Both the position numbers and the translations under genes were made by a program. This document shows positions 1 through 53,949 of a stretch of DNA of 53,949 bases, piece after piece. Every line of letters begins with the position of its first letter. Within the stretch, counting starts at the first letter, position 1. The stretch lies in the IMG/VR virus record IMGVR_UViG_3300032330_002160. One strand, given 5' to 3'. A model generated the notes under the pieces. That model was not told the DNA's origin. It ran no database searches and saw only the letters and a program-made list of their open reading frames with translations. This stretch comes from an uncultured virus (IMG/VR IMGVR_UViG_3300032330_002160). Taxonomy: Duplodnaviria; Heunggongvirae; Uroviricota; Caudoviricetes.

Positions 1-1565
1 ATTCTTCATATGGATCTAGAGGTGGCATATCTGCTAATGGCGTATCTTTAAATGCAGGAACTATTACTGCAAGTTGGAATGGTCCAAGTGCCGCAACAAT
101 GTTAAATTTAAATCGAAACGGTTCAGCTCGCTATTCAATTTATGATGATGTAAGCTTAAATAATAATATTTATTTCTATATAGGCACTTCAACAACTACG
201 GCAATTTTTCAAAATCAAAAAAGTATTGTTTTTCGCGCTCCTGTTTCTGCAACTGGAAATATTCAGGAATGGCAAAACTCTTCTTCTGGAATATTAACAT
301 CTGTTGGTCCAAGTGGGGCGATTAGTTTATTTCCATATGGGACTGGTCTTGGCAATACAAATGAGCTTCGCTTTTTAGAACTTGCAGCAAATGGAACAGA
401 ATATGTTGGATTTAAGGGAGCTAACGTAATTCCAAGTTCAATCGTTTGGACTCTTCCGTCTGGAGAAGGAGCATCAGGCCAAGCACTTACCACTAATGGA
501 AGCGGGATTCTCTCTTGGGCGAATAGTAGTACCGGGACTGTAACAAGCGTAAGCGGAACGGGATCAGTCAATGGTTTAACATTAACTGGAACTGTAACTA
601 GTAGTGGGGCGATTACACTTGGAGGAACTCTTAGTAATGTTTCTTTAATTAGTGCGGTTACCGACACACTTCCGATTGCTAATGGTGGTACAAATGCCAT
701 AACAGCAACCGGCGCACTTGCTAATTTAGGTGGTGTTTCTAGTTCGGATTCAAGACTTTCTGATTCAAGAACTCCTTCTGGTACTGCTGGTGGAGATCTA
801 ACGGGAACATATCCAAATCCAACTTTGGGCGCTGTTGGATCTTCTGGTATATATACAAAAGTCACTACTGACACAAAGGGAAGAGTTATTTCGGGAACAA
901 CTCTTTCAGTTTCAGATATCCCAACTTTAAATCAAAACACAACGGGAACAGCTAATAATGTAACAGGAATTGTTACTATAGCAAACGGCGGAACTAATGC
1001 TACTTCACTTGGTAGTTCAGGAAATATACTTTATTTTGATGGAACAAGAATACAAGCACAAACTTTATTAAATTATACTGCAAGTGGTATTCGAGCAATA
1101 TCCCCATCAACTAGTGGTAAACCATTAATTATTCAAGGTGTTACTGGTCAAACTGCAAATCTTCAAGAATGGCAAAATGTATCAGGAACCGCCCTATCTT
1201 ATCTTGATGCTAGCGGGAACTTTTACGCTATTTCAAAAAGCTTCTTAATTGATCACCCGTCTTCTCCAGACAAAAAGCTACGTTACGCAAGCTTGGAAGG
1301 TCCTGAACACGCAGTATTTTATCGTGGAACATTAATTAATAAAGATAATATCACATTACCTTATTATTGGAAAGATCTTGTTCATAATGATAGCATAACT
1401 GTTTCTTTAACGCCGAAAAAATATGCTCAACCAAATCTGTTTGTAGAGGAAGCAAATAATATTAAAGTTGTAGTTTCTTCTGATCGCCCAATATATTGCG
1501 ACTATATTATATACGGGACAAGAAAAGATGTCGATATGTTGGAGGTAGAAACTAATGTCGGTTAA
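1..1565 (+). CDS. Tail/accessory fibre protein, 5'-truncated by the window, with C-terminal fibre/chaperone-like domain
   Basis: The frame is open from nt 3 through the ATG at 99. Gly/Thr/Ser-rich, with typical fibre motifs (TLPIANGGTNA, GGDLTGTYPNP, YTKVTTDTKGRV) and a C-terminal KSFLIDHP...LEGPE..VFYRG domain common in phage fibres. Confidence 0.75.
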   Translation, partial: SSYGSRGGISANGVSLNAGTITASWNGPSAATMLNLNRNGSARYSIYDDVSLNNNIYFYIGTSTTTAIFQNQKSIVFRAPVSATGNIQEWQNSSSGILTSVGPSGAISLFPYGTGLGNTNELRFLELAANGTEYVGFKGANVIPSSIVWTLPSGEGASGQALTTNGSGILSWANSSTGTVTSVSGTGSVNGLTLTGTVTSSGAITLGGTLSNVSLISAVTDTLPIANGGTNAITATGALANLGGVSSSDSRLSDSRTPSGTAGGDLTGTYPNPTLGAVGSSGIYTKVTTDTKGRVISGTTLSVSDIPTLNQNTTGTANNVTGIVTIANGGTNATSLGSSGNILYFDGTRIQAQTLLNYTASGIRAISPSTSGKPLIIQGVTGQTANLQEWQNVSGTALSYLDASGNFYAISKSFLIDHPSSPDKKLRYASLEGPEHAVFYRGTLINKDNITLPYYWKDLVHNDSITVSLTPKKYAQPNLFVEEANNIKVVVSSDRPIYCDYIIYGTRKDVDMLEVETNVG

Positions 1566-2235
1566 TTACAATCCATCTGTTGTCACATCTGGATTGCTTT
1601 TAAATTTAGATGCGGGAAACTTAAAAAGTTATCCAACGAGTGGAACTGCGTGGACCGATCTTTCAGGCAATGCTAACAATGGTACATTAGTTAATAGCCC
1701 AACATATAGCAGTACAAATGGTGGTAATTTAACATTTAATGGAACAAATCAATATGCAAGCACCCCTTTAAGTCTTGGTGGGTATACAGCATTTACCATA
1801 GCAGCTTGGATTAAAACTACTGTTGTCAGCAAAGACATTATTGCAACATATGGCGTAAACAATATTTTTGAACTTTGGAGTTCAGCATCAAATAAAGTGG
1901 TATTATATGTTTATGCTACAGGTGGCGCAGTTTCGTATCGAACATCAATCGCTTCAATTACTACTGGATCTTGGGTATACTGTGTCGGTGTATATCAAGG
2001 ATCAAATGCAACATTAAATACATATGTAAATGGAATTTTAGATAATGGAGTTTTAACTGGCACAATTCCAGCATCTGTTGCAGCTGGTGCTTCTACTGTT
2101 GTAATAGGAAATGCAAATAGTGGAAATTATTATTTTAATGGATCAATGGGACAAATAAGTATCTACAATCGGGCACTTTCTGCTGTCGAAGTATTGCAAA
2201 ACTATAACGCCTTGCGTGGGAGGTATGGACTATGA
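1555..2235 (+). CDS. LamG/concanavalin A-like lectin domain protein (paralog 1)
   Basis: LLLNLDAGN..SYP..GT.WTDLSGN.NNGTL start, WVYCVGVY..YVNG core and IYNRALS...NYNA end are typical of phage LamG proteins. GGAGG ribosome-binding site (RBS) upstream. Confidence 0.85.
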   Translation: MSVNYNPSVVTSGLLLNLDAGNLKSYPTSGTAWTDLSGNANNGTLVNSPTYSSTNGGNLTFNGTNQYASTPLSLGGYTAFTIAAWIKTTVVSKDIIATYGVNNIFELWSSASNKVVLYVYATGGAVSYRTSIASITTGSWVYCVGVYQGSNATLNTYVNGILDNGVLTGTIPASVAAGASTVVIGNANSGNYYFNGSMGQISIYNRALSAVEVLQNYNALRGRYGL

Positions 2236-2945
2236 GTTTAGGACATTCTCCATCCATAGCAACGAGTGGATTGGTTTTATGTTTAGACGCTAGTAACACA
2301 AGAAGTTATCCGGGAAGTGGTACTGCTTGGACTGACCTTTCGGGAAATGCCAATAATGGAACATTGACAAATGGGCCAACATTTGATGCAGGGAACGGCG
2401 GAAGTTTAGTATTTAATGGAACAAATCATTATTCTATTTTTACAAGTAATAAATCTACATCAAATATTACTGTTTCTGCATGGGTTAAGCCTTCTGTTGT
2501 TGATGCAAACTGGAGAAAAATATTAATTTTTCCATATGGGGCTACATCGTGGACAGCACCATATTTTTCATATCAATTAGTAATTTATCAAAATTATTTT
2601 GGTGTTGGATTTAGTGTTAATACCACATATATGACTGGGCATTTAGCAGATACATCATTTACACCATCTGCTGGTATATGGTATAATTTAGTTGGAACAT
2701 TTAATGCTGGAATAATATCTATATATATTAATGGTATTTTAAAAGCAACTAAAGATGTAACTGCTAGTGGAACATCAATTATATATACCGCAAGAACACA
2801 AGCACTACTTGGAACAGACGCAGAATATCTTATTCAAGAATCATTCGGTGGAAACATTTCAAATGTTACCATTCATAATCGCACACTTTCATCTCAAGAA
2901 ATCCTCCAAAATTTCAACGCTCTGCGTGGGAGGTATGGCCTATGA
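2232..2945 (+). CDS. LamG/concanavalin A-like lectin domain protein (paralog 2)
   Basis: Same terminal motifs as the neighbouring genes; ATGA overlap with paralog 1. Confidence 0.85.
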   Translation: MSLGHSPSIATSGLVLCLDASNTRSYPGSGTAWTDLSGNANNGTLTNGPTFDAGNGGSLVFNGTNHYSIFTSNKSTSNITVSAWVKPSVVDANWRKILIFPYGATSWTAPYFSYQLVIYQNYFGVGFSVNTTYMTGHLADTSFTPSAGIWYNLVGTFNAGIISIYINGILKATKDVTASGTSIIYTARTQALLGTDAEYLIQESFGGNISNVTIHNRTLSSQEILQNFNALRGRYGL

Positions 2946-3631
2946 GTGCTTATGGTGGGCCATCTATTCTTAGTTCCGGATTGGTGCTTAACTTGGATGC
3001 GGGGAACGCAAGAAGTTATCCGGGAACAGGAACAACTTGGACGGATCTTTCGGGTAATGGATATAATGGAACACTAATTAACAGTCCTAGTTATAGTTCT
3101 TTAAATGGTGGCGTTTTATCATTTAATGGTTCAAATACTAATGTTAATTTAGGTAATGCTTCAATATTTATGCCTACAGGAGCTATAACTGTTTCAATGT
3201 GGGTAAATTCAACGGTAGTTAATTCTTATAAAAAAATGTTTGTAACTGTTTCATCTGGATCTCAAACAATTGATGGAATATATATGTCTTTTGGGCCCAA
3301 TCCCTATTACAGTTATACTGGAATAGGAACAGCCTCAGGTGGAAATATTAGTGCTGGATATGGATCTCCATTATCTGCTAATACATGGTACAATATATGT
3401 GGTACTTATAATGGAACAATTATTTCGCATTATGTAAATGGAATATTAAGCGGAACAGCATCCCAAAATGGAGCTATTAAAAATGCTGGTATTGGAAGAA
3501 TATCAGGATATGATAATAATAATGAAACATGGTCAGGATACATAAATAATTTTTGCATGTGGAATAGAGCACTTTCTAGTATTGAAGTAATGCAAAATTT
3601 TAATGCCCTTCGTGGGCGGTACGCCCTATAG
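2942..3631 (+). CDS. LamG/concanavalin A-like lectin domain protein (paralog 3)
   Basis: Same terminal motifs; ATGA overlap with paralog 2. Confidence 0.85.
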   Translation: MSAYGGPSILSSGLVLNLDAGNARSYPGTGTTWTDLSGNGYNGTLINSPSYSSLNGGVLSFNGSNTNVNLGNASIFMPTGAITVSMWVNSTVVNSYKKMFVTVSSGSQTIDGIYMSFGPNPYYSYTGIGTASGGNISAGYGSPLSANTWYNICGTYNGTIISHYVNGILSGTASQNGAIKNAGIGRISGYDNNNETWSGYINNFCMWNRALSSIEVMQNFNALRGRYAL

Positions 3632-3640
3632 GAGTAAATC

Positions 3641-6175
3641 ATGGCAAATTCAGATAAGAATATTAAAATCACGCCGAATATTAGTGCATCCGGCCAACCC
3701 AACATTGTCTATACTGGCTCAGGCAATGTTCCAATCGCACTTAAAGTTTTAGATGATTCTTATGGAACCTTAAGCTTTGAAGGTTCGGCTGGCCAGCTTT
3801 TTTCGTTGAATAATAATCTTTCTTCCGGAACTATTTTTAGCGTCAATGACATTTCAGGAATGCCTCAATTTGACGTTAACGCTGATGGCACAATTCGAGT
3901 CGCCCCTTATGGAAGTGGCGTTTATATGGGCGGCGTAGGTGGAGGAACATTTACTATACAGCCTTCGGTAAAATCTTCTTCTGGAGCAGGAACTTCTGTT
4001 GCTATTACGGCAGGTAATGGTGTTACCTCTGGGGCTGGTGGGTCGTTGATTCTTCAGGCAGGTATTCAGGCGACAACTGGTGGTGACGGGAAGGTTGTGG
4101 TTAAGCAGGTTGCCGGACAAACTAGTAATATTTTTGAAGTTCAAAATTCATCTGGAACAATATACGAAAGCACCTATATAGCATCTTCTGTTGTTTATAA
4201 AGACATATCTACTAATGGATCTTCTGCTCCATTAGCTAGATTATATGCAGGATCTTCCGAAGCAGCATTATTTTTAAATGGTTCTGGAAGAACCATAAAA
4301 TTAACTGCCAACAACGATGTTCCTAATCTTACTTTTACAGGATTTGGGCAAAATGTTACATTTTATAATGGTAGCTCAGGAACAACATCATTTTTAATTG
4401 CAAATGCAAGCACCGGAGTCGTGTCTTTCCCTGCTGGAGCAGTTTTTGATAGTTCGAGTGGTACTAAGTTTGGTCATTCTTCTAGTGGTCAAACCTTACC
4501 CTACAATTATTCTACTGTGGTAGGATCTAATGATATAAATTCAGGAAATTTGTATGTAAATGCTTTGGGCGGAGGAGCAAATGGAATTCAAGTAGGTCAT
4601 AATGCTGAACTTTTTTGGGTTAGAGAAGGTGGCAAGCCAAGAGTATTTGTTCAGTCGATTGGGAGCTCCGGATCTAAAAACGGTTTTGTTGGCGTAAGGA
4701 CCGAATCTCCTCTTGGACAGTTACATGTTGTAGCTGGAATGAATAACAAACCAGTCATGATAACGCAAGCGAAAACTACCAACACAGTAACTGTAACAAA
4801 TAAACAACTGACATCAAATGTTGCAACACTTACTTATACAGGAACTGGAGCATTTAAAAATGGCGAAACAATTACAGTAACTGGTGTAGATGCTACTTTT
4901 AATGGTACATTTACTGTAACTTCGGCAACAACTACAACTGTGACTTATGCTTTGGTATCAACTGATGTTGGATCTACTGCTTCATCTGGAACAATAACTT
5001 GTACACAAACGGCAAATTTGCAAGAGTGGCAGAATAGTAGTGGATCAACATTGGCCTCTGTGGGTTCAGCTGGAGCTATATATGCAAGAGATGGTATTGG
5101 ATCATCTACAGATATTTCCATAGCTTCTCAAAGTTATCCAACTGTTGGCTTTGTAATTCAAGGTGACAGAGTAAATGCTAGTATAGCTGGAACTTTATCT
5201 TGTCAAATGTTAGCTGGTAGACTCAATGTTAATAATACTCTGACATTTTCAAGTACTACTTTACAAAGCTCTACCGCCCATATTTTAGAACAAAGAAGTG
5301 GCACAAACGCTCAAGTATTTCAACTTTATAATACATATACGGATGCAAGTAACTATGAACGACTAGGAATTACATGGGCATCTAACATATGTACGATTGG
5401 TTTGGCGCAGGCTGGAACAGGATCAGTCAGATCTCTAGTAATAGCCGGTGCTAATGCTACTTCTGGAGCTGGCGGTGATGTGACAATCACGGCTGGTAAT
5501 GCCTCTAGCACTGGCGCTGGTGGTAACTTAATTTTACAAGCTGGTTTACAAGCTACCTCTGGTGGTGATGGGAAGGTTGTTGTCAGACAAAAAAGTGGTC
5601 AAACAAGCAATTTGCAGGAGTGGCAAAATTCATCTAGCGGCATATTAACATCTATTGGACCAAGCGGCGCAATTAATTTATTACCATATGGAACATCTTC
5701 TGGTAATACTAATGAAATAAGATTTAATGAACTTGCAGCTAATGGTACTGATTATGTTGGGTTTAAAGCGCCAGATTCTATATCGACACCAAAAATTTGG
5801 ACCTTGCCGTCTGGAGATGGAGCCACAGGTCAAGCATTAATTACAAATGGTAGTGGCCTTCTTTCTTGGGGCACGATTGCTAATTTATCAAGCTATACCA
5901 ATACTTCCGCAGCAACTACATCAGCTTATGATTTGGGAACATCAAATTTTGTTAAAGCAAATCCTTCCACAAGTGGATTAACAATTAATGGTTTTTCTTC
6001 AAGCGGAAGTTATGATGGCAGAATGTTAAAATTAGTCAATGTTAGTAATTACAATATAAATATTATTAATACGGGAACAACTGTTTGTGTTGGGGGAAAT
6101 AATATTGTTTTGGGGCCAAAAGATGGCGCTGATTTAATATTAGACAGCGGGGCTTCTGTTTGGAGAGTATTTTAA
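3641..6175 (+). CDS. Long modular tail fibre-like protein
   Basis: 844 aa, G/S/T-rich. Repeated modules (QTxNLQEWQNSSG; GAGGxLILQAGxQATxGGDGKV) are shared with other fibre genes here. AGGAG RBS. Confidence 0.7.
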   Translation: MANSDKNIKITPNISASGQPNIVYTGSGNVPIALKVLDDSYGTLSFEGSAGQLFSLNNNLSSGTIFSVNDISGMPQFDVNADGTIRVAPYGSGVYMGGVGGGTFTIQPSVKSSSGAGTSVAITAGNGVTSGAGGSLILQAGIQATTGGDGKVVVKQVAGQTSNIFEVQNSSGTIYESTYIASSVVYKDISTNGSSAPLARLYAGSSEAALFLNGSGRTIKLTANNDVPNLTFTGFGQNVTFYNGSSGTTSFLIANASTGVVSFPAGAVFDSSSGTKFGHSSSGQTLPYNYSTVVGSNDINSGNLYVNALGGGANGIQVGHNAELFWVREGGKPRVFVQSIGSSGSKNGFVGVRTESPLGQLHVVAGMNNKPVMITQAKTTNTVTVTNKQLTSNVATLTYTGTGAFKNGETITVTGVDATFNGTFTVTSATTTTVTYALVSTDVGSTASSGTITCTQTANLQEWQNSSGSTLASVGSAGAIYARDGIGSSTDISIASQSYPTVGFVIQGDRVNASIAGTLSCQMLAGRLNVNNTLTFSSTTLQSSTAHILEQRSGTNAQVFQLYNTYTDASNYERLGITWASNICTIGLAQAGTGSVRSLVIAGANATSGAGGDVTITAGNASSTGAGGNLILQAGLQATSGGDGKVVVRQKSGQTSNLQEWQNSSSGILTSIGPSGAINLLPYGTSSGNTNEIRFNELAANGTDYVGFKAPDSISTPKIWTLPSGDGATGQALITNGSGLLSWGTIANLSSYTNTSAATTSAYDLGTSNFVKANPSTSGLTINGFSSSGSYDGRMLKLVNVSNYNINIINTGTTVCVGGNNIVLGPKDGADLILDSGASVWRVF

Positions 6176-7243
6176 ATGTCTTTATATTCTATAGCTTATA
6201 AAAGAAGACCAACAGGATTACCTCTTTCTTTTGGCACTGCCCTAGAAGGATGGTATGACTTTAAAGATCTATCGACATTATTTCAAAATAGCAATGGCAC
6301 AACGGCAGTTACTACAGATTTTAATCCAGTAGGATATTGGGCGGATAAATCTGGAAAAGGTCGTCATTTAATTCAAGCAACATCTGGAGATCGGCCCGTT
6401 TATTATTCTGGTGATTCAAAAGGTATTTTTTTTGATTATACCGGCACAAACTATACAAATTTAAAATGTGTAAATGGGGCTACTTGGGCGGGCAATCTTA
6501 ATACATTTACAATTTTTATGATATATACGCCAACATCTATTGGGTCTTATTCAAGAATCCCAACAATATTATCATTTGGACATAGCACTAATCCATACGC
6601 CGTAAATATGACATGTGATGGTTTTTTTCAAACAACAGATAGTGTTTCAAATACTAGACAATATGCTTACTCTACATCAAAAATAATTCCAGAAAATTAT
6701 TTAGGAACATATTCAAATGTTAAACAATTACACACAATAGTTAAAGACTCGTCAACAACTCAAACGGCATTAAAAGATCGAACTCAAATGACATTGGCAG
6801 GGAGCTTTGCCTCTCAGACATCTTATACAGATTTAATTTTTGGTTATAATCCAATTTCTCAAACCTCAAGTTATTTTAGTGGTTATATTAAAGAAATTTT
6901 AATATATAGTAGAAATTTGTCTTCAATAGAATATTATAATTTAATTGATTATTTAATTGCAAAATATAGCGTAAACATAAGTTATTCTTATCCGGCAAGT
7001 GCCCCAACTTGTCCGACCACAACAACCACAACTACCACGGCTGCGCCGACCACCACAACTACTACCACAACCGCAGCACCATCTTCAGCAGGATATTATT
7101 GCGTTTGCGATCCAAACGGTTCTGGAATGGGAGCATGTGGATATTATACTTCCAATCCATCTAATGGAACATTGGTTGTTACTGGACCATATGCAACATC
7201 AGGAATATGTGCAAGTAATTGTACTGTTGCATGTGCATTATAA
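6176..7243 (+). CDS. LamG-like lectin with Thr-rich linker and Cys-rich C-terminus
   Basis: WYD..DLSTLFQ...VGYWADKSGKGRHLIQ..RP and GYIKEILIYSRNLS...YLIAKY, then PT8AAPT8AAP and a Cys-rich tail. Confidence 0.7.
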   Translation: MSLYSIAYKRRPTGLPLSFGTALEGWYDFKDLSTLFQNSNGTTAVTTDFNPVGYWADKSGKGRHLIQATSGDRPVYYSGDSKGIFFDYTGTNYTNLKCVNGATWAGNLNTFTIFMIYTPTSIGSYSRIPTILSFGHSTNPYAVNMTCDGFFQTTDSVSNTRQYAYSTSKIIPENYLGTYSNVKQLHTIVKDSSTTQTALKDRTQMTLAGSFASQTSYTDLIFGYNPISQTSSYFSGYIKEILIYSRNLSSIEYYNLIDYLIAKYSVNISYSYPASAPTCPTTTTTTTTAAPTTTTTTTTAAPSSAGYYCVCDPNGSGMGACGYYTSNPSNGTLVVTGPYATSGICASNCTVACAL

Positions 7244-7248
7244 CAATG

Positions 7249-7264
7249 GGTGTATTTACTTATA
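7249..7264 (+). promoter_or_regulatory. GGTGTA + A/T-rich motif, putative phage late promoter
   Basis: GGTGTATTTACTTATA. The same core occurs at 12155, 15399, 18885 and 39668, each at the start of an intergenic gap. Confidence 0.55.
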
Positions 7265-7280
7265 AACAAGGAGAATTAAC

Positions 7281-7823
7281 ATGGCATACAACTGGAAAAT
7301 CGAGATGGGCACCGTGTTAAGAGTTCTTCTTAACGATTTAACTGCCCCATACCAATATTCTGACGAAAGACTTTACCAACTTTTAACTGTCGCATCACAA
7401 CAAGTTCAAGCGGCAAATTTGTCATTCCCATTAGTATATAAAATTAATATTCCATCATTAACAATAACTCCAGATCCAACAGACTCTGATGCTGGAACTA
7501 GAGATGATAGTTTTATTAATTTAGTTACCTTAAAAGCAGCATGTATCACTAGTCATGGAGAGGCGAGGACGGCGGCGAAACAAGGCATATCCATCAGGGA
7601 TGGGTCATCGGCAATTGACTTGACCGGCCCCCTTCAAGGTCGTTTAAAATTAATTGAAATAGGTTATTGTGAATCCTATGAGCAATGTAAGTTAGAGTAC
7701 CAAACGGCTAGAATTGGGACAATTGCGGGGGCGACGATACTTACGCCGTTTAGGGTATTCGCGGGGTTCGGAGAGCAGGCGTATTACCCGATGGCTGAGG
7801 GAAGACAGACATTTATTCATTAG
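7281..7823 (+). CDS. Putative head-tail connector/adaptor (gp6-like) protein
   Basis: LRVLLND...YQYSDERLYQLL start resembles helical head-tail adaptors. AGGAG RBS; structural context. Confidence 0.45.
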   Translation: MAYNWKIEMGTVLRVLLNDLTAPYQYSDERLYQLLTVASQQVQAANLSFPLVYKINIPSLTITPDPTDSDAGTRDDSFINLVTLKAACITSHGEARTAAKQGISIRDGSSAIDLTGPLQGRLKLIEIGYCESYEQCKLEYQTARIGTIAGATILTPFRVFAGFGEQAYYPMAEGRQTFIH

Positions 7824-7833
7824 GAGATGTTTT

Positions 7834-8367
7834 ATGTCGGAAAAGACTTGTTCTAAGTGTAAGTCAGTAAAACCTTTGCATGATTTTATAAAATCAAAGC
7901 AGTCTAAAGATGGTCTTAGCTCTTGGTGCAAACAATGCAACAGAGCAAGAAATAGAAACAGTTATTATTTAGATCATCAAGCTCAAAAAGCAAGAGATAA
8001 AAATAAAAGAGATAAAAATAAAAAACATTATAGAGAATATCATAAAAAATATTATCATTCTGATAAATTAAGGCAGAGAAATTATCATTTAAAAAAATGT
8101 TATGGAATTACTCAAAAAGATTACGAAATGATGCTTAATTATCAACAAAATAAATGCGCCACTTGTCAAGAAGAACTTGGATCAAAATTATTTGTTGATC
8201 ACAATCATTCTACCGGAGAAATTAGAGGATTATTGTGTAACAGTTGTAATGTTGTTTTGGGCTACGCTAAAGAAAATCCAGATATTTTAAAACAAGCAAT
8301 TTCCTATCTAACCAATTATCCCGCCCAATTTCTCCCAATTAAAAGGACGCAATCATGCCTTATATAA
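7834..8367 (+). CDS. Endonuclease VII-family (HNH-like) free-standing homing endonuclease
   Basis: N-terminal Zn ribbon (CSKC...CKQC), YGIT..DY..M...Q..KCATC, VDHNHSTGEIRGLLCNSCNVVLG. ATG 7834 follows AGGAG. Confidence 0.9.
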   Translation: MSEKTCSKCKSVKPLHDFIKSKQSKDGLSSWCKQCNRARNRNSYYLDHQAQKARDKNKRDKNKKHYREYHKKYYHSDKLRQRNYHLKKCYGITQKDYEMMLNYQQNKCATCQEELGSKLFVDHNHSTGEIRGLLCNSCNVVLGYAKENPDILKQAISYLTNYPAQFLPIKRTQSCLI

Positions 8368-10604
8368 CAGCAGATAGAGTAAAAGAGACTACGATAATTG
8401 TTGGGACTGGGACAGTCTCTTTGCTTGGAACTTCAACTGGATTTCGTACATTTGCTTCGCAAATGACGGTTGGAGATACTTGCTCTTACATAATTTCCAA
8501 TGCTTCTGGGAGTGAGTGGGAATCTGGGATAGCCACCTATTCGTCGGCTAACACTTTAACTAGGACATCTGTTAAGTCTTCAAGTAATTCTAATAATCGT
8601 GTAGTCTTTACTGGTGGTGTCAAAGATGTATTTATTGGGGTTACGGCTGATTCTGTAGTAGATAAAAATAACGCAAGATTAAATACAATTAATGCTATTC
8701 CTGTTGCTTCTGGTGTTGGTAACGATTTGACTTTGATTGCTGGATCGGGCGTAGGTGTTGGGGCGGGTGGAAATATTGTTCTTACTCCGGGATCTCAGGG
8801 AAGTTCTGGAGGGGATGGTAAGGTATTAATTGATGGTTTGACTGTTGGGGGCGCTGGCAGTCTTTCAAACGCAGCTTTAGGTTATAACGCTTTAAAAGAA
8901 GGCGCAAGTATATGGAGTGTTGCAGTTGGTTCAGAAGCATTAGCAGTAAATAGAGGATTGGGCAATTCAGCCTTGGGTGCGTCAGCACTTAAAAATAATA
9001 CCAATGGTAATGGTAATACTGCAATTGGTGACAAATCTAGTTTTTCTAGCACTGAAGGTAGTGTCAACACATCTATTGGTGGAATATCATTATATGAGCT
9101 TACTACTGGCAGTAATAATATAGCATTAGGTGCATATGCAGGTAATTCATTAACTACCGGCTCTAATAACATTTTTATTGGCGTATCCGTTAATTCGCCT
9201 ACTGCTTCTACATCTGATTTCCTCACTATTGGCAACGTCATTTTTGCCTCAGGAGGTTTTGGAACCGGAACTACAGTTGGCGTAGGTAATGTCGGTATTG
9301 GTCAAAATGCTCCCACATCCAAACTTCATGTCAAAGGAACTTCCGCCTCAACGAAAGTCGCAATCGTTCAGGGTGCTTCCTCTCAGACCGCAAATTTGCA
9401 AGAGTGGCAGGACAGTAGTGGAAATGCTGTTGCCTACATTAAGAATGATGGTAGTATTTGGACTACAATTAATCCAATCAATTACACTTATAGTGGAACC
9501 TTAACGGTTCCACCTATTATAATATTGGGGCCGCCCAATCCAGCACAAATTGGTAGTAGTGTTGCTGATTACTCTAGCAAATGGGTGTCAACAATCACAC
9601 TAAGTACTGCCAATTTATCGCTTACATCAATTAGTTTTACGGATGTTCAGGGTATAAATGGCAGTTTTAATCCTACTAGCTTGCCTACTCTTACTTCATT
9701 GAATTTACCATCGTTGACAACAGTTGGTGGTAGCTTTAGTCCCAACACTATGGCTTCTCTTACTTCGTTGAGTTTACCAGTGTTGACAACAGTAGGTGGC
9801 ACCTTCCAGCCTCAAAGCATGGCTGCTGTTACTTCTATGAGTTGTCCAGCATTGACAACAGTTGGTAACGACTTTACTCCTGTGGTTTTTAATGCTCTTA
9901 CTTCGTTTAATTTTCCAGCATTGACAACAGTTGGTGGCCTATTTGCTCCATCCCGTATGGCTGTTTTAACTTCTATGAGTTTTCCAGCATTAACTACAGT
10001 TGGAGGTAGTGTAAGTCCCGGCAGCGGCATTCCTGCCATGACTGCGCTTACTTCTATAAGTTTGCCAGCATTGACAACAGTTGGTGGTAGCTTTAATCCT
10101 TCCTTCATGAATGCTCTTACTTCGTTGGATATTTCATCGTTAACAACAGTTGGTCTTAACTTTGGTACTAACAACATGGCTGCTCTTACTTCATTCAATG
10201 CTCCAGCGTTGACAACAGTTGTTGGCGTCTTCCTGTTTCAAACCATGGCTGCTCTTACTTCAATTAGCATTCCTATTATTGAACGAATTGGGACTACTAC
10301 AACTTCTGGTAGCGTCATAGCTTTAACTTCAGGCACCGCAGCCCTCACCACATTCCAGTTGCCGTCTACTCTTAAGCAAATTGGTAATGGTGCAGGTAAT
10401 GTGGTTATTACTTCAGCTGCGCTAAACCAAGCGTCAGTAGACAGTATCTTGGTTCAACTTGCAGCTTTGGATGGTACGAATGGTACTACTTTGTTTAGCA
10501 CTAGAACTGTTACAATTACAGGAACATCCTCCACACCTTCTGCCACAGGCCTAGCAGCAAAAGCGACTCTTGTTGCTCGTGGATGCACAGTAACTACAAA
10601 CTAA
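8355..10604 (+). CDS. Fibre/receptor-binding protein with DRVKET-type anchor, beta-roll repeats and L-domain-like repeats
   Basis: N-terminal ADRVKETT..GTG anchor; NxAxGxxAL YadA-head-like repeats; 23-aa LTSxxxPxLTTVGG repeats. Confidence 0.75.
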   Translation: MPYITADRVKETTIIVGTGTVSLLGTSTGFRTFASQMTVGDTCSYIISNASGSEWESGIATYSSANTLTRTSVKSSSNSNNRVVFTGGVKDVFIGVTADSVVDKNNARLNTINAIPVASGVGNDLTLIAGSGVGVGAGGNIVLTPGSQGSSGGDGKVLIDGLTVGGAGSLSNAALGYNALKEGASIWSVAVGSEALAVNRGLGNSALGASALKNNTNGNGNTAIGDKSSFSSTEGSVNTSIGGISLYELTTGSNNIALGAYAGNSLTTGSNNIFIGVSVNSPTASTSDFLTIGNVIFASGGFGTGTTVGVGNVGIGQNAPTSKLHVKGTSASTKVAIVQGASSQTANLQEWQDSSGNAVAYIKNDGSIWTTINPINYTYSGTLTVPPIIILGPPNPAQIGSSVADYSSKWVSTITLSTANLSLTSISFTDVQGINGSFNPTSLPTLTSLNLPSLTTVGGSFSPNTMASLTSLSLPVLTTVGGTFQPQSMAAVTSMSCPALTTVGNDFTPVVFNALTSFNFPALTTVGGLFAPSRMAVLTSMSFPALTTVGGSVSPGSGIPAMTALTSISLPALTTVGGSFNPSFMNALTSLDISSLTTVGLNFGTNNMAALTSFNAPALTTVVGVFLFQTMAALTSISIPIIERIGTTTTSGSVIALTSGTAALTTFQLPSTLKQIGNGAGNVVITSAALNQASVDSILVQLAALDGTNGTTLFSTRTVTITGTSSTPSATGLAAKATLVARGCTVTTN
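9690..10290 (+). repeat. About eight tandem 69-nt (23-aa) coding repeats
   Basis: Recurrent cttacttc...cca(g/t)c(a/g)ttgacaacagttggtgg units. One unit has a 4-aa insertion. Confidence 0.9.
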
Positions 10605-10613
10605 GGAGAAAAT

Positions 10614-10802
10614 ATGAGCATTACAACAATAGGTCCAGATCCGTCTTGGAGACTTGTATTCAATGATACGGATGTTTTGATGCTAGAAAATCTTCATGGA
10701 TACACTTCTACGCTACACAATGTATTTGAATCACAATCTAAACAAGAATGTTTGGATAAAATTGCAGAATTAGGTTTAAAATATACTCCAGAAGAAGAAT
10801 GA
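10614..10802 (+). CDS. Small hypothetical protein (possible fibre assembly factor)
   Basis: AGGAG RBS; 62 aa; directly after the fibre gene. Confidence 0.6.
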   Translation: MSITTIGPDPSWRLVFNDTDVLMLENLHGYTSTLHNVFESQSKQECLDKIAELGLKYTPEEE

Positions 10803-10809
10803 GATTATT

Positions 10810-11007
10810 ATGTTCGGATATAATCCATACGCTGCGTCTCCCTATGGAATTTTATCAAATAATATTTTATTAGTTGCATCATGTATACATGTTGATTCTC
10901 AATTATTGTATCAATGCGAGTCTTCTACAACGATAGTTTATACGGCAACTGTCAGTCAATCTATGGTGTATTTAACTGATGTAAATATTACTGAGGGGGA
11001 ATGTTAA
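10810..11007 (+). CDS. Small virion protein with MFGxxPYAxxPYG N-terminus
   Basis: Fills the gap between genes. This type of N-terminus often accompanies DRVKET-type fibre genes (recalled, not searched). Confidence 0.5.
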   Translation: MFGYNPYAASPYGILSNNILLVASCIHVDSQLLYQCESSTTIVYTATVSQSMVYLTDVNITEGEC

Positions 11008-11009
11008 AT

Positions 11010-11750
11010 ATGATAGGTTTAGGACTTGGCATCTGGCAATCTAACGCCTCTAGATTCAACCCCTTATCGCTTTCCCCTGCGCTTTGGCTTGATGCGTCGG
11101 ATGCTTCGACCTTGTTTCAAAACGGCGTGGTGGCTGCGTCTGCTGATGGGGATCCGGTTGGCGTTTGGCGGGATAAATCTGGGAACAATCGCCACGCCAT
11201 CCAACTCAGCGGCTCCAACAAACCAACGCTGAAAACCGCAATTCTAAATTCCAAAAACATTGTCCGAACCAACGGCACAAGCTCTTTTATGGTCATACCA
11301 TCCACTACCATGGATGCTCCATTTTCCCTCTATTTGGTCGTAAAAAAGCCAAGTTCGGCAGCCGTGATGGAATTGGCTGGAATATCTACGACAGCCGCAA
11401 GATACTTATTTGAAAATTATTCCGATTCCAAAACCTATTTTCCATTTAAAGCATCTTCAACAAGCAGTTTAAATATTTTTGTTTCTCCTGTGATGGATAT
11501 TTATTCATCTTTTGTTTTGCTCAATGTGAGCACCGATGGAACAACCGGCACACTAAAAAGAAATAATAATGCCGTAAGCAACACGCCAACCAATTCCTCA
11601 ATTAGCGCCGTTTGGGATACGCTTTTTAAGGGGGATAATTCATTCGGTTCGCAAGATGTTGCCGAAACCTTGTGGTTTCAATCGGCACATAACGCAACAA
11701 CGCAAGGGCTAATTAACGACTACCTAAACACCAAATGGGGGATATACTAA
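11010..11750 (+). CDS. LamG-like lectin, candidate head fibre (MIGLGLG N-terminus)
   Basis: GAGGGGG spacing favours ATG 11010 over 11001. LWLDASDASTLFQ..DGDPVGVWRDKSGNNRHA and YLNTKWGI are LamG-type motifs. Confidence 0.7.
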   Translation: MIGLGLGIWQSNASRFNPLSLSPALWLDASDASTLFQNGVVAASADGDPVGVWRDKSGNNRHAIQLSGSNKPTLKTAILNSKNIVRTNGTSSFMVIPSTTMDAPFSLYLVVKKPSSAAVMELAGISTTAARYLFENYSDSKTYFPFKASSTSSLNIFVSPVMDIYSSFVLLNVSTDGTTGTLKRNNNAVSNTPTNSSISAVWDTLFKGDNSFGSQDVAETLWFQSAHNATTQGLINDYLNTKWGIY

Positions 11751-12148
11751 TGCATACCATTTGGGTTCACCAAGTTTATGTCCTAGGCGAAGCCGCCGCC
11801 ATGCCGGGGGCAATTGCCGCTTTGGATATCGCCTTCCCTTGCGACGATGGTTCGCTACGGGATGCGGCCCACCCAGAATATTATGCCGCAAAATACTCCG
11901 TCAATGGCCAAGCGCCAGCAACGCACTACGGAGCGGCCTTCGTAGTCACAGAGGAAATTCGCCAAAAATTAGAGGAGCTTGGTTTAGCTCAAACTTCAGG
12001 AATTACTTATTGGCGGACCTCAAATCCTGAAGGAATACTTTCTTCGACTAATTATACAGCCGATTCTGTTAAAATTGGTCAGTCTTGGGACTGGCAGGAT
12101 TGTTTGCAATCACTTGGGCTTAAAACTATTACGCAGGAATTACGTTAA
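11750..12148 (+). CDS. Hypothetical protein coupled to the lectin gene
   Basis: TAATG overlap with the previous stop; GGGGG upstream. Confidence 0.6.
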   Translation: MHTIWVHQVYVLGEAAAMPGAIAALDIAFPCDDGSLRDAAHPEYYAAKYSVNGQAPATHYGAAFVVTEEIRQKLEELGLAQTSGITYWRTSNPEGILSSTNYTADSVKIGQSWDWQDCLQSLGLKTITQELR

Positions 12149-12154
12149 TTTTAT

Positions 12155-12170
12155 GGTGTATTTTTATATA
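12155..12170 (+). promoter_or_regulatory. GGTGTA motif, putative late promoter
   Basis: GGTGTATTTTTATATA, intergenic. Confidence 0.55.
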
Positions 12171-12195
12171 AATATTTCTCTGTGGGGACTTTAAA

Positions 12196-12489
12196 ATGGC
12201 ACAGCAATATGACATAGGCGATATGGTCAGATGTTCTGTCATTTTTAAAGATTTAAATGACGCAGTTATTGATCCTACAACTATTACATTAAAAATTAAA
12301 TTACCAAATGCAACAGTATTAGAATATGTTTATTTAACTGAAGCAGGATTAATTAAAGATTCTGTTGGAAATTATCATTATGATTTTTTAATTACTATGG
12401 ACGGAATGCACATTTTTAAGTGGATTGGAACTGGTAATGTATATGCGGTAGAAGAATCAAGTTTTTTTGTAAACCCAACTAAATTTTAA
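12196..12489 (+). CDS. Small Ig-like/BppU-N-like virion protein
   Basis: YDIGD.VR..V.FKD...DPTT.TLKI..P...GNYHYD...G...KW.GTG beta-sandwich pattern. Confidence 0.5.
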   Translation: MAQQYDIGDMVRCSVIFKDLNDAVIDPTTITLKIKLPNATVLEYVYLTEAGLIKDSVGNYHYDFLITMDGMHIFKWIGTGNVYAVEESSFFVNPTKF

Positions 12490-12500
12490 GGGGATTTAAA

Positions 12501-12899
12501 ATGGCAGTAGCATATCAAGCAGGCGGATTACCAACTAAAGACGGTGGAGCATATTTTTTACGTCCTGAGGGAAATCCTTCGGGGCTGACTACCTCTCTAG
12601 AAAGTCGTGCGCAAAGCGTCACGAATGTCTTTGCTAATGTTTGGCACAAAAACCCATTCAATAATGAAGGCGATAAAGCCAACAATCCAGCTCAAAATTT
12701 AACGGCAGTAAATCCTTCAAATAATGATTTGCCTTATGTGCCTAGAGCTGTTTATGTAGCTAGTGGTGGCAGTATTACCGTTACTATGAGAGACGGTTCT
12801 TCTTCTGTTATTAATAACATTCAAAATGGAACTGTTTTACCAATAAGTCCATTGAAAATTACTGCCGCTACGGCAACTGGACTTGTAATTCTTTGGTAA
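12501..12899 (+). CDS. Putative head spike base protein (RcGTA Rcc01079-like)
   Basis: C-terminal AVNPSNNDL...PRAVYVASGGSITV...G....NNIQNGTVLPI...I.AATATGLVILW matches the spike-base pattern as I recall it. Confidence 0.65.
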   Translation: MAVAYQAGGLPTKDGGAYFLRPEGNPSGLTTSLESRAQSVTNVFANVWHKNPFNNEGDKANNPAQNLTAVNPSNNDLPYVPRAVYVASGGSITVTMRDGSSSVINNIQNGTVLPISPLKITAATATGLVILW

Positions 12900-12925
12900 T
12901 AAATTTTTAATTAGGAGTTTTTAAC

Positions 12926-13276
12926 ATGTCCGACGTTTCTCTTATTGTTGCTTCTTCTCCAGCCGTTATTGCGGCAACTCCAGAAAAAGTATTCGACATC
13001 TGGTTTTTGGAAAATTTCCAGATTAGAGCTAGTGCTGACAGGACTCAGCCTATTGATCTTGAAACTTTCTGGATTAAAGGTCGGGAAGTTAAAGAAACTG
13101 TTGATGGCGTAGAAACAACTGTTGGTTATGAAACTAATCCTGCGGCTAGAACAAATTATATTGTGCGTGATTTGTTTAATCCTGAAGTATTAGTTCAACA
13201 TCCAGAAATTGCTGTTTTGCTGCCTCAATTTATGCCAGCTTTAGAAGCTGTCGGCAAGAGGTTGGGCGTTCTCTAA
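12926..13276 (+). CDS. Hypothetical virion-associated protein
   Basis: AGGAG RBS; 116 aa. Confidence 0.6.
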   Translation: MSDVSLIVASSPAVIAATPEKVFDIWFLENFQIRASADRTQPIDLETFWIKGREVKETVDGVETTVGYETNPAARTNYIVRDLFNPEVLVQHPEIAVLLPQFMPALEAVGKRLGVL

Positions 13277-13277
13277 G

Positions 13278-13799
13278 ATGGCAAGATTATTCGATATATC
13301 TGATGAGATACGATCAGTTGCAGCTGATGCCATATCTGATTTAATTGATCAGCTTGGCAAAGAATGCAATTTGATTTATCCTCCGGTTTTTGAATCTTGC
13401 GTAAATTGTGTATTTGACGAAATTGGAAATAAATCTGCAAACCATTGGCGGAATGGCGGACCAATCCCATTCCCCAATGGATCTATGTGTCCATATTGTA
13501 ATGGTGCTGGACAACACGCAACAGAAACTTTTAAAACTGTCAAACTTTTAATCTCGGCACCGCCGAAAGAATTTTTAAAAAGTCTGCCCACAACTTTGCA
13601 AGTGCCCGATGGTGTTATTTCAACTAAGGGTTTTATTGCTGATCTTCCGGATGTATTGCAGTGTCGAAAAATGGTTGCCCAAGTCAATATCCAAAATATA
13701 ATTAAATATACATATGAACTTTTTGGCGAACCTATGGACACTAACAATATTGCTCAAGGCAAATTCTGGACTGCTTATTGGAGGAGGGTCGGTGCATAA
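13278..13799 (+). CDS. Putative head-closure/neck protein with CxxC...CxxC insert
   Basis: Located upstream of the tail genes; CVNC...CPYCNGAG. Confidence 0.45.
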   Translation: MARLFDISDEIRSVAADAISDLIDQLGKECNLIYPPVFESCVNCVFDEIGNKSANHWRNGGPIPFPNGSMCPYCNGAGQHATETFKTVKLLISAPPKEFLKSLPTTLQVPDGVISTKGFIADLPDVLQCRKMVAQVNIQNIIKYTYELFGEPMDTNNIAQGKFWTAYWRRVGA

Positions 13800-14431
13800 T
13801 GGCAGGATTCTCCATAAAAATAAATCCACAGCAAACTGAACAAATTTTAAGTAAAGCAATTCAGGATATGCTTCGTGGACAAATAAAAGGTGTCGTTAGA
13901 GCAAATAGAAAAAAAGTTATTGATATTTTTCATCAAAAGTTAGTTGAATCTCCAACCTTTAATGCCCTTATGGACAATTGGGGATTGCAAGGTGATTTGG
14001 GCGTTCAAATAAGTTATGTGGTTGAAACTACTAGATTAATTTCACAAATGATTAATCTAGAAACACTTCCGCCTCGCTCTAAAGACTTAGGTGGAATTCG
14101 TGTGACATTAGTTCGTGATAATTTAGAGCCAATATTAAATTCTCCTTATGCTCAATATGAAACAAGCAAAGGGGTTACAATCCCTTGGTTGGAGTGGCTT
14201 TTAATGGCCGGAACGAATGTGTTAGTGGCTGATTATCAAGTTGCCGCAGAAGAAGATCCCGGTAAATATTCAAGAACTGGAGCATTAATTATGCTTCCTA
14301 ATAGAGGCGGTAATTTTTCAATTGGTGCTAATTACGCTGGAACTATTAACGATAATTGGATTACTAGGGCGGCATCAGCTGCCCTTCCACAAATAGAACA
14401 AATTCTTATGGCGGGACTACGCAATGGGTAA
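13799..14431 (+). CDS. Putative neck/tail completion protein
   Basis: TAATG overlap and GGAGG RBS. PWLEWLL, SRTG and GT.NDNWITRA motifs; synteny. Confidence 0.45.
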   Translation: MAGFSIKINPQQTEQILSKAIQDMLRGQIKGVVRANRKKVIDIFHQKLVESPTFNALMDNWGLQGDLGVQISYVVETTRLISQMINLETLPPRSKDLGGIRVTLVRDNLEPILNSPYAQYETSKGVTIPWLEWLLMAGTNVLVADYQVAAEEDPGKYSRTGALIMLPNRGGNFSIGANYAGTINDNWITRAASAALPQIEQILMAGLRNG

Positions 14432-15395
14432 TGAATTACTTAATAATGTGTCCCAATATGGCGATCCATTAATTAGTGATCAGTTAAAATTTTCATGCTA
14501 TAATTTTTTGGATTGGGGATTGTTAAATGTTGGGGCTTTTACTAACATTAATTTTCCAACATCTGGAGTTTATCCTACTGGAGTTGGATCTCACTCTACC
14601 GCCCCATATGTCTTAAGACTAAGCCGAGATCCACGATATGCTTCCGGAAAAGTATGGGAAGGCTTTAGAAGTAATTGGGTATGGGAAGATTCTCTATCTT
14701 ATGACAAATCGCCCATCGCCATTAGTGGTGTTTATGTAAATGGAACTTTTATTAGTAAAAATGTCACAGGATCTTCTGGGTATAAAATAGTTTATCCTGA
14801 AGGTCGTATTATTTTTAATTCGGCTTTGCCAATCACTAGCCAAGTTAAATGTGAATTCTCTTATAAAAATGTAAAAATTGCCACGGCTGATGCCCCTTGG
14901 TTTCAAGCTGTTCAATTTGATTCATTAAGAGTAGATAGTCCGCAATTTCAACAAACCGGCGGTTCCGGTATGTGGGATGTTCTCTCTCAAAACCGTATTC
15001 AATTGCCAGCTATTGTTATTGAGTCAGTTCCAAGAGTTATTCTTTCGCCATTTGAATTAGGAAACACAAGAAGATATCACAAACAAGAAATAGCATTTCA
15101 TATTATTGCTGAAAACTCTTTTGAAAGAGATCAATTGCACGATATAATTATTAACCAATACGATAAAATTGTTTATGGCATTAATAAAAAGACTATGATG
15201 GCAAGCGGAGTAATGCCTTTATCATATGATGGAACTATCAATCCTTCTGGCTTAAATTATAAAGAAGCTTTAAATAATATAAATTATAGATGGGATGAAT
15301 TTATATTTGATCAAATAAGATCTGCTGAAATAGATGCTAGACCTCCAATGTATAAAGCTGTTGTTAAAGCTTTATTAACTTTAAGTGGTTATTAA
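14424..15395 (+). CDS. Putative tail terminator-like protein
   Basis: Directly upstream of the tail tube. LPAIVIE...FHIIAENSFERDQLHDII resembles tail terminator folds. Confidence 0.5.
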   Translation: MGNELLNNVSQYGDPLISDQLKFSCYNFLDWGLLNVGAFTNINFPTSGVYPTGVGSHSTAPYVLRLSRDPRYASGKVWEGFRSNWVWEDSLSYDKSPIAISGVYVNGTFISKNVTGSSGYKIVYPEGRIIFNSALPITSQVKCEFSYKNVKIATADAPWFQAVQFDSLRVDSPQFQQTGGSGMWDVLSQNRIQLPAIVIESVPRVILSPFELGNTRRYHKQEIAFHIIAENSFERDQLHDIIINQYDKIVYGINKKTMMASGVMPLSYDGTINPSGLNYKEALNNINYRWDEFIFDQIRSAEIDARPPMYKAVVKALLTLSGY

Positions 15396-15398
15396 TTT

Positions 15399-15414
15399 GG
15401 TGTAATTATTTTTG
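15399..15414 (+). promoter_or_regulatory. GGTGTA motif upstream of the major tail protein
   Basis: GGTGTAATTATTTTTG, intergenic. Confidence 0.5.
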
Positions 15415-15451
15415 AACGGTCTCGATGACCTAACAATACAAGGAGTTAATC

Positions 15452-16549
15452 ATGCCAGCAAATCGTATTTTCTATGCTAGTCAAGCTGTTGGTTTACGTC
15501 ATAACCAAGGTAGTGCGCAATTTATGCGGATTCATGGTTTGCAAAGCGTTGGTGTGAATACCAACTTCAATCTTGATGCAGCTTATCAATTAGGCAATAT
15601 TGAGCTTTATGCTAATATCGAAGGTACTCCGGAAGTGGAAGTTACTCTCGAAAAATTACTTGATGGTCGCCCATTAATTTTAGATATGGCTACTGCTACT
15701 GGCGCTAATTCAGTAGCTACTTCAGGTGTTTTTGCAGGTCAAACCAATAAGACTTTAGTAGCTCGTTCTAATGCAAGAACTGACTTGCTTGTTTCTGTTG
15801 CTGATGATACCGTTGATAAAGTTGATACTAGCGTTGGTACTCCTTTAGCGCAATGCTTAGTTAGCGGTGCGTACCTTTCTCAGGTTTCCTACAAGATTCC
15901 TGTCGATGGAAACGCTTCTGAATCGGCCACTATTGTTGGTAATACCAAAATTTGGTATTCTGGTAATGCTGGTAATTTTACTCTTACTGCTACTCAAGTT
16001 GACCCAAATATCAGAATGAGCAGCCTGTATTCAGTTAGCGGTATTGCTCGTCGTCAACATGTTGACATTCTTAACTGTTTATGGCCTAGACAAATTCCCG
16101 GTGTTAATAGCACTGGTGGAATAACTAATGATACAGTTTCTGGATTTACTACTCACTTCCAAAATGTCAATATTAGCTGTCAGCTTGGTCGTGAATCATT
16201 AATGGAACTTGGTCGTAAGATGCCTTACTTCCGTTTCGTTAAATTTCCTGTCGAAGTTACTTCTGAATTTGAAGTTCTCCTTGGTGGTGCCGCTAATCAA
16301 GCTGGAGATTTCATCAGTGCTACAGAAGTTGGTACTGATGGCTCTGGTAATAATCTTCGATATGAAACCATTAAGATTCAACTTAAAGGTAATGATAATA
16401 CTATTCTTAATATATTTGACTTGGGCAGCAGAAATATGCTTACAACCGTTAACTACCAAGGTGGTGGTGTTGATGGAAGCAATGCGTCTGCAACCTATTC
16501 CTACCGCAACTTTAATAACTTAACGGTTAGCGGTAGCACTACAGTATAA
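15452..16549 (+). CDS. Major tail tube protein
   Basis: GLQSVGVNTNFNLD..YQLG..ELY and NISCQLGRESLMELGRKMPYFR (two tube-like repeats). Strong RBS, biased codons, terminator downstream, TMP nearby. Confidence 0.7.
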   Translation: MPANRIFYASQAVGLRHNQGSAQFMRIHGLQSVGVNTNFNLDAAYQLGNIELYANIEGTPEVEVTLEKLLDGRPLILDMATATGANSVATSGVFAGQTNKTLVARSNARTDLLVSVADDTVDKVDTSVGTPLAQCLVSGAYLSQVSYKIPVDGNASESATIVGNTKIWYSGNAGNFTLTATQVDPNIRMSSLYSVSGIARRQHVDILNCLWPRQIPGVNSTGGITNDTVSGFTTHFQNVNISCQLGRESLMELGRKMPYFRFVKFPVEVTSEFEVLLGGAANQAGDFISATEVGTDGSGNNLRYETIKIQLKGNDNTILNIFDLGSRNMLTTVNYQGGGVDGSNASATYSYRNFNNLTVSGSTTV

Positions 16550-16573
16550 AATATACTGTTATAAAATGGTTAT

Positions 16574-16604
16574 AATAAGGCGGGTATTACCCGCCTTATT
16601 TTTT
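16574..16604 (+). terminator. Rho-independent terminator
   Basis: AATAAGGCGGGTA-T-TACCCGCCTTATT followed by a T run. Confidence 0.85.
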
Positions 16605-17649
16605 GGAGAGTGATTTGTCGGAATTATTTTTATCTAGAATTATTTCTGGAAATTTATATTTTAAATATGATAATAAATCATATTGGATTAAATGTCCAAC
16701 TTCATTAGAAAAATATATGGCTCAAATTATTTATGAAGAATCATATAAAAATGCCCTAGAAGAAGGTTTGTATACAGACGATCAAATATTAAATATGTTA
16801 ATAGAAAATAAGATATGGAATGCCGAAAAAGAAAAAGAATTAGAAACAACAAAAAAAGATATTGATATACTTAAAGAAGAATTATTTAAAAATTATTTTA
16901 AATCAGAAACTCGCAATCGAACACGAAAAATGATTGAAATAGCCAAAATAAGAATAATGGAATTATTTGAAGAAAAAAATCAATATCATTATTTAAGTTG
17001 CTCTGGATATGCATCCACAGCTAGAACTAGATATTTAGTAGGATTTAGTCTACGGCGAAGTAATGGGGCGAAAGTTTATTCTGGCAAAAAGTTTATTAAT
17101 ACTCGCACAAAAATTTTAGATGCCGCTATTCTTTTTTACACAAAAAATGAATTAAATGAACATATATATCGTTCATTAGCTAGATCAGATCAATGGAAAA
17201 CTATTTGGAATACATCTAAATATACTAAAAGCTTATTTGGCTGCTCTTCTACAGAACTGACCCAAGAACAAATACAATTAATAAGTTGGTCTAATTTTTA
17301 TGATAATATTGGAGAAAGCCCAGATTGTCCAGAAGAAGAAATTATAAAAGATGATGACGCTTTAGATGGTTGGGCAATTATGCAACGCAAAAAAATGATT
17401 GCTGCTAGAAAACAAAAAACAGCAGATCAAGTATTAGGCAATTTACCAGAAGCTAAAGAAATATTCATACCAGCAGAAAATAAAGAAGATTATGATAAAA
17501 TTAATTCTATGAACGATTATGGGGCGAATATAATAAAGAAAGAAAGATTTGCAGCATTAAATAAGTATGGTACTTTACCAGAAGAATCTATGCCGGATTC
17601 TCAAAGGGAAATTGCAATGATTGCAAATCGAATGGGAGGGCCTAGGTAA
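16603..17649 (+). CDS. Hypothetical protein, possible tail assembly chaperone
   Basis: 348 aa, charged and helical, between tube and TMP. The start may be the in-frame TTG at 16615 after GGAG. Confidence 0.5.
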   Translation: MESDLSELFLSRIISGNLYFKYDNKSYWIKCPTSLEKYMAQIIYEESYKNALEEGLYTDDQILNMLIENKIWNAEKEKELETTKKDIDILKEELFKNYFKSETRNRTRKMIEIAKIRIMELFEEKNQYHYLSCSGYASTARTRYLVGFSLRRSNGAKVYSGKKFINTRTKILDAAILFYTKNELNEHIYRSLARSDQWKTIWNTSKYTKSLFGCSSTELTQEQIQLISWSNFYDNIGESPDCPEEEIIKDDDALDGWAIMQRKKMIAARKQKTADQVLGNLPEAKEIFIPAENKEDYDKINSMNDYGANIIKKERFAALNKYGTLPEESMPDSQREIAMIANRMGGPR

Positions 17650-18023
17650 TGGATGTGATGAAAAGTCTTGATTTGGCTTCTAGAAAGTATAAAGAGGAAG
17701 AGCAAAATAGACAATTTAATTTAGAAAAAAATTCTAAGTTAAAAATTCAAGAAGTAATTAGCACAAAATTAAGAACTACTTTTATTGGTGCATTAAGTTC
17801 TATAGAAGAAAGTTTTGGCTTTTTGTGGGGGGATGATGAAGATGATAGCAAACTAACACCTACTCAATTAAAGTGGAAAGAAATTTGGGTTGACTGTAGA
17901 ACTAGAATTTTAAATAACGGTAACAGTCAATTAAGAGCAATTAAAAACGAACTTAAAAATTATATTGTGGTTTTGGATCAAGGTAAAAAAATTATCTCTA
18001 AGGAGGATAATAATGGCTACTAA
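17649..18023 (+). CDS. Hypothetical protein
   Basis: TAATG overlap; GGGAGG upstream. Confidence 0.6.
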   Translation: MDVMKSLDLASRKYKEEEQNRQFNLEKNSKLKIQEVISTKLRTTFIGALSSIEESFGFLWGDDEDDSKLTPTQLKWKEIWVDCRTRILNNGNSQLRAIKNELKNYIVVLDQGKKIISKEDNNGY

Positions 18024-18891
18024 TAAGAAGGTTATTGAAGTTGAAATTGCGGGAAAGAAAACTGAATTGGCAGTTGTTCGCCCAAATGCAAAACAAAGGC
18101 AAGAAGGATTAAAATATTACAACAAGGCTTTTAGAGAAGCTTTGGAGAGTGGAGCAATTTTACGCCCCAAAATTGAAAGCGTTATGCGTGAGCAAAAGCT
18201 TTGGGATGATAATAAAGAAAATTCACTAAGGCAATTGCAAAATAAAATTGCTGAAAATGAAAAGAAGCTTAAGTCTGGAGGTATCAAATTATCTGAAGCA
18301 AGAGAAATTGCTATTTCTCTAAGAAAACAAAGGGCGGAAATTCGCACTTTGACATCTGAAAAAATTAATTTAGATAATAATAGTGCAGAAGCTCAAGCTG
18401 ATAATGCTCAGTTTAATTATTATGTTTCTGCTTGTACTGTTTATGGCGACAATGGAAAGCCATATTTTAAATCTTATGACGAATATATGTCTAAAGATGA
18501 TGATCCAGTAGTTTCCAAAGCTGCTTCTGCAATGGCTCAAATTATTTATAATCTTGAAGAAGATTATGATAAAAAGTTGCCAGAAAATGAGTTTTTAGTT
18601 AAATTTAAATTTGCCGATCAAAGTTTGCATTTAATTAATAAACAAGGAAAAAAAATTGACTCAGAAGGTCGATTAGTTGATGATGAGGGTCGATATATTG
18701 ATGAGAATGGTAATTACATTGACATCAATGGCAATAAGATCGACAAAGAAGGCAACTACATTGTTGAGCATACGCCTTTCTTGGATGAAGATGGCAAGCC
18801 ATTAATTGAAGATGAAAATCCTGTTATTCAAAAAGAAGAAAAAACTTTAATTGAAGAAAAGAAAGAATTACAAGAAGATAAGCCGGTGTAA
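18013..18891 (+). CDS. Putative tail assembly chaperone with 7-aa (I/V)DxxG repeats
   Basis: AGGAGG before ATG 18013. Coiled coil plus IDSEGRL/VDDEGRY/IDENGNY repeats; immediately before the TMP. Confidence 0.5.
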   Translation: MATNKKVIEVEIAGKKTELAVVRPNAKQRQEGLKYYNKAFREALESGAILRPKIESVMREQKLWDDNKENSLRQLQNKIAENEKKLKSGGIKLSEAREIAISLRKQRAEIRTLTSEKINLDNNSAEAQADNAQFNYYVSACTVYGDNGKPYFKSYDEYMSKDDDPVVSKAASAMAQIIYNLEEDYDKKLPENEFLVKFKFADQSLHLINKQGKKIDSEGRLVDDEGRYIDENGNYIDINGNKIDKEGNYIVEHTPFLDEDGKPLIEDENPVIQKEEKTLIEEKKELQEDKPV

Positions 18892-18900
18892 TTTATAGTA
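18885..18900 (+). promoter_or_regulatory. GGTGTA motif upstream of the tape measure gene
   Basis: GGTGTAATTTATAGTA, overlapping the preceding stop codon. Confidence 0.5.
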
Positions 18901-18918
18901 CCGGATTGTACTTAGTGG

Positions 18919-18957
18919 ACGGGGTACTACATAACAAAATGTGGGCCCCGTTTTTTT
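18919..18957 (+). terminator. Terminator-like hairpin in the TMP leader
   Basis: ACGGGGTACTACAT-AACAAA-ATGTGGGCCCCGT, running into the T7 at 18951-18957. Confidence 0.6.
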
Positions 18958-18970
18958 ATGGAGTTTTATA

Positions 18971-21900
18971 ATGGCTTATAATGTAACCGCTCAATTAAAT
19001 TTGCAATTAAATCCTCAAAGCATAAATCAAATAGCGCAAGCTTTAAACTCTATAACTAATGGAAGATCTATTGGAGGAAATTTATTTAATACTAATCAAA
19101 TTAGGGATGTAACAAATGAATTAAATAATACCAAAAATGCAATGATGCAATTCGGAGAGCAAGCTGGATTAGCAGCTAAAAGGTTTGGGGCTTTTACATT
19201 AGTTGCTGGAAGTTTAGTGCAAATTACACAAGGCTTTCGCTCAATGATTAGTGAGGCCGTTGCGTTTGATCGAGAAATGGTAAAATTAAAACAAGTTAGT
19301 AATGAAACTGCTGGAAGTGGTGTTGCAGCCATTAGACAAGAAATTGATAGATTATCTACAGGACTTGGTGTTTCTAGTAGTCAGTTAGCTAGAGTTTCAG
19401 TTATATTAAAACAAGCCAACTTAAATTTAGGTGAAACTAAAACAGCTCTTGAAGCTCTTGCATTATCAGCTTTAGCTCCAAACTTTGACTCTATGGAGAA
19501 AACTGCCGAAGGCGCAATTGCTGTATTAAAACAATTTAAAATACCAGTAGAAGAATTAAAATCATCTTTGGGATCTATTAACGCAGTTGCGGGTGAATTC
19601 GCTGTTGAAGCCTCTGACCTTATTGGCGTTATTCAAAGAACAGGTGGTGCATTTAAGGCTGCTGGCGGTAATCTTAATGAGCTCTTGGCCCTCTTTACAT
19701 CTGTTCGTCAAACTACTCGCGAAAGTGCTGAATCTATCTCTACCGGATTAAGAACTATTTTTACTCGTATTCAAAGAACAGGAACCGCCGATGCCCTTAG
19801 AGAAGTTGGTGTTAATCTTCGTTATACTAGAGATGAGGCATTAGCACTTGGAAATGTAAATTTAACTAGCCAGTTTGTTGGAGCGTATGAGGCAGTTAGA
19901 AGGCTTAGTGTAGCATTAAATCAAATTCCTTCAACTAGCCCAAAATTTGCTCAATTAGTTGAAGAACTTGGTGGATATCGTCAAATTTCTAAAGTTATCC
20001 CATTGATTCAAGAATTTTCAATTAGTCAAAACGCACTTAATGTTGCTATTACTGGCGGCTCTTCTCTCATGAATAGCGCAGCTGCTGCGCAAGGAAGTTT
20101 TGGAAATCGCTTAGATAAACTTAAAGAATCTTATTTGCAATTTGGTCGTGCTTTATTAGATAGTTCTTCTTTTAAAACTTTATTTACAATGTTTGAAACT
20201 GGCGCTAAAAGCGCATTAATGTTATTAGAGGCACTTAAGCCTTTACTGCCAATGCTTACTGTTTTTGCAACTATGAAAATAGCTCAAGGTATTGGGTCTT
20301 TTGGTGCTGGTTTTGTTAAAGGAGTTGCTCCAGTCAAGAAAAGTTCTGGTGGATTACTACATTTTAAAAAGGGTGGTATTGTTCCCGGAAGTGGTCATGG
20401 GGATATTGTTCCTGCGATGCTTGAGCCGGGAGAGATGGTTATTCCAAAGAGGATGGTAAAAAAATATTCTTTTGGTGGTCCTCATACTGCTGATATTGAT
20501 GAAGAAGCTTTAAATAATCCCTCTGGATTTCGTTCTTTTATGAAGGGATCCACAACTATTAATCCAAAAACTGGCAAATATAGAAAATTTTTCCACGGAA
20601 CAAAAGGTCAAGATTTTGATTATTTTAGCAATGCTCATGCTAGAAATACTTGGTTTGGTAGAGGTCATTATTTTTCTGCTGATGCAAAAGTTGCAAGTAG
20701 ATATTCTGAAACTGATGCTACGGCTGGCGGTTATGATCCGGGCGCAAGAGTAATGTCTACAACTTTACAAATGAAAAATCCATATACATGGAACTCAGAT
20801 AAATCTTTAAAAGATTTTATGACTAAGGGAGGAAAAAAAATAAAATCAATCAATGGACAATTTGATCAAAAAGATTGGGATGAAATTGTCAAAAAAGGCG
20901 TTCTCCCTGAAGACATTAGCCAAGGAACTTTAGACCATTTAAATAAAATATTTACTAAATTTCCTAGTATTGCTAAAAAATGGAATCAAGCATATAGCGA
21001 AAAAATAGATAAAGATGGAAATAAAATAATAAAAGGAATGTCTCCAGAATCTAAAATGAAATTTGTAGCTCATGGTGCAACTCAAACATTAAAAAAACAA
21101 GGATATGATTCCGTTAATGTCGATTATGGTCTTGGCAAAGATTATTTTAACGCAAGCACAGTTTTTCATCCAAAACAAATTAAAAGTTTGGGCAATGAAG
21201 GTAAGTGGGATCCTTCTTTGAAAGAGATAGGAAAAAATTTAGGTGGATTAATTCAAAAATTTGCTATTGGTGGAGATGTTGATGAATCTAAAATAAATAA
21301 TCCAGAAGGTTTTAGAGCTTTTATGAAAGGATCTAAAAATCTTAATGCTGAAACTGGAAAATATAAAAAGTTTTTTCATGGAACAAGAGGGGATAATTTT
21401 AACACATTTAATAATTCTAAAACTGGCGGAAATTTTTACGGAAAAGCTCATTATTTTACTCAAGATTATGATTCTGCTAGCTCATATTCTGGACAAGATA
21501 CAGTTAGAAATATAGGATCTAGAGTTCTTCCAACAACTTTACAAATGAAAAATCCATATTCATGGGATGAAGATAAATCAATTAATGATTTAGTTACAGC
21601 TGGAGAAGCATTAAAAGCGCGGAATGGAAAATTAGATAGAAGAACATGGAATGAAAGAATTGAAATGGGAGCTTTCCCAGAAGACATTAGCGAAGATACT
21701 TTAAATCATGCAAATAAAATTTTTGCAAGATTTCCAAGTATTGCTCAAGCTTTTAATAAGATGGATACTGCACAACAAAGAAAGTTTTTTTCTCATGTGG
21801 CTAGTAAGGCTTTGCAAAAACAAGGTTTTGATTCTATCAATATTGGAACTGATTATTCGGCAGTTTTTAAATCAAATCAAATTAAAAGCTTATATAATAC

Positions 21901-24900
21901 TGGAACATGGGATTCTAAAAATACAGACATAATGAAAAATTTAGGGGGATATATAGAGAGAAAAAGATTTATGGCCGGTAGTCCGGGCGGAGTACAAAAA
22001 ATAGCACCGCCTGTTCCTTCTAAATCTATAACAAAAGGAAGGGCATTAAGATCTATTTCTAATTTAGAAAATATTGCTAGCAATACAAAAATTTTAAATG
22101 GCGATGAAAAAGAAATTTTTCCCGCCAAATATCAGTTTAAAGCTCCTATCAATATGGTAAAACTATACATTTCACCTCAAAAAAAAGCAGGTTTAGCAAA
22201 AGGTGGAAGAGGATGGGAAAAATATATTGCAAAAACATTGGGTTATGAATTAGTGAATATTGATGAGAGTAAATTTCCTTATGACTTAAAAAAGAGTGAG
22301 GGGTATTATGCTGATGCAAAAGATATGGATTATAATTCGGCCATGGTAATAGAAGGAAGAAAAAAAGCGTTAAATATGTTATTGCTTAATAATTTTAAGA
22401 AATATGGATATAGGTATTCAGATATAAAGAAACAAACAATACAATTGCCAAAAAATCAACTTAGCGCACAATTAAATAACACAGAATTAAAAGTTGGTGG
22501 AACAGGAATCATCACAGCCAATGAATCAGATTTAATTTTTCCAACAACAAACCCAAATCCATCATTTCAAAAAAAAGCCTCAGGCGGATTCATTGTTCCC
22601 GGCGTTGGCGATACCGATTCTGTCCCTATGGACCTGCCTGTCGGTAGTTATGTTATCAAAAAATCTTCTACTAAAAAAATGGGTTTTGCGAATGGCGGTG
22701 TTGTTCCTGCTATTTTAACTCCGGGTGAATTAGTTATTGATCCAAAAACTGCTTCTGGCATTGGGCGAGCGAAGCTCGACCATATGAATAGAACTGGTCG
22801 TTCTGCTTTTGGCAAAGGTGGTAGAGTTGGATTTGCTTGGGGGGGAGGAACTGGAACTGGAAGTAGTGGAAATCCCATTAATGATCTTTTATCTTTTTCA
22901 GCATTTGATCAAATGGATTCTGGAATGAGATTAGCTGCTGAAAATCTTGCTAAATTAGCTTTAAGGACAGGATTAGCTAGTGATGTTCAAGAAAGTTATA
23001 ATGTAGCAATAAAGCAATTAAAAGATGTAACTGATAAAGTCATTAAAGAAAGAGAGCAATTAGCTTTTTTAGAATCTATGGGAGCTCAAGGTACAGCAGC
23101 ATATACACAACAAAAACTTAAATTAGCACAAGCAGAACAACAAGCAAATAATATTTTAAATAGAGCTAATCAAGCAAGAGTTCAAGATCAACCAGATCAA
23201 TTAGCAACAATTAGATCTAAAAAAGAATTACAAGATGCTGGCATTAGTCCAACTTCACAAGATTCTATAGATATGGCAGTTACTAGTACTGTTATAGCAA
23301 GAAAAAGAGGCGAAATAGAAAAAGAATATATGGAATCTGTAATGCTGCAAATAAAAGCAGCACATCCAAATTTGCAAGCGGATGAACAATTAGCTTTAGC
23401 AAAAAAAATGTATGAAGAAGCTTTAGTTAAAGGAACTATGGCGGTTAACTCTCAAACTGGTGCAATAGAAGGTGATACTAGATATAAAGCAAAAGGATTT
23501 GATGCTGCAAATTTATTACAACAAGAACAAAATGCTAATAAACCAAAAAAAGAATCCTTATTACGCAGAGGAATTTCGGCTGTTAAAGATCAGTGGAATA
23601 ATAATCCAGAAATGAAATCTATGGTAATGGGTGCTGGATTAAGTTATTTAGGTGAAGGTTTTGATAGATTAGCTGGAGATGCAAAAACTGCAAATGAATC
23701 AGGAACTACTAGTTCTTACATTTCATCAAAAGGAGCAGCTGGAAGTTTGCAAGGCGCATCTATGGGAATGCAAATGGGTTCTGTTCTTGGTCCTTATGGT
23801 ATGCTTGGAGGAGCAGTTCTTGGTGGGGCAGCTGGTTATTTAAGCTCTAGTAATACAGCCGAAAAAGAATTAAAAGATGCAAAAGCTTCTGAATCTCAAA
23901 GTAAACTTGAAGAAAAATTAAATAGTATCATAAAAAATCCAAAAGAAAAAGTAGATATGGCACTTATATCTGCTGCAATCAATGAAAATGCTCAAAATGC
24001 TAAGTCTTCAGCTGGACATATGACTATATCAGATAGTCTTGGATTTGGCAGAAGCAAATTAGACATACAACAAGATGTATTTCAAGCGTCAAGAGAAGCT
24101 AAACAAAAAACTGCTGGTCAAACAAGTTCAATTGTTACTTCTCAATTGTCTAAACAAATGATGTCTTCAACAACAGGAAAAGAAACAGATGCTCAACTTT
24201 ACGCATTAGGAACTGCTGCCGTAGAAGCATCAAGCGATTTTGAAAGTTTAGTAGAAGCTTCTAGACAAGTAGGAGAAAGTTTTGCAAAAGCAAGAGAAAG
24301 AATTGTTAAAGATGCAGCGAGTATGGCTAGGGCTGAAGCTGCTAAAAAAGCAGGACTTGAGTTAGAAAAAACTATAGGAAGATCTAATACGTTTTTGAAA
24401 ACTTTTGCCGACAATTTAGAAGGTGCTTCTGTAAGAGTGCAAAAATCTTTTTCTCAATTTGATAGCATAATGGCATCTTTAGATTCCGGATCTAGACAGA
24501 TGCAAAGTTACGAATTAGAAAAAAATGCTAAAGTTTTTAGTAACCCTACAGCTTATTCAAGTTCAGAATTTAAATCTACTATCGAATCAACATTTAGTAA
24601 TTATAGTCCAGATTTAACTCAAGGTCTTGCCAATCAATATGGGCCTATGGCTGATATTGGAAATAAATTACCTCAAATTTTAGCTGATTCTGTTAATGAT
24701 GCAAATCCTATAGAAGCGGTTGAAAGAAAATTATCTGAAATGGTTGGCGGAAAAGATGATCCAAATGTTAAAGCAATAATAAATAGTTTAACTGCAAAAT
24801 TAGGAGGAAAAGATAGTCTTAAAGATATTTCTGGCGATACAAGTAAATTAGCTGAAGAATTAATGAAGCCTATAATGGATCCAATGGCAAATTATGGGGC

Positions 24901-27634
24901 AAAAATTAATCAATTAAATTTAGAAAATATTAATAAATTATCAGCCGGATTTGCAAAATTAAATATTGCCACTTTAAAGTTAGTTGATGGAATTGAAAAA
25001 TCTGATAATTTACGATTAGATCAAATGCAAACAATGGCTTCTGCTCAAAGTATTGCATCTGGTCAAAGTTTGACTGGAGAATTAGGTCCAAATCCACAAT
25101 TACAATTAAATGTTGCAGCGTTACAACAATCTAGAGTATTGGGTATGGCTGGTCGCCCAGACTTATTGGGTAATACTGCTGGAATAGGTGAAGCATTAAG
25201 AGAAGCTCAAGATCGTCAACGGGAAATAGAAAAAAACCCAGTCGGATCTCCATTAGAACAAACAAAAGCTTTTAGTAATGCTGGAGCACAAGTTGATTTA
25301 TTTAGAAAAGCTTTGCAAGATTCAATACCAAAAATGCAACAAGTTGCAGGAGAATATACTAAACAAGCAAATGAAATGCAAAAACAAAGAATGGCTGGAG
25401 CAAGCTTAGCGAAAAAATTAGCCCTAGGAGGAAGAGAAACAAGGCAAGAATATAAATCTGGAGAAAAAGTTTTTAATAAATTAATATCTGGACAAATTAC
25501 TCAAGAACAAGTAATGAGAAGTCCTCGGCTAGCTAAACAATTAGAGTCTTTTCAACAAATGCATCAAGGTGTTGATTATCGAGGAATGAATGTTGAAGAT
25601 ACAATAAATAAAATGGTATATTCTGGGGCAGCTGAACAGCGTGGTTTTGGACCAACTGCTAAACAAGAAGCGGCTGTTAGAATGCAAGCTGCGCAAGCCC
25701 AAGGAATGGCAGCTGATGCTCAAGATCAATTGAATCTAAGTGCTGCTAAAGCTATTACAGCTGGAGAACAAGCTTTAGTTAGCAGTCAAGATAGTTTAAG
25801 GCTAGAAATAGAAAAATTAAACCTACAAATGCAATTAGCTCAAGATAAAACTAAAGAGCCTAGTGCTGAAATTAAAGCTGACATGAAAGGAAAAAGAGAA
25901 TTATTAGATTCAGTAGCCAATAATAAATTAACAAAAGAAGAAGAACAAATAAAACAAGATAAGGGTTTAGAAATAGCATCGTTTAGACAAACAAGAGAGC
26001 AAGAAAAAAAATATTCAGATGCCCAAACTAAATCAGAAGAATCTTTACAAGAAGCTTTGGATGCTGGACCAAAAGAAAATGCAAGGATGCAAGCTTTATT
26101 AAATAGTAAAAAAACAGTAGAAGATTATGGAAAAGGCACAACCACAGATGCCGTCAAAAAAAGACAACAACTAGCACAAGCAACTGGTTTAGAAGAAAAT
26201 GATGTTCATGCTATTTTAACACAAGCTCAAATGGGAATAGGAAATAATGGTAAACCAACTAGTTTTAGTAAAGCGTTAGAAATTCGACAGGGGATGGAAT
26301 CAGATAAACTTGATAGTCTAAAAGGAAGATTGGGAACTTCTGGACTTACAGTAGTAAATAAAGAAGATGCTGTTGCTAAAGCGAAAGCAGAAATTGAAGC
26401 AAAAGGTGGGTCTGAAAAAGTTGAAAAAGAAGTAAGTACATTTGAAAAAGCTGAATCTGAAAGAAAGGCAAGGATAAAAGAAAAAGAAGATAGAATAAAA
26501 GCTATAGAGGACATTAATAAACCTCCTCAAGAATTAATGGGTCCTCCGGCCCCACCAAACGGCAAACAAATTGCCGCAGTAAAAGTTTCTGCCGCCGATA
26601 CTCAACCAGTTGCTATTGCACAAAATCCTGCTGCAAGTGGCGTTGCTGCGCCAACGAAGCCTTCCATTTCAGAAAGGTTAAACGCTGAATTGCATTCTAA
26701 CGCAACATTACCACCACAACCAATGACTGTAGAAGAACGCAGTGCGTTTACAGCAAACCTTCAACAAGCTTCAGCTATAGCGCAAACTAGTGAGGCATCT
26801 TCGAGGCCTTCTACTGCACAAAATGAATTAATGGGACCTATGGACCTAATGGGTCCTCATGAGGCCCCTAATAATCAAAATTTACAAAATAAATTAATAG
26901 ACATAGGACCTCCTCTTCCGTCAGTAATAACTGAACCTTATGACGCAGAAACTACTTCAAGTAATGTAACAACAAATACTCCTACAAAAATGGAAACTTG
27001 GAAAAAATCGGGTGGCGATCCAAGATATAAACCATTGCCTCAATCTATGATTAGCGGTGGAGATCCAAGATTTAAACGATTACCTCAATCTATGACTAGT
27101 GGCGGAGATCCAAGATTTAGAAGAGTTCCTCAATTTTTTATGCCCGGAAAAAATCAATGGAAAGGTCCCGGAGCAGATACTACTGGCATAATGGGGCCGC
27201 CAGCTCCGCCTTCTATAAATCAAAATTCTGCAATAATGGGACCGCCAGCTCCACCTTCTATTGGTCAAAATAATGTTATGTCTAATAATGGTGCTGCACC
27301 TCAAAATAATCAAAGTAATACAAATTTAAATCAATCGACTTCTTTTAATCAAACAGCTGCGAGCTTTACTGGTTTTACAGCATCTTTTGATAATAGCATT
27401 GCTAATTTTAATTCTGCTATTGAAAATTTTGGTGTAAAAGTTGGAGAATTTGCAGCTGCCGTCTCGGTAATTCCATCATCTCTAACAGTAAATGGTGAAA
27501 TTGGAGCTAGCGTAACAACAAATGCTGCCGGAATAGTTACTCAAATATCCGAAGCCGTTAATGCTATGATAGCTAGACAAGTAATTAAATCATTGCCAAC
27601 ACCATCAATGGATGAAGCATCTAAACCTTCATAA
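18971..27634 (+). CDS. Tail tape measure protein (TP901-like N-terminal domain) with internal enzymatic domains
   Basis: About 2887 aa. FDREMVKLKQV..., INAVAGEFAVEASDL and TTRESAESISTGLRTIFTRIQ are tape-measure motifs. Long helical regions and a Gly-zipper segment. ATG 18971 follows GGAG. Confidence 0.9.
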   Translation: MAYNVTAQLNLQLNPQSINQIAQALNSITNGRSIGGNLFNTNQIRDVTNELNNTKNAMMQFGEQAGLAAKRFGAFTLVAGSLVQITQGFRSMISEAVAFDREMVKLKQVSNETAGSGVAAIRQEIDRLSTGLGVSSSQLARVSVILKQANLNLGETKTALEALALSALAPNFDSMEKTAEGAIAVLKQFKIPVEELKSSLGSINAVAGEFAVEASDLIGVIQRTGGAFKAAGGNLNELLALFTSVRQTTRESAESISTGLRTIFTRIQRTGTADALREVGVNLRYTRDEALALGNVNLTSQFVGAYEAVRRLSVALNQIPSTSPKFAQLVEELGGYRQISKVIPLIQEFSISQNALNVAITGGSSLMNSAAAAQGSFGNRLDKLKESYLQFGRALLDSSSFKTLFTMFETGAKSALMLLEALKPLLPMLTVFATMKIAQGIGSFGAGFVKGVAPVKKSSGGLLHFKKGGIVPGSGHGDIVPAMLEPGEMVIPKRMVKKYSFGGPHTADIDEEALNNPSGFRSFMKGSTTINPKTGKYRKFFHGTKGQDFDYFSNAHARNTWFGRGHYFSADAKVASRYSETDATAGGYDPGARVMSTTLQMKNPYTWNSDKSLKDFMTKGGKKIKSINGQFDQKDWDEIVKKGVLPEDISQGTLDHLNKIFTKFPSIAKKWNQAYSEKIDKDGNKIIKGMSPESKMKFVAHGATQTLKKQGYDSVNVDYGLGKDYFNASTVFHPKQIKSLGNEGKWDPSLKEIGKNLGGLIQKFAIGGDVDESKINNPEGFRAFMKGSKNLNAETGKYKKFFHGTRGDNFNTFNNSKTGGNFYGKAHYFTQDYDSASSYSGQDTVRNIGSRVLPTTLQMKNPYSWDEDKSINDLVTAGEALKARNGKLDRRTWNERIEMGAFPEDISEDTLNHANKIFARFPSIAQAFNKMDTAQQRKFFSHVASKALQKQGFDSINIGTDYSAVFKSNQIKSLYNTGTWDSKNTDIMKNLGGYIERKRFMAGSPGGVQKIAPPVPSKSITKGRALRSISNLENIASNTKILNGDEKEIFPAKYQFKAPINMVKLYISPQKKAGLAKGGRGWEKYIAKTLGYELVNIDESKFPYDLKKSEGYYADAKDMDYNSAMVIEGRKKALNMLLLNNFKKYGYRYSDIKKQTIQLPKNQLSAQLNNTELKVGGTGIITANESDLIFPTTNPNPSFQKKASGGFIVPGVGDTDSVPMDLPVGSYVIKKSSTKKMGFANGGVVPAILTPGELVIDPKTASGIGRAKLDHMNRTGRSAFGKGGRVGFAWGGGTGTGSSGNPINDLLSFSAFDQMDSGMRLAAENLAKLALRTGLASDVQESYNVAIKQLKDVTDKVIKEREQLAFLESMGAQGTAAYTQQKLKLAQAEQQANNILNRANQARVQDQPDQLATIRSKKELQDAGISPTSQDSIDMAVTSTVIARKRGEIEKEYMESVMLQIKAAHPNLQADEQLALAKKMYEEALVKGTMAVNSQTGAIEGDTRYKAKGFDAANLLQQEQNANKPKKESLLRRGISAVKDQWNNNPEMKSMVMGAGLSYLGEGFDRLAGDAKTANESGTTSSYISSKGAAGSLQGASMGMQMGSVLGPYGMLGGAVLGGAAGYLSSSNTAEKELKDAKASESQSKLEEKLNSIIKNPKEKVDMALISAAINENAQNAKSSAGHMTISDSLGFGRSKLDIQQDVFQASREAKQKTAGQTSSIVTSQLSKQMMSSTTGKETDAQLYALGTAAVEASSDFESLVEASRQVGESFAKARERIVKDAASMARAEAAKKAGLELEKTIGRSNTFLKTFADNLEGASVRVQKSFSQFDSIMASLDSGSRQMQSYELEKNAKVFSNPTAYSSSEFKSTIESTFSNYSPDLTQGLANQYGPMADIGNKLPQILADSVNDANPIEAVERKLSEMVGGKDDPNVKAIINSLTAKLGGKDSLKDISGDTSKLAEELMKPIMDPMANYGAKINQLNLENINKLSAGFAKLNIATLKLVDGIEKSDNLRLDQMQTMASAQSIASGQSLTGELGPNPQLQLNVAALQQSRVLGMAGRPDLLGNTAGIGEALREAQDRQREIEKNPVGSPLEQTKAFSNAGAQVDLFRKALQDSIPKMQQVAGEYTKQANEMQKQRMAGASLAKKLALGGRETRQEYKSGEKVFNKLISGQITQEQVMRSPRLAKQLESFQQMHQGVDYRGMNVEDTINKMVYSGAAEQRGFGPTAKQEAAVRMQAAQAQGMAADAQDQLNLSAAKAITAGEQALVSSQDSLRLEIEKLNLQMQLAQDKTKEPSAEIKADMKGKRELLDSVANNKLTKEEEQIKQDKGLEIASFRQTREQEKKYSDAQTKSEESLQEALDAGPKENARMQALLNSKKTVEDYGKGTTTDAVKKRQQLAQATGLEENDVHAILTQAQMGIGNNGKPTSFSKALEIRQGMESDKLDSLKGRLGTSGLTVVNKEDAVAKAKAEIEAKGGSEKVEKEVSTFEKAESERKARIKEKEDRIKAIEDINKPPQELMGPPAPPNGKQIAAVKVSAADTQPVAIAQNPAASGVAAPTKPSISERLNAELHSNATLPPQPMTVEERSAFTANLQQASAIAQTSEASSRPSTAQNELMGPMDLMGPHEAPNNQNLQNKLIDIGPPLPSVITEPYDAETTSSNVTTNTPTKMETWKKSGGDPRYKPLPQSMISGGDPRFKRLPQSMTSGGDPRFRRVPQFFMPGKNQWKGPGADTTGIMGPPAPPSINQNSAIMGPPAPPSIGQNNVMSNNGAAPQNNQSNTNLNQSTSFNQTAASFTGFTASFDNSIANFNSAIENFGVKVGEFAAAVSVIPSSLTVNGEIGASVTTNAAGIVTQISEAVNAMIARQVIKSLPTPSMDEASKPS
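20490..21950 (+). repeat. Tandem duplication of an ADP-ribosyltransferase-like domain inside the TMP
   Basis: Two ~230-250 aa copies: FFHGT, GxxHYF, A..YS, LQMKNPY, QG(Y/F)DS, VF..xQIKS. A 27-nt block is identical at 20759 and 21533. Confidence 0.85.
27011..27270 (+). repeat. 45-nt coding repeats in the TMP C-terminus (GGDPR x3; IMGPPAPPSI x2)
   Basis: Visible directly in DNA and protein. Confidence 0.85.
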
Positions 27635-27643
27635 GGAGCAATC

Positions 27644-28408
27644 ATGCCAGACGGAATTGTAGGATCAAATGATGGTTTTTTTGGAAATTTCCTTCTGGGA
27701 TATAATCCCAATGCCGATATTTACATTAACAATAGTAATTTAAATGCTTTTATTCAGGGGGCAAGTCCAGCAAACAGTGGAAATGTTAATCTTAGTTTAA
27801 GATCTTTAGGTGTTGGAGAAAATACAATTAATCTCTACACACAAGGAGCATTCATTGGTTCTGGATTATTAAATATATCTACTGAAGGTTTTATTCCAAA
27901 TAGTTCAAATAACTTAAATATTAGTCTTGATGGATCAACATCTAATAAATATAATTATTCAAAAAATAATATTAATTTTTATATTAATGGTAAAAAAAGA
28001 TCGTCAGAAGACTCTTTAAATATTTACTTAAATAGTTCAATGACTGATCTTAAAAATGATTCAATTAATATAACAATTGATAATCCAGAAAGTAAATATA
28101 ATAAAAAAGCAGATATAAATTTATCAATATTAAGCGAAATAATAAAATATGAAGAAACATTAAATTTATCAATACAAAATACAGGAAATATTACTTCCGA
28201 TAATGTAAATATTTCTGTTTTTGGTTATCCTATTAAGGAAACTGGAATAAATATGTCTATCTCAGGAGCACTTCCAAACCAATCAAACTCTTACATGAAT
28301 ATGATGATTCAAGGTCCAAAAAATAATGCCACAGGATTAAATTTAACAATAAAACCATCATTGCTTATGGATAATTATGTTAATATTAATATAATAGGAG
28401 GAAGATAA
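27644..28408 (+). CDS. Asn/Ile-rich repetitive virion protein
   Basis: AGGAG RBS; repeated (I/L)N(L/I)xI strands suggest a beta-solenoid. Confidence 0.55.
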   Translation: MPDGIVGSNDGFFGNFLLGYNPNADIYINNSNLNAFIQGASPANSGNVNLSLRSLGVGENTINLYTQGAFIGSGLLNISTEGFIPNSSNNLNISLDGSTSNKYNYSKNNINFYINGKKRSSEDSLNIYLNSSMTDLKNDSINITIDNPESKYNKKADINLSILSEIIKYEETLNLSIQNTGNITSDNVNISVFGYPIKETGINMSISGALPNQSNSYMNMMIQGPKNNATGLNLTIKPSLLMDNYVNINIIGGR

Positions 28409-30354
28409 TGCCAGTTCAATATAATAATCAAGCTTTAGTACCAGCACCCACGGCAACAATTTCAACCAATTTTGATCGCTATGAAGATGGTTTATACAAA
28501 AAATCTTTATTTACTATAACTTTAAAAGGTAAATTATTTGCTGATCGTGGTGGCGTTTTTAAAAATGAAGATGGTGCTGGGGCAACTGTAGATTATACTG
28601 ATGGAATTTTATATGCCGGTCAAAATCCAAACGAATTTCAAAATTCAGAACAGTTAGTTAGTCAATCTAATCCTCCTTCTAGTTGGTCATCTCAAGATAC
28701 TAATACTGGATATGTAAAACAACAAGCTTTACATAAAAAAATATTAGCTCTTTATGCGGCAATTGATCCTGCTAGAGGTCAAGGAGATTTAGTTGATCGT
28801 GTTTCACAACCTCAAACTTCTGAAATTGGAAGACCGGGATTCTTAGTTATTACTGGTTGGTCAACAGGATTAGGACAAGAAAATAGCAGAATAGAATGTT
28901 TTGCTAGAGTCAAAAGCATAGAAATCCCAGAAGGTGGTTGGAATGTTTTTGTTGATTATACAATTACATTAGAATCAGAATATATTAGAATATATGATGG
29001 TGTTACTAAACATGTTTTGGGTTCAGATACAGATTCAGTTCCTATTGATGAAAGTTGGTCGTTTGAACCATCTGATGATGATGAAAGATATTTTAAACTT
29101 TCTAGAACTTTAAATGCCCAGTCTTTAGGGAAAAGAAGTAAAAATAATAATCAAATTTATACTTCTGGTTGGGTATTAGCTCGTAACGCAATTGCAAAAG
29201 CTCTTTCTCCAGACAATACCATTTCTAATGGTGTTCCATTTTTTAATATTGTTGGATCAAATGGTCAGCCTAATGCAAATTCTAAATTTTTGTCAAGTGG
29301 TGCTGGCATACAACCAAATGCTGACATATTTATATTTCCTTCTAATTCTTTAGATTTTATTCAAGGAACTGGAACAGAAATTCAATTTAATAATTTTTTA
29401 AATGGAAATGGTGGTTTTATTTGTTATAATCCAAAAAGAAATATTACAATTGATAAAAATGCCGGTAAAGTTTCAGCAACAGAAAATTGGAGTTGCGCTA
29501 CAAGAAAATCATTTTTAGATACTTCAGGTTTAAAAAACGCATTTGCCTTAGAAGACTTTGAAATTAATATTGCTGATAGCAATGACAATAATAGTTTAGA
29601 TATTTCAGTAAGAGGTACAATTACTGGGGTTAGATTTTTACCAACAGATAGTATTGTTGACAAATTTAATAGAGCTTCTAATAGCTTTAATAATATATCA
29701 GCAAATAATTATGCTGTAGTTAAATCTAGAATTAATAGTCAATTTGGAGCTTTAGGAATTTATTCTAGTAGTTTATACCCTCAAGGATTGCCTTTAACTA
29801 GACATATTAAGTCAGAAATTGGCAAAAATCCTGCTGCTGGAACAATTACCTATTCATTAAATTATATAACAAAAGATTTTATTGATATTACGACATTAAC
29901 TTGTAGTGGAGTTACCCAAAATACCAAAAAGGCTTTTGCTTTAGTAAAAGATCATACTATAACAGTTAAAGATACTGGCCCATCACATTTGTCTGCTGAA
30001 ATGCAAGTATTTAATAGGGCTGCTGGACCAATAATTTATGCTGTCGGATCTACAAGTAAAACTACAAGAACAATTAGTATTAGCGTAAATTTTGATAGAT
30101 TTCCAGCTGTTGGAAAAACAGTTGTTGGAATTTCTGGATTAATAAATGGCCAACCAAATGTAACAACAATTTCTGGCCCAGTAACTTTACCAACTACTCA
30201 GGAAATTTTTGAAGCATATAATTGTATATATGGATTGTGGGATAGTGCGTCTTTGAAATTAAAAGGCCCATTGTTTTTAGATAGTGTAGAATCAGATTAC
30301 GATTTGCTAACTGGAAAATGGAATGGATCTATAACAATAACATCGAGTAATTAA
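28408..30354 (+). CDS. Putative distal tail/baseplate protein
   Basis: Follows the TMP. Beta-rich with ITLKG, ESWSFE, SATENW, ISVRGTITG and GTITYS motifs. Confidence 0.45.
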   Translation: MPVQYNNQALVPAPTATISTNFDRYEDGLYKKSLFTITLKGKLFADRGGVFKNEDGAGATVDYTDGILYAGQNPNEFQNSEQLVSQSNPPSSWSSQDTNTGYVKQQALHKKILALYAAIDPARGQGDLVDRVSQPQTSEIGRPGFLVITGWSTGLGQENSRIECFARVKSIEIPEGGWNVFVDYTITLESEYIRIYDGVTKHVLGSDTDSVPIDESWSFEPSDDDERYFKLSRTLNAQSLGKRSKNNNQIYTSGWVLARNAIAKALSPDNTISNGVPFFNIVGSNGQPNANSKFLSSGAGIQPNADIFIFPSNSLDFIQGTGTEIQFNNFLNGNGGFICYNPKRNITIDKNAGKVSATENWSCATRKSFLDTSGLKNAFALEDFEINIADSNDNNSLDISVRGTITGVRFLPTDSIVDKFNRASNSFNNISANNYAVVKSRINSQFGALGIYSSSLYPQGLPLTRHIKSEIGKNPAAGTITYSLNYITKDFIDITTLTCSGVTQNTKKAFALVKDHTITVKDTGPSHLSAEMQVFNRAAGPIIYAVGSTSKTTRTISISVNFDRFPAVGKTVVGISGLINGQPNVTTISGPVTLPTTQEIFEAYNCIYGLWDSASLKLKGPLFLDSVESDYDLLTGKWNGSITITSSN

Positions 30355-30355
30355 A

Positions 30356-33300
30356 ATGCCAACACCTTTTTCTAATTCCGATAAATTTAATCAAAATAAA
30401 GCTCAATGGTCTGGAAATCAAACTGTTGATAATTCAAGCGCACAACCAATTTTAAATGAATTAAATTGGTCTGTAAATCCAAATACATATGTTAATGGAA
30501 AAAAACCACAATCTTTTTGGTCTCCAGCAGATGGTTCTGATCTCAAACCAATTATTTGGAATGATTTTGTCGTAGTGTCAGCAACAGCAAACTTTTCAAA
30601 CAATGGAAATAGTGCATCAACATTAAATATGAAGTTAATTCCAAATAAAACTTTTTTTGAAAGAGCAAAAGCTACAAAACATTATACAACCTTATTTGAT
30701 CCAACATATGGAGTTGGGCATGATAGAAATGAATATTCTTCCTCAATAACTGAAAAAAATATTACTTATACATATATTCCTAATGTTGGATCTGTTCCTA
30801 ATAATATTTCTGTATATACTGGTAATACTTTTAGCAATTTTGATTATAAAACTCTTGATTCTTCAAATCCAAGATATGATAGTCAATCTTTTGTCAGAAA
30901 TGGTTTTGGAGATAAAAATCTTATTTTTTCTGATGATGGTCCAGATTCCATCCTTTCTCCAGACGGTTTGCCGTTATTTTTAAAGCCTTGGTATACAAGA
31001 ATTGGAGAGCCAACCAATTTATCAATAGGCAAATTTAATTTTGGTGGAATAATTAGTTCATGGAAAATTATTAAAGGATCAGATGGTTTTCATTATGAAT
31101 GCGTAATAACTGATCCAACTGAAATTTTAAAAGGCGTTAATATAATTGTATCAAATTATAAAGGGCCAAGTGGATATTTTAATGTAATAAATGCTTTTGG
31201 ATATTTTGAATCTATAACTGGTGGAGATCCGTATAATAAAACTTATAATTATGTAAGACAACCAAAAGTTGATACTAATGCAACTAGCGATGTTGATATT
31301 CAATATTTGCCAGAAAATAATTTTAATTATAATGTTAATAATGACATTATAGGAATGAGAATTAGTGATATAGCTTATTGTTTAGGAGCTCTTTTAAGAG
31401 CTCCATCTTCAACTTTTGATTTAAAAAATCAATATGGACAAATAGAATCTCCAAGAGTTTATGGCGGACCAATTGTTTTTGGTCATCGCGAAACTATGAA
31501 TTGGTATAATGTTGATTTATCTATTTTTAATCTTGTGGCAGAAAATTATTTTGTAGAAGGTAGCGGCGGAGTTATTAGTCTTTATGATTTATTTTCTATG
31601 ATTTGTAGTGATGCTGGCTATGATATGATTGTGACTTTGGAAGGCAATAATATCAAGCCAAAATTTGTAAATCGTAATTTCGCCTCTTCTGAAAATACTA
31701 TACCATTAGCAATACAATCTTTATCATCTTCAGGTAATAATGTTATTGATTCATCTTATGGTTATGAATTGATTGAACAAAATACAACTGGTCAATTATT
31801 GATTGGATCACCAAAAGAAATTTTTTATCAAACTACAGCAATACGATCAGTCTATGGAAGTAATCGTGGCCAACCAATTTTAGGTATACCCGGAAAAATT
31901 ACTATTACTTTACCGAGTTTAGTTCAATTTAATAATCTTCCTGAAAATGAAGGGGTAAAAAGGCTTGGAGAAGTTGGATCAATTAATGTAATTTTAACGA
32001 AAAATGTAAAAAATCAAATAAATGGTAAAATTGAAAAAATACCAATTGGTAATTCTAGAGCTAGAATAGGTTTTTATAGCAAACAATTTGATGTGGAATT
32101 TGTAAAAATACCATTACCATTGCAAATAGTTAAATATTTTGGAGTTGAATATGTAACTAATACTTTAGAAATGATGTTAGTAAAATCACAAAATGGTTCA
32201 GTTTTGTGGGAAAAATATTTAAGATATGCTAAACCATCACTTTGGAAATTTTTATATGGTTATGAAGAAGATGGAGTTAATGATGTATCTCAACTTCCTA
32301 AAGATCATAGTCAAACTGGAAGCGTAGCAATTGATGAAATTTATGAAGAAAAAATGGGATATTCATCATTAAGTAGAGACGAATTAGCAAATAGATTATT
32401 TCAAAATATAACAAGTTATGCTGATAGTTGGGGCAAATATTACGCTGTTAGTTTGCCTGATAAAGCAAGTTTTATAGGCGTAGAAAATGAATTTAATATA
32501 TCTAAAAATTTTAATTCATTAAAAACAGAATCAGAAACTTTATATAATGGAAGTTTAGGGCCAACATTAGGAAATAGAAAGTTTCATTATAATACTAAAA
32601 GCGAAACATATATAGACGTTAATCCTTATTGGAATGAATCAAATATATATTATCCAAATGCAAAAGGCGAATACTTTAAAAGATCTACCGTAGTTAATTC
32701 TCAAAATTTTCCATCTCAATCAAATATATCATATCCTATGGATATGCAAGAAAATACATTAGGTCAATTTTTAAATGATAGTCAATCTATTGGTCCTGTT
32801 GCAGAATACACAAATTTACGCTTATTTTTAAGTGATAGCTCAACAATATCAGAAGATGGAGAAGTAGTAGGTTCTTTTAACATTAAAGAACCAGATCCAG
32901 ATTTACAATCTTTAAATTCTCCTAATTATTTAGGTTATAGTGGAAATGATTTTTTAAATGGAATATATCCAAATAATGAAAAAGAAACATTGGTAGCAAA
33001 AGGTAATTTAGTAGAAAATTTAACTTTTATGCATCCTTTATTTAGTATGGAACTAGATAAAGTTGAACCTTATAATTCTTTAATAACATTAAATCAACCT
33101 CAAGTTAATTTTGGAGTAACTTACGAAGAAGAATTCTATGGTTCTGATACAATGGCCGGAGCTTATAATGATATAGTTATTGACGAATATGAATATAATG
33201 ATGTTATTGGCGAAAAATTAAAAATTATTTTAGATAAAAGAAATGCAGTTAATGATTTAGAAAATCCAGATTTATCTGTAACATATGCTCCCGAAGTTAT

Positions 33301-35848
33301 CGAAGAAATTAATAATTTATATCAAAATTTTGATGGCAAAAAAAAGAAATATAAATATAAAGGATATCCTTATATCTATGGTTATTTCACAGTAGTTGAA
33401 ATTCCAAATCATCCATATTATGGTATGTCTAAAAAAGCAGAAATGCAAGAATTTATGATGTACTTAGAAGGATTAGATGCTGGCAATATAGATGTTGAGA
33501 GTATGGCTGCTGTTTCAAATGAAAACGTTTTTCCTTTTAGAATCAAAGGTCCTCCAATATTCCCATCTAGGATTGGGGTTCCTCTATCGTTAACATTTGA
33601 CAATTGGGTATTCAGAGATGATCCAGACGCTTATGGAAAAACATCTAGAAGTAAATATCCATATATTGGAAAAGTTTCTGTTCAAATAGATGAATCATTA
33701 AACCCATTAAATTATGGTGGTTTTAGTTACTTTTTTTCTGCGGCCCAAGCAAAAATTAAAGCTATAAGTCCACAAAGACAAAATGAATCTGGAAGTATAA
33801 CTTTTGTTGGTATACCATCAGGATCATTGGGTGATTGTTTAGCTATAGATGGTAATTTGTCAAGTGAAAAAGCTGCAAATTTAGGTCCTTCATTAACAGG
33901 AATTAGTATTTCTTTTGACCCAACAAAAGTAACAACAACATATGAATTTAAAAATTTCGCCCCAAGATTTGGAGTTACTTCAAGAGAATATATAGATAGA
34001 ATTAAAAATACTGGAAATCAAGCTCAAAAAGCTAGAATATTAGCAATTAAACAAACAAATGCAAGAAATAATTCTATAACCGGAACTAATTCTTCTCCTC
34101 AATATGTTAGCAGATATCATGATCGTCAACCACCACATGAAGTAATTTATTTTAGACAATTTGGTTTTCCAAAACGTGGAAATATGCGTGTTTCATCTAA
34201 AAGTGGTACAGAACAAGAATTTTTGCGTGATATTAAACCTAATTTAAGCAGTATAGCATTAGCTAGTTGGGATGCATTTTTATCTCCATACACATTAAGA
34301 AGTTTGCCAATTACTGGAATAAATTATGCTTATGGTATTTCTCCATCTAAAAATTTTGCTGACGTTAGTGGATATGTATTTACAGCTTCATCAAGTGGCA
34401 CAATTGATAATTGGCCATCTTTTAAAAATCCAAAAATAAATTTGATTAATCGTTTAGAAAATATTAAAGATTATCAAAATTTAACAGAAGAAGAAAAATC
34501 TACAATGGCTTGGTTGGATTTTTATGATAAAGAATATAAATATTATTTATCTCTTGATACAACAGGATTAAATGCCGAACAATCTGGAAGAATTAAAATA
34601 TTGGAAACTGGTTTATATACTAGAAAAAATTTATTTACTTCAGTAAATAATTATTTGTTAAATCCAGTACCAAAAGAATATAACATAGATAGCCTTATAT
34701 ATAAAAAAGATGAAAAAAATATTACTAATGTCAGAGGTACAAAAGGTGCTGAAGCCGCTAAATATGTTACATCTATCGGTTTGAAAGGGCCATTAGTAGT
34801 TACCGGATGGGGAATAGATAAGCATTTTTCTAATTCTAGTGGACTTCAATTTGTTGGTACTGGTTCTTTATTTTCTGTTGATAATAGCGGAAATTATCCA
34901 AGTGGAGTTAAAAATGCTGGAGATCAAGGGCAATTCTTAACTGGTCCAGTTGATCTTCTCTGGGACTCTTATCGTGGAACTTGGAGTACAAAAGATACTG
35001 AATTAGTATATGTTAAAAGTTATGAAAAAATGCCTAGTGGTCATTTTGGATATCTTGCAAATTGTATACCATTAAATTTTATAGACGATTTTAATTCAAC
35101 AGGATCATTGAAAAATTATCCTATGATTGCCACTGGATTACTTTCTAAAGAATCTTGGAAAGATAACTTACAAAAAATAACAGCTGGAACTGGAGACGGC
35201 TTTAAAACTTTTTATTCAATTAAACCTCAAACTGGATGTATTTATACTGCAACTTTTATAAATAATTCAGTAAGCAATGTTTCTGGAATATGCTCTTGGA
35301 TGTTAAATCCAGAAGCTCCAATAATGGGAATTTATTCTAGTGGATCAATATATGATATGTTTGGTCGTATTTTTAATGAGAATGTTGATTTTATGCATCC
35401 GGAAGATTTTGGTTTAAATGTTCCGGGTTCATTAACAATTACTAATTTTTCATTAGTAGATAATGTCGTAACATTAACATATTCCGGAATATCAAATTAT
35501 ACAATTGGAGATAAAATAAAAATTGGTTTAAAGCCTGCAAATCCAACATATGATGGAGAATATGTAATTACAAATATTGATGCAAATACAATTAGTTATA
35601 TTTATTATGGTGATGATGATGAAATAGATGGAGATGAAATTGGATATATTGATGAACCAGTATATTCTGCAATAGCAAAAAAACAACTAAGACAAAAAGT
35701 TTCAGAAAAAGCAGCAGTTTTATTAAAAGTTTTTCCTGCTAGTAAAGCAACATATAATGTTGTTGGTATTGGTGGCGGTACAACCTCTGGAACAGGTGTA
35801 AAATCTGTACAATGTGTCAATAATATTTTGGTGGTGACTTATTCATGA
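30356..35848 (+). CDS. Large tail tip/baseplate hub-like protein
   Basis: 1830 aa. FNFGGIISSW..YECVITDP and SLYDLFSMICSDAGYD hub-like motifs; synteny. Confidence 0.5.
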   Translation: MPTPFSNSDKFNQNKAQWSGNQTVDNSSAQPILNELNWSVNPNTYVNGKKPQSFWSPADGSDLKPIIWNDFVVVSATANFSNNGNSASTLNMKLIPNKTFFERAKATKHYTTLFDPTYGVGHDRNEYSSSITEKNITYTYIPNVGSVPNNISVYTGNTFSNFDYKTLDSSNPRYDSQSFVRNGFGDKNLIFSDDGPDSILSPDGLPLFLKPWYTRIGEPTNLSIGKFNFGGIISSWKIIKGSDGFHYECVITDPTEILKGVNIIVSNYKGPSGYFNVINAFGYFESITGGDPYNKTYNYVRQPKVDTNATSDVDIQYLPENNFNYNVNNDIIGMRISDIAYCLGALLRAPSSTFDLKNQYGQIESPRVYGGPIVFGHRETMNWYNVDLSIFNLVAENYFVEGSGGVISLYDLFSMICSDAGYDMIVTLEGNNIKPKFVNRNFASSENTIPLAIQSLSSSGNNVIDSSYGYELIEQNTTGQLLIGSPKEIFYQTTAIRSVYGSNRGQPILGIPGKITITLPSLVQFNNLPENEGVKRLGEVGSINVILTKNVKNQINGKIEKIPIGNSRARIGFYSKQFDVEFVKIPLPLQIVKYFGVEYVTNTLEMMLVKSQNGSVLWEKYLRYAKPSLWKFLYGYEEDGVNDVSQLPKDHSQTGSVAIDEIYEEKMGYSSLSRDELANRLFQNITSYADSWGKYYAVSLPDKASFIGVENEFNISKNFNSLKTESETLYNGSLGPTLGNRKFHYNTKSETYIDVNPYWNESNIYYPNAKGEYFKRSTVVNSQNFPSQSNISYPMDMQENTLGQFLNDSQSIGPVAEYTNLRLFLSDSSTISEDGEVVGSFNIKEPDPDLQSLNSPNYLGYSGNDFLNGIYPNNEKETLVAKGNLVENLTFMHPLFSMELDKVEPYNSLITLNQPQVNFGVTYEEEFYGSDTMAGAYNDIVIDEYEYNDVIGEKLKIILDKRNAVNDLENPDLSVTYAPEVIEEINNLYQNFDGKKKKYKYKGYPYIYGYFTVVEIPNHPYYGMSKKAEMQEFMMYLEGLDAGNIDVESMAAVSNENVFPFRIKGPPIFPSRIGVPLSLTFDNWVFRDDPDAYGKTSRSKYPYIGKVSVQIDESLNPLNYGGFSYFFSAAQAKIKAISPQRQNESGSITFVGIPSGSLGDCLAIDGNLSSEKAANLGPSLTGISISFDPTKVTTTYEFKNFAPRFGVTSREYIDRIKNTGNQAQKARILAIKQTNARNNSITGTNSSPQYVSRYHDRQPPHEVIYFRQFGFPKRGNMRVSSKSGTEQEFLRDIKPNLSSIALASWDAFLSPYTLRSLPITGINYAYGISPSKNFADVSGYVFTASSSGTIDNWPSFKNPKINLINRLENIKDYQNLTEEEKSTMAWLDFYDKEYKYYLSLDTTGLNAEQSGRIKILETGLYTRKNLFTSVNNYLLNPVPKEYNIDSLIYKKDEKNITNVRGTKGAEAAKYVTSIGLKGPLVVTGWGIDKHFSNSSGLQFVGTGSLFSVDNSGNYPSGVKNAGDQGQFLTGPVDLLWDSYRGTWSTKDTELVYVKSYEKMPSGHFGYLANCIPLNFIDDFNSTGSLKNYPMIATGLLSKESWKDNLQKITAGTGDGFKTFYSIKPQTGCIYTATFINNSVSNVSGICSWMLNPEAPIMGIYSSGSIYDMFGRIFNENVDFMHPEDFGLNVPGSLTITNFSLVDNVVTLTYSGISNYTIGDKIKIGLKPANPTYDGEYVITNIDANTISYIYYGDDDEIDGDEIGYIDEPVYSAIAKKQLRQKVSEKAAVLLKVFPASKATYNVVGIGGGTTSGTGVKSVQCVNNILVVTYS

Positions 35849-36300
35849 CCGAATTTAATTGTTATAATATACCTAGTTCTACAGAAACAACAATTTTAAG
35901 ACCTTGGCCAAAATGTGGTTTAGTAGATCCACCAAATAATATTATTGCTGATGTTGTTATTGCTGGAGATTGTGATACTCGTGGAGGAGAAGCTACATAT
36001 AATGGTGTTACCTTTGCTAAAGGTTCTGGAGATCTTGCTGATGGATATGTATATGGAGGTGATGATAGGGTTCCCGCCATATTCTGGATTGGTGGATTAA
36101 CTGGTAATAAATATGATTCTTCTTCTAGTATTTTTTTTCCATCTTTTAGCTGTATTCCTTTGCAAAGTAATGGTGGATCATGCTCTTATAATTATGGCAC
36201 AAAATCATGGAATTTTTCAGGATTTTTTCAATGTTATCTTCCTGTTTTTGGCACAAATAAAAGATGCTTGATATCAGTAAGCGTAATAGGAATTTCATAA
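35845..36300 (+). CDS. Cys-rich hypothetical protein
   Basis: ATGA overlap; 7 Cys in 151 aa. Confidence 0.55.
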   Translation: MTEFNCYNIPSSTETTILRPWPKCGLVDPPNNIIADVVIAGDCDTRGGEATYNGVTFAKGSGDLADGYVYGGDDRVPAIFWIGGLTGNKYDSSSSIFFPSFSCIPLQSNGGSCSYNYGTKSWNFSGFFQCYLPVFGTNKRCLISVSVIGIS

Positions 36301-37454
36301 TGGCCAAAGGATTTTATGCCCACAGATTGCCAGCTACATGTATAGATGGAGCATTAAGTGGAAGCTATTTTAATGAAGCAACTGCTCATATAGTATTAGG
36401 AGATCAACCGACTATTGGACAAGCTCCACATACTATGTTTAACAGTGCTTGTTATGATAGTTTAAGTGACATAAAAACTCCTATACCTATTGCTCAATTA
36501 CCTACGACATTAGCTGGCCCAACCATGTATGATTATGGAAAAACATGGAAAATTGTTGTTTTGCCAAGTCAAATGTATTTTGATGCTAAAGAATTGAGAG
36601 AACAAGTTGGACCATATGATTATGTTTATGAAAATAGTAATTATTTTAAAATAACTTATGAAGGTTGGAGATTAAAAAATCCAATGGTAACTTTACCTTT
36701 GGCTAGAAAATTTTCTAATAGACAACCTACTTTTACTAATTTTACTGATGTTTATTGGACAGATATGCATCCTTATCCAAATGTACAACAACCAGAATTA
36801 GAACTTGATTGGTTAGGTAATTTGCACAACAATGGTGAAGCAGCAAGTTATCCAATGATGTATTGTCAAGGAGTAAGACAACCATTCTTGGGAGAGATTT
36901 ACTATGAAGATACTTTAAGCTCAATAGATAAAAGTAAACAAGATTATTTACATAATTTTATGCCTTTTTGTAAACCAATTAATATATACGATGTTAATTC
37001 TAATAAAATTGGTTATGCTGACGGTTTAGCTTTTCAGTTATTTATATTTAATGGCGCTTTAAAAAATCGCTTGAATCCTGTCCAAAAACCAAAAATACTT
37101 CCAACAGATCCAGCCGTATTAATACCAGCTTCTTCTCAATATTGGAGTGTAGAATTATGGACTTATTTATCTGTAGTAAAAACAAAAGAAGACTCTCCAG
37201 TAATTTTAAAAAGTCCAAGAATACATACCCACAGGTGGTGGTATTACACACAATTTTATGGAAATACTTACCCTGCGCCGGGTAAACCTTATATATTTTG
37301 GAAAGGCAAATTTGATAGTTTTTTAAGTGGACAAACAATACATAAAATAAATTTTAATTTACTATATAATGAAAATAATAAAGGAATTGATGCAAAAAGT
37401 TCTGTAACATATAATACTCCATGGACAAGATGTAATTTATATTTAACAGCATAA
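36300..37454 (+). CDS. Hypothetical tail-region protein
   Basis: TAATG overlap; AGGA upstream of ATG 36300; aromatic-rich. Confidence 0.6.
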   Translation: MAKGFYAHRLPATCIDGALSGSYFNEATAHIVLGDQPTIGQAPHTMFNSACYDSLSDIKTPIPIAQLPTTLAGPTMYDYGKTWKIVVLPSQMYFDAKELREQVGPYDYVYENSNYFKITYEGWRLKNPMVTLPLARKFSNRQPTFTNFTDVYWTDMHPYPNVQQPELELDWLGNLHNNGEAASYPMMYCQGVRQPFLGEIYYEDTLSSIDKSKQDYLHNFMPFCKPINIYDVNSNKIGYADGLAFQLFIFNGALKNRLNPVQKPKILPTDPAVLIPASSQYWSVELWTYLSVVKTKEDSPVILKSPRIHTHRWWYYTQFYGNTYPAPGKPYIFWKGKFDSFLSGQTIHKINFNLLYNENNKGIDAKSSVTYNTPWTRCNLYLTA

Positions 37455-37463
37455 GGAAATATT

Positions 37464-39668
37464 ATGGCATGGCCTCTTGATACTTATTGGTTATGTGTTG
37501 AAACTAATTTTGACATAGACACATTAAGTCCTAATAATGGCTGGCCTCAATGTATAATTTCAGAATCAAAACCTAATTATATTAGAGTTTTAGGCCCATA
37601 TAAAGATAGAGAACCAGATCCTCCAGATTATCCTTCTGGCATTTTTGGAGAAGAGGAATGTGCAAAAGATAATATTGTTATTTACAACAATCGTTATCCG
37701 CCTGATCAAGAATATACAACTTATAGTGATAATCCTAAAAATTGGACAACAAAAGGATATTATGCTTCTTGTCCATATAATGTAAATCCACCATCTGTAA
37801 CAATTGAATTAAGAGATTTACCTCCAACAAAAACTCAAGTAAGTAAAGCTATTGGACCATTTAATACTAAAGAAGAAGCAATAAAAGCAAGCGAAACTTG
37901 GAATTGCAAAATAGCATTTACTCCAGCTGCTGATGTTTGTTCTCCTTATATTGCTGAATCTCCATATCCAGATTTAGAATGTAGTTTAGTTTGTGCTTTA
38001 GGATGGCCTATGATAGAAGGAGAAATAAAAGTTGAATTTTATCAAATGATAGATGAAAGAATACAGCCAAGTCCATCTATAATAGCTCTTTCCACTCCGT
38101 TAGGATGTGATCCAACTTTTGAACCAACAATAACACGATGTTGGAAAAGTTCTTATTCTTCTAACAATTCGGCTGAATTTATTTTATTAACTGACCCAAA
38201 AAGAGGATATAAACTTCGTCTTGTTGGAACTATGTGTATTGATGAAAATCCAAATTTTGCTAATGTTAGCGTAAGTATGGAAGCTCTTATGATAGGTAGT
38301 GATGTTAATCCTGATGATAAAAATCCATATGAAGGAGCTAGATGGACAGGTGTTGGATCGCTTGGTGGAAGATTGCCTGCTTTAGGACCGTCAAGAAACA
38401 AAAAAGATATGCGAAAATATGGAAGTAATTATATAGCTTTTAATCCATCTAATGGTATTTCTGATTGTTGTATAAGTTTTGCAAAAATAATAGTTACTCT
38501 TCGACCTTGGGTATTTGGTTGTGATGGTTCTATAGGATCTTCAGGAAAAGGTGCTAAAATAGATAAAACTTGCGGTCTTTTTAATACTGAAAAAGCTTAT
38601 AGTTGTGCTTCAGTTCAAGTTTCTCCAATTAATAATAAAATTTTAAATATAGAAAATTTAGTAGACAGACCATGTTTTTATCAAATGGGTCAAAATGACG
38701 ATTCAGGAAATCGTTATCCCGGAGATCGTAGATTTGATGGGTGTTATTATTGTGAAAATACTCACAACAGAGATAATGAATTTATATGTAATCCAACTAA
38801 ATCTTTTTACGATCCTAAAGAGTTAACTTTAACTGGAATTACCGGAGAAGATACTGCTGATTTTCAACAAATACAATTAGCAGGTACATATATGGGTGTT
38901 GTTGGATTAAAATCAGTCAACAATCAAATGTATTTAATGTTACAACCAATTTCTCTAAGTGGTTGGGCTATAGAAGTAACAAATCAAAAAATGGTAACTA
39001 TTAATAGATCATGGCAAGTAGATCAATATAAAGATTATATTCTTGAGATGTATGTAAAAAATACGGAATTTCCATTTGATGATCTTTCGACACAAACAAG
39101 AATATTAGGTAATAATGAAAATACATTATTTATTAATAATTGGCCAAATAATAATATACCACAAATTGATATTAACGCAACAGCTAAATATAATATATTG
39201 CTTCCATCAAAATCTAAATTTGTAGTAAAACCAGTTCTTAAAGAAAATATTATTCAGCGTAGAACTCCAATGATTATTGAGTTTATGCTTCCTGAATATA
39301 ACACAAGATTATTATTTTATTTATTAGAGTTCCCATCCCCGGAAATAGCCGGATGTGTAGATATCAATGATTATCCAGAATTGCCAGAACAAGATCCTGA
39401 TTTATTTTTGTCTATGCCTCCTCCTATTTTTCCAACACAAATGCTTGCTCAAGATGAAAAAAAATTAAATGAAATTCAAAATTTACAAAAGCAATTAGAA
39501 AATATGAATAAAGTATGTATATATTTAGGAAATGCTATTCCAAATACAAAATCTTGTTGTGGAGCAAGTCCATCTTTCCAATGTGAAAAACATGGAAGAT
39601 GTAAACAATATGGGGTTGCAGGACCTGAAGACAATATGGTTTGCAGCTCATGTCCTGATTTCTCTTAG
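37464..39668 (+). CDS. Cys-rich tail-region protein with C-terminal CEKHGxC module
   Basis: 734 aa with about 28 Cys by hand count; AAGGA RBS. Confidence 0.6.
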   Translation: MAWPLDTYWLCVETNFDIDTLSPNNGWPQCIISESKPNYIRVLGPYKDREPDPPDYPSGIFGEEECAKDNIVIYNNRYPPDQEYTTYSDNPKNWTTKGYYASCPYNVNPPSVTIELRDLPPTKTQVSKAIGPFNTKEEAIKASETWNCKIAFTPAADVCSPYIAESPYPDLECSLVCALGWPMIEGEIKVEFYQMIDERIQPSPSIIALSTPLGCDPTFEPTITRCWKSSYSSNNSAEFILLTDPKRGYKLRLVGTMCIDENPNFANVSVSMEALMIGSDVNPDDKNPYEGARWTGVGSLGGRLPALGPSRNKKDMRKYGSNYIAFNPSNGISDCCISFAKIIVTLRPWVFGCDGSIGSSGKGAKIDKTCGLFNTEKAYSCASVQVSPINNKILNIENLVDRPCFYQMGQNDDSGNRYPGDRRFDGCYYCENTHNRDNEFICNPTKSFYDPKELTLTGITGEDTADFQQIQLAGTYMGVVGLKSVNNQMYLMLQPISLSGWAIEVTNQKMVTINRSWQVDQYKDYILEMYVKNTEFPFDDLSTQTRILGNNENTLFINNWPNNNIPQIDINATAKYNILLPSKSKFVVKPVLKENIIQRRTPMIIEFMLPEYNTRLLFYLLEFPSPEIAGCVDINDYPELPEQDPDLFLSMPPPIFPTQMLAQDEKKLNEIQNLQKQLENMNKVCIYLGNAIPNTKSCCGASPSFQCEKHGRCKQYGVAGPEDNMVCSSCPDFS

Positions 39669-39683
39669 GTGTATATAAAATAG
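39668..39683 (+). promoter_or_regulatory. GGTGTA motif, putative late promoter
   Basis: GGTGTATATAAAATAG at the start of the intergenic gap. Confidence 0.55.
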
Positions 39684-39705
39684 AGAACTTTATCGGAGAA
39701 TAACA

Positions 39706-40413
39706 ATGCCAATTTTCAAATTTTATGCTGGCGATGGTCTTAGCAGCAATGAAGGTAATTTAATTGCTACATCTGCTGGTTCTGGACTTGGTTTTTTTGG
39801 GGCAAATGGAAGTGGAACTTCTGTTCAAGTAGCCTCATATCAGGATACGACTTATGTAACTGATGCAAATGGCGCAAATCCTGTGAGAGGTTGTAATAAT
39901 ATTAAATATCTTACTAGCAATACTGCTAAAATTACTAATGGAAATCAAACACTTAATATAACTGGCATTGCCAATGCTCAAGCGACTTTACAAATTCGTT
40001 TTCAACAAGATGTTGGCGGTCTTAATATTAAGACTCAAAATGTGAAAGTTTGGCCTTATAACAGAAGTTCTTCTACTAGTTGGCCATCTTCCGTTGTTGT
40101 TCAATTAGTAGAATTACAACATAATGGAGTTAATAATGTTGGCGAAGCCAGATATGATGGCACAACATCTGCCACATGGAAAAGTTTTCATTATGATACA
40201 GATTTAGTGGCTGGTGGTTATGTATATGGAACTCCCGCAAGTAGCGGTTTAAGTTTATATGCTTCTCCGGGACAAACTGGATCTCATCTTTTGGGAACTT
40301 CATCTACTGGTTTATATCATGATTGGTATTTGGGAATTAGTGCTTCTCCAGATACAATTGGATCTAAAAATTTCGGTCTGTGGGTTGAATTAGAATATAC
40401 AGAAGTCACCTAA
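39706..40413 (+). CDS. Putative virion structural protein
   Basis: GGAG RBS, preceded by the GGTGTA motif; G/S/T/N-rich beta protein. Confidence 0.55.
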   Translation: MPIFKFYAGDGLSSNEGNLIATSAGSGLGFFGANGSGTSVQVASYQDTTYVTDANGANPVRGCNNIKYLTSNTAKITNGNQTLNITGIANAQATLQIRFQQDVGGLNIKTQNVKVWPYNRSSSTSWPSSVVVQLVELQHNGVNNVGEARYDGTTSATWKSFHYDTDLVAGGYVYGTPASSGLSLYASPGQTGSHLLGTSSTGLYHDWYLGISASPDTIGSKNFGLWVELEYTEVT

Positions 40414-40458
40414 CATGCTATAATTTAGTAAGAATACTTACTAAATGAGGACATGTTA
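40411..40458 (+). promoter_or_regulatory. Extended -10 element plus nested inverted repeat
   Basis: TGCTATAAT at 40416-40424; ATTTAGTAAG-AATA-CTTACTAAAT at 40423-40446. Confidence 0.5.
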
Positions 40459-41492
40459 TGCTATTGACTATCGGTATGGCCACATATGATGATTTTGATG
40501 GAGTTTATTTTTCTGTACAAGCCTTAAGAATGTATCACGATCTAACTGATTGTGAAATTTTAGTTGTAGATAGTCAACCTGAGCGAAGAGAAGATCTAGA
40601 AAATTTTTGTCGTAGTGCTGGGGCTAAATATATTAAAGCTCCGCACTTACAAGGTACATCGGCTCCAAGACAAGCTGTTTTTGATAATGCTTCTGGAGAT
40701 TTTGTTGTATGTATTGATTGTCATGTTTTATTAGAAAAAGATGTTATTTCAAAATTAAAAGAATATATTAAACAAAATCCTGAATCTAAAGATTTGCTTC
40801 AAGGTCCTTTATGGTATGATGATTTAAGAAATGTTTCTAGCCATTTTGAACCTGTCTGGAATGATCATATGTGGGGAACATGGAATACTGATCCCAAGGT
40901 ATATGGGCGTGAGCCGTTTGATATTCCAATGCAAGGGCTTGGTATGTTTGGAATGAAGAGATCGGCTTGGCCGGGGTTTAATAAGCTTTTCAGGGGCTTT
41001 GGTGGGGAAGAAGGCTATATCCATGAGAAAGTTCGTCAGAGAGGTGGCAGGAGCCTTTGCTTTCCATGGATGAAGTGGGTTCATAGGTTTAATCGTCCTC
41101 ATGGTGTCAAATATCGTTTAACCTTGGAAGATAGAATTTTTAATTATATTATTGGCCATCAAGAATTAGATATGCCTCTTTCTCCAATCATTAATCATTT
41201 TAAAGATAAAATTGCTCACGATAAATTAATCGCAATTATGACTGAAACTGCAAAATATGACGCAAAAGGTCAAATGTTGCGAGGTAGTGTTGCAGCTATG
41301 GCGGCTGTTAGAAAAATGAAGTGTGTAAGTCTTGGTCCTGTTATTGAAAGGGCGGATTGTAATTGTGCTGCCAAATTTATTCATAGTTGTGAAAAACATG
41401 GAAAATGCCGCACACTAATAAATCTTGGAGACAATATTAGAAATTGTCAGGAGTGCGATGATTATGAGCCAGAAGACCCAGTTGAATCTTAA
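40458..41492 (+). CDS. Glycosyltransferase family 2 with C-terminal Cys-rich module
   Basis: LTIGMATYDD, EILVVDS, ASGDFVVCIDCHVLL and GFNKLFRGFGGEE are GT-A motifs. Confidence 0.85.
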   Translation: MLLTIGMATYDDFDGVYFSVQALRMYHDLTDCEILVVDSQPERREDLENFCRSAGAKYIKAPHLQGTSAPRQAVFDNASGDFVVCIDCHVLLEKDVISKLKEYIKQNPESKDLLQGPLWYDDLRNVSSHFEPVWNDHMWGTWNTDPKVYGREPFDIPMQGLGMFGMKRSAWPGFNKLFRGFGGEEGYIHEKVRQRGGRSLCFPWMKWVHRFNRPHGVKYRLTLEDRIFNYIIGHQELDMPLSPIINHFKDKIAHDKLIAIMTETAKYDAKGQMLRGSVAAMAAVRKMKCVSLGPVIERADCNCAAKFIHSCEKHGKCRTLINLGDNIRNCQECDDYEPEDPVES

Positions 41493-41688
41493 AGATATCC
41501 CAGAAGATATTCGTTTAGCAATTGAAAATGCCGCATGGAAAGCATTGGATAGTTTGCTTTCCTCTTTGGAAGAAAGTCTTCCTAAATGTGAATGGGGCGG
41601 TTATCAAAAAGAAATAGCCCCTTTTGTCAAGGGGCTTGTTGCTAATATCAGATCCTCCGTTAATGGAGGACAGGTTATGGGCGACTAG
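41458..41688 (+). CDS. Small hypothetical protein
   Basis: AGGAG before ATG 41458/41464; fills the gap up to the strand switch. Confidence 0.45.
   Translation: MIMSQKTQLNLKDIPEDIRLAIENAAWKALDSLLSSLEESLPKCEWGGYQKEIAPFVKGLVANIRSSVNGGQVMGD
41606..41636 (-). terminator. Rho-independent terminator of the minus-strand operon
   Basis: The minus strand reads AGCCCCTT-GACAA-AAGGGGCT-ATTTCTTTTT, about 50 nt after the last minus-strand stop. Confidence 0.65.
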
Positions 41689-42059
41689 AAATTTAATTTC
41701 TTAGTCTGCTTTGGCGGTGGAGCTTGCGCTGGCTGATCTACATCCGCAGGCTTGTTGTATTTTTCCCAACCGCCATTCTTCTTGTAATTTCCATCTTTAT
41801 CTTTACGATGAGGGAAAAGAGTATCTCCCTTTTTATGTTGTCCATAAGACAGCTTGGCGTAGCAATCATTACATCGCATTTCGTAAAAATCATTGTCATC
41901 TACGACACGATGAACGGGTGAAATATTTTCACTTTTACATGCTCCGCATTGTTGATCCGAAAACACTTCTGAGATATCCGAAAGATTCTTCCACATGTCC
42001 TTAATGGACTTTCCTTCAAGCTCAAAAGTATAAGATCCAATGTGCTTAATAATTTTCAT
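41685..42059 (-). CDS. Zn-ribbon hypothetical protein
   Basis: CGAC...CNDC; GAGG RBS. Confidence 0.65.
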   Translation of the reverse strand: MKIIKHIGSYTFELEGKSIKDMWKNLSDISEVFSDQQCGACKSENISPVHRVVDDNDFYEMRCNDCYAKLSYGQHKKGDTLFPHRKDKDGNYKKNGGWEKYNKPADVDQPAQAPPPKQTKKLNF

Positions 42060-42060
42060 C

Positions 42061-42825
42061 TTACTTTACCTCATCTTTCCAATCTGGATCATAGCCTAAA
42101 AATTTTGGATCAATTGTTGACATGTTTCTTTGGAAATCGCTTAAGACAGAGAGAATAATTGTGGCAGACTTGTAGGGAACATCGTCCTTTTTTCTGGTCC
42201 ATTTAAACCCGCTTGCTTCCGAAAGGAACTTGTCTACATTTATATTAATCCTCTTGCACAAGTTGTCAATCATCAGCCATTGGGTGCTATTGGCTTTGCT
42301 ATTGTCAACAGTATTTCCTTCGGCATAGACATCATCTGGTTCTTCAGCAGAAATCACCTTGCGCAAACGCAACGCTTTTCGTAATGCTCTTCCTTCAGCC
42401 CTTGTTTCTGCCATTGCGCATGCAAATCTAGCAAACTTAGGATCGCAGTTATTACTATTGACATCGGCCACAGAAGTCCAAATTTGACCGTCATCAAACT
42501 GAACAGTATATTCTACTGTAGCAGTATATTCATTAGTTGGATTTGGGGACTGAACAATATGGGCCCGACCTTGCATAATCGGACCAATTACTAGTTCTGC
42601 TACTCTTCTAAGGGCATCACAAGTTGGCTTTCCATCTATTAGTTCTTGAGCCGTAAATAATGACAAAGCATAATCGCTCCATTCCAAAGTTCCGACTTCT
42701 GGAATTTTGATAGCGTCAGGATCTTCTACTTCTGTTGTTTTATCTCCCGGTATTTCAATATTTTGCAGGCTAACGGCTTTTAAAATTTCTTCGCCTTCGC
42801 CTTGTGTTTTTTTATTCTTTACCAT
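42061..42825 (-). CDS. Putative ssDNA-annealing protein (Rad52/Sak-like)
   Basis: ATVEYTVQF...ADV...AMAETRAEGRALRKAL resembles the Rad52-like core helix; lies in the replication arm. Confidence 0.45.
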   Translation of the reverse strand: MVKNKKTQGEGEEILKAVSLQNIEIPGDKTTEVEDPDAIKIPEVGTLEWSDYALSLFTAQELIDGKPTCDALRRVAELVIGPIMQGRAHIVQSPNPTNEYTATVEYTVQFDDGQIWTSVADVNSNNCDPKFARFACAMAETRAEGRALRKALRLRKVISAEEPDDVYAEGNTVDNSKANSTQWLMIDNLCKRININVDKFLSEASGFKWTRKKDDVPYKSATIILSVLSDFQRNMSTIDPKFLGYDPDWKDEVK

Positions 42826-43594
42826 TACTTATTTCTACCTCATAATAATTTTCTTTAATCCCGCCCTCATCTGTCAATTCTAGTATGTCAATTATTTCTT
42901 GAAGAGCAATGTTCATTTTTGCTTGAGAACATTTGCCAGAAATATTTTTTACCACAATTGCCAGAAAATTTTTCCCCGCAAAAAAACCAAATTTCTTTGC
43001 GTCGGACGAGGCTTGTCTTTCAAAAGCCTGAGATCCCCATATCTCTTTATAATGGCTTGGCCCATTAACTTCAATGGCAACTCCGGAAAAAGAACCAACC
43101 TTTTTAGAAATAAAAATATCAATATGCTGTTGATCAAATTGTTTGTGGAAGTCCACAGGATACTTACGGTGAATCAATCCTGCACATAAAAATTTTTCTA
43201 ATTTGCTTCCGTGTGTAGCTGTTTCTCTAACAGCTTCTATACCTTTATTTCTAAATATTTCTTTTTCTTCTTCTGGTCGCTCTTCCCATCTTTTCTTAGA
43301 GATGTTGCTTCTTCTTTGTTTTTCTTCTTTTGTAAGTTCATAATAATTGCAATAATTTTTTTCGCTAATAGATTTTTTTGCTTCTTCTGAATGTTTTTTG
43401 CCTTCAGTAGGATGCGCAGATCTTCCTTTTTCTAAAGCCTTTTTTTGCGCAGCAGATAAATCTCTTACTGGAATTTCATATTTATGGAGCAACCTCCTAA
43501 TAGCTCCAGCATATGTTCCCATATCTTTTGCTATTTCATATGTTGATTTTTCTTCTTCAACATACTTTTTCAATAATTGTTGTTTAGTAATCAT
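42812..43594 (-). CDS. Putative homing endonuclease: HTH + NUMOD3 + Vsr/DUF559-like nuclease
   Basis: STYEIAKDMGTYAGAIRRLL; GKKHSEEAKKSIS; SKLEK...IDIF...AIEVNGPSHY...DAKK. Confidence 0.7.
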   Translation of the reverse strand: MITKQQLLKKYVEEEKSTYEIAKDMGTYAGAIRRLLHKYEIPVRDLSAAQKKALEKGRSAHPTEGKKHSEEAKKSISEKNYCNYYELTKEEKQRRSNISKKRWEERPEEEKEIFRNKGIEAVRETATHGSKLEKFLCAGLIHRKYPVDFHKQFDQQHIDIFISKKVGSFSGVAIEVNGPSHYKEIWGSQAFERQASSDAKKFGFFAGKNFLAIVVKNISGKCSQAKMNIALQEIIDILELTDEGGIKENYYEVEISNGKE

Positions 43595-44088
43595 ATGGAT
43601 TTCTCGCTTAAAATTATTTCCTTTAATTTTGAAATCACTTGTTCGTAATTAAAATCTTTAATTATATTACTATCAATATTCCACACATGCTTAATTATTT
43701 TTGATCTATCTTCAGATGTTGACCAGTAATTAAAATTATCTAATTTATATTTTGATATATTATCTTCATATATAAAATTTTCTTTTTTAGTCCATTCTAA
43801 ATCCAACATATAAAATACATTTAAATTTTTACCGCATATTTTGCTTAAATAATGAGCAGTCTTTGTTGATGTCGCTATATATATTCCAGAATCAGAATAT
43901 TTGTCTGCCATGTCAAAGAAGCAATAATCTTTTGAGTATTTGCTTGTTGATTTGTTAAGAACGCAGAAAACAACATCAATGCCCTTCTCTTGACATGCAT
44001 CAGCAAATTTATAAGCTGATAGTGTTAAATGATCATCTGCTATTTTATCTAGGCAGATATTGATATGATTAATTTTAATATCTTGCAT
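43591..44088 (-). CDS. Hypothetical protein, possibly a divergent glycosyltransferase fragment
   Basis: IATSTKTA...VFYMLDLEW is weakly GT-B-like; overlapping operon. Confidence 0.35.
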   Translation of the reverse strand: MQDIKINHINICLDKIADDHLTLSAYKFADACQEKGIDVVFCVLNKSTSKYSKDYCFFDMADKYSDSGIYIATSTKTAHYLSKICGKNLNVFYMLDLEWTKKENFIYEDNISKYKLDNFNYWSTSEDRSKIIKHVWNIDSNIIKDFNYEQVISKLKEIILSEKSI

Positions 44089-44683
44089 AATATTTTCCTA
44101 AATTGTCTTTTTCTTCTATCGTGTAATCTACTTCAAACAAATCATTTGGTTGCATTGGTCCGTCATAAAAAATATATCCGCCGACTTTTGTAAATTCGCC
44201 ATTGATATTAGCATCTTTTGGCATCATAAAAAATATTGGTGCTTCTGGTTCAATTTTATTATCTAGCCATTCCATAATTAATCCATCGGGAATAAAACCA
44301 GAATATCTATCAGCATTTTCAAATCTTGATGTAATTTTCCAAACATCAGTATTTATCGAGTTCTTATTATAAAGATTTGTTATATATGTTAGAACGCCTA
44401 TAGTAAATAAACATTGATGTCTAATAAATATTATTTTATCTGATGAAGCTTGTTTAAATAAGGGGAGAATACTTTTTTCGTTTTCTTTTAACTGAAAAAC
44501 TCTCCAATATAATTTAGCCGAATAAGAACTTAAAAGTTTTTCTAAATCAAAAAATAATTTTTCTTCTCTATATGGCACCAATAATTCTATAGAGTTATCA
44601 TTAATATATTCTTTTGATATTTGCGAAAGCAAAGTTTGAAAATGATCTAAATTAGTTATTTCATCAAAAATAATAGTTAACAT
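44075..44683 (-). CDS. Hypothetical protein, divergent GT-A-like
   Basis: MLTIIF...IELLV...ASSDKIIFI pattern, but no DxD. Confidence 0.35.
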   Translation of the reverse strand: MLTIIFDEITNLDHFQTLLSQISKEYINDNSIELLVPYREEKLFFDLEKLLSSYSAKLYWRVFQLKENEKSILPLFKQASSDKIIFIRHQCLFTIGVLTYITNLYNKNSINTDVWKITSRFENADRYSGFIPDGLIMEWLDNKIEPEAPIFFMMPKDANINGEFTKVGGYIFYDGPMQPNDLFEVDYTIEEKDNLGKYYARY

Positions 44684-45411
44684 AAATATTCACCTATATT
44701 CTTTAAAAATAAAGTAGAATTATATTGCTCATATTCTTTTTTATCAAAATCAATTTCTTTAAAATCATTGTTAAATAATGCCGGATTACCTCCATGACAT
44801 AGAGTTTTAATTATATATCTTTTATCTGCGTTTTCTGGCAATCCTATCTTTTTACTTGAAGCAATAATTTGACACATATTATATTCATTGACTAGTCCGT
44901 TATGTCTCATCCAAGGCCAAATGTCTGGATTTCCCCAAGTTGTAATTTTAAAATTGTTGTTATTTTCAAGATGAGAAATAATATGCTTCATCATCTTAGA
45001 ATAATCGCAATCATAGATAAAAGCCAAATCTGCCGCATATAAATCATTATGTTTTAGTTTATCTAATCTATGAAACGGCCAAAAACATTCTAAATATTTA
45101 GTATTATTTTCCTTGTAAAAACTTTTATTTCTATTGCTTTTGTTTAATAGATTTAATATTGTACAATTTTCATCATCTATTTTATGAAGTCCATCTGTAA
45201 TTAAAAATGATTTGATATTATAACTTTGCAGCATTCTCAGAGTAGATGGGCGACATTGATCATAAATGCCAAAAAAACATAAATCCGTATAATTGTTTAT
45301 TATTTGTTTTAATGATACAGTATCGTCCCATATGATTACGTTATTAGAAATAATGCTCAACGCTTCTGCTAAAGGCTCATAACAAAAAGTTTTTTTAATT
45401 ATAAAATTCAT
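44677..45411 (-). CDS. Hypothetical protein, divergent glycosyltransferase-like
   Basis: DLAFI...TWG...IIASSK...CHGG is weakly CgeB/GT-like. Confidence 0.35.
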   Translation of the reverse strand: MNFIIKKTFCYEPLAEALSIISNNVIIWDDTVSLKQIINNYTDLCFFGIYDQCRPSTLRMLQSYNIKSFLITDGLHKIDDENCTILNLLNKSNRNKSFYKENNTKYLECFWPFHRLDKLKHNDLYAADLAFIYDCDYSKMMKHIISHLENNNNFKITTWGNPDIWPWMRHNGLVNEYNMCQIIASSKKIGLPENADKRYIIKTLCHGGNPALFNNDFKEIDFDKKEYEQYNSTLFLKNIGEYLC

Positions 45412-45413
45412 GA

Positions 45414-46109
45414 TTAATCCTTAAAAGTTTGAGCAAATATTTTTGCTTTTTTGATATCTTGCTGGGAATCAATTTCTACCATATATCCATTAGTCGGTAT
45501 GTGAGTAAAAAAAGATCCACCCATGTCTATTATTTTATTCATTAACTCAAAGAAAAACCAATTTTTTACTTTAGATTTTTTTAGAATTTTTTGCAATATA
45601 TTTATTTCTTCTTTTTTTAAAAAAGCAATCTGAGACCACTTTGGGTTTAAGCCATAATTAATATGATTTAATTTACAGTTTGTTATATTGCATCCTACTT
45701 CAGAACTTCTATCTATATTGTTTATGTCTAAAACAACGCAAGAAAAATCAGTAATTATTTTTGATATCATTGATTCATTAAAAACTAAATCGCCACAGCA
45801 TAATATTAGATTGCTAATATTTTCTTTTTCTATTGCTTGCTTTATTGACCAAGCGGTATTGCTACTGTCAAAATCATTATTTATTATTATTTCTACTTTA
45901 TTATTTAGTATTTTTTCCATTTTTTCTTTTGCTGAACCAATAACTACAACAATTTTATAAGATGGAAAAAATTTTTTAAATAATCTTATTTGTCTTTCGA
46001 TTACCGTTTCATTCTCACATATTTTAATTGCAGCTTTAGGTCCAGACATTTTCATTCTTTTGCCTAGACCTGCCGCAGCTATTACAATGAAATTATTTGT
46101 TTGTTGCAT
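45414..46109 (-). CDS. NTP transferase (LicC/MobA-like sugar or choline-phosphate nucleotidyltransferase)
   Basis: IAAAGLGKRMKMSGPKA, VVIG, N.DF...N...S, GDLVF, EIDSQQD. Confidence 0.85.
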   Translation of the reverse strand: MQQTNNFIVIAAAGLGKRMKMSGPKAAIKICENETVIERQIRLFKKFFPSYKIVVVIGSAKEKMEKILNNKVEIIINNDFDSSNTAWSIKQAIEKENISNLILCCGDLVFNESMISKIITDFSCVVLDINNIDRSSEVGCNITNCKLNHINYGLNPKWSQIAFLKKEEINILQKILKKSKVKNWFFFELMNKIIDMGGSFFTHIPTNGYMVEIDSQQDIKKAKIFAQTFKD

Positions 46110-46776
46110 GTTGTTGTTTATAATCTTGAATTGTTATTTTATTCAATGCTTCTGGAACATGAAAATATGCAAATCCTTCAGATATTTTATTTAAAAAATC
46201 TTCCAATTTAGAAAATCCTTCAGCATCAATAGGGCGCATTAAAATTCCGCCCATTTTAATGTTTTTGACTTTTTCTTCGTGCGTAATAGTGACCAATCCG
46301 TTTCCAAAATCTATTTTATAGTCACTATACGCATATCCAAATTCATCTTTGTATTTTTCCCAATATTCGTATAATTTTTTTATTTTAACTTCAATACAAT
46401 CACATTTTAGATCACCGATTTTAAAAAGATTGCATCCAATTCCAGACTCTGTAGTTTTAGTTAAATATAATGGCTCATATGTTTTTCCAAACATAATATT
46501 AAATATTTTTAATGCTTCTATATCATCTATTTCTTGATTGACATTTACATAATATCCACAATCATAATTTGTATTAAAAACTATTGTTGGAATACCGTTT
46601 AAAATTTTATGTTCAATTATATCTAATTCATTTTCTAAATTATTGTTTTGATTTTTATCTAATATTAATACTATATTTTGATCTTTAGAGCAAAAATATT
46701 TAGGTATTATATCGGATTCTTTTATCTCTTTATCATTTATAATGATACAATTTATACTTCTTGCAGACAATTGCAT
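46093..46776 (-). CDS. Hypothetical protein
   Basis: 227 aa within the overlapping operon. FGYAYSDY and HVPEAL are weakly GT2-like. Confidence 0.45.
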   Translation of the reverse strand: MQLSARSINCIIINDKEIKESDIIPKYFCSKDQNIVLILDKNQNNNLENELDIIEHKILNGIPTIVFNTNYDCGYYVNVNQEIDDIEALKIFNIMFGKTYEPLYLTKTTESGIGCNLFKIGDLKCDCIEVKIKKLYEYWEKYKDEFGYAYSDYKIDFGNGLVTITHEEKVKNIKMGGILMRPIDAEGFSKLEDFLNKISEGFAYFHVPEALNKITIQDYKQQHATNK

Positions 46777-47564
46777 ACCTCCGATAGATTTCTAATTGCC
46801 CAGTCAACTTTTTCTTGAGCAGCAATTCTTTCTATTTTTACAATCATATCAGAAATAATTTCATTGGTTTCATTCCACTCTACCGTGGAATTTCCTTGAA
46901 CTATATCATATACATGCTTTTGAATAATCGTACAATGGCCTAAATTATTTTTTGGCTTTAACACTAAAAATTTATGCATTTGTTTATGATATTCGTTGAC
47001 TTTTTCTACAAAATTATTTGGAATATTTTCTCCACAAATAATTTGAGCAATGAATAATGACTCGCATGAATTAAAAGCTAAATCAATTCCATATTTATCT
47101 TCAATTTCTTTATCTACTATTTGTTTAATAGACCATTTAGTTTTAATTTCATCATCTTCAATTATTTTTAATATGTCTTTAAAATTGTTGCGATTATTAA
47201 AACTATTTATAAAAATCAATTCTTTAAATGGCAAAGTTTGCCCAAGCACTTGTTCAATTGTTTGTTGAAGTTTTTCTTTATAATTTTCAGAAACTATAAT
47301 AGCAGCCGACAAATCTATCATGGTTTCTTGTTGTAATTTTTGAAGGCGTTCTTCTTCAGACAAATCCTCCCCCCAAAAATTAGGCCTAATATATCTGCAA
47401 GCAAAGTCCTCTAAATTAAAAAAGCTTTTATCTTCTTCTTGAATAAATTCTCGTTTTCCTTTAAAAATATCAAAAATGCCAGCAGCGCAATCTACTTGCT
47501 TATTGTTTTCAAATTTCGCAAAAATACAATTTTTACACGACGTTTTAAAGCGACCATTGCTCAT
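46752..47564 (-). CDS. Hypothetical protein, Cys-containing N-terminus plus divergent GT2-like domain
   Basis: SCKNCIF...C...C, then LQQTIEQVLGQTLPFKELIFIN. Confidence 0.45.
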   Translation of the reverse strand: MSNGRFKTSCKNCIFAKFENNKQVDCAAGIFDIFKGKREFIQEEDKSFFNLEDFACRYIRPNFWGEDLSEEERLQKLQQETMIDLSAAIIVSENYKEKLQQTIEQVLGQTLPFKELIFINSFNNRNNFKDILKIIEDDEIKTKWSIKQIVDKEIEDKYGIDLAFNSCESLFIAQIICGENIPNNFVEKVNEYHKQMHKFLVLKPKNNLGHCTIIQKHVYDIVQGNSTVEWNETNEIISDMIVKIERIAAQEKVDWAIRNLSEVCNCLQEV

Positions 47565-48031
47565 TTTTTAATTCCTTCTATAGAACATAGAGTGTCTGAA
47601 AAATTTACCTTATTGAGTATAAATCCATTTGATGATAAAATTTGACTGACACTTTCCAAAGTGGAAACACTCATTTTATTTACATTATTTTGCATAAACA
47701 AAATTTGATTTAATTCATTTATTTTTATTTTAGAATTCAAAAATTTTCTACTTATTTCTTCTACATCGTGAAATGAAATAGTCATAATTCCATTTTTACA
47801 TAACTTTGTAGTTAATGTTTTTAAAAAATCAATTTGGTTTTCTATATTGAAAAAATTAATGCAATCGTTAATAATGATTGAGTCAAATTCTTCCGATTCA
47901 AAAAAATCATTAATTGCAGATGGTAGTATGTTCATTATATCATCTCTTTTAGATTGAGACGATATATCAATATTGACACAATTGTTTCTATATTTTTGAT
48001 CGTTATTGCAAAATATATTAGCTATTCTCAT
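47561..48031 (-). CDS. Divergent SAM methyltransferase-like protein
   Basis: VNIDI...EEFDSII...LCKNGIMTISFHD...ILSSNGF; the Gly-rich motif I appears degenerate. Confidence 0.5.
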   Translation of the reverse strand: MRIANIFCNNDQKYRNNCVNIDISSQSKRDDIMNILPSAINDFFESEEFDSIIINDCINFFNIENQIDFLKTLTTKLCKNGIMTISFHDVEEISRKFLNSKIKINELNQILFMQNNVNKMSVSTLESVSQILSSNGFILNKVNFSDTLCSIEGIKK

Positions 48032-48575
48032 AATAAACACCACTTTTGATTGATGCTGCCGATGTTAGTATTTCATTCCATTTTTCGGAAAAATTTTTAA
48101 TTTCTATTTCATTTTGTTCTTTAAGTATGCTATCGCATAAATAATCTGTATCTTTTCCGCCCCAAGATTCTTTAACATTTTGATTTGTATAAACTACAAT
48201 ATCACAATATAAATTTTTAGGAGCATTTTTTTTCTGATTATTTTCTATCTTTAATACTGGTATGTGTAATTTTTTAGAATATTCAATTACCACATGTTCT
48301 AATAATGGATTATTGTAAATAATTAAATCATAATTCACATCAATCAAAGGACTTGCTGTAAGAGAATCGTCTGAAACTAAAGTAAAATTATCTGGCAACA
48401 AAACATTTTTAGTATTCCATTTTTTATCTTCATGAGTATTAAAGATATAAAATAAATGCTTAGTATAACCGAAAGAAATAATTTGAGATGTCGGAGAATC
48501 AAACATTAATATATTTAATCTCGCCCCATTGGGGCGAGTTGTTGTATGAATAACATTTGATATCAAGTTACCCAT
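48018..48575 (-). CDS. Hypothetical protein, short GT-B-like
   Basis: LNILMF...YDLII...KKLHIPVL; FSEKWNEIL C-terminal helix. Confidence 0.4.
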   Translation of the reverse strand: MGNLISNVIHTTTRPNGARLNILMFDSPTSQIISFGYTKHLFYIFNTHEDKKWNTKNVLLPDNFTLVSDDSLTASPLIDVNYDLIIYNNPLLEHVVIEYSKKLHIPVLKIENNQKKNAPKNLYCDIVVYTNQNVKESWGGKDTDYLCDSILKEQNEIEIKNFSEKWNEILTSAASIKSGVYYENS

Positions 48576-48580
48576 TATCT

Positions 48581-49342
48581 TTAGTCGCTTAACCTTTCCA
48601 AAATGTGCCTAAGAAGACCATGCCTTTGGATATCTTCTTTGCCCATTACAACTTTGGCTATATCTGGATCACTTAGTCTTTCGATAACCCAAGGTAATGG
48701 ATTACCTTCTTTTTGATCTAGATCGGATTGTTTTGTGTCACCACACACTATAACCTTAGTACCAACGCCCATTCTAGTCAAGAACATTGTCATTTGAGTT
48801 TTTGTGGCATTTTGCGCTTCGTCAAGAATCATAAAGGCGTTATGGAAAGTTCTTCCTCTCATTGTCTCAAGAGGGACGACCTCTATTGTCTTGGTTTCAA
48901 AATGTTTTTTTAAAATGTTTGGCTCAAAAAAATCGCCGAAGGATTCAAACATGGCAGACATATACGCATCCGTCTTCTCAGACAGGGAGCCCGGTAATGC
49001 CCCTATTTTTCGTCCACACTCGACTAAAGGTCTAGTAAGGATGATCCGCTCAATTTTGCCTTCGTTGAGGTATCTAGCGGCAATTCCACAGGCAATATAA
49101 GTCTTTCCAGTTCCAGCAACTCCGCTACAAATAGTTAAAGTGCATTCCTTAATACAATTTATATAGGTTTGTTGATTTGCAGTTTTTGCTTTTATAACAA
49201 CTACGCTTTTTTTGATTTCTTGTGCTGTTTCTTTCTTTATTTTTTCCGCTACATTAATGTCTCTAGCGATTCTCCAATCTTTTTGCTCCATTTCGTCCTT
49301 TAGGCTATCAATGTAATCGTTCCAATTTTTCTTTCTTCGCAT
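48581..49342 (-). CDS. phoH: PhoH-family ATPase
   Basis: GVAGTGKTYIA, IILTRPLVE, LPGSLSEK, MRGRTFHNAFMILDEAQN, FLTRMG, GD..QSDL, DIQRH. Confidence 0.95.
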   Translation of the reverse strand: MRRKKNWNDYIDSLKDEMEQKDWRIARDINVAEKIKKETAQEIKKSVVVIKAKTANQQTYINCIKECTLTICSGVAGTGKTYIACGIAARYLNEGKIERIILTRPLVECGRKIGALPGSLSEKTDAYMSAMFESFGDFFEPNILKKHFETKTIEVVPLETMRGRTFHNAFMILDEAQNATKTQMTMFLTRMGVGTKVIVCGDTKQSDLDQKEGNPLPWVIERLSDPDIAKVVMGKEDIQRHGLLRHILERLSD

Positions 49343-50405
49343 GGTTTAGAGCCTCCAAAAGAGAGCCGCCAAGTTCCATTGTATCAAAGCGCAAAGCGTC
49401 AGACATACCTTTTAAAGATTTTTCTTCATTGGCCTGTCTATTTTCAAAAACTTTACGCATAGTATTCTTTATTGATGAAACTAAAGGACGACTCCAATGT
49501 TGATTACACCTATAAGTACCGCCCCAAATATCATCACTATTAAAGCATGGTTCGGTGTCTGTATTTAGAATGTAACCATTAGAATCATTGACAAATTCAG
49601 TAAAACAAGTGCTATTTGGCACAATTGGGGTATTGCCAAATGCCATAGCGTCAAAAGCATCATATGACCAATTATTTCCATAACTTGTATCTATATAACA
49701 ATTTGCATATACATGTAAATTAATTTTGTCTTGATCTGAATAATTTTGTAATACCAATAACATATCTGGATCAAAATCTCTATTGATTTTTTTGATTTGT
49801 GATTCAACTATATTTTTTAACTCTTTATTATTTTCGTCTACTTTAATTACTAAACTTACTTTTTCTTTTTGTGAAAATTCTGTGTAATACGCAAAAATTA
49901 ACTGATCTAAATGAAAAACATTTTTCCCAGATGCTATTGAATAAAAAATAAAATGATTTTTAGATAATAAATTATGAATATAGTTTGGGCATTTTGTTTC
50001 TTTTAAATATCTTTGTCTACTAGATGGGAAATTAGATTTAAATATTGGCGCAATTACGCCACTATCTTTATAACATTTAACCGAATGTTCAGATGAAACT
50101 AAACACAAATCCATCATATTTAAATATTTTTTAAAATTTGCGCTTTTAAAATTATTAAGCGGATAATCAAAATCAGATACGTTTAAAATAAATTTTGAAT
50201 CATAAACCATATTATATGGATATGTACTTTGTATTACGCATTCAAATTCATTTATGATATCTTTATCATTATCTGTTATTTTTCCTTCGCCGATATGCCT
50301 AGTTACAACTTTTGCCCCAGCTGATCTTAATGAAGCTACTCTCTCTATAGAGCATCTTCCAGAATCATTATTTTCATTAAAATCACCTATGTATAAAATA
50401 TTCAT
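49308..50405 (-). CDS. Glycosyltransferase GT4-like (GT-B)
   Basis: MNILYIG, F.FYSI, LIFAYYTEF...V.LVIK, DAMAFGNTPIV. The usual EG(F/W) motif reads NNW. Confidence 0.75.
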   Translation of the reverse strand: MNILYIGDFNENNDSGRCSIERVASLRSAGAKVVTRHIGEGKITDNDKDIINEFECVIQSTYPYNMVYDSKFILNVSDFDYPLNNFKSANFKKYLNMMDLCLVSSEHSVKCYKDSGVIAPIFKSNFPSSRQRYLKETKCPNYIHNLLSKNHFIFYSIASGKNVFHLDQLIFAYYTEFSQKEKVSLVIKVDENNKELKNIVESQIKKINRDFDPDMLLVLQNYSDQDKINLHVYANCYIDTSYGNNWSYDAFDAMAFGNTPIVPNSTCFTEFVNDSNGYILNTDTEPCFNSDDIWGGTYRCNQHWSRPLVSSIKNTMRKVFENRQANEEKSLKGMSDALRFDTMELGGSLLEALNHAKKEKLERLH

Positions 50406-52006
50406 TGTGCAGATAATCCTTTAATTTTGTTTAAACGTTTTTGTTCCCAATAAATAATTTTTTCTATTTTTTGTTTAAGATGATTTGTTAAATTTGCTTT
50501 CGCAAAAGGGAAAAATCTTCCTTCTTTTACAGAAACATTTAAACTTTGAGTTACATCATAAAATTCTCTATTTAAAGAGCGAAGCATATCTAACTTTTCC
50601 CAAGTTAAATTATCATCAATACTTTCATATAAATCTTCTAGCATATCAATATTTTCAACAAGATTAGAATCAATTTTATATTTTTGTTGATCTATTTTAT
50701 TAAACCATTTATTTTCCGGCTTAATATCTTGCATTGCTTTTTCCCACATTTCAATACTTTTATCATAATCAAAATTATGCAATGCTAATCTTCTTGTTTC
50801 TGATCTTTTTTGCATTTGTTCTTCGGCAGTCATATTAATAGCTTCATTTAAAATATCAATAAAGCTTTTATGATTTGGAACAGCAATTCTTCTGTGTGTG
50901 GCTGCCTCATAATAAAAACCACTTGCTTCAATTGGATATCCGCCGACTTCTCTTACTACTGATGACATTGCGCTATAATCTGTTGCAGCTAAAGGTATAC
51001 CGCAATAAGCAGCTTCTAATTGAGGCATTCCAAAACCTTCCATAGAAGCATACTGGACATAAAAATCCATTGCATTATAAACAAGGTTTAATTGCTCTCT
51101 AGAAATTCCCAAACTAGGAGATGAAAATAGAACTTTGTCAGAATTACACATTGGACAATGCTTGCAAGGTCCTGACCACTTAGATACAAAAATTTGTTTG
51201 CAATCGCTGCATATTTGCGTGAAATATACATTATCTTCTACATTATGCTCAATCAATAATCGCGGCAAATCCCATCCAACATCTGGATATGAAGTATGAC
51301 ATAATAATTTAATTTTTCCTCTTCTCTCTTGAGGAACTTGATCTAAAAATTCTCTGAAATTTTCAAATAAACTTGGGAATAATTTTCTTTCCTGATTCCT
51401 CATTACCGTTCCAACGATATAAATATCGTCTTTAATTCCAAACATTTGTTTGGTTTGTTTAGTATCCATAGGCTTAAAAATATCAGCTTCTGCTGCTGGC
51501 GGAGCGCATCCGATTAAATTAATTTTATTAAATTTTTTAATTTCATCAAAAGCCCAAGTAGAATAGGTCAATATCCCATCAGCGTTTTGAAAAGCATTAA
51601 CCCAATTGTTATCTAACGGGATTCCATCGCAGGTGGGCATATAAATCCATTTAAAGTATTTTCTTAATGGACTTTCATAAATAAAACGATCTACCCACGG
51701 ATCTCTAAAAGAGATAACATAGTCGGGCATAAAATCTAACAAAGCTAGTTCAAATTTCCATGATGCAATATTAGGCTGTAAAGCTTGAGAATGTAATTTT
51801 ACTTCTTCTTCATTTTTTTGATCTGGATCGCAAAAATATATTTTCCAAGGAGTATTTTGGGCGTTTGGGTCAGATGAAAAACCGAAAGCTGCCAATTCAG
51901 CAACTTCATGACCTCTTTTTAACAATCCTTCTACGATATTTTTTCCGTAGTTGGAATAACCTGTTTTGTGCCAAGTTGCTTCTGAAACCAATAAAATTTT
52001 AGCCAT
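50402..52006 (-). CDS. Glycosyltransferase GT4 with Zn-ribbon insert
   Basis: TGYS.YG, VGTVMRNQERK, YNAMDFYVQ..SMEGFGMPQLEAAYCGIP; CSDC...CPMC insert. Confidence 0.9.
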   Translation of the reverse strand: MAKILLVSEATWHKTGYSNYGKNIVEGLLKRGHEVAELAAFGFSSDPNAQNTPWKIYFCDPDQKNEEEVKLHSQALQPNIASWKFELALLDFMPDYVISFRDPWVDRFIYESPLRKYFKWIYMPTCDGIPLDNNWVNAFQNADGILTYSTWAFDEIKKFNKINLIGCAPPAAEADIFKPMDTKQTKQMFGIKDDIYIVGTVMRNQERKLFPSLFENFREFLDQVPQERRGKIKLLCHTSYPDVGWDLPRLLIEHNVEDNVYFTQICSDCKQIFVSKWSGPCKHCPMCNSDKVLFSSPSLGISREQLNLVYNAMDFYVQYASMEGFGMPQLEAAYCGIPLAATDYSAMSSVVREVGGYPIEASGFYYEAATHRRIAVPNHKSFIDILNEAINMTAEEQMQKRSETRRLALHNFDYDKSIEMWEKAMQDIKPENKWFNKIDQQKYKIDSNLVENIDMLEDLYESIDDNLTWEKLDMLRSLNREFYDVTQSLNVSVKEGRFFPFAKANLTNHLKQKIEKIIYWEQKRLNKIKGLSAQ

Positions 52007-52012
52007 AATAAT

Positions 52013-52030
52013 GGGGGCCTTTCGGCCCCC
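52013..52030 (-). promoter_or_regulatory. GC hairpin between ssb and GT4 (terminator or translational element)
   Basis: Minus strand GGGGGCC-GAAA-GGCCCCC, ending 6 nt before the GT4 ATG. Confidence 0.55.
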
Positions 52031-52042
52031 TCCATTTTTTAA

Positions 52043-52480
52043 TTAGAAAGGAAGCTCGGCACCACCAACAATTTCTTCACCGACATTTGGATTTTTATAT
52101 GGGTTATATTCGTCTTCATTTTCTTTATTTGCTAATCTTGCTTTTGATTCCATGAAATAAAAGCGGTTAACACGGAAGCGCAAAGCAGAACGTTTCTGTC
52201 CAGATTGTTTATCGGTCCAGCTTTCAGTTTTAGCTCTAGCTTCAACCATTAATTTGGTTCCTTTATTGCATTCTACACCGATTATTTCAGCTGCTTTGTC
52301 CCAAACTTCACAATCAATAAAAGCAACTTCTTCGTTAACAACGGCTCCTTCTTTATTCCTTCTGTCTGAATTAACAGCAAGAGTAAATTTAGTAACCATC
52401 TTCCCACCGGGAAGTGAAACTACAGAAGGACTGGCAACTAATCTACCAACAAATTTACAATCGTTCATATCAAACCTCAT
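52043..52480 (-). CDS. ssb: Single-stranded DNA-binding protein
   Basis: VGRL..P, FTLAVN, FIDCEVWDKAAE, KG..L.VE, ESWTDKQSGQKRS; acidic tail ending ELPF. Confidence 0.95.
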   Translation of the reverse strand: MRFDMNDCKFVGRLVASPSVVSLPGGKMVTKFTLAVNSDRRNKEGAVVNEEVAFIDCEVWDKAAEIIGVECNKGTKLMVEARAKTESWTDKQSGQKRSALRFRVNRFYFMESKARLANKENEDEYNPYKNPNVGEEIVGGAELPF

Positions 52481-53949
52481 ACAAGTTGAGAAATAGTTTG
52501 GACGATCAAGCCATTATTTTCTCTGTCTCTTTCGCCCTTCAATAATATTGTATTACCTTTAATGACTAAATGTTTATAATTTTGCCATGTTTCAGGAAAA
52601 CATACAATATTATCAATCGTCCCAGACGGATCAGAAATTGACATAAATGCCATTTCTTTTCCAGCCTGTTTACCTTTCTTGGTTTTGACTTCCCTAAAAT
52701 CTTTAACCTCAACTCCAAAAATTAACATTCCGGTTTTGCCAGTCTGAAAATCTTTGCAAGTAGTGTTAACATCCTCTAGAGTAAAAGCCTCAACTTTGGA
52801 AACGGTAACTGCAAGTCCAAGAGTTTGAACTTCTGCCCAAACTAACCATGGAATACTATCATTTTGTGGTGAAGGAGGATTTTCTAGCATATCAGCATGA
52901 CTTTGAACTGCTGCACGTCTTTTTACATTTGCGCATCCGCCTTTTGGCTTTTCTTGAGAGAGAAGGCGTAAGCCTTCAATAAAAGAAACATCGGCAGCGT
53001 TTGTAGTCATCCATTTAATTTCTTTATCTGTTAGCTCGTTAACTACAGCAATTTCGGCTAACATTCTTTGTCTTTTAATTTTGAAAGAATCAAAACATCC
53101 AGCCATGATCATTTTTTGCATGACTGAATAATTTTTTGGAACAATAAAATACAACCAATCAACCCACTTGGCTTTTTTGATATCTATATTGGCTTCATCA
53201 ATAGATTTAAATAATTTTTCTAGATTTGATTCTCCAACACCTTTAATGTCAGTCAAACCAAAGAAAATTTCTTTGCCATTATGTTCAAATAAATATTGTT
53301 TATATTCTATTTTGGGAGGATTGACTTTTATATCAAACTTTTTAGCTTCTTCAATGAGTTCCATTTTTTCAATATCTGGCTCAATCTTATCTGCCGACAA
53401 TCTTAACCATTCAGTAAAAAACTGTAGTGGAAAATGAATTTTTAGATATGCAGTATCATATCCTATTGCACCATAACTTACGCTGTGACTTTTGTTGAAA
53501 GCATATCTTCCGCTCTTTTCAATCCATGACCATAGCATTTCTGCCATTTCATATGGGACAGAATTTGTTTCTTTAGCTCCTTCTAGGAAAAGCTTTTTGA
53601 CCTCATGCATTTCTTTCATGTCTTTTTTGCCGATACATTTTCTCAATCGGTCTACATTTTTGAGATCAAATCCGGCAATATATTTTCCCAACAGCATTGA
53701 CTGTTCTTGATATACCAATAGTTTTTCTGTTGGCTCTAAAACTCTATCTACTACATCATGAATAGATGACGCAAATTCTTCTTTATTTTTTCTTAAGCAA
53801 TAATGTTCTGTTGTTGAAACGCCATTTTCATCTCTATTCTGTAATGCTCCCGGCCTAAGCAAAGCACCCAAAGCAGACATATGTTCCATATTTTCTGGTC
53901 GTAATTTTTTTGCCCATGTTTGACCAAGGCGAGATTCTAATTGGAATAC
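52477..53949 (-). CDS. dnaE: DNA polymerase III alpha subunit (C family), 5' part outside the window
   Basis: The frame stays open to the window edge (VFQLESRLG...). LRPG, YQEQ, DRLRKCIGKK, YAFNKSHS, TAYLK.HFP, FGLTDIKGVG; C-terminal OB fold. Confidence 0.95.
   Translation of the reverse strand, partial: VFQLESRLGQTWAKKLRPENMEHMSALGALLRPGALQNRDENGVSTTEHYCLRKNKEEFASSIHDVVDRVLEPTEKLLVYQEQSMLLGKYIAGFDLKNVDRLRKCIGKKDMKEMHEVKKLFLEGAKETNSVPYEMAEMLWSWIEKSGRYAFNKSHSVSYGAIGYDTAYLKIHFPLQFFTEWLRLSADKIEPDIEKMELIEEAKKFDIKVNPPKIEYKQYLFEHNGKEIFFGLTDIKGVGESNLEKLFKSIDEANIDIKKAKWVDWLYFIVPKNYSVMQKMIMAGCFDSFKIKRQRMLAEIAVVNELTDKEIKWMTTNAADVSFIEGLRLLSQEKPKGGCANVKRRAAVQSHADMLENPPSPQNDSIPWLVWAEVQTLGLAVTVSKVEAFTLEDVNTTCKDFQTGKTGMLIFGVEVKDFREVKTKKGKQAGKEMAFMSISDPSGTIDNIVCFPETWQNYKHLVIKGNTILLKGERDRENNGLIVQTISQLV

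What the first reader, a model, noticed from the sequence alone, without database searches (positions are those of the whole stretch)
20336..22850. Tape measure protein carries a GG-delimited cassette of enzymatic cargo domains (candidate virion-delivered effector system)
Seen: about 840 aa of non-helical sequence interrupt the TMP. The order is KSSGG-FKKGG-[VPGxGxGDxVPAMLEPGE spacer]-YSFGG-[ART-like 1]-KNLGG-FAIGG-[ART-like 2]-KNLGG-FMAGSPGG-[nuclease-like]-KASGG-[VPGVGDTDSVP spacer]-FANGG-[VPAILTPGE]-FGKGG-FAWGG. Every domain boundary coincides with a (K/F/Y)xxGG motif. Known: TMPs are ejected into the host at infection, are often proteolytically processed, and single FAxGG/VPAxLxxGE motifs occur in other TMPs. 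Inference: this is a plug-in polyprotein in which GG linkers act as cleavage or insertion sites, delivering anti-defence or takeover enzymes before any phage gene is expressed.
Basis: partly seen in the sequence, partly recalled or inferred. Interest (0 to 1): 0.85.

Follow-up and report, generated by a model that had tools for sequence, protein, structure and literature searches.

The report
Tape measure carrying swappable enzyme cassettes
The tail 'ruler' protein of this uncultured phage carries two ADP-ribosyltransferase domains and a probable nuclease that related phages exchange at a repeated short joint, a joint resembling the mapped cut site of phage T5's ruler, so the tail may double as a magazine of enzymes fired into the host; cutting and delivery are untested.

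Summary
The tape measure protein (TMP, 18941-27634) carries two ART-PolyVal domains above Pfam's cut-off, with the H-Y-D residues intact, and a third segment with an E..PD..DxK motif. That segment belongs to a nuclease-like family found in 61 of 249 related TMPs; its fold search was inconclusive.

Cargo swaps at the joints. Eight of 13 close relatives have one ART instead of two, slot 3 has four allele groups, and 108 of 177 breakpoints lie within 10 aa of a linker (21% expected).

The joint is a known TMP module (lambda, TM4, JBD30). A linker profile trained only on these TMPs ranks T5's mapped cut (R1127|AEGG) first in pb2. The likely cut is therefore before A-x-G-G, not after GG.

Cargo is cysteine-free like the ruler (1 Cys in 178,526 aa). 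The nuclease-like and ART cargo lies only on the head-proximal side of the helical core.

Best reading: a polymorphic, tail-stored polyprotein, cut into enzymes that enter just ahead of the DNA. Cleavage, delivery and targets are inferred. This scan noted the architecture before on two other genomes. I found no paper describing it in 10 searches.

The parts
18941..27634 (+). Tape measure protein, 2897 aa (probable start 18971); no cysteine
   Evidence: Pfam PhageMin_Tail aa 133-343 above cut-off; PHROG 28 and 4211 TMP; 0 Cys; largest ORF of the window
19337..19969 (+). Conserved N-terminal TMP core (PF10145)
   Evidence: aa 10-510 finds 2428 proteins at E<=1e-10 among 8000 candidates scored
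20339..20479 (+). Joint 1: K|SSGG, F|KKGG plus module (helix-truncated), Y|SFGG
   Evidence: module HMM aa 473-516; linker profile scores 13.5, 21.2, 14.8
20480..21232 (+). Cargo 1: ART-PolyVal domain; H552, Y577, D723
   Evidence: PF18760 E 1.2e-15; residues invariant in 20 of 20 copies
21233..21274 (+). Joint 2: K|NLGG..F|AIGG
   Evidence: the 234-aa ART2 unit is missing exactly from after this KNLGG to after the next in P0001, P0004, P0009
21275..21934 (+). Cargo 2: second ART-PolyVal domain, 50% identical to cargo 1; H813, Y838, D964; optional
   Evidence: PF18760 E 1.5e-14; 111 of 220 identical; present in 5 of 13 close relatives
21935..21994 (+). Joint 3: K|NLGG..RKRF|MAGSPGG
   Evidence: homology to relatives with another slot-3 allele ends at aa 1013-1020
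21995..22567 (+). Cargo 3: PD-(D/E)xK nuclease-like domain; E1093, D1115, D1125, K1127; swappable
   Evidence: motif invariant in alignment A3; profile link to a second allele family, 62%, E 7.5e-5; family of 62 domains in 61 of 249 TMPs, 0 reversed decoys; fold inconclusive
22568..22846 (+). Joint 4: double module (K|ASGG.., F|ANGG..) plus F|GKGG and F|AWGG
   Evidence: homology resumes at aa 1210; 93 double modules in 76 of 121 TMPs
22847..26740 (+). Helical core shared across the family, with a glycine-zipper stretch (aa 1601-1642); candidate ruler and trans-envelope channel (inferred)
   Evidence: largest segment cluster, 116 of 121 TMPs; Gly-zipper_Omp E 0.0023, below cut-off
15452..18891 (+). 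Four conserved upstream genes (candidate tail tube and assembly chaperones; assignment by position only)
   Evidence: homologues in 96, 107, 108 and 119 of 126 related loci; no Pfam, PHROG or PDB hit

Best explanation
A polymorphic, tail-stored effector polyprotein. (1) Shown: a conserved TMP module with an x|A-x-G-G head has been repeated, and whole domains are gained, lost and replaced between its copies. (2) Shown by sequence: cargo 1 and 2 are H-Y-D ADP-ribosyltransferase domains. Probable: cargo 3 is a PD-(D/E)xK nuclease. (3) Inferred: the whole chain is packed unfolded in a very long tail. (4) Inferred from T5: it is cut during tail maturation just before each A-x-G-G (P1 = F, Y, K, R or L), giving pieces of about 29, 25 and 22 kDa that stay in the tube. 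(5) Inferred: on infection the chain leaves C-terminus first, the helical core forms the channel, and the head-proximal enzyme pieces pass into the cytoplasm just ahead of the DNA and refold. The ARTs then modify host proteins or nucleic acids, and the nuclease attacks host or competitor nucleic acid. Host counter-pressure drives the allele turnover. My odds per step: swaps 0.95, ART fold 0.9, nuclease fold 0.75, packaged and ejected 0.75, cut at the joints 0.55, cytoplasmic takeover or anti-defence role 0.45.
For: Turnover: ART2 is absent from 8 of 13 close relatives, with an exact joint-to-joint deletion in 3 of the 4 examined. Slot 3 falls into four allele groups, and the window's group has no BLAST hit (E<=1e-4) to the other three. 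The window's slot-3 family sits in slot 1 of two distant TMPs. 108 of 177 merged breakpoints lie within 10 aa of a linker GG against 21% at random. In L015 versus L111 DNA identity drops and resumes at the GG codons. Enzymes. Relatives carry other enzyme families above Pfam cut-off: R-S-E ARTs (P0084, P0110, L103, L119, L130) and SNase (L127). Cut site: a profile from 971 linker contexts ranks T5 R1127 first in pb2 (8.9, next 4.5), and R-A-x-G-G is kept in 7 of 7 T5-family TMPs. Packaging: 0 Cys in 2897 aa, 1 in 178,526 aa of non-core segments, against 1.4% in 45 other window ORFs and 0.87% in other ORFs of the loci. Order: 44 nuclease-like, 20 H-Y-D ART, 2 SNase and 2 R-S-E motifs lie upstream of the core and 0 in 134,491 aa downstream.
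Against: No cleavage, activity or virion data exist for this family. The T5 match covers only the 11-residue head (profile-profile probability 3.9%; the best of 30 shuffles was 1.7%). T5 has just 5 GG sites, 32 of 500 shuffled pb2 sequences give a top score as high, and I chose the register after seeing the T5 site. JBD30's authors read the same module as a structural hook and guessed a cut after it (PMC11445458). 52 of 177 breakpoints lie over 25 aa from a linker, breakpoints are not independent, and conserved joints attract alignment ends. Cargo 3 has no Pfam or PHROG hit; its model has pLDDT 62 with the catalytic stretch under 50 and a best Z of 3.0. Only 63 of 116 TMPs have a recognisable enzyme motif in cassette 1, and 4 of 92 loci segments reach a Pfam cut-off. 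Lack of Cys is general to TMPs (T5, lambda, YomI, TM4). The nuclease profile was seeded from cassette 1, which favours the upstream count.
Confidence: 0.5

Rival explanations
1. Uncut carrier. The module is a structural hook or folding spacer that also serves as a recombination site. The cargo is ejected as part of the intact TMP and works tethered to the channel or membrane.
For: JBD30 residues 1022-1066, the stretch my profile hits, were predicted to fold as a hook (PMC11445458). The module model shows beta strands plus helices. Residues downstream of the GG (D, V, L, G) are nearly invariant, more than a cut site needs. Cys exclusion and position fit this reading equally well.
Against: Many joints are bare x|A-x-G-G heads with no module body (joints 2 and 3), so what is always kept is the head, which matches T5's mapped cut.
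Confidence: 0.25
2. The cargo is cut out during tail assembly, is not packaged, and acts late in the producing cell (host DNA breakdown, exclusion of competitors).
For: T5 and lambda TMPs are cut during morphogenesis. Releasing 839 aa would shorten a very long tail.
Against: T5 pb2C stays in the tail after cutting. Cytoplasm-only enzymes have no reason to lack Cys, and other enzymes of the window carry 1-5% Cys.
Confidence: 0.1
3. Selfish or neutral passengers. In-frame homing-type endonucleases and hitch-hiking domains lodge at conserved motifs of a length-tolerant gene with no benefit to the phage.
For: PD-(D/E)xK homing endonucleases exist (PMC3424549). The nuclease-like family is the commonest cargo, nearly always one per TMP (60 of 61). 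16 of 116 TMPs have a first cassette of 150 aa or less.
Against: ARTs, SNase and HExxH domains cannot home. Catalytic residues are kept and Cys is purged throughout. The slot-3 family was found only inside TMPs (5 hits).
Confidence: 0.1
4. The module is an intein/HINT-like self-cleaving unit.
For: The spacing F..V..L..GE.V resembles HINT block A as I recall it (memory, no call).
Against: No Cys anywhere, and P1' is Ala in 56% of 971 contexts. No Hint family among 63 modules at E<=1.
Confidence: 0.04

Closest known systems
Phage T5 TMP pb2, cut into pb2* and pb2C (PMC10038345)
   Same: TMP cut during morphogenesis at R|A-E-G-G, releasing an enzyme-bearing piece that stays in the tail and is proposed to be expelled; no Cys.
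   Different: One cut, C-terminal, periplasmic peptidoglycan target. Here there are about ten heads, internal and exchangeable cargo, and cytoplasm-type enzymes. Only the head of the module is shown to be shared.
Polyvalent proteins (Iyer et al. 2017, PMC5512222)
   Same: Disparate enzymes in one polypeptide, ART-PolyVal H-Y-D domains in several copies, zincin-like HExxH domains in relatives, proposed injection with DNA and later processing.
   Different: The carrier is the TMP ('tape' occurs 0 times in that paper's main text; supplements not readable). Domains are bounded by a repeated joint, and the window's cassette has no HExxH peptidase.
Phage lambda gpH, cut into gpH* and gpHC (PMC12617516)
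   Same: Module at 731-775 plus a second head at 778; cut in this region.
   Different: Single module and no known enzyme. The site is unmapped; my prediction F733|A734 gives 79.8 and 12.5 kDa against about 78 and 14 reported.
Tme of the Streptomyces davawensis contractile injection system (PMC11126660)
   Same: TMP-related chain with a demonstrated endonuclease domain loaded in a tail-like tube.
   Different: Bacterial machine, single C-terminal nuclease; I did not test it for the joint.
T4 Alt (as described in PMC5512222)
   Same: Virion-packaged ART injected with the DNA to redirect host RNA polymerase.
   Different: R-S-E clade, head-packaged and stand-alone. R-S-E ARTs do occur as cargo in relatives.
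Polymorphic toxin systems (Zhang et al. 2012, PMC3482391)
   Same: Toxin-type domains diversified by recombination at a conserved boundary motif.
   Different: Cargo is internal and multiple, with no orphan cassettes seen and no evident immunity gene.
SPbeta YomI/CwlP and mycobacteriophage TM4 gp17 TMPs
   Same: Cys-free TMPs. YomI has SLT and M23 domains; TM4 has the module at 700-748.
   Different: YomI's enzymes (1425-1674) are not bracketed by the joint (its only strong head is at 2143). These enzymes act on the cell wall.

Membership tests
Tape measure proteins (PF10145 type) | PhageMin_Tail domain above cut-off | tested here: met
   69.6 bits, cut-off 33.2
Tape measure proteins (PF10145 type) | Largest gene of a tail module, downstream of tube and chaperone genes | tested here: inconclusive
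   Largest ORF with conserved upstream genes, but these have no family or PDB hit
Tape measure proteins (PF10145 type) | Length sets tail length | not testable with these tools
   uncultured phage
ART-PolyVal (PF18760) | Profile score above curated cut-off | tested here: met
   58.9 and 55.3 bits against 31.2
ART-PolyVal (PF18760) | H in strand 1, Y in strand 2, D in strand 5 (PMC5512222) | tested here: met
   H552/Y577/D723 and H813/Y838/D964, invariant in 20 of 20 copies; strand assignment by motif, no model built
ART-PolyVal (PF18760) | NAD+-dependent transfer and its substrate | not testable with these tools
   needs an assay
PD-(D/E)XK nucleases | Helix-1 Glu, Asp at start of strand 2, (D/E)xK in strand 3 (PMC3424549) | tested here: met
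   E1093, D1115, D1125, K1127; same pattern across 62 domains
PD-(D/E)XK nucleases | Restriction-endonuclease-like core fold | tested here: inconclusive
   pLDDT 62; best Z 3.0 (paFAN1, rmsd 3.6, 81 aligned). Four of the 6 rows are FAN1 or AF1548 (their PD-(D/E)xK fold is recalled). No Foldseek hit; Atlas leads 0.84 and 0.77, below its trust level
Polyvalent proteins | Two or more enzyme domains of unrelated activity in one virion-associated polypeptide | tested here: met
   ART plus nuclease-like cargo in 14 of 116 TMPs
Polyvalent proteins | Zincin-like MPTase in the same chain (about 36% of described members) | tested here: inconclusive
   No HExxH in the window's cassette; HExxH in cassette 1 of 18 of 116 relatives; not a strict requirement
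Polyvalent proteins | Delivery with the DNA | not testable with these tools
   inferred from TMP biology and Cys exclusion
Polymorphic toxin systems | Variable toxin at the C-terminus | tested here: not met
   cargo is internal; the last ~160 aa are conserved
Polymorphic toxin systems | Orphan cassettes next to the main gene | tested here: not met
   10 module hits outside the main frame piece in 7 of 126 loci. Six loci are frame-broken continuations at the TMP end; L033 starts 1.2 kb further on (only +/-10 kb seen)
Polymorphic toxin systems | Adjacent immunity gene | not tested
   downstream gene 27644-28408 has no confident family hit
HINT/intein autoprocessing domains | N-terminal Cys/Ser nucleophile and Hint profile match | tested here: not met
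   0 Cys; Ala at P1' in 56%; no Hint hit in 63 modules
T5/lambda-type processed TMPs | x|A-x-G-G head at the cut | tested here: met
   T5 site ranks first in pb2; homology beyond 11 residues not shown
T5/lambda-type processed TMPs | Cleavage during morphogenesis with fragments retained | not testable with these tools
   needs virions

The most novel reading that the evidence does not exclude
x|A-x-G-G is a general maturation-cleavage signal of tail-lumen and ejection proteins (T5 R1127; predicted lambda F733, TM4 L703, JBD30 module head, and the N-terminal leader of podovirus F116 p58 and Dartukuta gp56). A large family of aquatic 130-220 kb phages has multiplied it to turn the ruler into an ordered magazine: envelope-side pieces first, channel next, and exchangeable ARTs and nucleases last, entering the cytoplasm before any phage gene is read.
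Probability: 0.38. Interest if true: 0.92.

Novelty: new variant of a known kind. Interest (0 to 1): 0.78.

Why it matters
TMP enzymes described so far mostly act on the cell wall. If this reading is right, the tail lumen is a second route, beside the capsid, for delivering cytoplasmic effectors at time zero, and the joints mark hundreds of candidate anti-host domains, most with no family yet. It also gives a residue-level, testable prediction for a long-open question: PMC12617516 states that lambda gpH's cut site and protease are unknown, and the profile points to F733|A734. A natural plug-in slot in a TMP would also be useful for protein delivery.

Tried and rejected
Cleavage after GG (ubiquitin- or bacteriocin-like): disfavoured, because the only mapped site I found lies four residues earlier. 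HINT-like module: rejected on residues and Pfam; its fold model was weak (pLDDT 57.6, best Z 3.1, no viral hit at E<=0.001), so absence there proves nothing. Cargo-3 fold: inconclusive. Free-standing sources of the cargo: ART2 at 121-385 aa gave no hit among 120 candidates (longer forms not searched); the double module at 54-174 aa gave 1 fragment; cargo 3 gave 5 hits, all TMPs. ART2 against the PDB: best PARP14, E 0.063. DNA of the closest relatives was not found, so nucleotide-level junctions come from other lineages: 14 locus pairs with gaps, of which L015/L105, L015/L111, L037/L098 and L010/L012 have both ends within 9 aa of linkers, 4 have one end, and 6 have neither. No whole genome or sequencing runs were available, which leaves population-level variants and expression open. 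Host: genome bins holding relatives are discordant (18 loci, 3 Gemmataceae), so the host is unknown. Alignment A4 misaligned the double module and was dropped for A5 and A6. Literature: 10 searches found no paper on this architecture; the library lacks most subscription papers, and the supplements of PMC5512222 could not be read and might list TMP fusions.


Full report
Observation. The finding lies in one ORF, 18941-27634 (+), of 2897 aa. It has a PhageMin_Tail domain at aa 133-343 and two ART-PolyVal stretches, and PHROGs call it a tape measure protein. All named motifs are present in the stated order. [FYK]xxGG occurs 10 times in the 839-aa stretch; 0 of 2000 shuffles reach 10 (mean 1.99), though the pattern was picked after the fact. 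The longer 'spacers' are a single conserved module, F-A-x-G-G-x-V-P-G..D-T-V-P-A-x-L-T-P-G-E-F-V followed by a helix. It occurs one to seven times in each of 121 related TMPs.

Turnover. A search with aa 10-510 gave 2428 TMPs among 8000 scored candidates; I analysed the 120 listed. Thirteen are close (73-100% over the query region) yet range from 2641 to 3853 aa. ART2 is present in 5 of the 13. In P0001, P0004 and P0009 the 45 residues up to KNLGG match the end of ART1 (44-45 of 45) and the next 14 match the window's joint 3 (10-14 of 14), so exactly one joint-to-joint unit is missing; in P0007 slot 3 differs as well. Slot 3 falls into four allele groups, and the window's group has no BLAST hit to the others. 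Homology ends at aa 1013-1020 and resumes at aa 1210. The same slot-3 family sits directly after module 1 in two distant TMPs. Across pairs with at least 80% N-terminal identity, 108 of 177 merged breakpoints lie within 10 aa of a linker GG (21% expected), while 52 lie more than 25 aa away. These breakpoints are not independent, and conserved joints attract alignment ends. DNA from another lineage answers part of that worry: between L015 and L111 the flanks are nearly identical, including third positions, and identity drops and resumes at the GG codons. Of 14 locus pairs with gaps, 4 have both ends at joints, 4 have one and 6 have neither.

Cargo. Cargo 1 and 2 pass the PF18760 cut-off and keep the H, Y and D that PMC5512222 gives for this clade (passage) in 20 of 20 copies. 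Cargo 3 has no Pfam or PHROG hit but carries E1093, D1115, D1125 and K1127. It aligns over that core with a second allele family (62%, E 7.5e-5). An iterated profile, seeded with both families, collects 62 domains in 61 of 249 TMPs or TMP pieces, with no reversed-sequence decoy, and the pattern G..[FW]E..xD..(D/E)xK holds throughout. That is the canonical PD-(D/E)xK site (PMC3424549, passage). The fold test was inconclusive: pLDDT 62, best Z 3.0 to FAN1, no Foldseek hit, and Atlas leads below its trust level. Relatives carry R-S-E ARTs and an SNase above cut-off, and HExxH motifs are enriched (16 of 329 segments against 0.34 shuffled). Most cargo is unassigned: 4 of 92 new loci segments reach a Pfam cut-off.

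What the joint is. The module profile hits solved TMPs: 8zdo twice, lambda 731-775 (E 6.6e-4) and 8rk3 1015-1064. It also hits TM4 gp17 700-748 and the N-terminus of F116 p58 and Dartukuta gp56. T5 pb2's cut was mapped by mass spectrometry after R1127, and the fragment stays in the tail (PMC10038345, passages). The sequence there is R|AEGG. A profile built from 971 linker contexts of the uncultured TMPs alone ranks that position first in pb2, 8.9 against 4.5, and R-A-x-G-G is kept in 7 of 7 T5-family TMPs. Limits: pb2 has only 5 GG sites; 32 of 500 shuffles reach the same top score somewhere; only the 11-residue head aligns between the two families (3.9%, best shuffle 1.7%); and the register was set with the T5 site in view. 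For lambda, whose site is stated to be unknown (PMC12617516, passages), the profile proposes F733|A734, giving 79.8 and 12.5 kDa against about 78 and 14 reported. Against a pure cut signal, the JBD30 paper predicts the module as a hook and guesses a cut after it (PMC11445458, passages). YomI's SLT and M23 domains are not bracketed by joints. My own model of the module was weak and matched nothing.

Is the cargo packaged? The TMP has no cysteine in 2897 aa, and non-core segments of 121 TMPs have 1 in 178,526 aa, against 1.4% in the 45 other window ORFs and 0.87% in other ORFs of the loci (related sequences inflate the totals). T5, lambda, YomI and TM4 TMPs also have none. The cargo therefore obeys the ruler's own constraint, which fits a chain stored unfolded and passed through an oxidising space (inference). 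Position is ordered: in 116 TMPs with the helical core located, 44 nuclease-like, 20 H-Y-D ART, 2 SNase and 2 R-S-E motifs lie upstream of the core and none in 134,491 aa downstream, while HExxH occurs on both sides (23 upstream, 8 in the core, 14 downstream). The nuclease profile was seeded upstream, which favours that count. TMP C-termini sit in the baseplate and leave first, so cassette 1 would leave last, after the channel-forming core and just ahead of the DNA. That is where enzymes needing NAD+ or nucleic acid would have to go (inference).

Mechanism and rivals. I give 0.5 to the cut-and-deliver polyprotein, 0.25 to an uncut carrier with structural joints, 0.1 each to release in the producing cell and to selfish or neutral passengers, and 0.04 to HINT-like self-cleavage. 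Shown here: the architecture, the swaps, ART family membership, the nuclease motif, Cys exclusion and position. Inferred: cutting, ejection, compartment and targets. 'Anti-defence' is a guess by analogy with T4 Alt and polyvalent proteins.

Known versus new. It works like a polyvalent protein loaded through the tail and processed like T5 pb2. It is a TMP by family, and it fails two defining tests for polymorphic toxin systems (C-terminal toxin, orphan cassettes). Tme shows that a TMP-related chain can carry an active nuclease (PMC11126660, abstract and Discussion; lead from e1-6061732). 'Tape' occurs 0 times in the main text of PMC5512222 (supplements unreadable) and 0 times in the first 300,000 characters of PMC3482391. 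I also read passages of PMC7824862 and PMC10240207, which add only general TMP points. Ten searches (listings only) found no description of joint-delimited, exchangeable TMP cargo. The scan's own notes recorded the architecture on two other genomes, without family-level enzyme calls or the T5 register; three further look-ups returned nothing. The host is unknown.

Verdict: a real feature, a new variant of known kinds, interest 0.78; if the general cleavage-signal reading holds (0.38), 0.92.

Noticed in passing
L048:12025-14052 (F116 p58) and L050:7920-9902 (Dartukuta gp56): The double module sits at the N-terminus of a Cys-free protein just upstream of a giant methyltransferase-bearing gene in two F116-like phages (podovirus morphology recalled). 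F116 p58 has an in-frame upstream Met that would add the head motif, so its annotated start may be too late.
   Followed up: partly
L049:7143-9737 (S-CRM01 g61): Cyanomyovirus gene after gp26 and gp51 with the module at 284-342, a phage lysozyme domain at 620-723 and no Cys; probably its TMP.
   Followed up: partly
L132 (lambda gpH) 733 and 778; L140 (TM4 gp17) 703 and 762: Top-scoring heads give residue-level cut predictions for model phages.
   Followed up: partly
window 27002-27115 and about 26500-27300: Three SGGDPR repeats and several MGPP repeats in a Pro/Gln-rich C-terminal stretch, where 9 of 13 close relatives have two more modules and further cargo; possibly a decayed second cassette.
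   Followed up: no
P0020 aa 510-1150, P0016 aa 506-1390, P0084 aa 556-1816: By eye, other cargo types: SNase-like, J-domain-like, glycine-zipper stretches, and up to three HExxH domains beside an R-S-E ART (only the ART is Pfam-confirmed).
   Followed up: no
window 40458-41492 (+) and 44677-52006 (-): Cluster of glycosyltransferases, an NTP transferase and PhoH; possible DNA or capsid glycosylation, which could protect phage DNA from its own nuclease cargo (speculation).
   Followed up: no
window 37464-39668: 734-aa protein with 28 Cys and no family hit.
   Followed up: no
window 1555-3631: Three tandem paralogues matching phrog_24074 and phrog_8510 virion proteins.
   Followed up: no
window 7714-8367 (+) and 42812-43594 (-): Endonuclease VII-like and HNH genes, likely free-standing homing endonucleases.
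   Followed up: no
L010, L011, L012, L030, L065, L111: TMP reading frames broken by a frame change with modules continuing in another frame; assembly error or programmed shift not distinguished.
   Followed up: no
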